Below, one piece after another: positions 1-64,000 of a stretch of 64,000 bases of DNA. This DNA is from Cladosporium halotolerans. Lineage: Eukaryota. The stretch is from NCBI RefSeq assembly GCF_011745625.1, contig NW_027191465.1, positions 248,001 through 312,000 of the forward strand, written 5' to 3'. The position numbers and the translations under genes are program-made. The notes beneath the pieces were generated by a model. The model worked only from the letters and a program-made list of their open reading frames with translations. It was not told the origin of the DNA and did no database searches. Each line of letters starts with the position of its first letter. Position 1 is the stretch's first letter.

Positions 1-1072
1 TTTCCTGAGGTGTTGCGTCTTCTCGCAGCTCTGCTCTAGGCTTCTGCTTCCTCGCCCTGGCCTCCAGGGGTGCCTCTTCCAGAAGTAGCTCCTCAAGATC
101 GTACGTTGCATCGAAATTGGTCTTCTCGCTGGACGGGCAGAATACCGGCTCAATCTCCTTCCTGAGTAGAGCATCGAAATCGAGTTCTCTGAAAAATGGG
201 TTGTCGGTGAATGTGTCAAAACCAGCGGAACCAATTCTTTGAGTCTTGTCTTTCTCCAGCAGACTGCTGATTGCATGTAAACAGGGCATCGAGACGGGCG
301 GAGAAGTGACGGGGAAGGCTGGGTCAGCCTTGACAATTGCCTGTGCGAGCGCATCGTGGTTGTTGGCCTCGAAAGGTCGCTTGTTGTAGATGCACTCGTA
401 GAAGAGTACGCCAAGCGACCACCAGTCTACCTCCGAGTAATATCCCTTGCCCATGTACACTTCCGGTGCTAAGTAAGCTAAGGTTCCAGATTTGCTCGTC
501 AAAGGTTTGTGCGGTGTGAGGTCCGAGGCGACGTTGAAATCCGCCAAATGTACATGGCCCTCATTGTCCAGTAAAACGTTGTCAGGCTTGACATCTCGAT
601 GTACGATGCCCTGGCCGTGTACGTATCTCAGCGCGCATCCCAGCTCTGCTATCCAGAATCGCACTGCTTCCTCGGTGAAGGTTTTGCGTGAGATGTGGAA
701 TCTCAAGTCTCCTCCGGTCATCAGGTCCACGACGATGTACCTGCCAATGTCAGCCTAAGTCACCCTCCTTTTCCATTCGTAATCTTCAACTCACAAGTAT
801 TCCATATCCTGAAAACTATACCGCAAGTTACACAAGAACGGGTGGTTCAAGTGCTCCAGCATCCTTCGCTCTCGTATTATATTCCTGACACTTTCCGAGC
901 GTACCACCTCATCTTTCCGGATGTACTTGAGCGCAAATGTGAGACCGGTGTCTTTGCGCTCGACAATGCGGACCTTTCCAAACGCTCCCTTGCCTACAAC
1001 TCGGAGAAGGCGGAAGTGGTTCAGGTTGACCTCGTCTGTCATGCATATGGGCTTGCCGTTTGAATTGCCCAT
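1..1072 (-). CDS. AGC/YANK (STK32-like) Ser/Thr protein kinase; 3' end lies beyond the left window edge
   Basis: N-terminus MGNSNGK (myristoylation-like), GKGAFGKV loop, FALK lysine. Intron 741..794 (GTGAG...GCTGAC...CAG) joins MEYL to YIVVDLMTGGDLRFH. Downstream HRDVKPDN, DFN and GTLAYLAPE motifs are readable on the minus strand. Confidence 0.9.
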
Positions 1073-2150
1073 GGTGCTCGATGGCTCGGCCGAGATCGAG
1101 CGGGGATGTGGAGGATGTAATACTCAGTAAGGACCTGGTCAGAGATGGAGTCAGCTTATGTGTTGAGAAGCCACCGCGGTGGCGCCTGCCCCTCGCTGTT
1201 CTTACACCTCACTTGTTGATGGGTGGTCCCGCCAGAACGCAGGGTGCGGTGAGGCACTGATACGTACAGTGATGGGAATGGCCTGCGACGGCGTGATCTG
1301 GCCAGGAATGAGGCCCGATTTTGCAGGTCCAGGGTGAGAGTCTCGCAGCAATGATCTTTGCGAAGAATATCACCGCATGTCCCGCCCGAGATCAAGAATG
1401 CAGATGCGTCCACAGATGGCGTTCCATGCAAAGCGATCGAGCGAGGCTCCGGTGTGCTCGCGCCAATCCCTCTCCAGACGTCAGGTCCGCAATGAGTTTC
1501 CTATTTGCGCCGCGGGTGCAGGAGGTATGCAAGCTGCCGTGTAGCCGACGTCAAGGCAGCGTGGCGGAGGCACGGATGTGGTGAGGCGAGGTTGCACGAA
1601 GGAGTGCAGCGGGCGTGGTAACCGGGGTGTCGGAAGCGGAGGATGAGGGCGCGGTGAGCAGGAGATGCAACGGGCCTGAAGCGGTATGGGCTGGCAGGGC
1701 GGCGTGGGTGACGTGTGCAACGGCAGCGGTACCGGTGGTGTTGTAGAGGTGGTGTTGGGCGACAGGCGGGCCGGGTGAGATGCGTGGTGGTGCAGACGGC
1801 GGCAGCGGGTGAGGTGCGGCGGAGGGTCGGGATGGGGGTGGACGGACGGTGTTCGGCAGGGAGGACAGAGGCTCGGGGCGGAAGGCAGGGCCGCACGGGA
1901 TTGGGGGCGGCGGCAGCAGCAGGGAGGCGGAGGCAGTTGGAGGGTGGCAGATACGTGGATGCGTGGATGCGTGGATGGGATGCGAAAGGGGAGGATCAGC
2001 GGGTCAGGCCCATTGCGGCGTGGTGGTGCGGCGTGGTGGACTGGTGGTGCTCGCAAAAACGCGAGTCGTGCAGTCGCAGGCGCCGCCGGCGGATTGGCAC
2101 GCGCCTCCGCAACGTGGTGCCCACGCAGCGAGCCGCCGCCCGCCCACGCT

Positions 2151-2233
2151 GCCTGCCGTGTGTCTGCCTGTGTGCCTGATGAGCCTGCCGTGTGTCTGCC
2201 TGTGTGCCTGATGCGCCTGCCGTGTGTCTGCCT
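2151..2233. repeat. 32-bp minisatellite, about 2.6 copies (gcctgccgtgtgtctgcctgtgtgcctgatga)
   Basis: Direct tandem copies at 2151-2182 and 2183-2214, partial copy at 2215-2233. Confidence 0.85.
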
Positions 2234-2683
2234 CAGCCTGCCTCAGCCTGCCGCCCTCGACGCCCGCCAGACCCTTGCGAGGGCTGAGTGACTGCTGCTT
2301 CTGGAAAGACGGGAGAAGCAGCCTGAGGTGCCGCCATGATGTTGAGATTGCGCATGCTTGCATTGTTGTCATGTATGCCTGAGCCGTGAGGCAATCCATC
2401 TGCAACATCATCGTCCACACTCCCCAACAACCCCATACCCGACTCAAGGCCGGGCTCGTCTCGCGCTCTCTCGCTCTATCATCGGCAATATCGCAGCGCC
2501 CGGCGGCCCTCGACCCAGACGGGCATGCGCCATCATCTAACTTTGCTCTGCCTTTCCTCCAGCTCCACCCACGCGCCGTTCGCCTTGTCCGACGCCCTAT
2601 TTTCCAGAGCCTCCCGAGCCTCCCCACGCCTGGGCCAGTCTGTGCGCACGCCCTGTGCCCGCCCGCCGTCGCTGAAACAGCCA

Positions 2684-2741
2684 GCCTGCTCCTCCCGCCG
2701 GCCCATCCGCCTGCTCCTCCCGCCGGCCCATCCGCCTGCTC
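2684..2741. repeat. 25-bp tandem repeat, about 2.3 copies (gcctgctcctcccgccggcccatcc)
   Basis: Copies at 2684-2708 and 2709-2733, partial copy at 2734-2741. Confidence 0.85.
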
Positions 2742-3882
2742 GCCTTATCTCGCCCGCCGGCCGTAAGCTGTTCGAAGTCACTTGCTGCTTATATCCACTA
2801 CGGCCGTGGACCGCCCTCCCTGCTTGCGCAAACCACCACTCCCCCGTTGCACCGTCGAAGACTCCGCTGCAAGACCTTGCATGCATGTGGCCTAGTGTGA
2901 AGATAAACTCGCGAGGCACCTCGGCCGATCGCTCCGAACCACAGCCTCACATTGACAGCCCTACAGTGTGTCTCAGGAGATAGGACGGCACCGCAGCTTG
3001 CGCAGGCTGGGCGTCCCGGCATCAAGGTACTGCCACTCACTGTCAAACAGCTGCGGCGCTGAAGCAAAGCGAGCCAGCGCCGCGTCTAAACATCCTTCGT
3101 CGTGCTGCCACCAATCAGCCGGCGAGTACCGGCGAGCCACGGAGACAAGCCGACAGCGGCAATTGATCTGCAGGGCGCTCTGCCGCTCCACGCGCCAAAA
3201 TTTCATGCCGAACTTGAGGCTTGCCTACATTTTCTTGATCGATCAAACTTAGCGTAGCGCGGAGCCAACTCCCTTCGCCTCGAAGCAATCACAAGAAGGC
3301 GGAGACATCCTGTGTGTCGCGTGAAGGCGGTCTCGAGTCTAAGGCCGACCGTCTCGGTTGCAGTACGAGAAACTCTACGTCGGAGCGCGAATCTCTCCTC
3401 GCTCGGCTAACGCTGCACGCACTGTCAGCACCACGCCCGTGCGAGCTGCAAGTGCCGAACCAAAACCTCGGCGTGCTGCTATTAGCGTCGACTCCTACTT
3501 CTTGCAGGCGATGTATTTGTGTAACGAGCTGCGACACTATAATGATCTACAGGTAAGGGAGGCAATGATGATGCAAGCTTTTGATTACAGAGAGATCTTG
3601 TTGCTCGAGGACTATTTGCAGGCGACAACGTCTCCTTTGAGATCTCCCTGCGGAAGCACTTCCTCACGCCAAGCCGTTCACTATTAAGCGAATACATTAC
3701 TACTGTCGTGATAGAGTTACGCACCGCACTCCGCGACCTGCGAAGCATAGACCATGGATCCAACGTTCCGCGGAGCACAACCTTTTGAACCGTCATCGAT
3801 GCAGAGAAAGCTGCTTACGTGAAGATGCACAACCCTTAGAGCTCGATGCTCGAGAGACATACGCCAGCTTCCGGTGATCCCT

Positions 3883-4647
3883 CTACATGGTGCTCGGATT
3901 AAAGCGCCATGCGCCTCGATGTCTCCTCCTAAGCACGTAATGAATCACATACCGGAGGGAGAATGGCACCGACGGGAAATCGTGCATCCCGCCCTCGAAC
4001 GTCCTGTCCGCGGTCCCGAAGACCAGAGGCTCGATTCGTTGCTAAACGTGATCAGTGAACTGATATCCAAACCATCCTAGCAACCCGGGTTCTCACATTA
4101 TCAGTAGCCATCAGCGCCTTCTCAAGCCGCCGATACGCCTCCCTCAGCCTCGCACTATCATACCCCTCCAGCGCCGGCAGCGTCTCAATCTCATCCCAAA
4201 GATGCCCGACCAACGGGGCTCCGCAGTCCCCTCAACAAGCGCCACCACCCTCACCCTCACTTCATCACAGACCTCCGCTTCGCACGTACAATACGCCTCG
4301 AACTGCTCCAACCCCGCCGCGAACGCCCGGTGCTGCTCGACGTTCCGCGCCACGAGGCCCTCGACGCCGGCGACCGCCTCGATGTCCGGGAAGAAGAGCG
4401 CTTCCTCCGCGTCCTGGTGGTGGTGCATCGACTCCGCCCAGCATTTGCAGTAGGTCACGAAGTCGGCGGCGGCGGGGGGAGGGATGTGCGGCGCTTGCAG
4501 GTGGATGGAGGTCAGGCATGAGGGATTAGTTTTGTGTTCATTTGTGCTGATCCGTGAATAAATGTCTAAGGACGAGGTGCGTACGTCTTTTGAGAATGGA
4601 AGGGTGGAGATGAGCGTGTATGGTTGGTCTGCCCAGGGAGCCAACAT
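3883..4647 (-). pseudogene. Hemerythrin (HHE cation-binding) domain gene, disrupted
   Basis: Motifs PWADQPY, SIHLQAPHI, HHHQDAEE, EQHRAF, HLWDEIETL and GAWRFNP. The first intron (donor 4584) has no acceptor. Two frameshifts (~4218, ~4141), intact intron 4042..4096, and TAG at 3883-3885 where Trp is expected. Confidence 0.75.
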
Positions 4648-5115
4648 CGCGGAGTCGGATGACTCCACTTACACAAACGCTGCAAATAAACTCTCGAGAC
4701 ATCGAGAACACCGATCGACGAAATGATCTGTATCATGCATACCGCACCAAATGCCTCTTAATCCAATTTGCGGAGCTTAGCATCTCTTCTCAATCCAGAC
4801 GCAAGCTCCCCTCCGGAGCTGAACGCTCTCGATGTGCGCGATCAGTCAGCCACCCCAGAGCTGACACAGCTGCGTACCGCGGTTTCGGGTTCGGTGTTAC
4901 GACCAATTCACCGGCTTCGCATGTCGCCGGATCTTCGATTGAGTATACAATGGTACTCGAAAGCAGTCGTCTGAGCACCGTAAGCTCTAGCTCCAACTAC
5001 GACGGACGTCTCGACAACGATCCGACGACGACACACCATACTCCAACGCAACACCAGCTTCCACCATTACCAACTATACCAACATCGCCTCAAACCAACC
5101 CCAAAACAAACAAAA

Positions 5116-5952
5116 ATGAAAGTCCTCCTCCTCGGCGCAACAGGCAACATCGGCTCCCGCCTCATCCCCGCCCTCCTCGCCCACCACCACTCCGTCGTCG
5201 CCTACGTGCGCTCGCCCTCCAAACTCCAGTCCCTCCTGCCCGCAACCCTTCACGAACAGATCCTCGTCGTGCAAGGCGACGCCACGGACTCCGCCGCCAT
5301 CAAGCGCGCCATCCTCGAGCACCGCTGCGAGGCCGTCGTCAGCGCCGCGGGCGTCGCGGCGCTCGCGCCCTGGTCGCACGGCGATCTGCCCGTCATTTTC
5401 AAGGCGGTCGTGGAGGGTGTCAGGGCCGCAGGCGCGGAGGGAGGGAAGATGCTGAGATTGTGGGTTATGGGCGGGCAGGGCGTGCTGAAGTATCCCGGGA
5501 CGGGGGTGGCGTTGTCGAAGTAGTGAGTTCGATATCATCCCTCTGACAGCTGCCTCGAGCTCGAATCTAATCCCAGCCGGAATAATAATAGCTTCCCCAT
5601 CTTCCTCGAACACAACGCCAACCTCGCCCTCCTCACCTCCCTGCCGCCCAACACGATCGCCTGGTCCATGCTCTGCCCCAACTGGATGGTCGCGGAATCC
5701 CGCGACCTCTCGCTGACGTCCGCCACGCTGCGCGAGCCCCTCGACGCCGAAGCGGGCGTCCCGCCGCGCTGGAACGACTCGGGCCTGAAGCATGTGCCGC
5801 TCGTGGGGAAGACGCTGGTGGCAGCGATGAATGCGCGGAGGTATAGGATCACGCTAGAGCAGGGTGCGGAGTTTGTGGCGGGGGATTTGGAGAATGGTAG
5901 GGGCGAGTGGGAGGGGAAGGCGGTGGGGGTTATTGGGAAGGGGGTTAAGTGA
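5116..5952 (+). CDS. NAD(P)H-binding Rossmann-fold oxidoreductase (flavin/biliverdin reductase-like atypical SDR)
   Basis: N-terminal MKVLLLGATGNIG, VRS and VQGDA motifs. Intron 5523..5591 (GTGAGT...CTAAT...TAG) restores the frame into the WSMLCP exon. Confidence 0.85.
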
Positions 5953-6190
5953 GGGTGCGGGTGTGGAATAGGGTTTGATGGTCTGTGATAGCTCTTGCCC
6001 TGCGTTTGCTTAGGCGTTCGGGTCTCGACGGGACTGAGTCTGGAAAGCTTCTGTTTCTTGGTCGTCGACGGGTCGCTGCTTTGCCGTCATATCAGCACTA
6101 ACGTAATAATGTAATCCCTCAATCTCAATCGTCACCTCCTCCCTGCTTCCGTCCACCACCCACTCACCCACGCAACAAACGCCAAACAAA

Positions 6191-6784
6191 TCAATAAGCC
6201 AACAGCCCCGTCTTCGCAAGATTAGTCTCCTCCTTCACAACCCTCCCCCCTCGCGCAGCAGTCACCAACCCATCCAACCAATCCTGATGGCCCAGCAACA
6301 TAACATTCGGCCTCCTACTTGCCAGCTCCGCCGCCGGCTTGCCCACCTGACTCTCCTGCGTCAGCACCCTCACCCTCCCGCCCGGCAAATCCTCCACAAG
6401 CCACGCATGATAGACATCAACCGCCTCGTCCTCGCCGCCCTCCAGCGCCGCGCTCCACGCCAGCCTCCCCGGCTGCCCGCGCTCAGGCGCGACGGCCTCG
6501 CGCACGTGCGCCTCGAGCACGGGGAAGCCGAACGTACTGAAGTGGAAGGTGGCGCCCTTTTGGAGGATCGGGCCGGATGCGGGAGGGGTGATGTGCGCGC
6601 AGTTGGGGTAGTAGGTTTGCCACTGGGTGATGTCGGCGAGGAGGGGCCAGATTTGGGACGCGGAGAGGTCCGCGGCGACGGTTTCGTTGGAGGTGAAGTT
6701 GGAGGTTGTGCCGGGGAGGTAGCGGGCGGGCCAGATGATGGCGGATTGGGCGGTTGCGTCGTTGGTGGGGCTGGAGGGTTGCAT
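6191..6784 (-). CDS. SRPBCC/polyketide cyclase-like protein
   Basis: Intronless 197-aa ORF with WP...NFTSNE, W.TYYPN, F.TFGFP, DVYHAWLVEDLPGGRVRVLTQESQ and GHQDWLDGL, which I recall from a bacterial SRPBCC subfamily. Confidence 0.75.
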   Translation of the reverse strand: MQPSSPTNDATAQSAIIWPARYLPGTTSNFTSNETVAADLSASQIWPLLADITQWQTYYPNCAHITPPASGPILQKGATFHFSTFGFPVLEAHVREAVAPERGQPGRLAWSAALEGGEDEAVDVYHAWLVEDLPGGRVRVLTQESQVGKPAAELASRRPNVMLLGHQDWLDGLVTAARGGRVVKEETNLAKTGLLAY

Positions 6785-7290
6785 TTTGGTGGTGTTTTGC
6801 GGGTTGTGGATGGGAGAGTGATGCCTTTGTTGAATGCCTTGTGTCTTAAGCTGGGTTAGTACGGTACGTGTAACTGTTTTGCTGTGTCGTGCCGGTCGTG
6901 AAGGCTGATTACCTTAATAATACTAGTAGATGACGCTAGATGATCGTCGTGAGGATGAAGTCATCCGCCGGGGAACGATCTACAGCTTGCATTGTGGCAG
7001 AGAACATTCGAAGATCGCTCTATTGAAAAACGAATTGGTGCGCGGGACCTAGTTTTGGATAAAAGGCTGACAAAGCGATCTCAAGGCCGAATGATGCTGA
7101 TGATCAAGAAACCCATTGTGCACGGACCCAAGGAACAACACCTTCCACGATTGGACTTTCAAATGATGAACCTTCGACTTCGACAAACAATCCTGCGGCT
7201 ACAAACACTATCGATAGGCATTCACGGATGCGTTGAGGCAGACAATGCGCGCACACTGTTGCCACCCCCCTTAGCGCCAACAACACCGCC

Positions 7291-9782
7291 TCAAATACCA
7301 GACAAAGTTCTCAGCTCATCCATCGCCTGCTCCAACTTAGCTTTCTCAGCCACCAACTCATTGCGCAGCTTTTCCCTCTCCGGATCCTCCGCCAACAATT
7401 CCGCACACTCCGTAGCATTGTTGGCGTTCAGCTCGCCAAGCAGCGTCTGCTCGATCTCGCAGCGAAGAGGCCGCAAGACGCCGTACTCAAGGTTCTTCGC
7501 CACCGTGTCGACGAAGCACATGGTGGCAGTGTCGTAGTAAACAGTGATGGTGGCAATGCAGTCGATCTCGGTGGCCCATTCGTCATCATTCAAAGCCGTA
7601 GCAACCCAGTTGGTGTCCTTGGCCTTTTCGGCGCGCTTCTCATGCGGAGTGGTGCGCGGCTTGCCCGCTTCCAGAGTGTCGAAGTATTCGTTCACCCGCT
7701 GGAGATTGCGGGACTTGACAAGCTCGCGCATGCGAATGTTTTTCATGCTTGCCCATTTGATGTGAGTGATGGGCTTCTCCTGCTCGCAGAGCATGAGGAA
7801 ACGGATGCGATCGCTGGCTTCGTGCATAAGTTTCGCGATGAATGCTTTTAGGACATCGCTGGTGCGCTCATAGAAGAGAGTTTTCTGACGGCTAGCCAGG
7901 GTGTCGGTGATGGATTTAGCGACCAGATTCTCGATCTGGGTGTTGGCGTCCTTGAGCAGGTGGTCGACGATGGCGTCCCAGCTGTTGAGACTCAGAAGGA
8001 TGAGCCTGTCGGTAACCTTGGAATTGATAGAGCCTGGAACACCGCTCGTGTTACCACGGTCGTATTCCCTGCGAAGGCTCTCTAGGGTGTAGGCCTGCTT
8101 CTGCACTACGGGAGCGGCAAACTCCGCTTTGATGCGGCGGCTGGAGGGTGTAGATTCAGCGGGACGCTTCCTTGATGACGCCGAGCTCGGGGTGGTTCTA
8201 ACTGGCATACGCGACGGGGTAGCGTTCATAGCCTCTTCATCGTCAGAAGAGAGAACGATATCAGGCGCCTTATACCCTGGGGTCTTCATGTCGATGGTCG
8301 GCTTAGATTCGCTGAGCTGCTTCTTGAACCTAGAGATCATATCTTCGAAGGTCTTGCGAAACTCGTTGACATCGCTTTCGCCTCTGACATGATGGCTAAT
8401 GTTGGATGCCAGTTGCTGGACTTCACGGATCACCGTGAAAGTCGGGTGAATAGGGCGCTCAGGCAGCAGCTGAAGCTGCTGACTGACGTCGGAAAGCCTG
8501 TCTTGGACACGACTCAAGATCTCGGGGATTCTGCGAATTGGAGGTCAGTAGATGCTACTTCAAGGAAGAGAGACCGGGTTTCAAGTGCGACTCACTGGCC
8601 GCGAATATGCTCCGTCATACCACGAGACACCGCCTCTTGCAAGTTGCCAATGCCAAAGCGCTGCTGCGAAACTCCAGGGAAGCTGGTCCACGGTTCCCGA
8701 GCGAAGAAGCTCAGCTCACGAGTCCTCGCCGTGTTGTGATCCACGCCCGCATCAATCTCAATTTGAGAGAGTTGCTTGGTGATGTACCAGCCCTGCTTCA
8801 GCGCAAACTTCTTTCCACTCAGGATTTGCTGAATGTAGTCAGCTTTGCCGGATTGCAATAAGTCAGCCTTCGTGAGGACACCTGCACAGCGGCCGGTGGC
8901 GTTGCAATTCTTGATAAACCTGAAGGTAGTAGATGTCTCGACGTCCTGATCCGCTCCGCAAGCCAGAAGGATACGGCACATGTCATCTTTGAGGTAGGCA
9001 GTAACAAGTCGCTCGATAACATCGACGAGAGAAGGATCTTCACCGTCCTCGATGACATTGATCGAACCAGGGAGGTCAAAGAAAGAAAGCTCCGGTAAGT
9101 TCGGACCCTGGATCTCCAGGCAGATCACATTTGGCGAAAAGGCAACCTTGCGTGAGGCGGAAAGGTCCACAGTCTTCAGATCGACAGCGACAAAGCTCTG
9201 AGGATTCGCTTGAGGGTTGAGGATGGCCAGCTGAGCCTTACGCAGCATAGAATCTAGCTGTTGCTTCTCAGTCACGGTCGTGAAATGAGTTGTGTCAGGC
9301 TCTGCGAGCTCAAAGAACTGTCCGGCTTGAAACTGGTAATACCGTTTGATGCTGATGTGGCAGGCCCACTGTGTATTGCCGCTCTGCGCGGAGGTGGTGA
9401 TGAGAAATGGGCATCGCGTGCATGTACCGTGAGCGCGCGGCAGCGAAATATCGCACAGCGCTTCTACGATAGAGCTCTTCCCGGCAGATTGGTCGCCGAC
9501 GACCACGAACTTCGGGAGAGAGGGCAAGGTGTTGTTGATGTTCAGGTCTTGAAGGTTCTTGATGCCTTGAATCAAGCGATGAGAATGGGCTCCCAAGGAT
9601 TGCATCGCAGCATGATCGCCGTCCATGGTCGCTTCGGAGCCGGCAAGAGTGGCTTGCGAGTCGGTAGGTGGGGTGTTTGAGGCAGGGCTGACAGTTGATA
9701 CCCGACGGCTGGCGTTCTGACCGGAAGATGATGACGCTAGGGATTCGTTGAGTATCATCTCTTCTTTGATCAAGGAAGACAT
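7291..9782 (-). CDS. Dynamin-superfamily (Mx-like) large GTPase with C-terminal GED-like helices
   Basis: G1 GDQSAGKSS, G2 GTCTR, G3 DLPG, G4 TKAD. Intron 8531..8595 joins HIRGQ to IPEILSRV. C-terminal EDPEREKLR...LEQA GED-like end; about 808 aa. Confidence 0.9.
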
Positions 9783-11111
9783 GCTGCGGAGGTATTAGTT
9801 TGATTGGTGGTGTCAGTCAAAAAAAGTCCGCGAGGTGGAAGCGGCGGCGTTTGGTGGCCGGACAAAGACAGGTGCACTAGGAAAGCGCGACGCAAGCTTG
9901 CAGCTGCATATGGAGTGAATATAGGCAGCTTTACGCGGGTGCAGCGGAATTCACTCACTCAAGAAAGGTTCTGCGTTCGTGGCGGCTGATGCTACAGAAA
10001 GTCTTGACTAGTGAGTGACTGTAATGGCCAAGGTGTAGACAGCGGCTCATGCGGACTGAGCAATGCTGGTTTGTTGTGAAGTATGGTCGAGACAATGCTT
10101 CAGATGTGCGGCATCAGGTAGCCTTTTATGTTCCAGAGTAAGAGGCTGGTCTCCGGCAACCCATAAAGAGACTGCGCAGCAAGGTCAAAGGGTGCCAGTG
10201 ACGAAAACGCATCCACTTCTTGCGAGACTGCGCCATCTACAAGCTCTCACGCCAAGCACATCGCGGTCTACCGTTAGGTCCATTGTAGAAGCGTTGAGCA
10301 GTGTCTATCGACGTGTTGCGAGGCGAGCCCTCAGGGGTTTAAACGTTGCAACAATTGTGCATCATCTCGAAACACACGGACGAGAGGTTGCAGGACGTCA
10401 AGTGAACGGGAAGCTCTGCGATTTTCAGTAGCAAGACTGTCAAGTCGACGTGAGCGGCTGCTGATCACCTTACGGGAAGGGCTGCGGTGTGACCTTTGTG
10501 GAGCCTCATGTTCTGGGCGCTACTCCTGTCATTGGACCGTTCTCGATGGGCTGTTGCTGCAAGAAGCCTGCAACATCCGGTGGAAATGACGGGCGCTTGC
10601 TTCACAAGTCTTAACGTACGGTGCGGAATTGGCTTGAAGTCTTGAGAAGGTATTCTGCCCTTGTCGCATGAAATTGGGAAGTCACTGGCAGGGACGGACG
10701 GTTGCAGCTATAATAATAACTGCAACGTCTTGCAGGAAGTGAGCACGCATGAATGCTCTATGATTCCATCTCACCGTGTGTAAGTGAAGTGTGAAGTTGA
10801 AGGCGACGCGTCGCGGCGGCTGTGATGGTCTGTGAACGCGGGGCGCATCGTCAGGCGGGAGCTGGACCCTGGTCGTTCCAAGATGGGAGGTGAGCTGCCC
10901 GCGAGGAGACAAGTTGCACTGTCCACACCTAAGACCACCGATCTGCGTGAAGGACATCCTCTCATTTGTGAGTCGCAGGACATCCCGTTGACTGGCCAAA
11001 ACTGACAAACAACCAGAGTCTCTGCACCACTGGCCTTTCCTACCCCTTGACTACACGTATACCACATCAGCAGACACCTGAATCCGAGCAGGACGACTTC
11101 ATAAACAAATC

Positions 11112-12624
11112 ATGGCCAGTCTACAAGTGCCTATGCGCGGCGCGAGAGGTGGTGCGCCAGTCACCAAGGCAGTCATTCTGGTATGCAAGATGAGGGATAA
11201 CAGAAACTGGACACATGGCTGAAGTGAGCAGGTCGGCGGGCCATCACGTGGAACCCGCTTCCGCCCTCTGTCTCTGGACCTTCCGAAGGTATGCAAGATC
11301 GCATGAAGCGCTCCGAGGTTCAATGCTATGCAATGCATGGCTAACACCCTTCAGCCTCTCTTCGAAGTTGCCGGTCATCCTATCATCTCGCACTGCTTCG
11401 CCGCCATCACCAAGGTCCCCGAGATCCGCGAGGTGTTCATTGTTGGATACTACGACGAGGCTGTCTTCCGCGACTTCATCAAGGACTGCGCGCGCACTCA
11501 CCCTCAAATTTCGATCAAATATCTGCGCGAGTACCAAGCTCTGGGTACCGCCGGCGGCCTCTACCACTTCCGCGATGCTATCCTCAAGGGTCGTCCCGAC
11601 CGTTTCTTCGTCCTCAACGCGGACGTCTGCTGCTCGTTCCCTCTGGAGCAAATGCTGCGTCTCTTCGAGGAAAAGGACGCCGAGGCTATCATCCTCGGAA
11701 CACGCGTGCCTAATGACGCCGCGACCAACTTCGGCTGCATCGTCAGCGACGCCCATAGCAAGCGCGTGCTGCACTACGTTGAGAAGCCCGAGTCGCACAT
11801 CTCCAACTTGATCAACTGCGGCGTGTACCTATTTAGCACTGAAGCTATCTTCCCTAGCATCAAGTCCGCCATGAAACGCCGCGCAGACCGCCCACGCCTC
11901 GTCTCCTACCCCTCCTCCGACGCCCTCGACTCCGCGTACCTACCCCGCGGCTCAGCAGAGGATGACGAGGACGGCGAGAAGACTGAGGTGATCCGCCTTG
12001 AGCAAGACATTCTCTCCGACCTCGCCGACAGCCGCCAATTCTACGTGCTCGAGACGAAAGACTTCTGGCGCCAGATCAAGACGGCCGGGTCCGCCGTTCC
12101 AGCCAACGCCCTCTACCTGATGAAAGCTTTCCAAGCACAGAGTGAGGAGCTCGCCAAACCCTCCGCTACCATCCTGCCGCCCGTCTTCATTCACCCCACC
12201 GCCCAAGTCGACCCTACTGCAAAACTGGGCCCCAACGTCTCCGTCGGCCCTCGCGCCGTGATCGGCGCCGGTGCCCGCGTCAAGGAGGCCATCGTGCTCG
12301 AGGACGCCGAGATCAAGCACGATGCTTGCGTGCTGTACGCGATCGTCGGCTGGAGCAGCAGGGTGGGTGCATGGGCCCGTGTCGAGGGTACTCCCACGCC
12401 GGTGCGCGAACTTAGCACGAGCGTAGTGAAGAACGGCGTGAAAGTGCAGAGCATCACGATTTTGGGCAAAGAGTGTGTGGTCGCAGACGAGGTCCGCGTG
12501 CAGAACTGCGTGTGCTTGCCGTTCAAGGAGCTGAAGAGGGTACGTTCGCTCATGTCTCGTTGCTGAGTATGTATGCCGACACTGACACCTTTTCTAGGAC
12601 GTGCAAAACGAAATCATCATGTAA
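11112..12624 (+). CDS. Mannose-1-phosphate guanylyltransferase, alpha/regulatory-type subunit (GMPPA/Psa2-like)
   Basis: Exons 11112-11180, 11232-11288, 11355-12539, 12598-12624 with canonical introns. [25 protein letters not shown] carries the 2-residue insertion typical of GMPPA. VEKP motif, hexapeptide beta-helix, ends DVQNEIIM. Confidence 0.93.
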
Positions 12625-13093
12625 AAGCTATCTCCCGAATCCTGAGACAGAAGCCTCGCGCGTGAGCAGAGGAGAACCCCTCTGCCAGCACGTTTTTCTC
12701 CCCCCAAAAAACACTGCATACATACCCTTCATCCGGCCCCAGTTCCTTTCACGGCATTCACGATAGAGAACCATCCAAAATTGACATGAAAAAATGCATC
12801 ACTGGATTATTCCGGCCGTCAAAAGCACTTTCTTACTTCATTATTGACAAATACCATATAGCAAACATTCTACTCTGACTTCCTTGGCCCACCTATACAT
12901 GTCAGACTCAGCATTCGCTTTCCCAGAAGCCTTTCAATCTTCATTGATATTCAAAGTGAATTATGCCATTGCATGCCCAGAAGGAGAAGCGTCGCGACCA
13001 CCATGTTTGCTTAAAAGTGCCCTGAGCGCTTTAAATTTGTCTTTTGTACAAATATAATACAATCCACCACCTGCGGAGAAGCCCACGCAACTG

Positions 13094-14699
13094 CTATCGC
13101 CCCATTGCCCTAAGCTCCTCGATTTCCTCGATCTCCTTCGCTGCCGTATCAGTCAGCACCTCCGGCGCATCCTCGCCGATGATGACTGAGTCCTCCACGC
13201 GCAACGCCAAACCCCTAAACCGCTCGGGCCACCGCTCGTCGTCCGGAACGTACACGCCGGGCTCGATAGTGATACAGTTGTTCTTCAGCAGTGCTCCCGT
13301 CCTTGGGTGGCCGGGCGCGTCGTGAACGTCCAGCCCAACGAAATGTCCAACGTGGTGCGGAAATAGGACCTCCATGTTCCGCCCCGAGACATCAAAGCCG
13401 AGATCCTTCAGCCCCTCGCGCAGCTGGTTGTCCGTAATGCGGTGCAAGCGGTCGAGCGACAGCGTCGCGCTCTCGCGGCACAGCGCGATCACGCTCTTCT
13501 GCACCGCCAACAACATGGCGTACATCTCGCGCTGCGCGGGCGTGAACTTCGCATCCACCGGCCAGCACCGCGTGATGTCCGCGATGTACCCGCCGTACTC
13601 GCCGCCGGCGTCCACGAGCACCGTCTCGCCGCGCCGCAGCGGCATGTCGTTGCGCACGTAGTGGATACTCAGCCCGTTCTGCCCGCCCGCGATCACGGGC
13701 ACGTAGGCTTCGCCGTCCAGCCCTGCGGAGCGGAAGCCATATGCCAGGTCTGCCCAGAGCTGCTTTTCGGTTGTGTGCTGGCCTTTCATGGCCTCGGTGA
13801 TTACGTGACCGGATAGGGCACCTGCGCGACGCATGTTGTGTAGTTCTGCTTCGGACTTCGTGAGGCGAAGCTCGTTCAGGATCGGTCGTAGTTGGCGCAC
13901 GCGCGCGGTGTTCTTGAGAGCCGCTTGCATGCCTTCCACGCCTGTGCCTTCGCCCTGGATGAATTTTGTGACCGGGCTCTTCTTACTGTATGTTCCGATA
14001 TCCGTGAAAACCTCTGACGCGCCGTTGATGATTTGTGGGAGGATACTGGGCAGCATGTCGATGCTCTGTGCCTCGTCTGCGTTGAAGACGTCCTGTGCTG
14101 CTTGAACGCCTGATCGCGCGCCGTCCCATATCTCGGCTTTTTCGTCTTTGGGTCGCACGAAGAGGTGGAAGGTATATTCTACGTCGGTCTCGCCTTTCTC
14201 TGGTGCGGTTGTGAGCGGGTGCTTTGGGAAGCCGGCATAGAGGGACACTGACACCTACCGATTACAGCTACTGATTCGGGCTCGTTGAAGCCTGGTGGGA
14301 GGAATTTCTCAGCGTTCCGATCGATGCTTCCTTTCTATCCTTTCACACGTCCTTACCAGTCAGGTAGTAAAAGTTGGGCTCTTGGTGGTACTCATAGAAC
14401 ACGGCGCCGGACCTGAACTTCAGCTCGTTTGCGACGAGGATTGCTATGCTGTTCTTCGGCAGCTTACTCGCCAGTGCCGCTCGTCGGTGATGGTACTCCA
14501 GTGCTGAAATGCCTGGTGTAAGATCGCCTGGCTCGATCAGGTGCGGATGAGTCTCATGCAGCGGCTGTCCAAATGCCAGTTCGGCCGCGGACACCATCGT
14601 GCGGGCTCCATAATGGAAGGAGGGTCTGCTGCGGAATGTCGATTGGGGTTTCGGGCGACAGATATTGGCCTGAAGAGGCCGCAGCAGGCTCCTCCTCAT
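13094..14699 (-). CDS. ICP55: Mitochondrial intermediate cleaving peptidase 55 (M24B Xaa-Pro aminopeptidase)
   Basis: Arg-rich presequence; FGQPLHETHPHL...LTPGISALEY; YYLTG-FNEP across two introns; DAGGE, ADITR, HHVGH.VGLDVHD, TIEPG and RVED metal-binding motifs. Confidence 0.92.
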
Positions 14700-14972
14700 G
14701 GTGGTGGGTGGACGTGGGTGGAGAGGTCGCTCTAGTGCTCGCTAATGAGCCTCAGTCACGCACTTTTGCCGGGCCCTGATGTCGGCCTCCACAAAGCTTC
14801 GCGCGCGCTTCCCCAGACGATCGCCTGCCAGCCACGCCAGCGAATTCGATTGATTCCATAACCTTGCACATGTTATATAGACGTCACCTGCTGCATGTGG
14901 CATCACACCAGCAAACATTTTTGAGTTCCACGCAGGCGCCTTGTCACCTACAATGCTCCCTCATCTATAACA

Positions 14973-16043
14973 ATGCGCCCTCCCCGCCCTTTTCTTCCTG
15001 CCTCTCTGAAACCTCGTCGACCCTTATTAACCAAAGGCATGGCTTCCAAGACTCAACCTGCTTCTTCTTCTTCTTCTTCTCCTCCACCGTTCAACACCAT
15101 CATAGGCAAACTTGATGATTTCCACGATGCCATCAAGAACTCAAAGCGTGTGCTCGCCCTCTGCGGCGCTGGACTGTCGGCCTCGTCTGGCCTCCCTACC
15201 TTTCGCGGTGCCGGCGGTTTATGGCGAACTCACGAATCAACTTCACTCGCGACTCCAGGCGCTTTCGCCGCAGACCCGGGTCTGGTTTGGCAGTTCTATG
15301 GTTACAGGAGACACATGGCTCTGCAGGCCCAACCCAACTCAGCCCACTACGCTCTCGCCGAGCTGGCGCGCAAAATGCCTGGCTTCCAGTGTCTGACCCA
15401 GAATGTCGACGGCCTAAGCCAACGCGCAGAGCACCCTCGTGCCCAGCTGCAGCTTTTACACGGCACGCTGTTTGATCTTATATGTGCTGACAAGGAGGGT
15501 TGTGGGTACGGACGAACCGATTTCTCGGACCCAGTAACTCCCGCACTAGAAATCCCTACATCAGGCCTTGATCCCACCAGCAACGAAGCGCGAGGCGAGG
15601 CCAGCAGTTTGAGTGAAGCTGTCAGGCGTAGGTCAAATCTTGACATCAGCGACATCAACGTCCATCTCCCCAAACTGGAATCCAACGATCTCCCGCAATG
15701 CCCTCGATGCGAGACAAACCTTCTCCGCCCCGGCGTGGTCTGGTTCGGCGAGCAGCTTCCTTTCACCGTCCTTGACACTATTGACGAGTATCTCGCTGAA
15801 GATGAACCGATCGACTTGATGCTCGTCATTGGTACCTCGGCGCAGGTCTATCCAGCTGCAGGGTATGTCGATCTGGCTAGGCATCGCGGGGCAAGGGTAG
15901 CGACTATCAACATGGATAACTCCGATTTACCTAGAGGCGGACAGGATGATCGTGACTGGTTCTTCTGGGGCGATGCGGCGAAGATTGTTCCTCATATTCT
16001 TCGACCGGTTATCGGTGAGGTCGCTATACCTGAGAAGGTATGA
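14973..16043 (+). CDS. Class III sirtuin (SIRT5/CobB-like NAD-dependent protein deacylase)
   Basis: GAGLSASSGLPTFRG, VWQFYGYRR (YxxR acidic-acyl pocket), TQNVDGL, HG, four Zn-type Cys, RPGVVWFGE, GTSAQVYPAA. Alternative start at 15039. Confidence 0.9.
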   Translation: MRPPRPFLPASLKPRRPLLTKGMASKTQPASSSSSSPPPFNTIIGKLDDFHDAIKNSKRVLALCGAGLSASSGLPTFRGAGGLWRTHESTSLATPGAFAADPGLVWQFYGYRRHMALQAQPNSAHYALAELARKMPGFQCLTQNVDGLSQRAEHPRAQLQLLHGTLFDLICADKEGCGYGRTDFSDPVTPALEIPTSGLDPTSNEARGEASSLSEAVRRRSNLDISDINVHLPKLESNDLPQCPRCETNLLRPGVVWFGEQLPFTVLDTIDEYLAEDEPIDLMLVIGTSAQVYPAAGYVDLARHRGARVATINMDNSDLPRGGQDDRDWFFWGDAAKIVPHILRPVIGEVAIPEKV

Positions 16044-16944
16044 GCCACATGATCAGTAAATGTGGGATCGTTGCTCTTCAGGCTATCTCGTAGGGTGCTC
16101 TATTTGGCTGCATGGGAAGCTACGAACATTGGACAACACTCACGCACGTGCGCTACCCGTTCGACAGACCCTATAAATTCCCCCAAGAGCGAGGAGAGAT
16201 GCGCTGCGACCCACCTCTGTCCCGCCCGGCCGCCTGTGCATGTGCATGATGCGGGATGATGGATCAGCGATGGCTCACTTCAAATGGCGTGAGTGCGCTT
16301 TCCTACTTGGGATAACAGAGCGTCCATACGGCAAAACGCGATCCAGTATGCCTTCAATGCTGTGATAGAGCTAGTTACTCGCCTGATATTTGTCAGGAGA
16401 GAAAGACATGGGAAAATGCGCAGGACATGACTAGAGGTAAAGAAACAATATGGCGATGCGAAATACACCTGTCAAGCGAACCAACTCGACAGCATCTTCT
16501 TGTCAAGATGTTGCCAGTCTCGAAGTGTGCTTCAATTCGTGCCCATGCATGCCTAGCCAGGATCATCTGAGAGGGAGGAGTCAGCTCTTCGGGGAGGAAA
16601 AGCACGTGATCCGTCAAATCTGATGAGCATCCTTCACAATGCGGAAAGCGCCTGCGGGGCCGATTCCAAAGATTGGCTTGACAGGTGCATCTTGCCTCAA
16701 TACACCAGACTACTGCACGTGCGATGGACCTCGTGGCTTTCGGTGGATTGACTTCACATCCAGCTGGAATCGAAGCTTGATAAGTTCTGTGTTCTGCGTT
16801 TGTTCGAGCTGTACGCCCCGCTATCATGTCTCTAAAATCTCGCACTGATGGTATTCACAAAGCCACTCCCAGGTGATATCAAAAAACAGATGCAATTGGA
16901 ACTCCAAGCGCCGCTTAAATGTCAGAATGATCGGTCGTCTGCGG

Positions 16945-18082
16945 TCAGGCCATTACTCGCTGTTCCGTAGCCATTGGTGCAGGCATAGAAGCCGGATCCA
17001 CAGTCACCCTCGATACGTCAACTCTGTCAGTCAGTGACTGGTACATGGCTTGGATCGCTGGCGTCTTGAGTCCGTAGATGCTGGCTAGTCGAGACACATC
17101 ACCTGAGACCAGGACACGTCAGTGTTCATCTGTTACTGGACACTTAGATTTCCACTTACCGCACAATGAATCAACCTCCATGGGCTTGCCTGCCCTAGCA
17201 TCTTGCAGCATGGATGGCACCACCGGAGGGCTTGTTTTTGTCATCACAAGCATCTGCTCAACTATGCTTTCATCAAGCACCGCGCCACTCGCCACTGCGA
17301 CCTGATATGTCTCAGTCATGATGCGTCGCACGAGCTGTAGAAGTCGTGGCGAGGAGATGATCTGGTGTGTGTCCATTCCAGATAATGCGGCCATGGTGTT
17401 GAATGCCCCGTTCCATATCTGCTTTATCCATTTCTCCTTCACAACATCTGGAGATACTCCGAAACTGGACTCGAGACTGGTGAAGTCACGCAGACTGGAC
17501 TCTCGTTGCTTGTCATGACTTGCGGACTTTGACCGCCCGTAAAGACCGAGGGCTAATGAGTGCGCATTGATGCATGTGTTTTGTGCGAAGAGTCCAGGTG
17601 ACGGTTGTGTGCAGGCGATGTACACAATTCCCGAAAGGACCGTGTTCTCAGGGAACGACCTCTGTAGCGGTGCTTCAACACCTACGCCGTTCTGTGCCGA
17701 GACGAGGACGGTCTTGTCGCGGACTAGACCGGAGAGGCTGCTGTATACGCCCGAGTTGATGGCTTTGTTCGCGCAGACGACATAGTCGAAAGGAATGTGG
17801 CGAAGATCCAAAGGCGAACGGCAGACTCGAGCCGGATGGAAGTGACCAGCACCCCATTTGGCTGTTCGCAGGCTGATGCCATTGCTCCGGACGGCTTCGT
17901 AGTTGGACCTGCAGACGACGGAGACTCGCACTCGGGGATTTTGTGCGAGTCGCCAGCCCAGTACCGCGCCGACGGCTGTACAACATGTGTTAGTTCTCCT
18001 TCGACTGCAACTGATGCTTGAACGACGAACCTCCGGTACCGAACACCAGGACTTCACGACGCGGCGGGAAAGCGACTTGCAT
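16945..18082 (-). CDS. Ketopantoate reductase (PanE/ApbA)-family 2-keto-acid reductase
   Basis: Introns 17976..18030 and 17103..17159 give VLVFGTGAVG (GxGxxG), CRSNY, QNG, KWIK..WN, PSMLQD and PMEV motifs. Stop at 16945. Confidence 0.88.
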
Positions 18083-19065
18083 GGTTATGCGATACACGAA
18101 CGAGCGGACTGGCGCAAACGAGCGAATTGGGAAAAGGAAAACAAACGATGAAGAAACGATAGCACTCAGTAATGGGATGATGAACGTGAACCATACAATT
18201 CTGCATCTTGCGGACTGGCCAAGAACAATCACGGGCGCTCCTTTGCACATCTTCTACGGGAGGCATCAACAGCAGAGGACGATCTACGCCGCGGTTGCTC
18301 GGTGGCGCATGCTCATCTCCTCCTCTCCTGTACGCGTCGTTGGAATATGCTCCGCTACGAGACATGGTAAGGCTCGCCTGTCATTAGGAGCCGAAACTAT
18401 AATAGTTGTAATGGCCCGTGCACTCGGCGTTTCAGCGGGATCCCCAAATATGCACTGGGGCTATCGGAGAAGTCAAGGACTCGGTCTCTCCAAACCAAAT
18501 GGCCATGGGAGCAAATGATGACTGGAAATTTCGCTGTTTTTGATGAATGATAGATTCGTCTCTATAGCAGTAGCAGAGCTGATAATTCCCTTTCCCCAGC
18601 GATCCCTAAGGGGAAGTCTGCCGCTGCTACCGGACTGTCCTCCTGTCTCAGATTTGCAGTCGAAGGGTTTCCCCGGATTCAGACATCTTCAACGGTCGCG
18701 GTCCGCCCGCCGCCCTACATCTATAATCGTCCTTCGCTATCGGCTCCTGAGTGGCCAGGTTGAGTTTGCGACATTGCGATTAACGAGGCGCTAGTCGATG
18801 GCGAAACGAGAGAAGAGACATCGGCTTTGCTACTCTGCACACCTGCGCTTGATAATGCTGGGAAGTGTATAGTATGGCTGATCAGGAGAGCGAAGTGACG
18901 GCGGCACGATCCCTTGATCGTTGCTGCCGTGCATGCTCTTGACAATTATATCTCCTGGAAGATTCCTCGACGTTTTACTTATGCTTGGCCTTGCTCGTCT
19001 GAGTTCTTCTCGACGATACAGAGGAACGACAGCCCGATCGGAAGCCGATACAGAACACGCACAGC
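18083..19065. promoter_or_regulatory. Putative bidirectional promoter between the keto-acid reductase and the NRPS-like gene
   Basis: Head-to-head start codons about 980 bp apart with no credible intervening gene. No specific binding site identified. Confidence 0.45.
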
Positions 19066-22061
19066 ATGGATGAGCAGTGCAGCAACACCCCATCCACGCT
19101 CTTGGGTCTTCTTGAGCGCGCCGTCAGCAACTGGCCGAACCACGGTATCACGTTCTGCCAGTCAACAGGCAAAGATGATGGAACACTCTTAACTTATTCG
19201 CAATTGCTCTCACAAGCACAAGTACGTTGCTACTTTTGACGATGACCGATTTTGAAGCTCAGCTATTGACAGCCAACAAGGCACGAGCACGCACACTCCT
19301 CACACGACAGCTTGTGATACCCGGAGAGCCCGCCCTTCTATACTTCGAAGACAACTATGCCAGTGTGGTGTGGTACTGGGCGACCATCATCGCTGGCGCC
19401 ATCCCGGCCTTGCTTCCTCCTATGAAGGCCAAGTCTGTTACCCAGACCAATCTACTGGATCACGTCAGCACACTGCTGGATCGACCGCCTTTCTTGACTT
19501 CAAATTCGCTGGATCATATATTCTCTGACCACCGTGATGCTTTTAAGATCACTGCGATTGAACACATCTCTGAGGACGACGCAAGCACAAAATCACTGCC
19601 CAGTCTGCTTGACCCTGGAAGGGGACACGAGCACAAAGCGGCGACATATCTCTTCACAAGTGGGAGCACCGGGCCATCGAAGGCCGTTGAGTTCACCCAC
19701 CATCAGCTCATAGCTTCCAGCCGGACCAAAGCGGAGACCAACCGCATGAATTCGGACAAAGTCTTCCTCTCCTGGATTTCATTCGACCACAGTGTCTCCA
19801 TTTGCGAACTGCACCTTCACGCCATGTACGCTGGAGCCAATCAAGTCATGATTCCTGCTTCGGAAATGGTTGGCAATCCAGCTGGGTTCTGGAACGCAGT
19901 CTCGTACCACAAAGTCGCTTACACTTTCTCGCCCAATTCATTCCTTGCTACTGCAAATGCTGCTTACGAGAATGATCTGGAGGAGCAGACGATGGACCAG
20001 CTCGACTTTTCGAACCTTCAGGTTCTCTTCTGCGGAGGCGAAGCGAATAAGGTCAAGACTCTGGAAAAAGCAGACGCCATTTTGACTCGGCACCGTGCTC
20101 CAAACCACAGTATCACCCCTGTTTACGGTCTGAGTGAGACTTGTTCAGCAATTTTCTACAACAGGGGGGCTCCCCAGTACGACGTCAGCAATGATTACAT
20201 CTTCGCATCTGTAGGCACAATGCTGCCGGGCAACAGCCTTCGACTTGTCGACAACGATTTGACGCGCGTACCTGGAGGCGAAGTGGGCGCGATTCAGTTG
20301 CAGGGACCGTTGATGTTCAGGAAGTATTACAATAACGAAGCTGCGACGTCTTCTTGCATGACCGAAGACGGCTGGTTCGATACGGGCGACACTGGCCGCT
20401 TAGATGCCAAAGGCAATTTGTGCATCGTTGGACGTACGAAGGAAGTCTTGATTATTAACGGCCAGAACTATTCTTCCTTCGATTTAGAGTACGCTGTTGA
20501 GAGAGCCGTCCCTGAGCTTACGGGTGGATACACAGCTACCTTCGCTGTCTGGCTGGAAGATGCGGAGACCGAAGATCTCGTTATCCTCTTTAATCCCCAG
20601 GACCAATATACTGATGACAAGTCAGCTCTGAGGGATTTAGTTGAGAAAGTAGCGACTGCTGCGACTGAATTTTGCGGCAAGAGGCCTGCCACCGTGGTCC
20701 CGCTACCGAAGGCTTGTTTACCTAAATCCTCGATCGGCAAGCTGTCGAGGAGTGCTTTGAAGCGTTCGCTACTCGCAGGCGAGTTCGATCGTTACAAGGT
20801 TAAAGAAGCCGCGCCCGACTTTGCTAGTACCGGAGAGTCGTCCTTGAGCCCGGAGCTGCTCAAGGCAATTCGACAGGTCTTGCGCGGGACAAATGTCACT
20901 GTAAACGCAAGTACGACACTCTCTTCTCTAGGCATCGACAGCTTAGGTCATCTCCGCCTCAAAGCAGCCATCGAACGCGAATACCCTTCGCATGAATCCA
21001 GGCTCTCCCTAGCTCGCCTCGTAGCGTGCCGTTCCCTCGCCGACGTCGACGCATACCTCTCGGAGCTCCTCAACCCAAGCGACCACAAATACAATGCTGT
21101 AGTGGAGTTGGCGCCCCGAGGTTCGAAGCCCACTCTGATTCTCGGTCCCCCAGCCAGTGGAGAAGTTCTTATCTGGCTCCCTCTGGTTCCTCACTTTCCG
21201 GATCGCCGCATCCTAGCTCTACGGGCCCGCGGTTTTGAGGAAGGTGAAACGCCCTTCGAATCCATGGACGAGACAGTGAATGAGTATTTCGCGGCAATTA
21301 AAAAGTCGGAGCCATCAGGACCCTACTGCCTCCTCGGCAGATGCTTCGGCGGAAACATCGCGTTCGAGCTCGGCAAGCGATTGCAGGCCCAAGGCGACGA
21401 GGTGATCTTCTGCGGTGGCATCAATGGCGCAGCGAACCTTTCCCGCCTGCTGAAGGCCTATCCCTCGAAATTCCCCATCCTCGAGCTCTTGAAATACCTT
21501 GGGGTGATCGAGGGTGAGGAGGGCCGACAGATGTGCGACGAGCTTGGCCATTTGTCCAACGACGATTTCGAGGTCGCCATTCTCGAACGCCTGCAGCCCG
21601 CTTTGAGCAAAGCCGGCATGTCGTTGCAAAAGGTCCGCCGCTGGATGAAAATTGCCGCCAGTTCGTACCGCATCGGTTACGATTATACCCCTCAAGGACG
21701 GATTCCTGCTTTCGACGTCTTTTTCATGCGCGCTCCTGAGATCCTTGCGTGCGACGATAAGGAATTCTACGACGAGTGGATGGGTGAGTGGAACGATTGC
21801 GTCGTGCAGGGGGAGGGAAAGCGTGTTCCTTTGCGGGAGGATCGACCAACCCCGAGTGGAGCACTCCGATTCCACTACCTGCCCGTTCGCCCTGAGAATG
21901 CCGATGCGCCTAGTTTCTCGTCGACGTTCGGGGCCACCCTTAGCGAGGCACTTCGCAGACGAGAGGAGGAAAGAGTGTTTGGTCAGTCGAAGAAGCGTAG
22001 CAGACGAGCGACAATTGGAGACACGATGCCATCCAAAAGACTGGTCACTGTACGGTCATAG
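19066..22061 (+). CDS. NRPS-like enzyme, A-T-TE architecture (MicA/AtrA/TdiA class)
   Basis: Exon 1 19066-19221, intron 19222..19280. A-domain motifs FTSGSTGPSK, YGLSET, WFDTGD, GRTKE and PKSSIGKL. T domain LGIDSL (Ser 20940-20942). C-terminal alpha/beta-hydrolase TE (RARGF..GETPF, GPY). No C domain. Confidence 0.93.
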
Positions 22062-23990
22062 GTGGACTACCTATGACTGAACGAGGGACGATTCAGAAGT
22101 TTTATGACGATTTGGTGCGGACCAAAAAGGCAAAAACATACAACAGGCGGGATTCCCAGATGGTCACCCACTCTAGTACTAGTCGCCCGGTTCAGTACTT
22201 ATGTATGGCAGAGCGGACGGGATGCCCAGTTTTCACTGACCTGTGGTCGTATGTGCTCGTCGCCTGCAATTTGTGTTCAATACCCCATGCGTTTTAACGG
22301 TGCGACTCTGACGATGATTTTCGAGACGGCTATTGAACGTAAATAAAGAAGCGTTGGATGTATCAATTTCAACCGCTGGTGGGCACAATCGAAAACCCCC
22401 AAATGCCATTTCACCGACCCAATTTTACGCTTCCTCCAATTTGTCCGGCCAATCGGGTGAAGGAACGAATGCCAGCTAGCCGTCTCGGTCGACATCAATG
22501 AAGATATCGTTCGCCATAGCTCACCCTGACACGAAGATCGCACATTGCCAAGTCCGCGATTAGGCGAAGGAGGCAGGTGGGAGGGTGCTTGGCATCGAAT
22601 CAGGTATGCTGATAATGTATCCTGTAATCCCTCTCGATAACAGCTCAAGCCTGCAAAGATCAGGCTGAATTGTGGTTTGGGTATACGGCACCGCGGATGG
22701 ACAGCAGCACTCGACCGATTCGAGTCTCGTGGTCCGATTGTTGGCGCATCAGCTGCAGCTACGTTGCCAGCTACTGTCGAACGACTCAATCGGAGGACTT
22801 TCTCCCCCGTGCTGGCATCCACAGGACAAGTCTGGTGCCACCTGGTAGCTCGCATGTTCGAACCAGGCACCGAACAGCAGCGTAGTCACTCAAGTAGATT
22901 ATGCTTCGGGCAAGGCTGTGTGATTGCCTTCAGGGCTTGCATGTAACCCATATTGCCGTGACTGAAGGTACCAGCGGCACGTTTGCCAATAATTCGCTCC
23001 TGGCCTCCCAAGGCTGCCTTGTATTACGACGACGTGGCGCTGCTTTCACGCACCCAACTGATTTCAGCTGTGATACATCACAGCCTCGAGAATCTGAAGC
23101 TCGACGATTCGCTCCTAGGCCGCTCCTCGAGGTCACCACATAGCGCCACCGTCGCGCGTTCAGCTGACTGGTATTCCATGTTGCGTCTCCCGTCACATAT
23201 ATAAATGGACATCTCATTCCTCACCATATACCGCTATCTGGTACCTTCGCCTCCAACTCTATTGCATTTTACCTCGCACAAACTTTGACCACAAGCTCAC
23301 GTCGACTCCAAATCCTTTGTCTTCACGATGCCAGACAACACCAATACAGCTCTCAACTTTCATAGCATTGCTTCTACTGCTGTGAAAGCTTTCAAGACTG
23401 CAGTAGACTCTCGCACACAGGAAGCAAAAATCAAAGCCGAGGCTCAACAGGCGGGTAGAGTTCTACAGGCCAAGGCGGAGCTCAGGCGCAAGTCGGGCCA
23501 CAAATGATTACCCATCTGGATCGCTGAAAAGTACCGCGTAGGCGTCTTGATAAGGTGCGATGCCCTGCCCGTGGTAGTTGCCTATTACCATCATCTGAGA
23601 ACCGTGTGCTTTTTGCATCTGCTTAGTTGTGAAGGAAGGGTTACGACCTCTATCGGTAGCGTATTATCGATGAGACCTACCAGATCCTAATGGGAGGAGC
23701 TCAACCTGTCAATCAAGACTAACGAATGTGTCTCAGGGAAGCGCTACAGCGTGGTCACCAGCGGTTACGGATTAGGATTGGCCATGAGTCTTGACGGAGG
23801 TTCATCTTGTCTGAATATGTCAGAGCATTCTTCGGAGCTACTAAGTCTGTTTATGAGGTCTGCCAAGTCGCCAGCCTCTCTAGAACAAGTCTTAATGACT
23901 TGAAGACTCCTTAAAGGCAAACTTGGTCTATGCTCTGCCGATTGGCATAGAACCTGCCAGTCTTGTGGATCTCAGATTACATCAAAATCT

Positions 23991-24875
23991 ATGTTTCAAC
24001 CTATTGTCGTCGATATCACCACACATACGTCTGAACTTCCGGAGCCACCCGAGCTCCTGGAAATGGTTCAGAGTCAATCTTGCCACAAATTGCCCTCTTA
24101 CGGAATCAAGAAAGTCTTGATCCTTGCCAATTGCGAAAGGGAGAATTCACATGGGGGTTCAGAGTATACAGGACAAGTCACACCTTAAGGCCAACTTTGT
24201 CAAAGCAATCGAAGCCCTTAATGCTGACATGCATCTCGAGTGCTTCTCGTACTATGGATTCGAACAATTCACAGTTGACATCGGCAAGCCAGTGATCGGC
24301 AATGCAGACTATCAGTTCAGGCAATGTCTGAAGAACGACATTGTGAAAAATCGCGAGCTTCTCGAAGGCGCATCTCCGGCCAAACTTCTCACACTCGCGC
24401 AAGACCGCCGCGATCACTTTCATCCAGGTGCCAAAGTACATCACTCCTCGCGGTACCGCTTCTTCCTTGTGGTCGATGATGAAGTGATCCATCACCTGCT
24501 TCAACTCCCCCAATGGCCGCAGTTTGGGAAAGCAGTGTACCGATGGTGCAATCGGTCAAAGTTTTCGACTGCAGGTTCGACTTGTCAGATGAATATTTCG
24601 GAGCCTACATAGGCCCCGAGTCTAATGATGACGAAGAAGATTGCGAGAAGCAAGAGGATGATGGGTTGGAGGGCTAGTGTTGGGCATCTGCCAGCAAGCT
24701 GACGTGGCTATGGTTTCTCGACGGCATTTCCCAAGAAGAGCGTTTTTGCTCGGATGACTCCTGGGATGGAAAACTTCGCCTCGTACACGCAAAGAGTGCG
24801 ATAGACATGATGCTGCCGATTACCGCTTCTAACGTTCTCCCCAAACATAAACGGTTCAAAAACAATTCGAATTAA
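23991..24875 (+). pseudogene. Disrupted paralog of the downstream 25301..26287 gene
   Basis: Pieces in changing frames (FTWGFRVYRT, FVKAIEAL, RELLEGAS, RYRFFLVVDDEV, VKVFD, EG*CWA) match TWGFRVCRT, FRKAIDIL, RERLEGAS, RYRFYIIVDEEV, VKVLD and EGWYWA of the neighbour. About 3 frameshifts and an in-frame TAG at 24675-24677. Confidence 0.82.
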
Positions 24876-25300
24876 ATATGTGTAGATGCGTGTAAAGTTG
24901 ACCTTTGCAGAATGAGGTGATTTGCGACCCTTCGCGGATGGACTCAGAGATATGTAAAACAGCCATTCAACTACACAGTAAGTGAAAGCTCACAATATCC
25001 GTAAAACCCTTTTGCTCCTCGAATAGCGTGCCGAGTCATGGTCCCATCGACGGCGTAGGCGCCCTGGCGCTTACCGCGCAGGTTCATGGCCGCGGACCGT
25101 ATCAGAAGCTATCTAGCCGCGATCCATCGCGCCACATTGTAGGCATCTTCCTTTTCCAGCGTACCGATTATGATCCAGGCAGCGTTCCCAATAATAGTTA
25201 CGGCGCTGAGTTTCTTCAGTGTCTCTAGACCCATTCCAATCGCTCAATTTCACATCGTCTTCTAACCTTGGAACATCACCTAATCGACTCGTAACCTCCG

Positions 25301-26287
25301 ATGGCTCCTACCAGTGACCAGCCCTCCAGCCCAACCGATCTACGGGAAACAATCGAGAAAGCGAGAGCCAATGATGGATTGATCCATGAAGGCGTGAACC
25401 GAGCTGCGTACCGCTATTGTGACCGCCTTCGGGCGCATGGTCATTTCGACAATATGTACACATGGGGCTTCAGAGTCTGTCGGACGACCTACTATCGGCC
25501 TAACTCGGACGAAGATTTCCGCAAGGCAATTGACATCCTCCGCGAATACTTGCGCGCCTCGTTCTCTTCGAATCACGATAGCAGCTTGGGGAATGAGCAG
25601 CGGGACGCGGCCAAGAACGATCTGCCCGAGGATTTGGTTGCCGTAGACGACGGTCCAAACCAGCAGCTATGGCAGCGTTTGAGGCTCGAGGTTGTAGAGG
25701 ACCGTGAGCGTCTCGAGGGCGCATCTACCGCTCAGGTCCACGATCTCATCAACGAATGGATGGACTCCAAGGGCGTGAAGACCATGGACTGTCCGCGTTA
25801 CCGCTTCTACATCATTGTCGACGAAGAAGTTATGCAGAGCCTCTTGAATCACCCGTCGCCCGCAGTCGGCTTTGACGCGGACTTGCCGGGCGGAGTGAAG
25901 GTCTTGGATGCTGCGTATGGGAAACCAGACTCGTACTTTGGTGTAGAAGCGGAGGGCGACAAAGGCGACGAGGACGACAAGGAGGACGAGGACGAGCATT
26001 CGGTGTCCGGCGAGAGAGATCCAGACTACGAGGGATGGTACTGGGCCGCCCTCAGGGACTTGCCGGAGCTCTATTTTGAATGTGAAGATAGAGAGGAGGG
26101 CGCGATGTACACTTGGCATGAAGGCAAGCCCATGTTTACGGCGCCAGGGTTTGTCTTTGGCAATAACGGATGCGGCCATGACCTTTGCGACGAAATCCAT
26201 GGTTCCATGATGATGGCATTGATGATGTACGCAAACCACAAAGCCAACCAAGAAGCTGAACCCACCGAGGAGGTGACTAAGCATTGA
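25301..26287 (+). CDS. Uncharacterised fungal protein (WGF-x-x-x-RT family) with an acidic loop
   Basis: Intronless 328-aa ORF with coding-like codon use and an adjacent decayed paralog sharing its motifs. Confidence 0.8.
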   Translation: MAPTSDQPSSPTDLRETIEKARANDGLIHEGVNRAAYRYCDRLRAHGHFDNMYTWGFRVCRTTYYRPNSDEDFRKAIDILREYLRASFSSNHDSSLGNEQRDAAKNDLPEDLVAVDDGPNQQLWQRLRLEVVEDRERLEGASTAQVHDLINEWMDSKGVKTMDCPRYRFYIIVDEEVMQSLLNHPSPAVGFDADLPGGVKVLDAAYGKPDSYFGVEAEGDKGDEDDKEDEDEHSVSGERDPDYEGWYWAALRDLPELYFECEDREEGAMYTWHEGKPMFTAPGFVFGNNGCGHDLCDEIHGSMMMALMMYANHKANQEAEPTEEVTKH

Positions 26288-26410
26288 ATCCTCCTTCAAG
26301 TAACACATGAGAGAAAGCTTTCTTAAAAGCCACCTCGTTTTGCTGTGAATTGTGACTGATTATGTATTCTGTTCGTAAGCGCGTAAGATTTATCTGTGTA
26401 TCCGCGTGGT

Positions 26411-27634
26411 CTATACTCCGTCTCTTCCTTCTTCATATGCCTTTCGCTGCCGATTCATCTCCCAATCGACGTACAACCAAGAGCAAAATGCCCACGTAAC
26501 AATCCAGCCAAACAGTATGCCGAGCGAAAGTCCGAACGCAATGTGGAATTCCAGCAACCAGATGACGGCTGAGAGGCACCCGATGTAGATGACGACACCC
26601 AATTCCCACCAGAGCGTCAGCCAGACAAACATCCGGCGGAACGCCTTGCTCGACTCGTATCGCTCGTTGTACCGTACTCTAAATTCGCGGTCCTGCAGCC
26701 CGTCGACGGCGATAAAATCTTCGGCTGCGTAATAAATGAAAGGTCGGAGGCCTGAGCCTCGTGCGTGTGAATTGATCCCAAAGGGGATGTTGAAAGGGTG
26801 AAGGGTGGTTATCACCATCAGGACGCCGAGGAAGGCCATCAGAAACGCTGGGCCATACAAGTATAATTTGGGAATGACAAGCGACGCGCCGGCGACGAAG
26901 GGTACAAGAGCCATCAACATGGCAACAAGGTAAACCCAGCTTGTGGCGTCGAGTTCCCAGCGATTTCGCGACAAAAGCGGCGCGCATTGTTCTCGGCGGA
27001 AGAATAACCGCCATACTCGTGCCAGCAGCACGTAAAGCTCACCGAAGCCAAAGCATACCACGGCGTAGCCCATGATATCTTCGTTGAATTGGGGTTTCTC
27101 AATTGGGCACGCATCGCCGCGGTCGTGCCATTCTCTGCAGTCGTTCTGCCATCGTGCGCGATGTTTGTTGTACCATGTGTAGTAAATAATGCAAGGAATG
27201 ACGATATCACAGAGTACGATCATAGGTACTCCAAGGGTAATGCCCAAGTGTTCCATGGGATGCGACTTCTTGTTCGCGAGTTTCGTGAGCGGCCGTTTCA
27301 GCTGGGGCATGTCGGCCATTTGGGATTCCTTTGCGGACCCGGTGACAGTGACCGACGAGTTGGCGTGTAGACGTTGTGGTCTTACAGGAGGTGGTGGCTC
27401 CAGGTCCGGATGCGGTCGCTCATTCTCTGGTGCAGCGTCTGAATCGGATGATCCATAGGTAGTATTTCCAGTGTCCTGCTTTTCGATATCTTCCATGTCC
27501 TCCTCTTCTTCTTTCTCAATGTTTTCCTGGCGCCGCTTCTCTGCATCGGAGGGTTCTAACTTATTTCTCTTCGAACCGTTGGCGCTGCCACCACGCGTAG
27601 CGCCAACGCTTGGGAACCTCTCAAGGCTCTCCAT
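26411..27634 (-). CDS. Uncharacterised multi-pass membrane protein
   Basis: Disordered N-terminus followed by about 6 hydrophobic segments and a conserved-looking loop (YYAAEDFIAVDGLQDREFRVRY). First in-frame ATG after an upstream stop is at 27634. Confidence 0.8.
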   Translation of the reverse strand: MESLERFPSVGATRGGSANGSKRNKLEPSDAEKRRQENIEKEEEEDMEDIEKQDTGNTTYGSSDSDAAPENERPHPDLEPPPPVRPQRLHANSSVTVTGSAKESQMADMPQLKRPLTKLANKKSHPMEHLGITLGVPMIVLCDIVIPCIIYYTWYNKHRARWQNDCREWHDRGDACPIEKPQFNEDIMGYAVVCFGFGELYVLLARVWRLFFRREQCAPLLSRNRWELDATSWVYLVAMLMALVPFVAGASLVIPKLYLYGPAFLMAFLGVLMVITTLHPFNIPFGINSHARGSGLRPFIYYAAEDFIAVDGLQDREFRVRYNERYESSKAFRRMFVWLTLWWELGVVIYIGCLSAVIWLLEFHIAFGLSLGILFGWIVTWAFCSWLYVDWEMNRQRKAYEEGRDGV

Positions 27635-28613
27635 GATTTCGTCGTCCAGTGTTCGCGTATCCAAAGTCTTCCTCACCTCGACGGGTCTCAGCTTTTCCTA
27701 GATCGCCATGTACGAGGAAGTCTTGCCCAACCAGAGTAGTACGAAAGTCGCCAACAGCACTGCGCATGTTCAAACAGAAACGCTCATCATCACAATTCCA
27801 AACAGAGGCGGAGTGAAACGCTTACGGTAGCAAGGGGGAAACGCGACCCGACGGCAGCCCACCGTGCCACCGTCATGGCCCTAGTGTTAAGGTACAAACG
27901 ACTCATGACGATTTTCCGATCCGGCGGGTCCGAGCGACGACCTAAAAGAAAGATCGCACCACTTCGTCGCCCAAACAGCAGCGAGTCATGCGGCTTGGCG
28001 GCGTCGTAGAGTCGTTAGCAGAAAAACTAAGACGCGGTCCGCCCGGATGCCGTTTGGCGGCGAGATTTGCCGGGCGTGCGCGGAACCTTGACGGGTATCG
28101 CAGAGGGTGAAGGTGTCGGCAGGAAATTGCGGGTGGCAGATGCACGGAAAGAGGATTTCGATCGCTTGACGACGGTGGCGGCCCGGCTGCGCTGCTGATC
28201 AGGGTCCACATGGCTATGACGCTTGAATGCGTGGAGGTGTTTGGCGGGAGGCTTCACCTTACGGCAGATGGAGACTGGGGTTTCTTCACTCATGTGTTGC
28301 TATCTGATCATCGTGGAGAGATCCATTTATGGAAGTCGTAACATCGATTTAAAGCATGGAGGCAAGCTGTCGAAGAGCCTCAGGCATAGACACACGCCTA
28401 TGACTTGCCCAAACATCGCAACCAAATTGCACATCCGGATGGGTATTGGAAAACAAAGGTTTGGGCAAGATGGTTTTTATTTTCCATTTTCTCATGACTT
28501 CATGGCCAAGCTATTGAAGCTGACATTCGCAGCCATCCTCGTTGTCTTTGGCTTCATTGTTCATGCATTCCGATTCAGCCGCCTTTCCGACATGGCACCA
28601 AGCCATGCTCGAA

Positions 28614-29118
28614 CTACCAGCGGCCGAAGCTCTCCTGGAGGTGGCCCGGAGCCTCACGCTGGTTCGGGTTGTACTCATCGTCGCCGCCGTAGTGCTGGTC
28701 GTAGAGGTTCTCGGCCCTCTTCTTGGCCTCGTGCTTCGCCCTCTCGCGGTCGATGTAGTCAGCGCCCTTGGTCTCGGCGAGACGGTCGACCTCGGCTCCA
28801 GCGAAACTGGCCAGCAGCTCCTTAGCAAAACCGTGGGAAACAGTCTTGCCTGTTCATGAGATTTTTAGCATGTGGCCCGTTGATGTGATGGCGTGGCAAT
28901 GGGTACGCACCCTCCCTGCGCTGCTCGTCCTCGAACTTCTTCATGGCGAAAAAGCTGGCACCACCGGCGAGGAGCTCATGGCTGAGCTCAGCCTTGTTCT
29001 CTTCTTGGCCGTAGACCTGGTTGTAGTTGTCCTGAGCCTCGCCTGGTGTTTGTTAGCCGTCAGATCGTCTGACACACTTGAGAAGGTCAGTGGGCAAAGG
29101 CGTACCGAATCCGAACAT
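28614..29118 (-). CDS. CipC-like protein (DUF3759)
   Basis: Exons 29118-29106, 29042-28911, 28849-28614 give MFGFGEAQDNYNQVY...SHELLAGGASFFAMKKFEDEQRREGKTVSHGFAKELLASFAGAEVDRLAETKGADYIDRERAK. Confidence 0.9.
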
Positions 29119-29742
29119 CTTTGCTATTGATGTGTGAGTTGATTTGAGTTGAGTAGCAGTTGAGCTGTTCAGTGTTGTGAGTGGAAGGAGGATGGTAGGT
29201 AGACAGGCTTGCACTGAGCTCTTATAGCTCCGCAGCCATTGGGGTACACATGGCCTGATGAAACAGGCTTGCGTCAGGCACCCTGCGTCCGTCACATGCC
29301 TCCACCAATAGATCGTATAGTACGTAAGGCTGCTCTAGAATGCGCACATGCTTCCGCACGAGCCGCTGACCGTCAATGAGGGGCTAGTTTGGCTCTGAGC
29401 TGCAGCGGTGGCGTGAACTGAGGCGTAGCAACACGAGACGGGCCAGTCGTAATGAATCCCAGGAATGTGACGAAGCAATCTATTCTCAATACATAGCTCC
29501 AGCCTGTTAAACCCATGTGAAGCTCAGGGCCTCTCAAGCCTGTGAATGCTCTCATAAGGCTGGCACAGCCAAGCACGAACAAGCAACACCAAGCTCAGAG
29601 CTCCCCACTTGGCGTCCACCTTTGCCGCCTTTGCCGGCCTGCATGAGCCCTCAAAACACCGGCCACATTCTTCCAAGGCACGCAAGGCCACGATTAGCCG
29701 CCGACATCGTCACAGAACCACACAGCCCCGGGCCTCGTCACC

Positions 29743-30766
29743 ATGCCAGGCCGCCTGCCCACCACGCAAGACTTCCCAGCCTCGGTCAAGCTGGCGATTG
29801 TGCCACGTAAGTACGTCAGCCACAGCATCACCGCCAGCCCATCTCGAAACTGGAGATAAGGGCGCAGCAAGGGTCCGGGCCCAGAACTTTCGGCGTCAAT
29901 ATACACTCTGCTCTCCAGGTTCCAGACGTGCGCCTTATGGCCCTACGGGTTGACCCTCGCTAGCGCCAGACGTCCAGAGACCAAACAACTCATCCAATTC
30001 GCACCAGACTGAGAATCCTACTAACGGCGTCCCGCAGCACCAAAAGATGACCCTCCAACCAACGTCCTGATCCTCTTACACGGCTTGGGCGACGGGCAGG
30101 ATGCTTTCGCCACGCTCGGCCGGCAGATGAACCTGCCGGAGACGGCGTGCGTGTCCGTCCGGGGCCCCAAAGCCCTGCTGGATCTCGAGGGCGCGCACTG
30201 GGGCGACGACATCATCTTCGATTCCACGACTGGCGGGCTCGACGCTGATGCAGGGCTGAAGGAGAGCACTGCGTTGCTCAAACTTTTGATCACTGATGTC
30301 CTCGTTGAGAAGTGCGGCTACACGCCGAGGGAGATTCTTATCTTTGGTTTTGGCCAGGGTGGTATGGTTGCTTTGAGCACAGCTGGTACGTCTTCTGTAA
30401 TATTCCTACTACTTTACACCAGTCTCCATGAAGTCACTAACCCACCCAAAAGCCAACCTCACCCCCACCGAGCTCGGCGGCATCATCAGCATCGGCGCAC
30501 CGCTCCCCAGCGAAGCGCCCGCCGCTCTCGTCGACAAGAGCAAGACGCCCGTTCTGGTATGTGCTGGCTCCGACCGCTCGGCCGTGACCTCTGCGGCCGA
30601 AGACAAGCTCAAGCGGCTGTTTGAGTTCGTCGAAATCAAGCGGTACCGCAAAGCGGGCGACAGCATGCCGAGCAACAGGGATGAGATGATGCCGATCATG
30701 CAGTTCTTCTCGCGCAGGCTGAGGAGTATGAAGGGTGTGCCGGCAGGGAGTGTGGAGGTTTCTTAG
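29743..30766 (+). CDS. Phospholipase/carboxylesterase (abhydrolase_2)-fold protein, probably non-catalytic
   Basis: Introns 29807..30037 and 30386..30452. ILLHGLGD motif; GFGQGG at the nucleophile elbow. Confidence 0.85.
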
Positions 30767-30898
30767 ATGCTGTTTCTGTGTTCATGGCCAATTACGTGAT
30801 GAGACGTGTATGCTGGGAAAAATAGAACTCGCTTGAAATAGTTCATGATGGTAAATATGTCTACGAAGCCATGATAAACTATTCTGAGTCTTTTCACC

Positions 30899-32901
30899 TC
30901 ACAACCCATCCTCAGCAAAAGCCATCTGGCTCCTGATATCCCTCACCAGTCCCTTCGCCTCTTCCACCTCAACGCCATCCTGGCACAGCTCATTAGCCAG
31001 CTCCATTGCCCGGCTCAGATCGCCGTTACGATGGCACCAGCGAGCCAACCAAAGCCTCGCCCGACTCGTGATCTGGATCACACCCAAGCCAACATCGCCC
31101 TCCTCGGCGCCCTCTTCTTGCGCCAGCGTAAGCTCCATGTACGCTGCCGCCTCCTCCCACGCGCCGTCACGCTCATACAGCAGCGCAATATCGTACAGGA
31201 TCTGCGGATCCAGCGCCCCTCCCACAGCCTGCGCCAACGGATCCGGCGACCTGCCAGAAGCAAAGCTGCTCGCAGCCGAGCCACTGTCAACCTGCGAGCC
31301 AACAACAAGCGCACGCTTGTACGCCTGCACAGCATTGGCAAGCTTGTCACACTTCGCATACGCATTCGCCACAGCAGCCCACATCTTCGGGTCGCCGGGG
31401 CAAAGCGCAGCGGCGCGCTGGTAGTAGAAGAGCGAGTAGCTGTAGCACTCGAGCATCTCGTAGCCCTGACCCAAGCCGTACCAGGCGCGGTAGTCGCGGC
31501 GGTTCGCGTCGACGGCGCGGCGGTAACTCTCGATGGCGGCCTGCGTGTTCTTCAGCTCGATGTACTCATGGCCCATGAGCGTCCAGGCGGCCTGGAAGGC
31601 GCGGTCGAGCGCGAGCGCTCGGCGAAAGTGCAGGACGGCCTTCTCGTGCTCGGAGATGAGCGAGTAGTAGTTGCCCAGGATGCAGTTGGTCTCGGGGCGG
31701 AACTTGTCCGTGTCGCTGGCGGTGGCGGCGAGGGTGGCGAGTTTGGGCCGGTTGGGGAGGACGTAGAGGAGGTTGCTGTAGATCTCGAGGCCGTCGAGGC
31801 GGTGCGGGTGGTCTTTGATGAGGCCATCGAAGATCTGCATTGCTTGTTCGTGGTCGCGCGAGTGGTAGTACAGCAAGGCTTTCTGCTGCTGCAGGAAGGC
31901 GGATCTGGGGAAAATCTTTTGCATATCTGTGAGGTTTCTGTACACTTCGGGTGTGGTTTGGTAGAGTTCCTGGCTGCAGTTGACGTGGAATATGAAGGTC
32001 ATGATGTTGCGAGGCAGGTGCTCGCTAATCTGTTGCAGCTCTTCCACGGAGCCTATTGCAGACGTTAACTCCTGCCATGCCGCCCAGTTGTAAGGGTTGA
32101 TATCGACGCTGCGGAGCAACCATTGTTTGGCAAGATCTTCTGATTTGGATTTCATAAGAACAACACCGTACAGGTAATCCAGCCATCCTTGCGAATTCGT
32201 CTTGTCTTGCAGGCCACCACGAGAGTTAAAATATGCTTCCAGGATTGCGGAAATGCTCGGTAGCTCCTTGTTAGCTGTTACGGGCCCATCAGCTGGTCCG
32301 AGAATCGGTTCAGAGTCTTCCATCCTGCGCTTCTCGCCGGACATGTACCGAGCATAGAGCGCCAGAAAGAGAGATTTCTGACTGATGTTTTTCGGTAGTG
32401 CAGTCGGTGTGGGTCGTATCGAGTATGGTGCTTCAAGCGAGTGTCTTGTCTTCGCTTTCGGCGTCAATGATAGCCTTGATGGTGATAGCACATCCGGGGC
32501 CGGTGTGGTATGTGGAACTTGCTGGGGAAGAAAGACCCCAGCACATCGGTCAAACTCCCGACAGTCGAAGAAGGATTTGGCCAGCAAGTACTTCGGGAGC
32601 TCTTTTGCCTCGCGCCGGGCTTCCTTGGAATCAAAGTTGATGTTGAGGGCGGGAGTGGGCTCTTCCACATCTTCATCCACATCTGTGTCGTCTGCGTCAT
32701 CCTCTATGGGTGCAAATGGGCTCGAAAAAGAGTTAAGCAACTCTGCTGACCTAAGGGAATCAGCGCACGTAGGCATTATATATCTTGGAGGCCCTTCGCC
32801 TACCACTTCGCTGCAAAGTACAGACATCGCTCGTTGCATTCGACTACCGCCCGCTGGAGTTGCGTTTGCAGCTCTAGCTGCTGTTCGGGTGACAACGCCA
32901 T
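30899..32901 (-). CDS. CDC23: Anaphase-promoting complex subunit 8
   Basis: Intron 32751..32803 gives ECNERCLYFAAKWSAELL. YLLAKSFFDCREFDRC and TPR motifs RPETNCILGNYYS, AWTLMGHEYIELKN and DYRAWYGLGQ. Confidence 0.93.
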
Positions 32902-33763
32902 ACGCAAGCCGTTTCTCTGTCGACTAGCTTGTCACGCGCGGCTTCACAGACTGTTATACCCGCAAGCGAATGCAGGTGATGTGCGATCTGGAACGGTCTG
33001 CTTCTATTGGTTCATACCGCCCAGAGCACTCAAAGTCGTGTTTTGGGCTGTGGAGTAGGCGCGCCTCGCTTCGCGCGCTTCCGCGCTAACCCTTTCTGGG
33101 CTCTCCACGGCAGTGCGTTTGGGGGCGCCTGCGTGTTGGGATCATCAGCCGAGCGCGGCTCTCGACCTCACCACCTGCAGTTGTGGTGGGCACAAAGCAG
33201 ACATCACGTGAGATCTCTCAGCATCAAGCGTGGCTCTCCGATACGCTGCCGCACACGGGTACTGCTTTGGATGATGTCGACCCATACATATGGTCGAGAG
33301 TGCCAACTGAGAGCACCTCAACAATGGCAATGACCGGCGAAGCCTCCGTGTCACAAGCCGGTGGCCAAGGCAAACTTCAGCCATTCTTCTACCCTTGCAG
33401 ATCCGATGCGGCCCACTCTTGAAGCGCCGGAAGTTCATCGTTCCGGCGATGTTTCTTGGAAGGGCGCTCACTAATAAAGGGTCGCTGGCAGGAGTACCCT
33501 ATCTGCATGCTGCGGCTGCTTACGACAGGTCATCTTCTTCGCTTACAGGCCTTGTCCCTGTCGGCACATCTATATTACATCTGTCGCTATTTCATTCGGC
33601 TGACATCGCGTGCTCGGGTGTAGGGTCGCTTAGGTACAGGCCTGCTGTCACGGATTCTAGGTTTATCCGAGGGTTCACTTACATATACCCGCGTCCTCTG
33701 GCAGCTGTCAATCCTCCCCCTTGAGCCTCTCGGTGTTTGCAAAGGTCAGAGCATTGCAGGACT

Positions 33764-35299
33764 ATGGCGCTCGATGCAGTGCTCGGGCTCAACAGCCCTG
33801 TACTCGGCGTTGCATTCGTCTTTCTCGCACTCCTTGCCACCGCCTATGTTTTCCTCTTTGCGCGGCCCTCCCTGCCCAAGAATGCTCCCCCACTCGTGAC
33901 AGAGGCATGGCCTTTGATTGGGAGCATGCAATTTTTCACGCAGCGTTGGGACTTCTTCCGACGACAGATGGCTCACTCGCCCAATGGTAATTTCTCCTTC
34001 TGGGCGGGCGACAAACCTGTCATTGGCCTTTCCGGTGACGAATCAAGGCGCATCTTCTTCGAACACAGGCATCTGGGGTTTTCCGAGGGGTATGGTGCTC
34101 TTCTTGGTGGTAGCCCGAAGATCAACAAGAACAATGAGTTGCTCGCAGAAGCCCAAGAGCAGGAGGATGGCTTCGGCGCCTACTTTGCTAAACGCCTGGG
34201 CGCCATGCTGAAAGGACCGATATTGGCCAAGGGACTTCCTGAGTTGCTGCAAGACGTGCGATCGAAGATTGACAAGCTTGCCGACCAAGAGGACAAGGTT
34301 ACAGACCCGTTTGACAGTATCTACCGGATCGTGTTCCAGATCACCATGCGCACTGTCGCCTGTAATGAAATTGCTGGCGACGAACTTCTCCTGGAGAAGG
34401 TTTTGAAGCTGTACGAGACCATCGAGTCTACTGCGACGCCTCTGAGCATCATGTACAACTGGATGCCCGTACCCGCTCGATTCCGCCGTACCTATGCCGG
34501 CGCAAGACTGTACATGATCTTCAAGAGCATCATTGACACGCGCGCAAAGGAAGGTCGCAGGGAAGATGACACGTTACAGTACCTGATTGATCAAGGTGAC
34601 GATATTACCAAGATCATCACCTTCGTACTCGGCGCCTTGTTTGCTGGTCAACTAAACTCGGGCGTCAATGCTGCCTGGATGATCGTTTACCTGTCAAACA
34701 ACCAACATTGGCTGCAGCTTGCTCGCGAGGAGGTGCAAGCGGTCGCCGATCGTCACTGTCCCGACTCCTCCCTTGCTCTCGTCGACCGTCTCATGCAAGT
34801 CCCAATCGAGGCTTGGGAGTCAGAATTCCCCACTATCGACCTCTGCCTCAAGGAAACCATTCGCATGCAGCTTGCTGGTAGTGCGTTCCGCAAGAACATA
34901 TCCGGTAGACCCATCCCCTTGAACAAGGACGGTACCGAGGTCATCCCGCCAGATGCGTATGCGGCATTCGCAGTCGCAGACATCCACTACAACCCGGAAA
35001 TCTACACCGACCACAACACATGGGATCCGTCCCGTTACTTGCCTGGCCGCGAAGAGGACAAGAAAAAGCAGTTCGGCTGGATTGGATGGGGCGTCAGCAG
35101 GCATCCGTGTCTTGGCATGCGATTCGCAAAGCTGGAAAACAATATCATCACTGCTTTCTGGGTTGCTCAATTTGAGGGCATGGAAACGGTGGACTCGCAA
35201 GGGAAGAAGATGGCTCCGCCTTCGGTTAACCAGAACGCACATAGTGCGCACAAGCCGAATCCGAGAGTATTTGTCAACTATAAGTTGAGGAATGCTTGA
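33764..35299 (+). CDS. Cytochrome P450 monooxygenase
   Basis: N-terminal membrane anchor and Pro hinge, I-helix AGQLNS, ETIR (ExxR), WDPSRY, heme motif WGVSRHPCLG. Intronless. Confidence 0.93.
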   Translation: MALDAVLGLNSPVLGVAFVFLALLATAYVFLFARPSLPKNAPPLVTEAWPLIGSMQFFTQRWDFFRRQMAHSPNGNFSFWAGDKPVIGLSGDESRRIFFEHRHLGFSEGYGALLGGSPKINKNNELLAEAQEQEDGFGAYFAKRLGAMLKGPILAKGLPELLQDVRSKIDKLADQEDKVTDPFDSIYRIVFQITMRTVACNEIAGDELLLEKVLKLYETIESTATPLSIMYNWMPVPARFRRTYAGARLYMIFKSIIDTRAKEGRREDDTLQYLIDQGDDITKIITFVLGALFAGQLNSGVNAAWMIVYLSNNQHWLQLAREEVQAVADRHCPDSSLALVDRLMQVPIEAWESEFPTIDLCLKETIRMQLAGSAFRKNISGRPIPLNKDGTEVIPPDAYAAFAVADIHYNPEIYTDHNTWDPSRYLPGREEDKKKQFGWIGWGVSRHPCLGMRFAKLENNIITAFWVAQFEGMETVDSQGKKMAPPSVNQNAHSAHKPNPRVFVNYKLRNA

Positions 35300-35795
35300 G
35301 ATGGCATAGGCTTAGACAAACAAATAAGGCCGAGCAGATTAATGTAAACATTGCATCGTCAAATGTCACAAGGAGCTGTCTCTTGTTGCTAGCAAAAAGA
35401 TTACTGAAGAGTGTGCAAAGACCATTGGCCAGATCCTCTGTGCACATGTTTGCTTGGAGTACGCGTCGTTGAGGACTCTGATCAGAGAACGACTGTGCTT
35501 GTCTGCGAACAACAGGGTTCGGAAATGGTCGTGTGAAGACTTGGACCCTGCAACGCGTTAGGCGATCGGGACCTTGCAGCCGCGACAGCGGCAATTCCCG
35601 CCGACTCCTCTGGGGGTACCGTACTCGTCACCAACGGGGGCAAGTCCATTCGCAATCGTCTACCTGTAACGCGGCCCGTCATCCTAGCCTCCCTTTGAAT
35701 TGACTGCTTTCTACTCCATTGTACATGTAATGTCTACCGCCTTCACCTAGAGTCGAGACTTGTCTCCTGTGCCTGTACGAGTACGCGACAGGACG

Positions 35796-37556
35796 ATGGA
35801 GCCTGAGCACAACAACAACCTCCCGCGGCGGACCATGTCCGCCAAACGAGCCTCCATGCGCCCTCTAGACGTCCGCCGGATTCTGGCAGACCAAGGCGCT
35901 TCGGAGGCCAAACCTCTCCCTGCCCTCCCAGCAGACCACGTCGCTTCCCCTGCCAGTCCCTCCGCCAGCCAACACTCTGCCGGCTCGTCTGGTCGCACAA
36001 GTTTCCAAAGCCATGGCAGGACCATGTCTATGGCCTCGCTTAACAGCAACAACGCTACGCCTGGACGGCTCAACCGCTTCTCCATGCAGTTCCCTATTCA
36101 GCCAGCGACGCGCGAACAGTCCCCCAGCAGACCATCTTCCTCTCCCACAAAAGACACAGCACCCGCACCACCAACCCCTAGCGCCGCGCCCTCCGACGCC
36201 AACTTCCTGACCGCGATCGCCGCGCAGGAACGCAAAGTTCTTGAGCTGAAAGAGGAGCTGCAGCGTGCCGAGGCAGAATTGACGAAACTCAAGAAGAGCT
36301 GGGCCAACCATGAAGCGTACAAGAAGAAGAACGAGGTGCGAATGCTAGCCAAGCTCGAGCCAGTGAACACCACGGCGCCCGCGACACCAGTAGCTCAGGA
36401 CGACGAAGATGGCTCTGGCGCGTGGCTGCAGCAGGAAATGGAGCGCAGGAAGGCGTTGCTGAACGGCACACGGACTTCCAATAGGACTGTGTTCTCCGGC
36501 TCCAGGCACACGCGGACGCTGTCGCTACTGTCGCCCACGCGGACGACGGAGGCCCCTTCACCTTTGTTGCAGCATCCACCGAGGCAGGATAGCCTGCCGC
36601 CTTCGGCGAAGCAGAGCGTAGAGAGCGAGAGGCCTCAGTTGCCGCACAGGAATTCCCTCCTCTCGAGGACATCTTCGGCTTCGGCGACGCCGGATGTCAG
36701 TGCTGAGATTGACAAGACCGCAGATGTTGAGATCGATCTCACGCAAGCGAACGTGGACCGGGAGGTGCTCATCAAGCACGGGAAGAAGATGGCGACGGAT
36801 TTCAAAGACGGGCTGTGGACATTCTGGGAGGATCTGAGGCAAGCTACGGTGGGCGACGAGGCAACGCAAGTCCTGCCACCCAACGGTAGGCGGCAGAGCT
36901 CGAAGGAAACCCTCAGGCAGAGTTACCGAGACAGCAGCCGTGCGTCTCGGGGGTCTGCCACCAGCAAGGCGTCGACGGAGACGAGACGACCGCCCACGCG
37001 CTCGCCAGTGAACCGAAGACCGTCGCCCGCCCAGGTGCAAGAGGAGCCATCTCTAATCGATACATCCGGCACATTCTGGACCGAGCACGGTCTCACCATT
37101 CCCCAAGCCACGCCTGCACCTGTCAAGAAGGCCTCCAAGCACACCAAGACGCCTTCAATGGCACCCTCTGTGGCTTCAAGTGCGGACGCCTGGGACACTT
37201 GGGACGATCACAGCCCAAAAGACTCGCGCTCTAGCAGCAGCGCGACTTCGGAGTCTGTGACGCAAGCGTCGACTAACGCTACAAGCCCACGCCACTCCGC
37301 CGCCGCTTCCAGAGACGAGCCACATCAGCCTGAGCACGTCGAAGGAAAGGAGAAGGAGCCCTTGCCTTGGCCGGCTCTATCCAAGCTGCGGCCAACATCT
37401 CTGCGCAGGACTGCAAGCCACCTCATGAGTGAGTGGGAGAAGAGCATGACGCCCGAGCCGGGTCAGGAGTTCAAAGGCGATGAGAGCGAATTTGCTATTC
37501 CGTTGAAGAAATCGGAGGAAACTGGTCGCAGCGACAGTGCCCAGAAGCGGGACTAG
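35796..37556 (+). CDS. Disordered coiled-coil protein (Tda11/DUF4048-like)
   Basis: Long Ser/Pro-rich ORF with a coiled coil FLTAIAAQERKVLELKEEL...W and a GLWTFWEDLRQATVG block. Confidence 0.75.
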   Translation: MEPEHNNNLPRRTMSAKRASMRPLDVRRILADQGASEAKPLPALPADHVASPASPSASQHSAGSSGRTSFQSHGRTMSMASLNSNNATPGRLNRFSMQFPIQPATREQSPSRPSSSPTKDTAPAPPTPSAAPSDANFLTAIAAQERKVLELKEELQRAEAELTKLKKSWANHEAYKKKNEVRMLAKLEPVNTTAPATPVAQDDEDGSGAWLQQEMERRKALLNGTRTSNRTVFSGSRHTRTLSLLSPTRTTEAPSPLLQHPPRQDSLPPSAKQSVESERPQLPHRNSLLSRTSSASATPDVSAEIDKTADVEIDLTQANVDREVLIKHGKKMATDFKDGLWTFWEDLRQATVGDEATQVLPPNGRRQSSKETLRQSYRDSSRASRGSATSKASTETRRPPTRSPVNRRPSPAQVQEEPSLIDTSGTFWTEHGLTIPQATPAPVKKASKHTKTPSMAPSVASSADAWDTWDDHSPKDSRSSSSATSESVTQASTNATSPRHSAAASRDEPHQPEHVEGKEKEPLPWPALSKLRPTSLRRTASHLMSEWEKSMTPEPGQEFKGDESEFAIPLKKSEETGRSDSAQKRD

Positions 37557-37971
37557 ATACTTTTGTGAATAGACTAATAGGGACATTGGTTGGATGGAGA
37601 ATTGTTATGCCTTCGAACGACCACGATCTGGGACGCGGGATTATGTACTTTAGCCGGACTGGAGTATTCCACTGAGAATGACACAATACCATGGGGAGAA
37701 GGCTTGTTTGTCCGGGAAATTGTCAACATTATGAATGCAACGGGTGAATAGCATCAAATATTACGCTGGTGCATTCGTCTCGTCTTGGTCTTCACATGCA
37801 TCTGCGGCGGAGGTCCGCTTGTTTCGGACTAGCGCGTCCCTTCCCCCAAAAGTTACCCTCGACACTTCGGTAACTTTGTTGAACAGGGATATTCGGCGCA
37901 AGCCTCCTAACAATACATCCTTACTACCGATCTTGCGATATCTCCTCTTCCTCACATATCCCATCATCAAC

Positions 37972-38610
37972 ATGGCGTTTCCAGGTATGGGAGGCATGCC
38001 CGGCATGGGTGGTATGGGCGGCATGGGCGGCGGCGCATCCGGACAAGACCTCCAGGCCATGAAGGAGCAGCAAGCGATCAAATACGTACGTGCCCATCCT
38101 CTTCTCCCAGGGACAAGCTCCCAAACAATATCAAATTGACACTTTTCCTAGATGCAAGCAGCCATGGAATCCTGCCCCGGCAAACTCGCCATGTCCGGCG
38201 TGATGGGCTTCGGCCTCGGCGGCGTCTTCGGCCTCTTCATGTCGTCGATGCGCTACGACACGCCCATGGCGACCTCCGCCGCCGGCACCGCCATGTCCTC
38301 GCTGCCCGTCAAGGAGCAGCTGCGCCAGGGCTTCAAAGAGATGGGTCGCGCCAGTTGGTCCTCGGCCAAGAACTTCGGCTACATCGGCGCGCTGTTCGCC
38401 GGCACCGAGTGTGCTATCGAGGGATACCGGGCGAAGAACGACCTAGGCAACGGTGTTGCGGCGGGTTGCTTGACGGGAGGGTTTTTGGCGAGGGGCGGTG
38501 GGCCGCAGGCGGCGGCGCTGGGGTGTGCGGGTTTCGCGGCGTTTTCCGCGGCAATTGATGCGTACATGCGCATGCCGAGCGATGATGTTGCCAGCGACCC
38601 GATTATTTGA
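37972..38610 (+). CDS. TIM22: Mitochondrial inner-membrane translocase subunit Tim22
   Basis: Intron 38086..38151. [35 protein letters not shown] and [13 protein letters not shown]. Confidence 0.95.
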
Positions 38611-39538
38611 GGAGGGAGGGTGTGAGGGCACACTCTACGAGGAAGAGCATTACCGGAGTTAAAGACTTTTTGTACGATACGGGAAAGGGGAACACGAAAA
38701 CATCCTTGAGCGTACGCTCATAGGATCGAATAGGTCTGGTTGAGGGGAAGCCAGGCTTAGGGCCATTTCCCGACGACGGGGAATAAGGAGATGAACAGCA
38801 CGCCACGCGAGATAGACGGAATACCCAGGATACATTCATACTCCTCGTCTTCGGCGACGAGAACCTGCTTTCGGGCACGACCAAAAACAATCTCCGCTTG
38901 GCTTGAGACGGACCAGACCGGACTGCAATGAATAGGGAATACCTCAAGGTCACCAACACATTAGACACTGCCATCACACATCTCGAATGGATGAACGACC
39001 GAGCGTTTTACCGAATAGCAGGTGTAAGATAGTAAACGAAGACAAGCTTCGCATCCAAAGGATACACAACCTCCCAAAATTGAGAAGTCAAGGACCTTTG
39101 AAAACATAACATTCTAACGGTTGCGATGCACGTGTGCTGCGAATTCCATGAGCTCCGAAAGGCCAAAACGTCTGGTGGTGCGGCAGGATCCCTTTAGGGT
39201 GATGTTACAACTGACCTCATCGTCAAGCCTTAGGCACGTGCTTGCGGTCGTTTGATGAGCTAGCACATGCGAACATGACTACCGGGTCAAACCATTGCGT
39301 ACGAAGTGCGGGGCCTGAGTTCTTTCCGGCAACTATACTACCAGCTAGTACCGCGCCTCGTATGGCGATATGGGGACCGATTGCATCACCGTTCCTTGCT
39401 CGAGTGCTGACAGGCACTAGGTACCGAGGGGTGTCGTTCGATTCACTGGTACAATGCACATCTCCAACACTATAAATTCGTGAGGAAGAAGCCCTGCGAC
39501 CCAATGTTTCCTTCACCCTTCAACCAATAACCTTGGCC

Positions 39539-39841
39539 ATGTTCCTACCACAGTTCCTGCCTTACGGCAGCTACGGGAACGCATCGCAACCCGCCAACTT
39601 CAAACTACCCTCAAGTGTCATCGACAATGTACTACCAGGCTACAGTCACACTTCCCACTACGCCAGCACACTCCTCAGCTTTGATATTTCCTTCGTCTTG
39701 ACCTCCATCGCTCTCTTGTTCGGAGCCATCGAAACCGGCAAATTCTTCCACAGACAACTCATCAGCACTATTGGGCCCTGCTTCCTGTGCACTCTCGTCA
39801 TGCCGGAGAACGGCAAAGTCTTCGAGATCGTCATGGAATGA
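39539..39841 (+). pseudogene. Truncated 5' remnant resembling the N-terminus of fungal BCS1-like AAA ATPases
   Basis: PGYS...FDISF[TM helix]...FEIVME*L resembles my recollection of the PGYS...D...TM...F..VM.WL pattern. TGA falls at the Trp position; low-complexity DNA follows and no AAA domain is present. Confidence 0.5.
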
Positions 39842-39920
39842 TTGGGGGGTTTGAGGGGGAGGGTGGATAGGTGGTGGGCTGGGCTGGGCGGGGCTGGTGG
39901 GAGTTTAGTTGTGCGAGGTA

Positions 39921-39924
<4 letters not shown>

Positions 39925-39955
<31 letters not shown>
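39925..39955. repeat. (GA)15 microsatellite
   Basis: Perfect dinucleotide run. Confidence 0.95.
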
Positions 39956-39957
<2 letters not shown>

Positions 39958-41442
39958 TGTTGACTGTTTTGGTGATTGGGTTATCCCTTCGTGGTACCTG
40001 CAGTCAGAGGCATCGATACCGATCGTATCGCCAACCATCCAAACCAAACCCGACTCGCACGCGACTCATCCAACCAACCTCTATCACCGATTGAAATCAG
40101 ATCTGTACAAATCCCTTCACCCTTCCCAACCCACCATCCCCACTCCACCCGTCCACGCCCGCGCGCCCTCCCTTGCCCTTTGTCCAAGTACAAGACCAAC
40201 ACAACACAACACACCCTCCCTCCCTCCCTCCCCCAGCGCTCCCTGAAGCCATCCATAGTACGACGGATGAAATGTAGAGGAGTCGCGCAACAGGACCAAA
40301 ACAGCTCAGCTCCCCCTCCCACTCCCACTCTCCAATCCAATCCCAGGGTCCGGGTCCGGGACGCGGTACGGTACGTGGTACGTACAGCTCGAACGAGATC
40401 CGGTAGCTTTCGGGAGGCGCGGGGCGCGGCGGCGGCGGGTACCTACATGTCTGTTGATGATTGCATCATCGGAGTGTTGTGTTTATGGCAGTGACGTCGG
40501 TTGATGGTGATGGGTGATGATGGTAGGTCGCTGGCTCGGGGGAAAGGGTTGGAGATGGCATGGAGATGGGTTGATGAGGTTGAGGGCCGAGTGAAGGGTT
40601 GAGTGGAGGTGCTCGTCTCGTCTAAGGCAGGTCGGGCACTAACGGTGTTGCAAAAGCGGGAGAAGGGCAAGAGGTGAGTGAGTGAGTTGAGCAAGGGATG
40701 GATTTTGATTTTAGGATTTTGATTTGAATTGAGTTTTCTGAGATCTTTGGGGAATGTGATACGATGTGGTGATAAGAGCAAACGAAATGTCGGGAAAAGG
40801 AGCTAATAAATGAATTCGACAAAAGATCAACAAAAAAAAAAAGACTCTGACGATGATAAGTAAACAAGAAATCCTCGACTCGTATGGGGTTGTTCCGAAC
40901 TAGAGAAAGAAAGCAAAAAAAAAAGACAAAAAGTAAACCGATGCGGAAAGCCCAACAAGAACATAGGGGATTCGACCGTTGCCGCCTCCTGATCCTCCTC
41001 CTCCAACCCTCGTTCAAGATGCTAAAATGGCTCGTCGGAAATGCTGTACACAAAGATCCCGTCTTTCTTTTCCCAAGACGCTAGAGGTATATGCATGGTC
41101 ACACTGCGGGAGCCGGCCCGCGACGATAGATTGCAGTAGATGAGGGTGGTTTTTTGTTTGGAGGTGGATATGATTGGAGACAGGTTCTGAGAGCCCATGC
41201 TAAGCTTTGCGGTAGATTTGACTTTGTTCTCTTTTTTTTCCTCTCTCTTTGCTGGTTGGTCAAAGCCCCCGTGTGTGAAAGTGTTGCCGTTCGTGAAAGA
41301 AGAGGTCGAAGCCCGCCGCCCCTGGTTTGGCGCGATGGAAGAAGAATGAAGAGAGATGACGCCGGAGTTGTTTTCTAAAATGCTCTGGAGATGGTGGTTT
41401 TCATCGTCGTGGTCGAATGCAGTTTCTCTATGCTGTGAGCAT

Positions 41443-42971
41443 TTACAGGCGGGCACCACCGTGGCGCTTGTGGTTGTGCAGGTGGCGACGGTACTTGTCG
41501 TCGGCGGCCTGGGAGGCGGTGGCGGTGACGGTCATGTCGACCTCCTCGATGGCGATCTCGACGACCTCGCCGTTCTCGGTGACGGTCTTGGTCGAGACGA
41601 TGTTGGCGGAGGAAGAGTCGACGGCGTCGTAGATGGAGGGCGAGGCGGTGATGGAGGCGGCGGCGACCTCGGCGTCGGAGGCGGTGCTGGAGCCGTAGGA
41701 GGAGGCCTTGTCGGAGCCCTCGGAAGACTTGCTGTCGTCGTCACCGAAGAGGGCGGAGGAGGCCTTGCTGAGGAGGCCGTAGTCGGAGGCAGAGCTGCTG
41801 GGCTTGCTGGACTTGGCGGACTTGGTAGGCTCGCTGTGGCCGTCACGGCCAACGCAGGGGTACTTGGTGGCGTCGGCGGGACCGTACTGCATGGGGACAC
41901 CCATGGGGATACCGTCCTGGATGCTCATGACATCCTCGTCGGAGAGAACCTCGGGCATCTCGAAGGAGCACTGGTCGGCCTTGGAGTCCTCCTGGATGTC
42001 GAAGAGAGCGCAGTCCTCGATGCGGCCGGACTGGTTCTGGCAAGTGTCGAGAGCCTTCTGGAGGAAGTCGGAGGACTCCCAGCCCATGATGAAGTCACCG
42101 TGGTAGCCAGCGCCAGTAGGGTCACCGTGAGAGAGAGCGAACTCGCCGTCCTCGCCGGCGAACTTGTTGGTGGCCCAGATGGTCTCGAAGAAGAGGAAGG
42201 GGTAGTGGATGTCGTAACCCTCGGGGCACTTGCCCTCCTTGACGAGGTTGGGGTAGGCGACGTGAGACTGGTGGTCGTCGGAGTCGAGCTCACCGTTACC
42301 GCAGCTAGGGAAACCGATCTCGAGACGCATGCCGTCCTTGCAGTTGGCGTCCATGTAGGACTTCTCGGGGAGCTCGTGGCGGTAGAGAGAGGGCTCGGCG
42401 GTGGCGCCGTAGTTGAGGCAGTTGAAGCCGAGGGCTCTCTGGGAGAGCCACTTCTGGTCATCGGGCTCCTGGGGCCAAGAGCTGAGGGGCTCGTCGGGGA
42501 AGGAGCCGTTGAAGGAACGGAGGTCCCTCTGGCCGGCAAGCATCTGGAAGCCCTCGGGGAAGGCCTTGACATTGTCCATGTAGTACAGGTAGTAGGCGAG
42601 CATGCCACCGATCTGGGGAACGATGACGGAAGAGCCGTTGCTGTAGACGAAGTAGAGGGCGGGGGTCCAGTAGGCGGAGTGGTCCTGGGTGACGGCGCAG
42701 GAGGTGCAAGCGCCCTCGGCGGTCAGGTCGGCGTAGGTGGACTCCATGTGGAAGTCTTGACGAGCGGGTCAGTTACAAGTTGCTCAATTTCTAGTCGTTC
42801 GATTGAATACTCACTGCCGGAACCAGCGATGGTGTGGACGTGGTCGGCGATCTGGCCGGGGTCGACAATGGGATCCATACGGGCGACACCGGTCTCAGTG
42901 CGACACGGCATGCGCCAGAAGGCGTGGGCGCCACTCACGAGGGTGAGGGCGGCGGCGGTGGTGCTCCTCAT
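41443..42971 (-). CDS. Secreted DUF1996-domain protein with Ser/Ala-rich linker
   Basis: Signal peptide then FWRMPC, RMDPIV.PG..HVH; intron 42756..42814; CTSC...DHSAYWTP, FPEGFQM, FPSC, GDPTGAGYHGDF..GW. Confidence 0.92.
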
Positions 42972-45900
42972 GGTGGTGGGAAGCGAAGAGGGTTCGGGGG
43001 ATTGGGTTTCGACGTATCGAAGCGGATTGGTATCCCTTGCTGAGCAGGTCGGAACGGGTGTCGGCGGTGGTCAGGAGGTCGAATGCGAGTGGCTCCGGTA
43101 AGGAATGGAACGACACAGGCTGTCAAACGAGCACACGGCGCGGTCGACAGAGCAGCGTCTGGAGGTGGTGGAAAGCGGCGACAAAGGAGTGACAGTTCCT
43201 GCGAGAGCGAGGCGGCGGACGGGATGCGTTTCTGGGGGGCGCGGTGAGGGTGAAGAATGAGCGGAGCAGGCGAGGAGGTGGTGCGGCGACGCCTGGGCCA
43301 AGGGGTGTCGCGCAGCAGCCGACGTTTACAACGATCGACGCCGCTGGAGTCGCCCGGGATGAGCATTCGGGCGGCAGCGAATGGGCGCGCGGTGCCTTGC
43401 AGACTGCCGGGTTAGCGCCCGCGTAGCGCCGCCGTAGCGCAGCCGCCTCCGACAGAGCGAGATTGACCGCCCCCGCCCAGCGTCACACTAGCGGCGGCCT
43501 TAGGCAGCCGGGGCTCCTTAGCCAGCGCGCCTGTTGCACCGTCTCGCCGCGCTCGCCTCACGCCCGCCACTCGATCGGGGCTGGCAGGTCGCTGTTGCCG
43601 CTGCCCTGCTGCACCGCGGCAGACACATCCGACCAGCCTGCCGGCCTCGTCTGCGCGCGACGCCTGCGCTGCCATCACCGCTCTATCCCACGCACGCCTC
43701 GGACTGCCTGCCCACACACGTCCCCGCCCAGCTGTGCCGCGCGCCCCGTGCTCACATATGAGTGCTGGAGCATACCTGAACATGTACCTCAGGCATGCAA
43801 CACCTGCCAGTGGCCCAGTGCACGCACGCCAACCAGCAGCACCAGCACCGCGCGCCCAGCACCAGCACCGCCCCCCTCCCAAGCCCGCCGCGCGCACACA
43901 AGGGCCTTGGGCCTGCGCAACAAATTCCTGGGAACGCAAATGAACGAACGCGCCCGCGCCCCTCGCCGGCGCGGATCCACGCGCGCCGTGACGACCGCCT
44001 GCTGCCCGCGCACTGCCCAAATGACGATCCTGATCCCGGCGCCCGGCGAAAGCTTGGTACGACGGAGCTCAGGGCTGTCCCGCGCGCCCGCGCCGTTGCT
44101 ATTTGCGCTCGCAAGGCCAACCTCCAAGCCTCCAAGTGCCCCCCAGGAACCCCCGTTCCAATCTCCCGCTCGCAACTCGGCCGCCGGACTGCGACGTGTG
44201 TGTGCCAGCGTGAAACCGATCCCGCCTCCGTGGTCGCCGTGGAATGTCACGCCTGCGACGTGCCGTTTCGCGTCGCACCCAAGCTGAGGTCCTGTGTCTC
44301 TCGTTTTCCCGGTACGAGAATACAGCATTTGCGTGCCTTTCGCATCATTCATCCATCCCTGAACCGCATCGCGATGCTTGAACCGGAGTCTTGGTCCGCC
44401 TGCTAGTCAAGGCCCCAAGGAAGACAGGGACCTGGGCGGCGCGGCTCTTGGAGGAAATACGATGATTCCCACCTTGTTTGCCCTGCGCCGCGTCTGCCTC
44501 CACCCCCCGGCTACCCCGGCACATCAGACCTCGTGTTGCCCGTCCGATTCATCCATCACACACCTGACTCAAAGCATGCATCCATGCCGGTAAGCGTGAC
44601 AGTACGTGTGTGTTCATGCAGGGCGAGCACAAGCACGCAACAATGGGAAAGTCAACAATAAGGTAATCACGGAAACAGTCACACACACGCCGCAAGCTCA
44701 TTCTTCCCACGCGGACTCGAAGCCTCTTCCTGCACGGAAGCACTCTCCCATCCACCCATCCATCCTTCCTTCCTTCCTGATCCATCCCCCCCTCCCCTGT
44801 TCCACGCGAGCTCCCATCATCCCGCCAAATGACAGCATCCCGCCAAACCCGTCCCAAACCAAACCAAACAAACCTCCACTCCACAACCCACACAAACCTT
44901 GAGGTCAAACTCAATCGTCACATCACATCTTCTTCCATGTAATTTCGACGCCCGTTTTCCCGCTGCTCCCCATCAATCTCGTCAGTCCGTCCGCGCAACT
45001 GCCCGCTTGCCTTGCCGCTGCAACCGTTTCGTTTCCTCTCCTTCCTTCCTTCCTTCGTCCCGACCTTCCACAGAACACAACGCTCCGCGCCTTACCCGTC
45101 GCCAGAGCCGAGATGATGCGCATTGCGTAAGCTGAGCCGGCGGCACCGCAGCGCAGCGCAGCGTCGTCTCATTTCGATCTGGCCGAGTAATTACATTCGT
45201 TTTGGAGGACGCGACGCGTCGTCGTCGTCGTCCTGTTCGTTTGCCGTTGTGTCCTTCTTGTGCCTGTCCGACTCGGAGTGCCGATTCGAGCTGCATGTGG
45301 ATGAATGAATGCCGTGAAGACCTCTGTCGGACGCTACTGCTGTGCTGTACACCTAGTGTCGCGTCAGGGCTGCGAGAGCGCGTGCGCTCTACTCTACTCG
45401 AGACGGTCACGTGGTTCGACTATCCTGGGTAGGTTCGCTTGGGTGTTTGGGGTTTTGGGGAGGAGGTACACTTAGGGCTTGATGGGTTGGTTTGGAGGGT
45501 TTTGGGGGGCGTGTGTTTCGTTGTTCGGGGGAGGGGACGGATTGGGGTAAGTCGAGTTGGTTACATGTTGAGGATGTGGTGGTGGGGTGGAGGGGTGGGA
45601 ATGCTCTATTTCTGGGCGATTGGGCGGGATGAGAGGTGAACGTGAATGCATGCGGGAAATTTACGTGAGGTCTGCTCTGTCTTTGTATAGTTATCCTGGT
45701 GGGAGTTGTGAACTGTTGATCCGGTCGGTATTGGGGTTTGCGATCAGTTGGTCGTCTTTGTACCAACCGTCCAACGCTTCGTTCGACTGGATTCTAGCGT
45801 TGTCGAACGCCTGAGGGAGGTATCCCATCTTTCCAACGACGGCCACGTCGACACACGACATGAAAGCCTTTTGCCATTAATCACACAGCGAGTTTGATGC

Positions 45901-45979
45901 GGTTGTTTCCATACCAGTGTGACCTTCTCATTCCTCTTTTTATACCTGAGCCGATTGTGAAGTTGAGCGAGCAAAGCCA

Positions 45980-45996
45980 CCCTAACCCTAACCCTA
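45980..45996. repeat. Short telomere-like motif (CCCTAA)2CCCTA
   Basis: ccctaaccctaacccta in intergenic DNA. Confidence 0.6.
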
Positions 45997-46591
45997 TCAT
46001 CCACTCTTGAGCAACCATCAATCCAGCCATCAAAAGCAGACAAGGCGTCAGTGTCATCAACGCGAGATCCTTCGTCTGATAATGGAGGCCTGAGAATAAT
46101 GCTGTCGTGCTGCAGGTCGCATATATCCGCCTCGCAGGCCATCCCTCACAGCTCCAAAGCAAATACCTTCCTCGAGCGACGCTCAATTTTCACATCTCTG
46201 CACATCACCACACCTCACCACAACCACCACAACCCACAGAAGAAACCCACGCAAAAAAAGGACATCATGACCGCTCTCATTCGCATTGCATCTGTATAAC
46301 CGCAAAGGGGAAAAACGCACGTTCTTAACAAAAAAAAAAACCCCCTAGCTAGATTTCCACACACACGCTCCCGCCGCCCTCTCTCTGTGTCGCCCCCCTC
46401 CCTCCCGTCGCATCATCGTGTCCTTTCGTGCGCCGTCCGCTGATCCGATTACCTACCACCTACCTAGCCCTGCGCAGTCGTCGTCTCGGTGGGTTGGGGG
46501 GTTTCAGCGTGCTGTCATGAGAAAAAAGATTTCCGGTTTTGAGTTTTTCTTTTCTTTCCTTTCCGTTGCATTGGGTCGGTTCGAAACCAGA

Positions 46592-48446
46592 TCAGCTCTT
46601 GCGCGGGGCGCGGGAGCCGGAGGACCTGGGTCGCGGTGTTAGCAGAGGTCTTTGACCAGAGAGAGAGAGTACCTTGAGACAGGACGGACGAGACAGCACT
46701 TACATCGAGATCCTCCTCGCCACGCCGGCGAGGTTAGTGTCCTGCTCCGCCTCCCTGCTGGCGCGCTTGAGCGCCTCCTCGCGCGCGTTGTCCGTGCTGC
46801 GGCGCACCTCCTCCTGGCTGGGCGGCAGGCGCTCGTTCTGCAAGTCGACCTTGCGCGCGTCCTCGAAGTTCGTGATGGCCTGCTTGATGCCCTCCGAACC
46901 CAGCATGAGGGTTCCCGCGGGCAGGCGGCCGCCGGAAGCGGTCTTGAGCTCGGTGACGCGCTCGCTCTCCTCGCGCAGGACCTGGAAGACGCGCGACAGG
47001 CGGCCGATGGCGAGGATCTTGTTCTTGATGGCGCGGCGCTTGAACTCGGTGCTGTCCGGGTCCATGCCGGCGGTGGAGGTGTTGATGCTCGCGGGCGGCG
47101 ACGAAGGCCCGGACGACAGCGGGGTCTCCTCCTCCAGCTCCTCCTTGCTGCACGTGTTAAGTATGGCAATGAGCATGTCGGTGATCTTCTCGCCGACGAA
47201 GGGCAGGGACCACGTGAAGACGTCCATGAAGTTGGGCAGCCAGTAGGGGTGCGGCGTGCAGTTGAACTGCCGGATGTTCATCACGTTGTTCTCGTACTTG
47301 AGCACCGCGGCCTTGTTGTTGTACACGTCCAGGTAGTTGGGCGCGGAGAAGATGGTCATGACGGATGGGAAGCCGGTCGTGCGTGTCTTGCGGTACATTC
47401 TGTAGCCCGCGTCTTGCGCCTCGTGGGCGCGGATGATCGAGAGGAGGTTGTTCTTCTCGAGGAAAGCGCAGGCTGCCGGGTAACTGAAGAAGTATGAACA
47501 TCCACGGACGTGGTTGTGAACGAAGTATTCCTGCGTCTTCTCCTGTCCAAACTCCTCCAGAGGATCTGCCCAGAGGATGTCGCACATGAGACCGTGGGTG
47601 GGAGGCTCCCTGAAGCGGTCGAGCGACTTGAGGTCTTCGAGAGTGTGCAGTTCGGGGCTCAAACCACCGTGGATGCAGAGGAACTGCTTGTTCATGATCG
47701 CCGCCAGCGGCAAACAGCAGAACGACTCAAGACAAGCCTCGTACACCCTCTCGCTGTATTTGTGCTTGCACTCCAGCTTGAATGTGAAGTAATCCGTCAA
47801 GTGTCTGCACTCGTGGTTGCCACGCAACAGCCAGAGCGTGTTCGGATACCAGATCTTAAGCGCCCAGAGGTAAAGCACGCACTCGATCGAGAAGTACCCA
47901 CGGTCGACGTAGTCACCCAGGAAGAGATATCTGGTCTCCGAAGGGTCACCGCCGACCTCGAAGAGCTTCATGAGATCGAAAAATTGTCCGTGAACATCAC
48001 CGCAGACTGTGATAGGTGCATCCATCTCCAGCAGGTTAGGCTCTTGTCGGAGCACCGCCGCGCCCGAGTTGATGATCCATAGTGCTTGCTCTTCCGTGAG
48101 ACGGCCTTCTCTGTACAAGTGCTGCTTGAGGAACTGAAGGTTGGGCTTCGATCGGTCGTGAGGCGAGGTGATCTGCTCTTCGGTCGGGGTGCTGAAGGCG
48201 GGCGCCTGGACGTCTGTCGCAAGTTGCGGTCAGCATTTTGCTCTGCCAGTATATTTGCGTCGCACGTCCGGTGCTGCTGATTGCGTGGCTTGTCATACCT
48301 TTGCATACTCGCTCTTGAGTGTTTACCTGCACGCCATCCTCCATCTCATGTATGGTGAAGTCGATCTCCGGGACCTGCTTCTTGTCTCGCACGGCGCGGA
48401 TGGCATTGTCGATGTACTGCTCCTGGTTGGAGCCGCCGGGGTCCAT
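46592..48446 (-). CDS. cnaA: Calcineurin catalytic subunit A (PP2B)
   Basis: Introns 48214..48298 and 46626..46703. GDVHG, GDYVDRG, RGNHE, SAPNYLD, CnB-binding helix ([12 protein letters not shown]), CaM-binding [15 protein letters not shown], autoinhibitory [16 protein letters not shown]. Confidence 0.97.
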
Positions 48447-49265
48447 GTTGGGCAGTCGGATAGTGGTATGAAGGTGTCCAACGAAAGTGTGTGTGAGAGT
48501 AGGGAGTGGTTTTTGAGGAACGGTGTGTATAGCTCGGGCGTGAAGATGAGGTTGGAGACGAGGGTCTCGTGCGCTGCGTTTCGGGAGCTGTGGCTTAGAT
48601 GGGGTCCGCCTCCTCTCTGTGGCGCGCTGACGATTGCCGCGATGAACGTTGTTTGTTTGCCAAGAAGCGCGATGTGGTGCTGTCAACTTGTGTTATTTGG
48701 GGCAATACGGGTTGGTCTGCACTGCCAGGTCTGTCTGCTTTTCGAAGCCTGGCACGGGCGGGGTTGTGTGATGATGGCAATTCAACGGTGTGGTTTCAGC
48801 TCAGGGCGCGGGATCCAGAACAGGAGCTCGCTGCTGCTCGCCACTCGCCGCCCCCTCAATCCTGGTCAATGCGGCTGAATCCACCTACGTAGTTGAGGCC
48901 TGAGGCATGCATTATTTGTGCCCAAACTCCCATGGCGCGTCAAGATCGAACAGTATCTAACTATCACGATGCCCCAGATAAATCATATGAGTATGAGTAT
49001 GTAAAATGAGAAACAACAGCCTAAGCGAGAGCCATATCCAATCAATTAATTATCCCACTGGAACATGAAAAGTGCGAGAAACAATGAGCTGAGTCAAAGC
49101 CATGTCCATTCATATCTTGCGTTGAATCCCAAAGGCGAAAGCAATGCTTTCAAAATGTGCGTTGCATATAGACAAATTCTATAGAAACCGATCCCACCCT
49201 TCCCTCCCAAAATGCATATCAAAACGCCAGCCCTCCTCTGTCGATCATCACACACGTTCGAGCAC

Positions 49266-50498
49266 TCAGTGCTTGCGGACGTGCGCGTTGAAGTGAGCGT
49301 GCCTCCTCGCGAAGCGGCTCTTGGAAGCGGCGCCAATCACGCCGTCAGCGCAGACGGTGCCAGCGGCGAGGTCCCTGGGGACCGCGCAGCTGTGGTCGCA
49401 GATGCCGAATTGGGAGTCGCCAATGCAGACGAGGGCGCCGTCCTCGGAGCAGGGCTCGCAGTCGCCGTTGGAGGTGGCGTTGCTGCTGGTGCCGCTGCTG
49501 GAGGAGCCAGAAGAGTAGCCGGTGGGAGCCGGGGCCGCGGCAGACGCCTCAGAAGAGGGCGCGGCGACGGCAGTTGCGAAGGTAGTGGCAGTCTCGCGGC
49601 CCTTCTGGTTCATGTAGCTCTGGACGCCAGACGAGACAGCCGGGGCGGTGTAAGCGGGGGCGCTGGAGGCAGAGGCGCTCGAAGCCTGAGCAGCCGGGGT
49701 CGAAGATGCAGCGCTGGCAGAGCCGTAGCTAGTGGGCTGCGGGGCAGAGCCACCGGAGCCACCACAGGCCTTCGGGGTGGCCTTGGGCCAGTTCTTGCCA
49801 GCGGTGGCGCTCATGGTAGTGACATACTGGCCTGGGCTCGGGAAGAGGACGTCAGTCGACTCCTCGGTCTCACATCCACCGGACTTGTCGCCGATGTTTG
49901 CGACGAAGAGCGGGGGGAAAGAACCCATCTCGTCACCAGTACCGCCAGTGATATCGACATTGACACAGTTCTGGTACATCTCCCGGTTGCCGATGGTGTT
50001 GAACCAAGTCCATGACAGGATGGCATTGCCGGACTTGATGCCCTTGGGCATGGGGACGTCCCAAGAGTGGACACACTCGGCCTCGCCGTCAGATGTGCAA
50101 GGCCTCGCGGTGTTGAGGTTCGCCGCAGCGTTGGCAGGGCAGCCACCTTCGATGCTGTAGATGACATTCCAGCTGCTGGGGTCGGCAGCCTTTGTGGAGT
50201 CAGTCTCATAGGTCACCGCAAGCTGGCAAGAACCACCACCATGAACGGCAGTGTTTCCACCGCTGCCAAGCTCAAGCTTGAGAGGGAAAGTCTCGCCAGC
50301 GGCGATCTTCTGGCCGCCGGAACTGGGAAGGGGAGCGCCGTGGCACGGGAAGTTGCTGCCGGACTTGTCGAGGGGATCCTTGGGCGAGTAGCCCTGGAGA
50401 GGCTTCGGCTCAGCAATGAACATGTGAGCGTTGGCCATACCGAAGATGGAGGCGGCCGCGACAGCCATACGGCCAACGGAAGTCATGGAGTTGACCAT
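49266..50498 (-). CDS. AA11 lytic polysaccharide monooxygenase with Ser/Ala linker and Cys-rich X278-like module
   Basis: Signal peptide ending ANA followed by His1 (HMFI), NFPC, HGGGSCQ, SIEGGCP, WTWFN..GNREMYQNC. C-terminal C...G...C....FGIC......LAAGTVC module. Confidence 0.9.
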   Translation of the reverse strand: MVNSMTSVGRMAVAAASIFGMANAHMFIAEPKPLQGYSPKDPLDKSGSNFPCHGAPLPSSGGQKIAAGETFPLKLELGSGGNTAVHGGGSCQLAVTYETDSTKAADPSSWNVIYSIEGGCPANAAANLNTARPCTSDGEAECVHSWDVPMPKGIKSGNAILSWTWFNTIGNREMYQNCVNVDITGGTGDEMGSFPPLFVANIGDKSGGCETEESTDVLFPSPGQYVTTMSATAGKNWPKATPKACGGSGGSAPQPTSYGSASAASSTPAAQASSASASSAPAYTAPAVSSGVQSYMNQKGRETATTFATAVAAPSSEASAAAPAPTGYSSGSSSSGTSSNATSNGDCEPCSEDGALVCIGDSQFGICDHSCAVPRDLAAGTVCADGVIGAASKSRFARRHAHFNAHVRKH

Positions 50499-51876
50499 TT
50501 TCGCAGTAAAGACTGAGTGCGAGGTTTTGAGTGTTTGGATGCTGGTAGTTGAGTGCTAGATCCGGCTAGCTTGAGGAAACAGTGCTGACTTCTTTCACTG
50601 TGGAGGAAGAAGCTAGAGTGTGGAGAGGTTTTGTAGAGTGATTCTGGTGGCGTCGAAACTGTTTCCAAATCTCAGACTGGCAGCGAAAGAATGTGTGACT
50701 CGTAGTGATCTCGCAGAGACAACTTCAAGAGAATGACTGGGCAGTGCACCGGGCACGCGATAGCGATAGACTCAAACGACGATAGAAGACCTGGCTTGAA
50801 GAAAGAAAGAGGAGGAGGTCAAAGGCGTGGCCCTCTCCTCTTATGTCTGTGAGACACGGGGGATCTGCACTCGTCCAGGTCAGACATGGTCCCCTGGCGT
50901 TTAAGCTTTCGCAGCATCTGCAAGGTGCATATGGCTGTACCGTGTCGCGGCCGTCTCCGGGCATGCGGGCCACAGGTCTAGTGGTACGGTGTCGTCAAGC
51001 TACTGTGGCGGTCCGGCCAACGGTGTTCACCATCTTCGCGCGCTATGAGAGTTGTGGAGTCCCGGGCAAGAAAGACTCGATGGTGCACTCAGCCGAAAAG
51101 CCGTGTCAAGCCAATCGCAGACCGCCAAGTTAGAGAACCACATGGCGCTGAGACAAGGATGCCATTGTTCCAAGGCGTGCCACGGGACGGGAGGGCAGAG
51201 ACTCCTGGACTGTGCATTTGCGACGTCCGAAAACTAGGTGAATAGTAGGCCTCTATGGATGCAGCCAGAGCGTGGCGAAACGGCCGGACCGAGGGAGCGA
51301 GCCGCGGAGGAAGGGCGCGCAAATGGGTACAGACGCAGGTACCCTATGGATGCACGGCGAAGGGCCGGTGCTGAGATCTAGTGAAGTCGCGACAGACCAA
51401 TGGTGAAGGGAAGAGTAGAATTGGACGTGTGCTCCACAGCGCGCCGACTGCGCGGGCGCAGCATGGTGCGACACGACCCCTGTTTCGGATGCTTGGCCCG
51501 CTCGAAGCCCGCCCCTCGCCACACACAAGCGGGCTTCAGCCGAAACAATTCCATCTGCGGTCTGGTGATGTGGATGCAAGTTCGCCAATCGACTCTGCAG
51601 AAAGAAAAAAAAATCCAGCACACCAGATGGTCTATGACTCTGTACCAAGCCGGCCTCGTTTCGGTGTAGCTGGAGGTACCAGAAGCCCAAAGAATTAGGC
51701 TCATGAGCGTACCTTGCGTGCTCTTGTCTGCATGATGGCGTTATCCTGCATTCAGCCTTACGCGCTTGTCGCTTGATTGGCTCACGTTACACGTGGATAG
51801 CCGCGGACAATCTTGTTCGCAAACCTTACAGCGGATGTGTGACCGTCAAGAAGCTTTGTGCTCGCGGTATGAGCCG

Positions 51877-52130
51877 TCACAAAGCTATTACAAAAGGTGA
51901 CTTCTCGATGCCAACATGGAGGTTGCCATCTGTTCCGACAAACTCGCGATGATATCCAAACTTCGTCTGGCGAGGGCAGGAAGGCTCGGCGTGATCCAGG
52001 CTTCTAGACAAAGCGTCTTCAGCAGCTGCTGTAATCGCGGCGGACAATACTGGATCCGAGGCGATGGTAATGGCCAAGCGTGATAGGAATCTTGCAGGCT
52101 GCCTACGCGGACACGTGGATAGCCGTACAC
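51877..52130 (-). pseudogene. Degenerate copy of the 3' end of the DUF3433 gene
   Basis: RQPARFLSRLAITIASD...KFGY..FVGTDGNLHVGIEKSPFVI* parallels RQPAKFLPRMPITIASD...KFGY.AFIGTDGESHVGIEKAPFVI of the upstream gene. Frameshift near 52105. Confidence 0.8.
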
Positions 52131-52196
52131 CAGTCTGCCACGCAAAACCTTGCGGCTGTACTCCACTACTGGCTGCAGCCTTCAACTCTCTGTGTA

Positions 52197-55100
52197 TCAA
52201 CGCGAAGGAATGACGAAGGGGGCTTTTTCAATGCCAACATGCGATTCTCCATCCGTGCCGATGAACGCGCCGTACCCAAATTTCATCTCCTCAAGCCCGA
52301 GCAACCGATCACGTGCTAGGGTAGGGTCGATTTCCGCGACAGCCTTGCTTGCAGCGAACAACGCAATATCTGAAGCAATGGTAATCGGCATGCGTGGCAG
52401 AAACTTCGCAGGCTGCCGAGCGTACACGACACAAGCGGTGGTGATGTAAAGAGCCAGGATAGTCACCGAGAGTATTACCATGCTCTTGGAGACCATGATG
52501 CGCTCTTCTGGCTTCAAGATCCTGCCAATGATAGTCGTGCTGTCCCCGCCTGCTGGTGTCATGATTTCGCCTTGATTTTGGCTGAGCCATATCGCAAAGA
52601 CTTTTCGGTAAGCCTTGGAAAAGAGAGCGGCCGCTGCATCGAAGTCTGGAGGGGGCAATGTAGGGTTCAAGAAGCCAGAGTAAGGATCCATGTTCATCAT
52701 CACATAGGAATCCCAGCTCGACGGGTAGCTGTCATTGTGCCAGGTGCCACCATAAGAGTACAGAAAATCGTACTTGCTGATTTCTCGATGCGACAAGGAC
52801 TGCAGAGCCTTTGCGATCAAAGGTTCCGCTCCATCAACCGAAGCATGTTCCGACATGGTGTCGTATTGGACGTCACTGACAGTTCCATCGCCAGTCACTG
52901 TGACGTTGGCTAGTCGACGAGTCAACGTTGGCTTGCAGATGAAAGAGGTTGCATCAGTCTCGGTTAAGGCGTAGCTATCGTTGCTGCACAGTTGGCCTGC
53001 GGTTTTTCTGCTCCATAAACCAAGAATGAGCTGTCGACATCCGTCGCTGGATTCCACGTCAGGGCCAGTGTCCGGACCGAGGGGTAAGATGACCTCTAGA
53101 GCCATGCTTTGCTTTGAACAAGGCATGGGGTCAATCGATTTGCCCACATTCATTTTCTCCGTTCTGCACATGATTGAGTCGGATTTCTGGGGTATCGCGA
53201 CCGTTATATTAGCATACATATAGTCCATCTCCTCAAGCGAAGGAACAGTCAGGTTCCAGGTGAAGCTTCCGGTCTGCGCAGACTGGCATTTCAGGTCCAG
53301 TCCAAATGAGGATGTCTCGACTTGGAATCGGTCTGAGCTCTCCACGTCTGTGGGTAAGGAAATGGGCAAGTAGAATGCCTCATCGTCGGTCCATGGTGGC
53401 ATCGGAGTAGCGGAAGTGAAGTTCGCCATTGCTGCATAGAATGCATTTGGACCAGACCTAGTGATATTTCCAGTCTCGGAGCGCAAGCTTGCCTCATATA
53501 TGGGCATCGCAAAAGCTGCATGAGAAATATCTGCGCTTCGCTCGTTGAACATACCGCTGAAGGCGACGGCGAGAACGTTTGCGAGTAAAGCGAGCACACA
53601 TACTGCTGCTAGCGTGAAATGACGTGCCTTCAGTGCTTTGAGCAAAGTCATCTGTGGCGGGAGTGAAGTGTAGTTCAGGCTGATTGATCGCTTTATCGAC
53701 GCTTTTCCTGAACGAAGACCTTCAAAGGGCTGCAAAGTGCAGACTATCCGGTTGAGAAGGATCCATATTGGTTCAATGACAGTGGCGATGATCGTGGGCA
53801 CGTAGTTCTCGACCATTTGTCGAACGAAGCGATTTTCTGATGGCAGCGCCAGCCCATGCTTTTTGCCAGCATGGTAAAGATACGCTACGGCGGCCAAAAT
53901 AGCGGCCATTGCGAGGACAAAACACGTTCCAGCAGTTCGAGATAGTTCGGCTGGATATTCCCTCTGAGTATCCTCGACTTTGTTATAAGCTTGGTCCGAT
54001 TCAATCGCATAGTCAGTGCTTTCAATCAATTTGAGCGTATGAAAGCCATTGGAAGATGCGGAGTCCAGCGCATAGGTACATTCAGCCGTCTCACGCTCGA
54101 GTCGTTTTGGACCGGATTGGTCATGTTCAGAGAATTGCTTCAGGATGGTGCCTTCGCAACTGATCAGAGCCATCAAAGCGATGACCGACTCAGGGTCGGT
54201 CTCCAACTTGAGCAAATTTCCCCAGTTCAAAGTCAAAAGAAGGATGGCCAGAATTGCAATGAGACCAAGTAGAGCCTCAACGACGTATGCAAACCCTGGG
54301 ACAATCCGGATAGCCTCAGTTTGGTAGTTCCTAGTCCCGTTGACGAGCATAGCATCATTGTAGTCGATCGAGAGCACATCGATCATGGCTCTGGCGAAAA
54401 GTAATCTATGGATGCTCTGAAACGATTCTGCGAGGGTCCCAGGGTCGAGGTATTCCTCAAGGGGTTTCTGAGAAGCGCCCAATGCCAGCCCGATAATCTT
54501 CGAAGATTTTTCGTATTCAGGCGTAAGTGTGAGCTCCGTCTCCGACAGTTGCCGGCCTTGCTCTGGCCATTCCGTAGATGGTATCGTGCTCCTGACCATG
54601 TTCTGCTGCGATGCCACGTTTACCTGCCACTCATGCAAGCTTGTGTTGAACATCCTCTGGGGCATTGGAGACTTGGGCCCTGCATCGCTGACATTTAATA
54701 TGCTTCCGTCCACTCGACGGACTGTTGCAGTGACATCCTGCTGGAAATAATAAGGCTGGCAAAAGAGTCTGGTCACAGGATTTGGCGGATCAACATCAGT
54801 CTGTCTGTTCTCAGTGAACGCGACCAGGAAGACATCCTTCACGTCCTCGGGACAGTAAGGACTGAGATAGAAGTCCGCCAGCCCATCATAGTTCTGAGTC
54901 CCAGCGTAAAAAGCCGAGAACCGTTTGACATCATAAGAGCGGCCTGGCTCGTGAACGATGTCCGTCCCATCTGGTCCGAACGGAAGGGGGACCAGGCATC
55001 CTTGGGAGCTTGCAAGGGTTTCGCCAGTACGATTTAAGACCGGGTCTTCGCACGTGATGTCCACGCTGAAAGATGTCGTCCTTGCGGTGAGCGTGTCTTC

Positions 55101-55832
55101 GGTTTGTAGCACTTCAACATCTTCGGGTTTGAATGACATGAGAGCAGCCTCACGCGTCATAAAGGACGGTAAACGCTCACCAAGCCATACAATATTCGAC
55201 GCAGAATAGGTGTAATTGGCAGTAACCTCAGCTGCTTGGTCGGCGATACTCAGATAGTTTTGGGCCAGTTGCATCGGCTCTGAGACAGACTTTGTGACGG
55301 TATCCGTTGCAAAGATTGCGCCTTGAAGCGGCGTGACCCCCCAGGCCACCAGTATCAATGCACACGACGAGGTGAAGACAGTCCAGTGCTTTCGTTTGAA
55401 AGAAGTGAAAGGAACGAAGCCAAGAAAGTCGTACGGGTAGTGTAAGAGCAATGAATCTCGACCAGTTGCTCCTCCCGGCTTGGACAGCTGCCTGTACGGC
55501 TCAATCCTTTTGGTGTCCAGATCAACCCAGGTCCAAGCAATACTATAGAGGACAGCAACGATGGTCGGTAGGTAACGGTGTAGGAAGGTGTCGAAAGCTC
55601 CAACCTCGCCGATGTCAGGAGCGAATAAAAGCCCATCGTTTTGCCGATCCTTAATCACAAGAACCTGGATCAAGGCAATCAACGCAAGAGTAATCGCGAT
55701 GATTGTGAGAAGGAATGGCCTTCGTAGTGTCATTGGCTTCCATTGTTGGCCTTTGATCTCTGGAACAGCTTCCACAGTTGCACTGGGCGCCTTCTTGCTG
55801 GCATCTCGGAAGAGGCTGTTGATGCGATTCAT
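52197..55832 (-). CDS. DUF3433-type large multi-pass membrane protein (two internal repeats)
   Basis: About 1210-aa intronless ORF. WKP.TLR; YLPTIVAV...DLDTKRIEPY.QLS...G.....SLLL.Y, repeated as YVPTIIA...LQPF..L.......SISLNY. The start may lie slightly further upstream. Confidence 0.85.
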   Translation of the reverse strand: MNRINSLFRDASKKAPSATVEAVPEIKGQQWKPMTLRRPFLLTIIAITLALIALIQVLVIKDRQNDGLLFAPDIGEVGAFDTFLHRYLPTIVAVLYSIAWTWVDLDTKRIEPYRQLSKPGGATGRDSLLLHYPYDFLGFVPFTSFKRKHWTVFTSSCALILVAWGVTPLQGAIFATDTVTKSVSEPMQLAQNYLSIADQAAEVTANYTYSASNIVWLGERLPSFMTREAALMSFKPEDVEVLQTEDTLTARTTSFSVDITCEDPVLNRTGETLASSQGCLVPLPFGPDGTDIVHEPGRSYDVKRFSAFYAGTQNYDGLADFYLSPYCPEDVKDVFLVAFTENRQTDVDPPNPVTRLFCQPYYFQQDVTATVRRVDGSILNVSDAGPKSPMPQRMFNTSLHEWQVNVASQQNMVRSTIPSTEWPEQGRQLSETELTLTPEYEKSSKIIGLALGASQKPLEEYLDPGTLAESFQSIHRLLFARAMIDVLSIDYNDAMLVNGTRNYQTEAIRIVPGFAYVVEALLGLIAILAILLLTLNWGNLLKLETDPESVIALMALISCEGTILKQFSEHDQSGPKRLERETAECTYALDSASSNGFHTLKLIESTDYAIESDQAYNKVEDTQREYPAELSRTAGTCFVLAMAAILAAVAYLYHAGKKHGLALPSENRFVRQMVENYVPTIIATVIEPIWILLNRIVCTLQPFEGLRSGKASIKRSISLNYTSLPPQMTLLKALKARHFTLAAVCVLALLANVLAVAFSGMFNERSADISHAAFAMPIYEASLRSETGNITRSGPNAFYAAMANFTSATPMPPWTDDEAFYLPISLPTDVESSDRFQVETSSFGLDLKCQSAQTGSFTWNLTVPSLEEMDYMYANITVAIPQKSDSIMCRTEKMNVGKSIDPMPCSKQSMALEVILPLGPDTGPDVESSDGCRQLILGLWSRKTAGQLCSNDSYALTETDATSFICKPTLTRRLANVTVTGDGTVSDVQYDTMSEHASVDGAEPLIAKALQSLSHREISKYDFLYSYGGTWHNDSYPSSWDSYVMMNMDPYSGFLNPTLPPPDFDAAAALFSKAYRKVFAIWLSQNQGEIMTPAGGDSTTIIGRILKPEERIMVSKSMVILSVTILALYITTACVVYARQPAKFLPRMPITIASDIALFAASKAVAEIDPTLARDRLLGLEEMKFGYGAFIGTDGESHVGIEKAPFVIPSR

Positions 55833-56593
55833 GGCTAGCGCCAGTGTTCTGCGATGTTTGAATGCACAGAGGATGCGTTCATGGGCAAACAGCAAAGGAA
55901 ATAGAGACGTGAAAACTGCAAATAGAGAAATGGAGAGAAGCTAATGTAGCAAGGTAACCCATGCTTGGTTGCCATGACTTACATATAGAGGCTGAACAGT
56001 TTGCGGCGCCGCATTGAGGCGTTAGCCGCCGAGTAGGCGCCAACAGGCGTTTGCATGTCGGAGGCCTCGCTAAGTCGGACTTGAGACGCCGGAAAATGCA
56101 TGCAGGATTGCGGCGCAACACACTAGGTAGCTGTTTGTCAAGAAGGATGAACGGCATGATTTCGGGTGTGAAGACAGTGCTGAGCCCTTATTCCAGGTTG
56201 TCATTGGCAAAGAGTTGCCGGTATGCGGCAAAGACAGCTCATCCGTTCGACTCCGTGGCAACAAAGTGCATAGCGGCATCTTTCTGGATCTGGTGGGACC
56301 AACACAATTGCACCGCTGTAATCCTGCGATGTTATCATATATGCACTTAGTACCTGGGGTCTAAAAGTGGGTGTGATGTTGAGATATCCATCGTCTCACC
56401 TACCTATCATCGCTGCAGATCACAGCAAGGCGCCCGGCGGCTGCCAAGCCGAGCGGCACGCTCCGAGCCCGCGTGCACAGGCCGTGCCCACATTCGCAGT
56501 GGGAGGAAAATGAGCGGACTTCGAACTTTCTGAAGCTGCGACGAGTCGACGTTTGCAGGCCATCCGCACCGCACTACTAACCACACAGACAAG

Positions 56594-57932
56594 ATGTCGC
56601 GTCCGACCGTCACGATCATTGGCGCCGATGGTGCTGCCAGCCAGAACACCCACCCCCTGCCCAATGTCTTCAAGGCGCCCATCCGCTCCGACATTGTCCA
56701 GTACGATCTCTCCGATACCGACGCACGAGGCGGAAATGAAAATTGGGATAGTGGCTAATATACGGACAGGGCTGTCCACACTGGCATGGCCAAGAACAAG
56801 CGTCAGCCGTACGCCGTGAGCGAGAAGGCTGGTCACCAGACCTCTGCTGAGTCCTGGGGTACCGGTACGTGAAATGGAATTCTCGGAAAGAGGAGGGCGC
56901 TGTGATGCAGCATTTGGCGTGGCAAATTGGAGCAACAATCGCAAGGACATGGCTAACGGACACCAGGTCGCGCTGTCGCCCGTATCCCCCGTGTCTCCGG
57001 TGGTGGTACTCACCGCGCTGGCCAGGCCGCCTTCGGTAACCAGTGCCGTTCCGGTCGCATGTTCGCGCCCACCAAGGTCTGGCGCAAGTGGCACCAGAAG
57101 ATCAACCTTGGCCAGAAGTACGCACAACCAAAGCCAGCAGATGAAGCGACAGGAATGCTGACAACAGAACAGGCGTTTCGCCACCGTTTCCGCCATCGCT
57201 GCTTCTTCCAGCGCTGCCCTTCTCCTCGCCCGTGGCCACCGTGTCGGTGCCATCCCCGAGGTCCCTCTCGTCGTCTCCAGCGCCGCCTTCGCCGACGGTG
57301 CCCTGAAGAAGACCTCCCAGGCCATCAACCTCCTCAACGCCGTCGGTGCCGCCGCCGAGGTCGAGAAGGTCAAGGACTCCCGCAAGCTCCGCGCTGGCAA
57401 GGGTAAGCTGAGGAACCGCCGCAACGTCCAGCGCCGCGGTCCTCTCGTCGTCTACGACCCGACCAAGGATGGCAAGGAGCTCGTCAAGGCTTTCCGCAAC
57501 ATCCCCGGTGTCGAGACCTGCGACGTCTACGCCCTCAACCTCCTCCAGCTCGCCCCTGGTGGTCACCTTGGCCGTTTCGTCATCTGGTCTTCCAACGCCT
57601 TCGCCGCCCTCGACTCCGTCTACGGCAGCACCACCGAGCCCTCTGAGCTCAAGCGCGACTTCCTCCTTCCCCAGAACAGCGTTGCCCAGCCCGACCTCAA
57701 CAAGCTCATCAACAGCTCTGAGGTCCAGAGCGTTCTCCGCCCGGTCCGTGGTGGCGCCATCACCAAGCGCTCCGTCGTCCAGAAGAAGAACCCTCTCCGC
57801 AACAAGCAGGTCATGCTCCGCCTCAACCCGTACGCTGCTGCCTACGCCAAGCAGGGTCTTGGTCACCAGAAGGCCGACGAGAAGGCCCTCACCAAGGACA
57901 AGACCTTCGAGGCTACTCTTCACGAGAACTAG
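56594..57932 (+). CDS. RPL4: 60S ribosomal protein L4 (uL4)
   Basis: Exons 56594-56700, 56770-56864, 56967-57117, 57173-57932. [40 protein letters not shown] and [10 protein letters not shown]; strong codon bias. Confidence 0.97.
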
Positions 57933-58237
57933 AGTGTGGTCTTGTTTCTTTTCGGATGGTTTCAAAGCGTAGTTCAACGGTAGTGGTCCTGGCAAGGATT
58001 ATGAAAATGCAAAATTTCTACACTACCATTCTTGTTCAACGTTTCGATCGTGAAGTTTTGTTTGTCAATGACACAATTTTTGCAAGACTATCTGCATATG
58101 TTAAGAAAAGACCTAGATACCGGAGGGCCCCACTCAGGTCATTCTCAAATGATTGAGTACCTACGGTCTTTGACGCTAATTCCTCAGTCCCCCCATACTA
58201 CTCACGTGCTCTTGCCTAGGTCCTTCTCCGAAACTTT

Positions 58238-59797
58238 TTAGAGGTCCTCGTCTTCCGACGAAGAACTCCCATCAGCCACCGTTGCGCGCCTGTGCTCAAA
58301 CCCTTCTTCCTCAGGCGTATGGAGGCGCTCCCCAAAAGATGTGACCGACGCGGTGGAGCTCAGTACTTCATACACCCGATCTTCCTTCACGGGCGCCTTG
58401 CCTTCCGGCGTCTCGAACCTCGTTGGGCCTTCGTAATGCGTAACGAGAGTCGTGTGATCGAGCGAGATTTCATAGCGAGCCGTGGCCTCACTGGCCATAT
58501 CCTCGTCAAAAGAGGGGAATGTCGCCATGCCGTGCAGCCTCAGCGCGCGTTTGACGGCGGCAGCCCTCCTCTTGAAAGATTTCTGCAAGTTGAAGCGCTC
58601 GCTTTCAATGTGAGAGATCGCCGGCAGGTTTGAGGTGCTATGCGGAAGCCCCTGGACAAAGATGGCAGTGCGGCTCTGAAAGCCTCTGCGCTGGAGCTCT
58701 TCCAGCACGACCTCGCGGCTTGCGACCATATCGGCGTCAGAGGCTCCAGCAGGGTTTCTGTCCGTCGAGGCGAGACGGACATGAAGAACGCGGAGGATAT
58801 CGTTACATAGCTTCGATACATCCGCATCGTCCAATGGGAAGAAGACTTCCAGCACACTCTCGCGCAGGCCGAGGAAGGGGACAGGAACACTCCAGCTCGT
58901 GGCACCTGCGTTATCAATGCTCTCTCTCTGGCCAATCTTCAAGTGGACAAGACGCTCGGCGCACCAGTCGAACCTATGGGCGTGGGCGCATGCAGATACA
59001 ATGCTGTCGTCTGCATGATCGAAGTGTCTCCCTTGTTCTGTCGTCAATTGGGATCGGTAATTATGGTGCAACGCGTACATGAGAGCGCGGTAGGCGTCTT
59101 CGAAGGAGCTCAATATGTTCAGCAGATCGTCCTCGTCATCGGCTAAGTATGACCTCGCTCTGACAGAAGGGCTAGGCGTACGCTCATGCATGGGTCGAGT
59201 ATTGGCGGGCGTATCCGCAAAATGATGTGAGAGTGTACCACCTCTTCCATAGGAGCGAAGCTGTCGCATAAAATCCGATTGCTTCAATGATTCCGCGAAG
59301 CCAGTAGATTGCTGTGACTTTGGCCTACCCCAAGGGTAGCCTGCCCTTTTGTCCTCTTCAGAGACGTGCTCCCGGTGAAGTGATTGATTGGCAAATGGGC
59401 CTGACTTCGGCCTGCCCCAAGGATAGCCAGCCCTTTTATCCGCTTCGGAAACGTGCTCATGGTGAGGAGAACAATCAGCAAATGTGTTCGACTGCGGCCT
59501 GCCCCAAGGGTAGCCAGCGCGTTTGTCTTCTTCAGAAACGCGCTCACGACGAGAGGAGTCATCAGCGATGGATATCAGCTCGTGGCCGATATAGACATCA
59601 GGCAGAATTTCAATCATGTCTTCGACGTCGAAGTGGTGGCTCTGGATGTCGTACTTTGGAAGACCAAGCTCGGTGTCGTAGCCGCCATACACTTCGCCAG
59701 TAGTATAGTAGAGGATCTTTTGTGCCGGTCTGTACACGAAGGACGGCAGGTGCCCTCGCTTCAAAATGGAGTCGAGGAGCAAAGGGTGGGGACCCAT
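58238..59797 (-). CDS. Uncharacterised protein containing three 29-aa tandem repeats
   Basis: 519-aa intronless ORF with the repeat core EHVSE(E/A)DKRAGYPWGRP(K/Q)S. Confidence 0.75.
   Translation of the reverse strand: MGPHPLLLDSILKRGHLPSFVYRPAQKILYYTTGEVYGGYDTELGLPKYDIQSHHFDVEDMIEILPDVYIGHELISIADDSSRRERVSEEDKRAGYPWGRPQSNTFADCSPHHEHVSEADKRAGYPWGRPKSGPFANQSLHREHVSEEDKRAGYPWGRPKSQQSTGFAESLKQSDFMRQLRSYGRGGTLSHHFADTPANTRPMHERTPSPSVRARSYLADDEDDLLNILSSFEDAYRALMYALHHNYRSQLTTEQGRHFDHADDSIVSACAHAHRFDWCAERLVHLKIGQRESIDNAGATSWSVPVPFLGLRESVLEVFFPLDDADVSKLCNDILRVLHVRLASTDRNPAGASDADMVASREVVLEELQRRGFQSRTAIFVQGLPHSTSNLPAISHIESERFNLQKSFKRRAAAVKRALRLHGMATFPSFDEDMASEATARYEISLDHTTLVTHYEGPTRFETPEGKAPVKEDRVYEVLSSTASVTSFGERLHTPEEEGFEHRRATVADGSSSSEDEDL
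59315..59551 (-). repeat. 87-bp coding tandem repeat, about 2.7 copies
   Basis: Repeat units start at codons 83, 112 and 141 of the 58238..59797 ORF. Confidence 0.9.
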
Positions 59798-60142
59798 GGC
59801 TGTGATGCAAATGAGTTGACGAGTTGAGTAGGGTCGTTGATGGATGGATCAATTGGTCTGAAATTGGTATTGATTTGAGGAAAGAGAAGCCAGCGAAGGG
59901 GTGGTTTTGTATTTGGCGAAAGATACTGAGGGCTGCAGTCAACGCGCACCCCTGCTTGTCACGTTGTCCAACTGTGACATAAGCATAGCGAATATCATGT
60001 GTGAGTCGGTAAATAGAGGGGCAGGGAAGAATGGAAATGAGATCGATCCAACAGTACATAGGGTAGAGTAGGGGTATTTACAAGTAGCACATCAGCGAGA
60101 AATCAGCGCATCTTGGCTAAACCAAGCAAATGTTACGCAAAC

Positions 60143-61015
60143 CTAGTAAACGAACGGCACAAACTTGTATGGCACTGCTTGCTTGTAGTGCTCGTACTTC
60201 TCACCGTACTGCGGATTGTTAGCATCTAAGTAGTCACTGGTGTACGTTTTGGAGCTTAGACTCACCCTCTCCTCCAGGTAATGCTGCAGCACGGGGATGC
60301 CGCGGAAGTTGAAGTCGTAAACGAAGAACGAAGCAGTGACCGCGCCCCAAGTCCAGCCACCAGCGGCAATGGCATAGCCGGTGCGCCACAGAGTGTATCC
60401 GAAGTAGTTGATGTGCCTGCTTAGACCGAAGAGTCCGCCCTCGTATACCTTGCCCTTGTTCTTGGGATCTTTCTTGAACACGTGCCTCTGGATCTCAGAG
60501 CCGAATTCTAGTGCCATACCAAGAACGTACAGAGACGAGCCAACAATCAAGGGAGTCTGAGGGAAGTGCTCGCCGTTCGCAGAAGCGGAGGTTTGCGCGC
60601 AGACGAAGAACAGCGAGTTGAGGGAGTTGAAGACCGCGTTGAAGGCGCCGATCAGAAGACCGTTCGCAGGCGGCATCTGCTCCTGCATGATGGTTGCGCA
60701 GTGAATGTTCTGCTTGAGCATGCTGCCGACAGACATGCCAAAGAGGATGGATCGGTACGGGCTGAGGCCTAGAACACCGTCAAGCGGCGTATTGGTGATG
60801 AGAGCAGGGCCTTGAGGCAGCACGTTGCCGCCCAGCTTCTGGATGAGCCCCCCGCCAACTCCGTTTGCGAGGATACCATATTGCAGGAAGGGGTCGAGGC
60901 CGCGCGAGCCGATGAAGCACGCGGTCCCAGCGTAGCTAGGTTGTTTGATGCCGCGCTTGATGTTGTCTTTGGCACGCGACAGCTCGTCGTACGATTTGCC
61001 TTGAGAAGAAGCCAT
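60143..61015 (-). CDS. DUF1295 / steroid 5-alpha-reductase-like membrane protein
   Basis: Several TM segments; SEIQR..FK.DP.NKGK...GGLF.LSRHINYFG; ends YK..VPYKFVP. Likely 57-nt intron at 60209..60265. Confidence 0.87.
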   Translation of the reverse strand: MASSQGKSYDELSRAKDNIKRGIKQPSYAGTACFIGSRGLDPFLQYGILANGVGGGLIQKLGGNVLPQGPALITNTPLDGVLGLSPYRSILFGMSVGSMLKQNIHCATIMQEQMPPANGLLIGAFNAVFNSLNSLFFVCAQTSASANGEHFPQTPLIVGSSLYVLGMALEFGSEIQRHVFKKDPKNKGKVYEGGLFGLSRHINYFGYTLWRTGYAIAAGGWTWGAVTASFFVYDFNFRGIPVLQHYLEERVSLSSKTYTSDYLDANNPQYGEKYEHYKQAVPYKFVPFVY

Positions 61016-61222
61016 GATATTGAGACTAGTGAGTATAGATGCAGAAACCTAGCCTTGGGTGTAGAAGGTCAACTACAAGTGTCAGGCCGCTCACGGAGGA
61101 GGCGGGTGGTGTCAGTGCTTCGTCTTGTCTCGTGGAGCTCCCCGCCGCGCCAACGCGCCTGGGCGAGATCCGTGTTTCCGGGGAGGAGCTGACCAGTACG
61201 TCACGAGAGCTTAGGTATATAG

Positions 61223-61239
61223 CCCTAACCCTAACCCTA
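61223..61239. repeat. Short telomere-like motif (CCCTAA)2CCCTA
   Basis: ccctaaccctaacccta about 200 bp upstream of the DUF1295 start, next to a TATATA element. Confidence 0.6.
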
Positions 61240-62124
61240 TTAGCCCATCGCATCACATCGAAGGGCATCTTCGGATCTTGGAATGCACTGCATCTCTAGA
61301 AACTACTCATTGGTACTCAGGCGATATCATTACAAATGTCCACCAGAGAGTGATTCAGTCTGATGCTGTAGGGCGAAATGGCAGGGCATCGCTTAATTCT
61401 GTTGGACACAGTTACCCAGCTGCTTGCATGACACTGCGTATCGAAATTTGATTCATGTGATCGGTGCTCAAGTCTCTTAGAACCGGGAATGGGTTTTTTG
61501 ACTGGGCAAAAATTGGCATCGAGACTCCGATTTCATTGAGTCTCCCATTACGTCGATCCGCATCAATCGAATGAACGAAACCATCTACCCCAGACTAAAT
61601 GTCGATCCTTGCCATAGACCTGACAACAAGGACATGATGCCGATGGTCTTTCGACGAGCTGCAAAAGACTATAGTCCTCAAGCCCTGGAATGTACGAGAG
61701 ACAGCTTGAAGACCTTAAAAGATGACACTGCAACATTGGTAAACCCATGCCGTGCAAAGGACGTGGCACCGAGGGTTCACCACAAACATGTGCTCTAGTG
61801 TAGCATTGAGCCATTTAAATCAGAATCATTGCCTGAATGGATGAAGAAAGGCGATATGGAATATGGATATCCGAAGCGGCAGCCCGGCGGCAAGGACGAT
61901 GATACCTGTAGCTCGGAGACAGCTTCCAGACATGGGACCGCTTCCTGAGCCCGCTGCTCCTGCCTGGTATTGATGAGTTGAGTTCGTCCACCCTAATCGA
62001 TGCTATGATTTTCAACAGCAAGAGCCATGTATCCTTTAACCATCACGACTAGCCTCTAGCAAAAAATCGAAAATCCATACACAACTTATCCATTCGGCTT
62101 CTCGCAACACAGTATTCCAGCAAA

Positions 62125-62529
62125 ATGCAATTTTCCACAATTCTCCGAATGACGCTTGCCACACTCTCCATGGCGACCGCAACTTCGACGAAAGACGCCA
62201 ATGCCTTGGGGTATCATGGCATCTCTCTCTTCTTCATCACCGACATACCCAAGCACCCTTACATGCGCTCGCCGGCGCCCGTCGAGATCAACAAGTTAAC
62301 CAACGTGTCCGGCGCCTCGGCCTCGGTCGTCGCTTTCGACCAAGGCGTATCTCCCAACGTCGACAATCACAAAGTCGAATGCCGTGTTTTCAAGGACGCC
62401 CAGGGAGTGGTTCCTGCCGGCAAGCCTATCAACTACAAGACGCCGCTGTTCCTGAGCGGCAGCGAGACCGTGCCGATCTCGTCGATCTTGTGCTATGTTG
62501 TGACGGACGAGGAGGCTGCGGCGTTTTGA
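62125..62529 (+). CDS. Small secreted protein (134 aa, 2 Cys)
   Basis: MQFSTIL...ATA signal-like N-terminus, good start context (aaaATG), coding-like codon use, ECRVFKD..G and ISSILC near the C-terminus. Confidence 0.75.
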   Translation: MQFSTILRMTLATLSMATATSTKDANALGYHGISLFFITDIPKHPYMRSPAPVEINKLTNVSGASASVVAFDQGVSPNVDNHKVECRVFKDAQGVVPAGKPINYKTPLFLSGSETVPISSILCYVVTDEEAAAF

Positions 62530-62712
62530 ATGTTGAAATACGGAGCTGAGTCTCCAGTGTTACGGCCGGTGATGCGTTTGTCGAAGCGAAAGGGACTTGC
62601 TTTCTCTCGAGAAAATAGCGTTGTTTGCGCAAGATGATGATTCCAAACCTGGGCTCTGTTTACCTGAAAGACTACTTCTCACGTTGTATCGTGTACTCGT
62701 TATTCAGGATGA

Positions 62713-64000
62713 TCATCCCACGTTCCATGTTCGGCTCCAGACAAACACACTACCTCCCGCCGCCTCGTCCCAGATCGTAGCACCAACGAACCATTTCCAC
62801 CCGCGGTCACCAAGATCATGCCCGTTTCCCTCTGCGAGACTCTCCAACGCCCTCCAATCCCACACCTCGACTCTCTCAACAAACTGGCCGCCGTTCAAAG
62901 CCAGGACATCATCGACAGTCTCTTGTGTGGCTTCTACGCGTTTCGATTCGACAAGCACGATCTTCCGCAAGCCCGGAAAAGATTGTGACTCAGAGACGGT
63001 GGTAGACAGTGGAGAGTGAGAGTACGAGGCACGATCCCAGTGAGAGAGGCTCGGGATGAGGGCTACGCAGCTGTGGCTAGGGAGGAGATCCTGGGTTATG
63101 TATGGAGTGTGGCGAAGACAGGAAGTCAGGTAGATTGTTGCGTTGCTCAGAGGGCAGCTTGTTGAGCAATGCCTCGTTCTTTCGGTATGATGGATGCCCT
63201 CGACACCTGCAGCTAATAGGTTGTTGGCGTGGTTGACCCTCGTTGCGTGAGAAGGTTGCGTCACGCAAGGGCGTTTTGCGGACGGACACGGCGTGGGCTC
63301 GATGAGTCTTGACGACCTCTTTACACCAGCAGTTGAGACTCCGCTATGTGGTTGTGAATCCATTGATCGCGACTGAACACTGTTGTTCGTAACATTGGCC
63401 AAAGGCTTTCGAACCTCCGTCGAGACGGTAGGAGAAGCAACGCTGCTAGGGAGCGAGCTTCGATCTTGCAACCTTTGATGCTCAGTCCTTCTACAGGTCG
63501 AAGATTCGCCCGACGCAGGTGTAGTAGACTTATCCTTTTCGTGCTTCCGCCTGCATTTGCGCTCCAATCTCTCGATCCAACGCCTCGTCTCTTGGCTTTC
63601 AGAACCCGCCGGGGCCGCCCTCACCGCCTTCGCTTGATCTTGTAGCTCTGCAAATGAGATGCACTCCTTCCACGAGCGATCTTGGTGCAACTTTTTGACG
63701 CGCGCGTGTCGTAACATGTAGAAATCACAATTTGAGGCTTTCTGGAAACCAGCTCCAAGTACTTCGAACACAAAAGGCTTGTTGAAAATCGTATCAATCG
63801 AGGTGTTGGTCGGCCTGCTGATATCAAAATTCGCTGGCTGCTCATTTGCTTTGTAGGTAGCTGCAGATAAGGTTCCCAGGATGTTGGCGATCTGAAAGAT
63901 GGGCTTGGGTATACACGACGCTTGCTGGATGGTTCCAACTACTCTGAAGTGGGCCCTGGCGCCGAAGCGTAGCACGTCTTCCTTGTTCGTCATCGCGCCG
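62713..64000 (-). CDS. 3' part of an ATP-dependent DNA ligase-like gene (5' end beyond the right edge)
   Basis: Frame open to the window edge. OB-fold-like PFVFEVLGAGF.K.....Y.LRHARVKKLH.DRSWKECISF.EL resembles ligase motif VI (LRFPR...R.DK.W). Followed by a disordered linker and a BRCT-like C-terminal region. Confidence 0.72.
   Translation of the reverse strand, partial: GAMTNKEDVLRFGARAHFRVVGTIQQASCIPKPIFQIANILGTLSAATYKANEQPANFDISRPTNTSIDTIFNKPFVFEVLGAGFQKASNCDFYMLRHARVKKLHQDRSWKECISFAELQDQAKAVRAAPAGSESQETRRWIERLERKCRRKHEKDKSTTPASGESSTCRRTEHQRLQDRSSLPSSVASPTVSTEVRKPLANVTNNSVQSRSMDSQPHSGVSTAGVKRSSRLIEPTPCPSAKRPCVTQPSHATRVNHANNLLAAGVEGIHHTERTRHCSTSCPLSNATIYLTSCLRHTPYITQDLLPSHSCVALIPSLSHWDRASYSHSPLSTTVSESQSFPGLRKIVLVESKRVEATQETVDDVLALNGGQFVERVEVWDWRALESLAEGNGHDLGDRGWKWFVGATIWDEAAGGSVFVWSRTWNVG

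Follow-up and report, generated by a model that had tools for sequence, protein, structure and literature searches.

Fungal NRPS-like synthetases built of an adenylation (A), a thiolation (T), and a thioesterase (TE) domain without a condensation domain, including TdiA, AtrA/NPS3, MicA, AcyN, AlfA, and PgnA, dimerise aromatic 2-keto acids, turning two identical molecules into a quinone, furanone, butyrolactone, or dioxolanone. All of the characterised A-T-TE enzymes are described as taking such substrates, not hydroxy acids (PMC12105029, PMC9047271), and the C-C couplings of the family are possible because the substrates carry a keto group. Keto-acid use is described as leaving a signature in the A-domain code, namely a hydrophobic residue instead of Asp at position 1 (PMC10316625). 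PanE/ApbA-family reductases are represented beside fungal peptide-synthetase genes by KivR, a 2-ketoisovalerate reductase clustered with the beauvericin/enniatin-type cyclodepsipeptide synthetases, which is described as preferring NADPH and as providing the free D-2-hydroxy acid for the synthetase A domain (PMC3478992). A full-text literature search found no paper on an A-T-TE enzyme paired with a PanE-family reductase, in agreement with an earlier note on this DNA, which was aware of no characterised A-T-TE cluster with such a reductase.

Here we describe a pair of this kind in a 64,000-nucleotide stretch of Cladosporium halotolerans DNA (the window). The window synthetase resembles the TdiA-type enzymes in having no condensation domain and no Asp at code position 1, and its homologues include proteins named microperfuranone or aspulvinone synthetase in their source; the P. 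nodorum orthologue is given as 33% identical to TdiA and MicA (PMC4205913). In contrast to these synthetases, the window gene falls in a clade that has no characterised member and is partnered with a PanE-type reductase. Moreover, inspection of the neighbouring genes found no aminotransferase gene accompanying the pair, unlike the described A-T-TE clusters.

Structure of the two genes

The PanE/ApbA-family reductase gene and the NRPS-like gene are divergently transcribed, and the features of the locus are as follows.

16945..18082, minus strand: PanE/ApbA-family 2-oxo-acid reductase gene, 341 aa (Pfam, spliced model, contig evidence)
18082-18031, 17975-17160, 17102-16945, minus strand: reductase CDS exons
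18083-19065, no strand: divergent intergenic region, 983 bp, presumed shared promoter (sequence)
19066..22061, plus strand: NRPS-like A-T-TE synthetase gene, 978 aa (Pfam domains, homology-placed intron)
19066-19221, 19281-22061, plus strand: synthetase CDS exons
19222..19280, plus strand: predicted synthetase intron, 59 nt, GTACGT...AAG (homology with loci L001, L002, L003, and L005)
19287..20790, plus strand: adenylation domain (Pfam), motif-mapped code V-S-E-S-F-G-V-S-A-K
19794, 19797, 19806, 19938, 20028, 20034, 20121, 20145, 20148, 20739, plus strand: predicted A-domain code codons
20856..21047, plus strand: thiolation (carrier) domain (Pfam PP-binding), Ser codon of GIDSL at 20940
21126..22022, plus strand: thioesterase domain (Pfam, AlphaFold2 model, Foldseek)

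The earlier note had described two intact genes about 980 bp apart in gene-poor or decayed surroundings. Both reading frames are indeed open at the coordinates it gave, and the spacing measures 983 bp, but its account of the flanks is only partly borne out. On the right, a 5S rRNA gene lies 74 bp beyond the synthetase stop codon and is followed by approximately 3 kb with few ORFs and then by ORFs without a Pfam match. On the left, a Sir2-family gene ends at a distance of about 900 bp, with a gene for an M24 aminopeptidase beyond it, and no AT-rich decay block surrounds the pair (GC content 0.48-0.58 throughout). A search of the divergent intergenic region for common words found none of at least 8 bases.

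The reductase gene runs from an ATG at 18082 to a stop codon at 16945-16947 and contains introns of 55 nt (18030-17976) and 57 nt (17159-17103). A single 1024-nt contig from the public run X7 spans both introns exactly as modelled, each of them bounded by GT..AG when read on the minus strand; the reductase mRNA is spliced, and its transcript exists. After splicing, the N-terminus reads GTGAVGAVLG, in which GxGxxG is present, and the protein matches ApbA (8.6e-19, N-terminal Rossmann domain) and ApbA_C (6.7e-23, helical domain), placing it in the same two-domain fold family, with the same catalytic motif set, as E. coli PanE and yeast Pan5. Scored against NCBIfam TIGR00745 (cut-off 141.35), the main exon alone, which encodes 277 of the 341 aa, gives 139 bits. 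Residues K88, N113, K202, N206, S272, and E284 are invariant among the 30 synthetase-linked reductases of alignment A2, and the window enzyme carries the motifs ANK, QNG, IKQ, WNG, PSM, and MEV. Matched by motif rather than through an alignment with E. coli PanE, these residues would correspond to PanE K72, N98, K176, N180, S244, and E256 (E. coli numbering), which are described as serving catalysis and the binding of the carboxylate (PMC3478992). The best solved relative is the bacterial structure 3i83, annotated as a 2-dehydropantoate 2-reductase (2.3e-33), and the window reductase is probably NADPH-dependent.

The synthetase gene extends from an ATG at 19066 to the end of a stop codon at 22061. 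Its predicted intron was placed where it is because the exon-1 frame must join the main frame, and the joined protein agrees in length with the proteins of four related loci and with that of the Cladosporium fusiforme NCBI model; a 41-nt intron ending at 19262 is an alternative model. Contigs from run X7 lie on the ORF at 20150-21518, and one entry in the public protein collection (P0001) is 98% identical to the window protein. Pfam matches occur in the order AMP-binding (1.1e-34), PP-binding (8.9e-06), and Thioesterase (2.2e-17), with no condensation domain at E<=0.01. The A-domain core motifs are intact, and both the A10 Lys at 20739 and the carrier phosphopantetheine Ser (20940) are invariant in alignment A1. 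McyG (4r0m, 1.7e-69) is the nearest solved A-domain structure, and the second is StsA (6ulw/6ulx), which is described as keto-acid-activating (PMC10510592). When mapped onto the GrsA positions by motif, position 1 of the code is Val (codon 19794), not Asp; sister clades have Ala at this position.

Conservation and ancestry of the pair

The earlier note had suggested a search for conservation of the pair, and the pair proves to be conserved. Among the fungal metagenome loci that reach far enough upstream to be informative (6 more were too short), the reductase lies head-to-head and directly upstream of the synthetase in 13/13 cases, representing 9 distinct sequences, with the aligned segments of the two genes approximately 0.65-2 kb apart. 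The two genes also have adjacent locus tags in four named Dothideomycete genomes (Cladosporium fusiforme, Plenodomus lingam, Ascochyta rabiei, and Boeremia exigua), and 25 homologue pairs share a contig as judged by equal size of the longest contig, which for three pairs is as short as 7.4-12.2 kb. Groups of loci have only the reductase and the synthetase in common, and their flanks vary. In Zasmidium cellare, the closest homologues of the two genes sit on separate contigs. The pairing is far beyond chance, and the pair is a real unit, co-conserved across several fungal orders and jointly mobile.

A single 78-leaf clade (support 0.94) holds all 26 of the linked reductases in the tree, and a separate 14-leaf PanE clade (support 0.91) contains sequences from Zoopagomycota, Basidiomycota, Eurotiomycetes, and Dothideomycetes. 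Because the linked reductases form a clade of their own apart from this broad fungal PanE clade, in a tree without any named yeast Pan5, the window enzyme is probably not the housekeeping Pan5 orthologue, an identity that had been raised at the outset as fatal to the proposal of a two-gene system. In Neofusicoccum, P0171 lies within the linked clade and its paralogue P0221 outside it, although the two come from different species. The reductase and synthetase trees also mirror each other, and this extends to the pair from Penicillium nalgiovense. The best 120 of 172 reductase matches (E<=0.001), from a short-word search that distant kin could escape, include no KivR from Beauveria or Fusarium, and by this measure the window reductase is not a close relative of KivR.

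The thioesterase domain

The Pfam match of the TE reaches only profile positions 2-95 of 226. The AlphaFold2 model of the domain is nevertheless confident (pLDDT 94.1, pTM 0.90), and Foldseek aligns it with NRPS/PKS thioesterases over 276-321 alignment columns. The nucleophile is the Cys of GRCFGG (codon 21342), whereas that of basidiomycete NPS3 is given as Ser (bioRxiv 10.1101/2020.03.25.008516). Cys similarly takes the place of Ser at the nucleophile elbow of the ObiF1 TE, in which the catalytic cysteine is described as forming a beta-lactone (PMC10510592), and in the TE of AB3403 (PDB 4zxh), in which GWCFGG aligns with the window motif. The earlier note had called the TE and the A-domain pocket aberrant. 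The Cys, however, is no peculiarity of this gene, being present in 85/85 sequences (the window and 84 full-length homologues), and the pocket is ordinary within its clade, in which the code VSESFGVSAK is the same in 19/19 members; the sister clades have different codes.

On the sequence evidence, the true oddity of the window's clade is instead the missing canonical GxH histidine, which is absent from the window and from the other five window-clade sequences in alignment A1 (6/6), and which sets this clade apart from the TdiA-type synthetases. The ObiF1 and AB3403 thioesterases, which are located behind condensation-containing modules, retain the catalytic His, but in the window model the loop that follows strand beta-8 (21879-21908) is free of His. 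Moreover, the window carries Asn where the acid residue normally stands (21423) and, in the LILGHPG stretch, Pro at a site that is His in 17/18 clade members. The window TE therefore does not present a complete nucleophile/acid/His triad. A complete Cys/Asp/His thioesterase occurs in sister clades that share this reductase partner, and the partnership is therefore independent of the loss of the His.

Within the TE lid and C-terminal regions, members of the window clade are less alike (identity 0.52 and 0.49) than those of the sister clade (0.79 and 0.75). Even so, dN/dS in the C-terminal half of the TE is 0.14 (L001-L002) and 0.09 (L003-L005), with values of 0.06-0.07 for the A domain, indicating that this half is under purifying selection despite the loss of the His. 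The nucleophile Cys and the clade-specific residues Arg745, Cys741, Glu711, and Asp889 (numbered on a provisional 984-aa model) are each invariant in 18/18 clade members.

Possible chemistry of the pair

The pair probably makes a small metabolite by chemistry so far undescribed for the A-T-TE class. Tentatively, and with slightly less than even confidence, we favour a reading in which the reductase supplies a 2-hydroxy acid to a self-contained two-gene A-T-TE module. Both genes would be transcribed outward from the single intergenic region of about 1 kb, and the reductase would convert a free 2-oxo acid of primary metabolism into the 2-hydroxy acid, which the A domain would adenylate and load onto its own carrier domain. 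One unit would then pass to the TE cysteine and be joined to a second carrier-bound unit, giving a small dimer that would be ester-linked if hydroxy acids are loaded. What is loaded, whether reduction comes before loading, and what is released are inferences. KivR provides the fungal precedent, being described as a PanE-family enzyme that adjoins an NRPS gene and pre-forms the free hydroxy acid (PMC3478992). Unlike the synthetases served by KivR, however, the window partner is a single A-T-TE module without a condensation domain, and any ester formation would therefore fall to the thioesterase. Given that the window-clade TE lacks the canonical His while its Cys is kept and selection persists, joining and release would have to proceed by a modified catalytic apparatus. 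Supply of a hydroxy acid is harder to reconcile with the use of keto acids by all characterised A-T-TE enzymes, with the Val/Ala keto-acid signature at code position 1, and with the full Cys/Asp/His TE that accompanies the same partner in sister clades, and the separated homologues in Zasmidium cellare count against a two-gene module.

It is possible, if rather doubtful, that the synthetase dimerises two aromatic 2-keto acids and that the reductase then acts on the leftover 2-oxo acid or ketone of the released dimer, a reduction that would prepare lactonisation or set the final oxidation state. Dimerisation of keto acids is the chemistry described for the whole A-T-TE family (PMC12105029, PMC9047271), and the residue at code position 1, the rank of StsA as second-best solved relative of the A domain, and the complete triad in the sister clades are all consistent with it. 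In addition, a linear aldol/Claisen dimer would retain a 2-oxo-acid end, fitting the conserved carboxylate-binding residues of the reductase. The literature search, however, found no A-T-TE pathway in which a PanE-type enzyme does the tailoring, and a TE without His, as in the window clade, is hard to fit to a classical mechanism whose C-C couplings are base-catalysed. We know of no such tailoring enzyme ourselves, and the known substrates of PanE-family enzymes are small free 2-oxo acids, which also counts against a role after release.

Bacterial depsipeptide synthetases are described as loading 2-oxo acids and reducing them on the carrier (PMC3478992), and the window reductase might stand in for their built-in ketoreductase domain by docking on the carrier and reducing a tethered 2-oxoacyl thioester loaded by the A domain. 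The similarity of the A domain to StsA would agree with such a reaction, and the strict one-to-one, head-to-head order would suit a stoichiometric partner. We consider this arrangement improbable, however, because the linked reductases of alignment A2 all keep the Asn and Ser that bind the carboxylate and a thioester has no carboxylate, so that a free acid is favoured; our search, weak as evidence on this point, also found no fused reductase-synthetase form. The ketoreductase domains of the bacterial enzymes belong to a fold family other than PanE, which further argues against reduction on the carrier, and we are aware of no precedent for reductive release by a PanE-type ketoreductase.

Loss of the GxH motif, the Asn and Pro substitutions in the window, and the low identity of the TE lid and C-terminal regions might suggest a synthetase that is losing function and a pair that is a productless remnant, but this is very unlikely in view of the intact reading frames, the low dN/dS values, the invariant Cys and clade-specific residues, the confident TE model, the fixed A-domain code, and the spliced reductase transcript. 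It is equally hard to credit that a housekeeping ketopantoate reductase (Pan5) merely adjoins an unrelated NRPS-like gene since, although the enzyme has all of the PanE hallmarks and its main exon alone nearly reaches the TIGR00745 cut-off, the head-to-head order persists while the flanks change, the linked reductases stand apart from the taxonomically broad fungal clade, Neofusicoccum has one copy on each side of that divide (albeit in two species), and the two gene trees mirror one another.

If the reductase does supply the hydroxy acid, the pair might represent a new A-T-TE branch, a more speculative proposal that we regard as unlikely, in which a PanE-fed 2-hydroxy acid would be joined as an ester by a Cys thioesterase, His-less in the window clade, to give a depside or dilactone. 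Such an enzyme would be the first of the non-reducing NRPS-like class to depart from C-C coupling between two identical aromatic 2-keto acids, which is the rule for that class. The pair moves as one unit among many plant-associated moulds, and its product would then be a metabolite common to Cladosporium-like moulds, Pleosporales, Botryosphaeriales, and Mycosphaerellaceae.

Structure and surroundings of the gene pair

The window is fungal DNA, as its spliceosomal introns and typical housekeeping neighbours indicate. The two genes of interest encode a PanE/ApbA reductase and an NRPS-like synthetase of A-T-TE architecture, and are divergently transcribed from start codons separated by 983 bp. 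The bounds set for the pair in an earlier note, made from the sequence, run exactly from stop codon to stop codon.

Features of the pair and its nearest neighbours
13094-14254: M24 aminopeptidase P gene, left of the pair
14925-16043: Sir2-family gene, left of the pair
16945-18082, minus strand: reductase, spliced model of 341 aa (ATG at 18082, stop codon 16945-16947), from the DNA read and scripted splicing
17119-18084, minus strand: reductase open frame of 321 codons (Pfam ApbA 8.6e-19, ApbA_C 6.7e-23)
18030-17976, minus strand: reductase intron 1, 55 nt; the splice creates the Rossmann motif GTGAVGAVLG
17159-17103, minus strand: reductase intron 2, 57 nt, in the spliced model
19066-19221, plus strand: synthetase exon 1, conserved N-terminus upstream of the 960-codon frame
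19179-22061, plus strand: synthetase open frame of 960 codons (Pfam AMP-binding 1.1e-34, PP-binding 8.9e-06, Thioesterase 2.2e-17)
19222-19280, plus strand: predicted synthetase intron, 59 nt, giving a protein of 978 aa; exon junction compared with four related loci
22135-22254, minus strand: 5S rRNA gene (Rfam RF00001, 75.2 bits), 74 bp past the synthetase stop codon

A 41-nt synthetase intron (19222-19262) was replaced by the 59-nt model after comparison with the related loci; the 41-nt model, which gives a 984-aa protein, underlay the homology searches and the residue numbers Arg745, Cys741, Glu711 and Asp889. Four public sequence runs were placed on the stretch as contigs, none of them on record as RNA and their kind a guess. 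In run X7, a 1024-nt contig leaves out 57 and 55 bases at precisely the places where the model has its two reductase introns, and the skipped stretches end in CT..AC on the plus strand, hence in GT..AG when read in the coding direction; spliced reductase mRNA is the simplest explanation of this contig. Contigs of X7 also lie on the synthetase frame (20150-21518), where RNA and DNA origin are indistinguishable because this part has no intron, and the lack of X7 cover over 18108-20117 is not evidence of anything. In run X2, a 7056-nt contig spans 16900-22060 unspliced. A depth spike at 22128-22328 in all four runs is due to the 5S rRNA gene.

Further left of the pair lie a GDP-mannose-pyrophosphorylase-like gene and a dynamin gene. 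To the right of the 5S rRNA gene, about 3 kb poor in ORFs are followed by ORFs with no Pfam match and then by an Abhydrolase_2 gene, Cdc23 and a P450. Flanks described earlier as gene-poor or decayed are thus ORF-poor on the right, but decay is not evident, GC content around the pair being 0.48-0.58 throughout. No further secondary-metabolism gene adjoins the pair among the ORFs and Pfam matches of its flanks in the window. Two plus-strand ORFs with no Pfam match (24121-24612 and 25295-26287) have a similar stretch, …LEGAS…RYRF..VDDEV…LL, which suggests a small local paralogous family, and 26411-27697 on the minus strand encodes a predicted multi-pass membrane protein, also with no Pfam match.

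Conservation of the pair and placement of the reductase

Protein searches covered the best 120 of 458 matches for the synthetase and the best 120 of 172 for the reductase. Among the matches listed, four named genomes carry both homologues under adjacent locus tags.

Adjacent locus tags in named genomes
Cladosporium fusiforme: Q7P37_005703/005704, 64% and 70% identity to the window
Plenodomus lingam: IAQ61_002086/002085
Ascochyta rabiei: EKO05_0005589/0005588
Boeremia exigua: OPT61_g3649/3650

Moreover, at least 25 synthetase-reductase pairs have an identical longest-contig value, with some contigs measuring only 7410, 7715 or 12240 bp. The one counter-example among the matches listed is Zasmidium cellare, with its homologues on separate contigs. 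A metagenome scan with the synthetase alignment A1 gave 80 loci, 19 of them coding for fungal relatives (L001-L019). In all 13 of those with enough upstream DNA (L001-L005, L007-L010 and L012-L015, representing nine distinct sequences with synthetases 35-64% identical to that of the window), tblastn places a reductase directly upstream on the opposite strand; L006, L011 and L016-L019 were left out because they begin within or too near the synthetase gene. All-against-all ORF comparison finds only the two pair genes in common between locus groups, the flanks being as follows.

Flanking genes of metagenome loci (Pfam)
L001/L002: upstream HVA22 and TANGO2; downstream Pex24 and Pam16
L003/L005/L007: upstream tyrosine phosphatase; downstream M28 peptidase
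L010/L014: upstream GH3; downstream carboxylesterase
L009/L012: upstream A-T-acyltransferase gene and ATG22-like transporter; downstream peroxidase, Ctr and ferric reductase

Since the flanks vary while the two genes are constant, the pair behaves as a unit that keeps its internal arrangement in a changing neighbourhood. Co-conservation, on which the earlier note had made its proposal depend, is therefore borne out by tags and contigs, by the metagenome loci and by their flanks alike, and the pair moves as a two-gene unit. Its carriers include the plant pathogens Parastagonospora, Plenodomus, Ascochyta, Diplodia and Pseudocercospora, a Cladosporium species and related metagenome sequences. No fused reductase-synthetase form was found at E<=1e-10 among 4319 longer candidates, which is weak evidence.

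Some loci show additional genes. Two genes come before the pair in the clade about 36% identical to the window (L009:2672-4879 and 6608-7752; L012:3-1448 and 3157-3852): one encodes a second carrier-protein enzyme, with AMP-binding_C, PP-binding and a BAHD/TRI-like acyltransferase, and the other an ATG22-like transporter. Both are kept between L009 and L012, and the cluster may be larger in this lineage. Both loci of the clade at about 43% identity have, immediately 3' of the synthetase, a gene for a type-B carboxylesterase (COesterase; L010:13659-15720; L014:13443-15498), which could be either a third cluster member or mere local synteny. The 5S rRNA gene also explains a short ORF cluster that the window shares with L005 and L007, where it is placed differently with respect to the pair.

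Identity matrices of the two proteins correlate with r = 0.97 over 20 pairs, a value reached in 0 of 500 permutations; seven pairs with one member below the length filters were left out. In our reading this is not evidence for co-evolution over and above common descent, since any two genes passed on vertically would give such a correlation. Likewise, two 7-mers, ATTTCCA and TGAGACA (either strand), are common to five divergent intergenic regions (18083-19065 of the window and those of L001, L002, L003 and L005) against 0.095 expected in shuffles, and no word of eight or more bases is common to these five window-clade regions; as a shared promoter motif, the 7-mers are too weak to build on.

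In a FastTree phylogeny of the window reductase and 101 reductase matches, all 26 linked reductases fall in a single 78-leaf clade (support 0.94). Outside it lie a 14-leaf clade (support 0.91), as broad as a general fungal PanE is expected to be, with Smittium, a basidiomycete, Capronia, Fonsecaea and Aureobasidium among its members, and another branch with Hypoxylon, Elsinoe, Thyridium and a second Neofusicoccum paralogue. The linked clade thus stands apart from the broad one, contrary to what the housekeeping orthologue Pan5, named earlier as an alternative, would predict. The case that the reductase is not the housekeeping gene is strong but not complete, because no named yeast Pan5 or KivR (2-ketoisovalerate reductase) sequence anchors the tree and the window's genome lies beyond the search. 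The synthetase tree divides along the same lines. The pair of Penicillium nalgiovense (P0036/P0169), a Eurotiomycete carrier with both genes on one 12240-bp contig, lies in both trees inside the sister group of the Dothideomycete clade to which the window belongs, and this placement, together with the short contig, hints at transfer of the pair as a unit.

Domains of the synthetase

Judged by architecture and homology, the window synthetase is a member of the A-T-TE family. Its adenylation core motifs, carrier Ser (codon 20940) and A10 Lys (20739) are intact. With the ten specificity positions mapped by motif onto the GrsA reference, the code of the window synthetase reads V-S-E-S-F-G-V-S-A-K, as it does in 19 of 19 members of the window clade. 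Among sequences about 40-45% identical, A-A-E-F-M-G-S-S-A-K is commonest (18/28), and among more distant ones A-N-E-F-M-G-A-S-A-K and A-C-E-F-M-G-A-S-A-K together account for 22 of 38. The amino-binding Asp at code position 1 is absent from all 85 codes tallied, and a hydrophobic residue there is described in PMC10316625 as a mark of keto-acid activation. Among solved structures, the A domain comes closest to the McyG loading domain (4r0m, 1.7e-69) and to StsA (6ulw/6ulx, about 1e-58), the latter a domain that activates keto acids (PMC10510592). A 2014 list (PMC4205913) gives the Parastagonospora orthologue SNOG_03620 as uncharacterised, with 33% identity to TdiA and MicA.

The synthetase fails one defining feature of the family, a complete thioesterase triad, and the Pfam Thioesterase match covers only profile positions 2-95 of 226. 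The nucleophile is Cys (GRCFGG, codon 21342), as in all 84 full-length homologues aligned, and therefore characterises this branch of the family as a whole; in basidiomycete NPS3 the residue is Ser (bioRxiv 10.1101/2020.03.25.008516). Sister clades, which have the same reductase partner, carry the usual His motif after the last strand, e.g. LRYHRVEGTHFTILRPE; this His is absent in the window (LRFHYLPVRPENADAPS) and in the other five window-clade sequences of A1. The C. fusiforme protein is without even the upstream His of LRFH, and the window has Asn where most relatives have Asp (GGID). Hence, of the thioesterase once described as aberrant, the cysteine proves universal among the sequences aligned, and it is the loss of the GxH histidine in the window clade that sets it apart.

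An AlphaFold2 model of the domain (pLDDT 94.1, pTM 0.90) predicts a strand at 255-259 (LRFHY), after which come a loop with no His and a long helix. In Foldseek, alignments of the model to thioesterases of NRPS and PKS enzymes extend over 276-321 columns, so the fold is whole.

Mean pairwise identity by region (window clade; sister clade)
A domain: 0.79; 0.72
TE N-terminal part: 0.72; 0.83
TE lid: 0.52; 0.79
TE C-terminal part: 0.49; 0.75

From these identities, the lid and C-terminus are much less conserved in the window clade. Their dN/dS, limited to the two unsaturated locus pairs, is 0.14 (L001-L002) and 0.09 (L003-L005), indicating purifying selection. In addition, several residues are invariant in 18 of 18 window-clade members and different from the sister clade, among them the Arg that directly precedes the nucleophilic Cys, and a second Cys five positions ahead of that nucleophile. 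We read this pattern as a thioesterase probably re-modelled rather than decaying. Separately, a Pro at 21147-21149 (LILGPPASGE), close to the usual oxyanion-hole region, is found in the window and its 98% identical homologue P0001; His occupies this position (LILGHPG) in the remaining 17 members of the window clade that were tallied and in 23 of 24 sister-clade sequences.

Proposed mechanism and significance

What these comparisons show is a two-gene unit in which one enzyme has the full equipment for reducing a carboxylic acid at its C2 carbonyl, and in which the synthetase is predicted to activate a non-amino acid, tether it and pass it to a cysteine. K88, N113, K202, N206, S272 and E284 are invariant in 30 linked reductases, the same motifs occur in the window protein, and the corresponding E. 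coli residues serve catalysis and the binding of substrate carboxylate and hydroxyl (PMC3478992). The best solved relative is 3i83, a bacterial 2-dehydropantoate 2-reductase (2.3e-33). On the strength of the invariant carboxylate-binding residues, we favour a free 2-oxo acid as the probable substrate. Our preferred, still tentative, mechanism is that the reductase would pre-form a free 2-hydroxy acid, the A domain would load it, and the Cys thioesterase would join two units, through an ester if these are hydroxy acids. It is modelled on KivR, the only fungal precedent in which a PanE-type enzyme stands next to a synthetase.

In fungal genomes, A-T-TE synthetases rank with the most frequent orphan biosynthetic genes, and every characterised one, to our knowledge, dimerises two aromatic 2-keto acids. 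Keto acids in these relatives, the keto-acid mark in the A-domain code and the complete triad of sister clades with the same partner all count against prior hydroxy-acid supply. The main rival, classical keto-acid dimerisation with subsequent reduction of a 2-oxo-acid end of the released dimer, is somewhat unlikely. According to a 2025 paper (PMC12105029), no non-reducing NRPS-like enzyme is on record that departs from two identical aromatic keto acids. Reduction in trans on the carrier seems improbable given the residues that suggest a free acid; the predicted-complex score of the homologous P0125 reductase with the T-TE part of P0005 (0.00, no verdict) speaks neither for nor against binding. 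Coincidental neighbours are unlikely beside the constant arrangement across loci, and a decaying relic, which the missing His might recall, is just as unlikely under purifying selection.

The earlier note knew of no characterised A-T-TE cluster with such a reductase, and we likewise found no description of the pair in the full-text literature, a search mostly outside subscription journals. We class the pair as representing an A-T-TE clade that is widespread and uncharacterised and whose defining trait is an obligatory PanE-type partner; in the lineage of the window, its cysteine thioesterase has no His. A unit this small should be easy to express heterologously, and its expression could reveal a widespread, as yet undescribed metabolite. 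It could also show that PanE-family reductases have a second role in the secondary metabolism of fungi, and that a thioesterase can work through cysteine when the usual histidine is missing.
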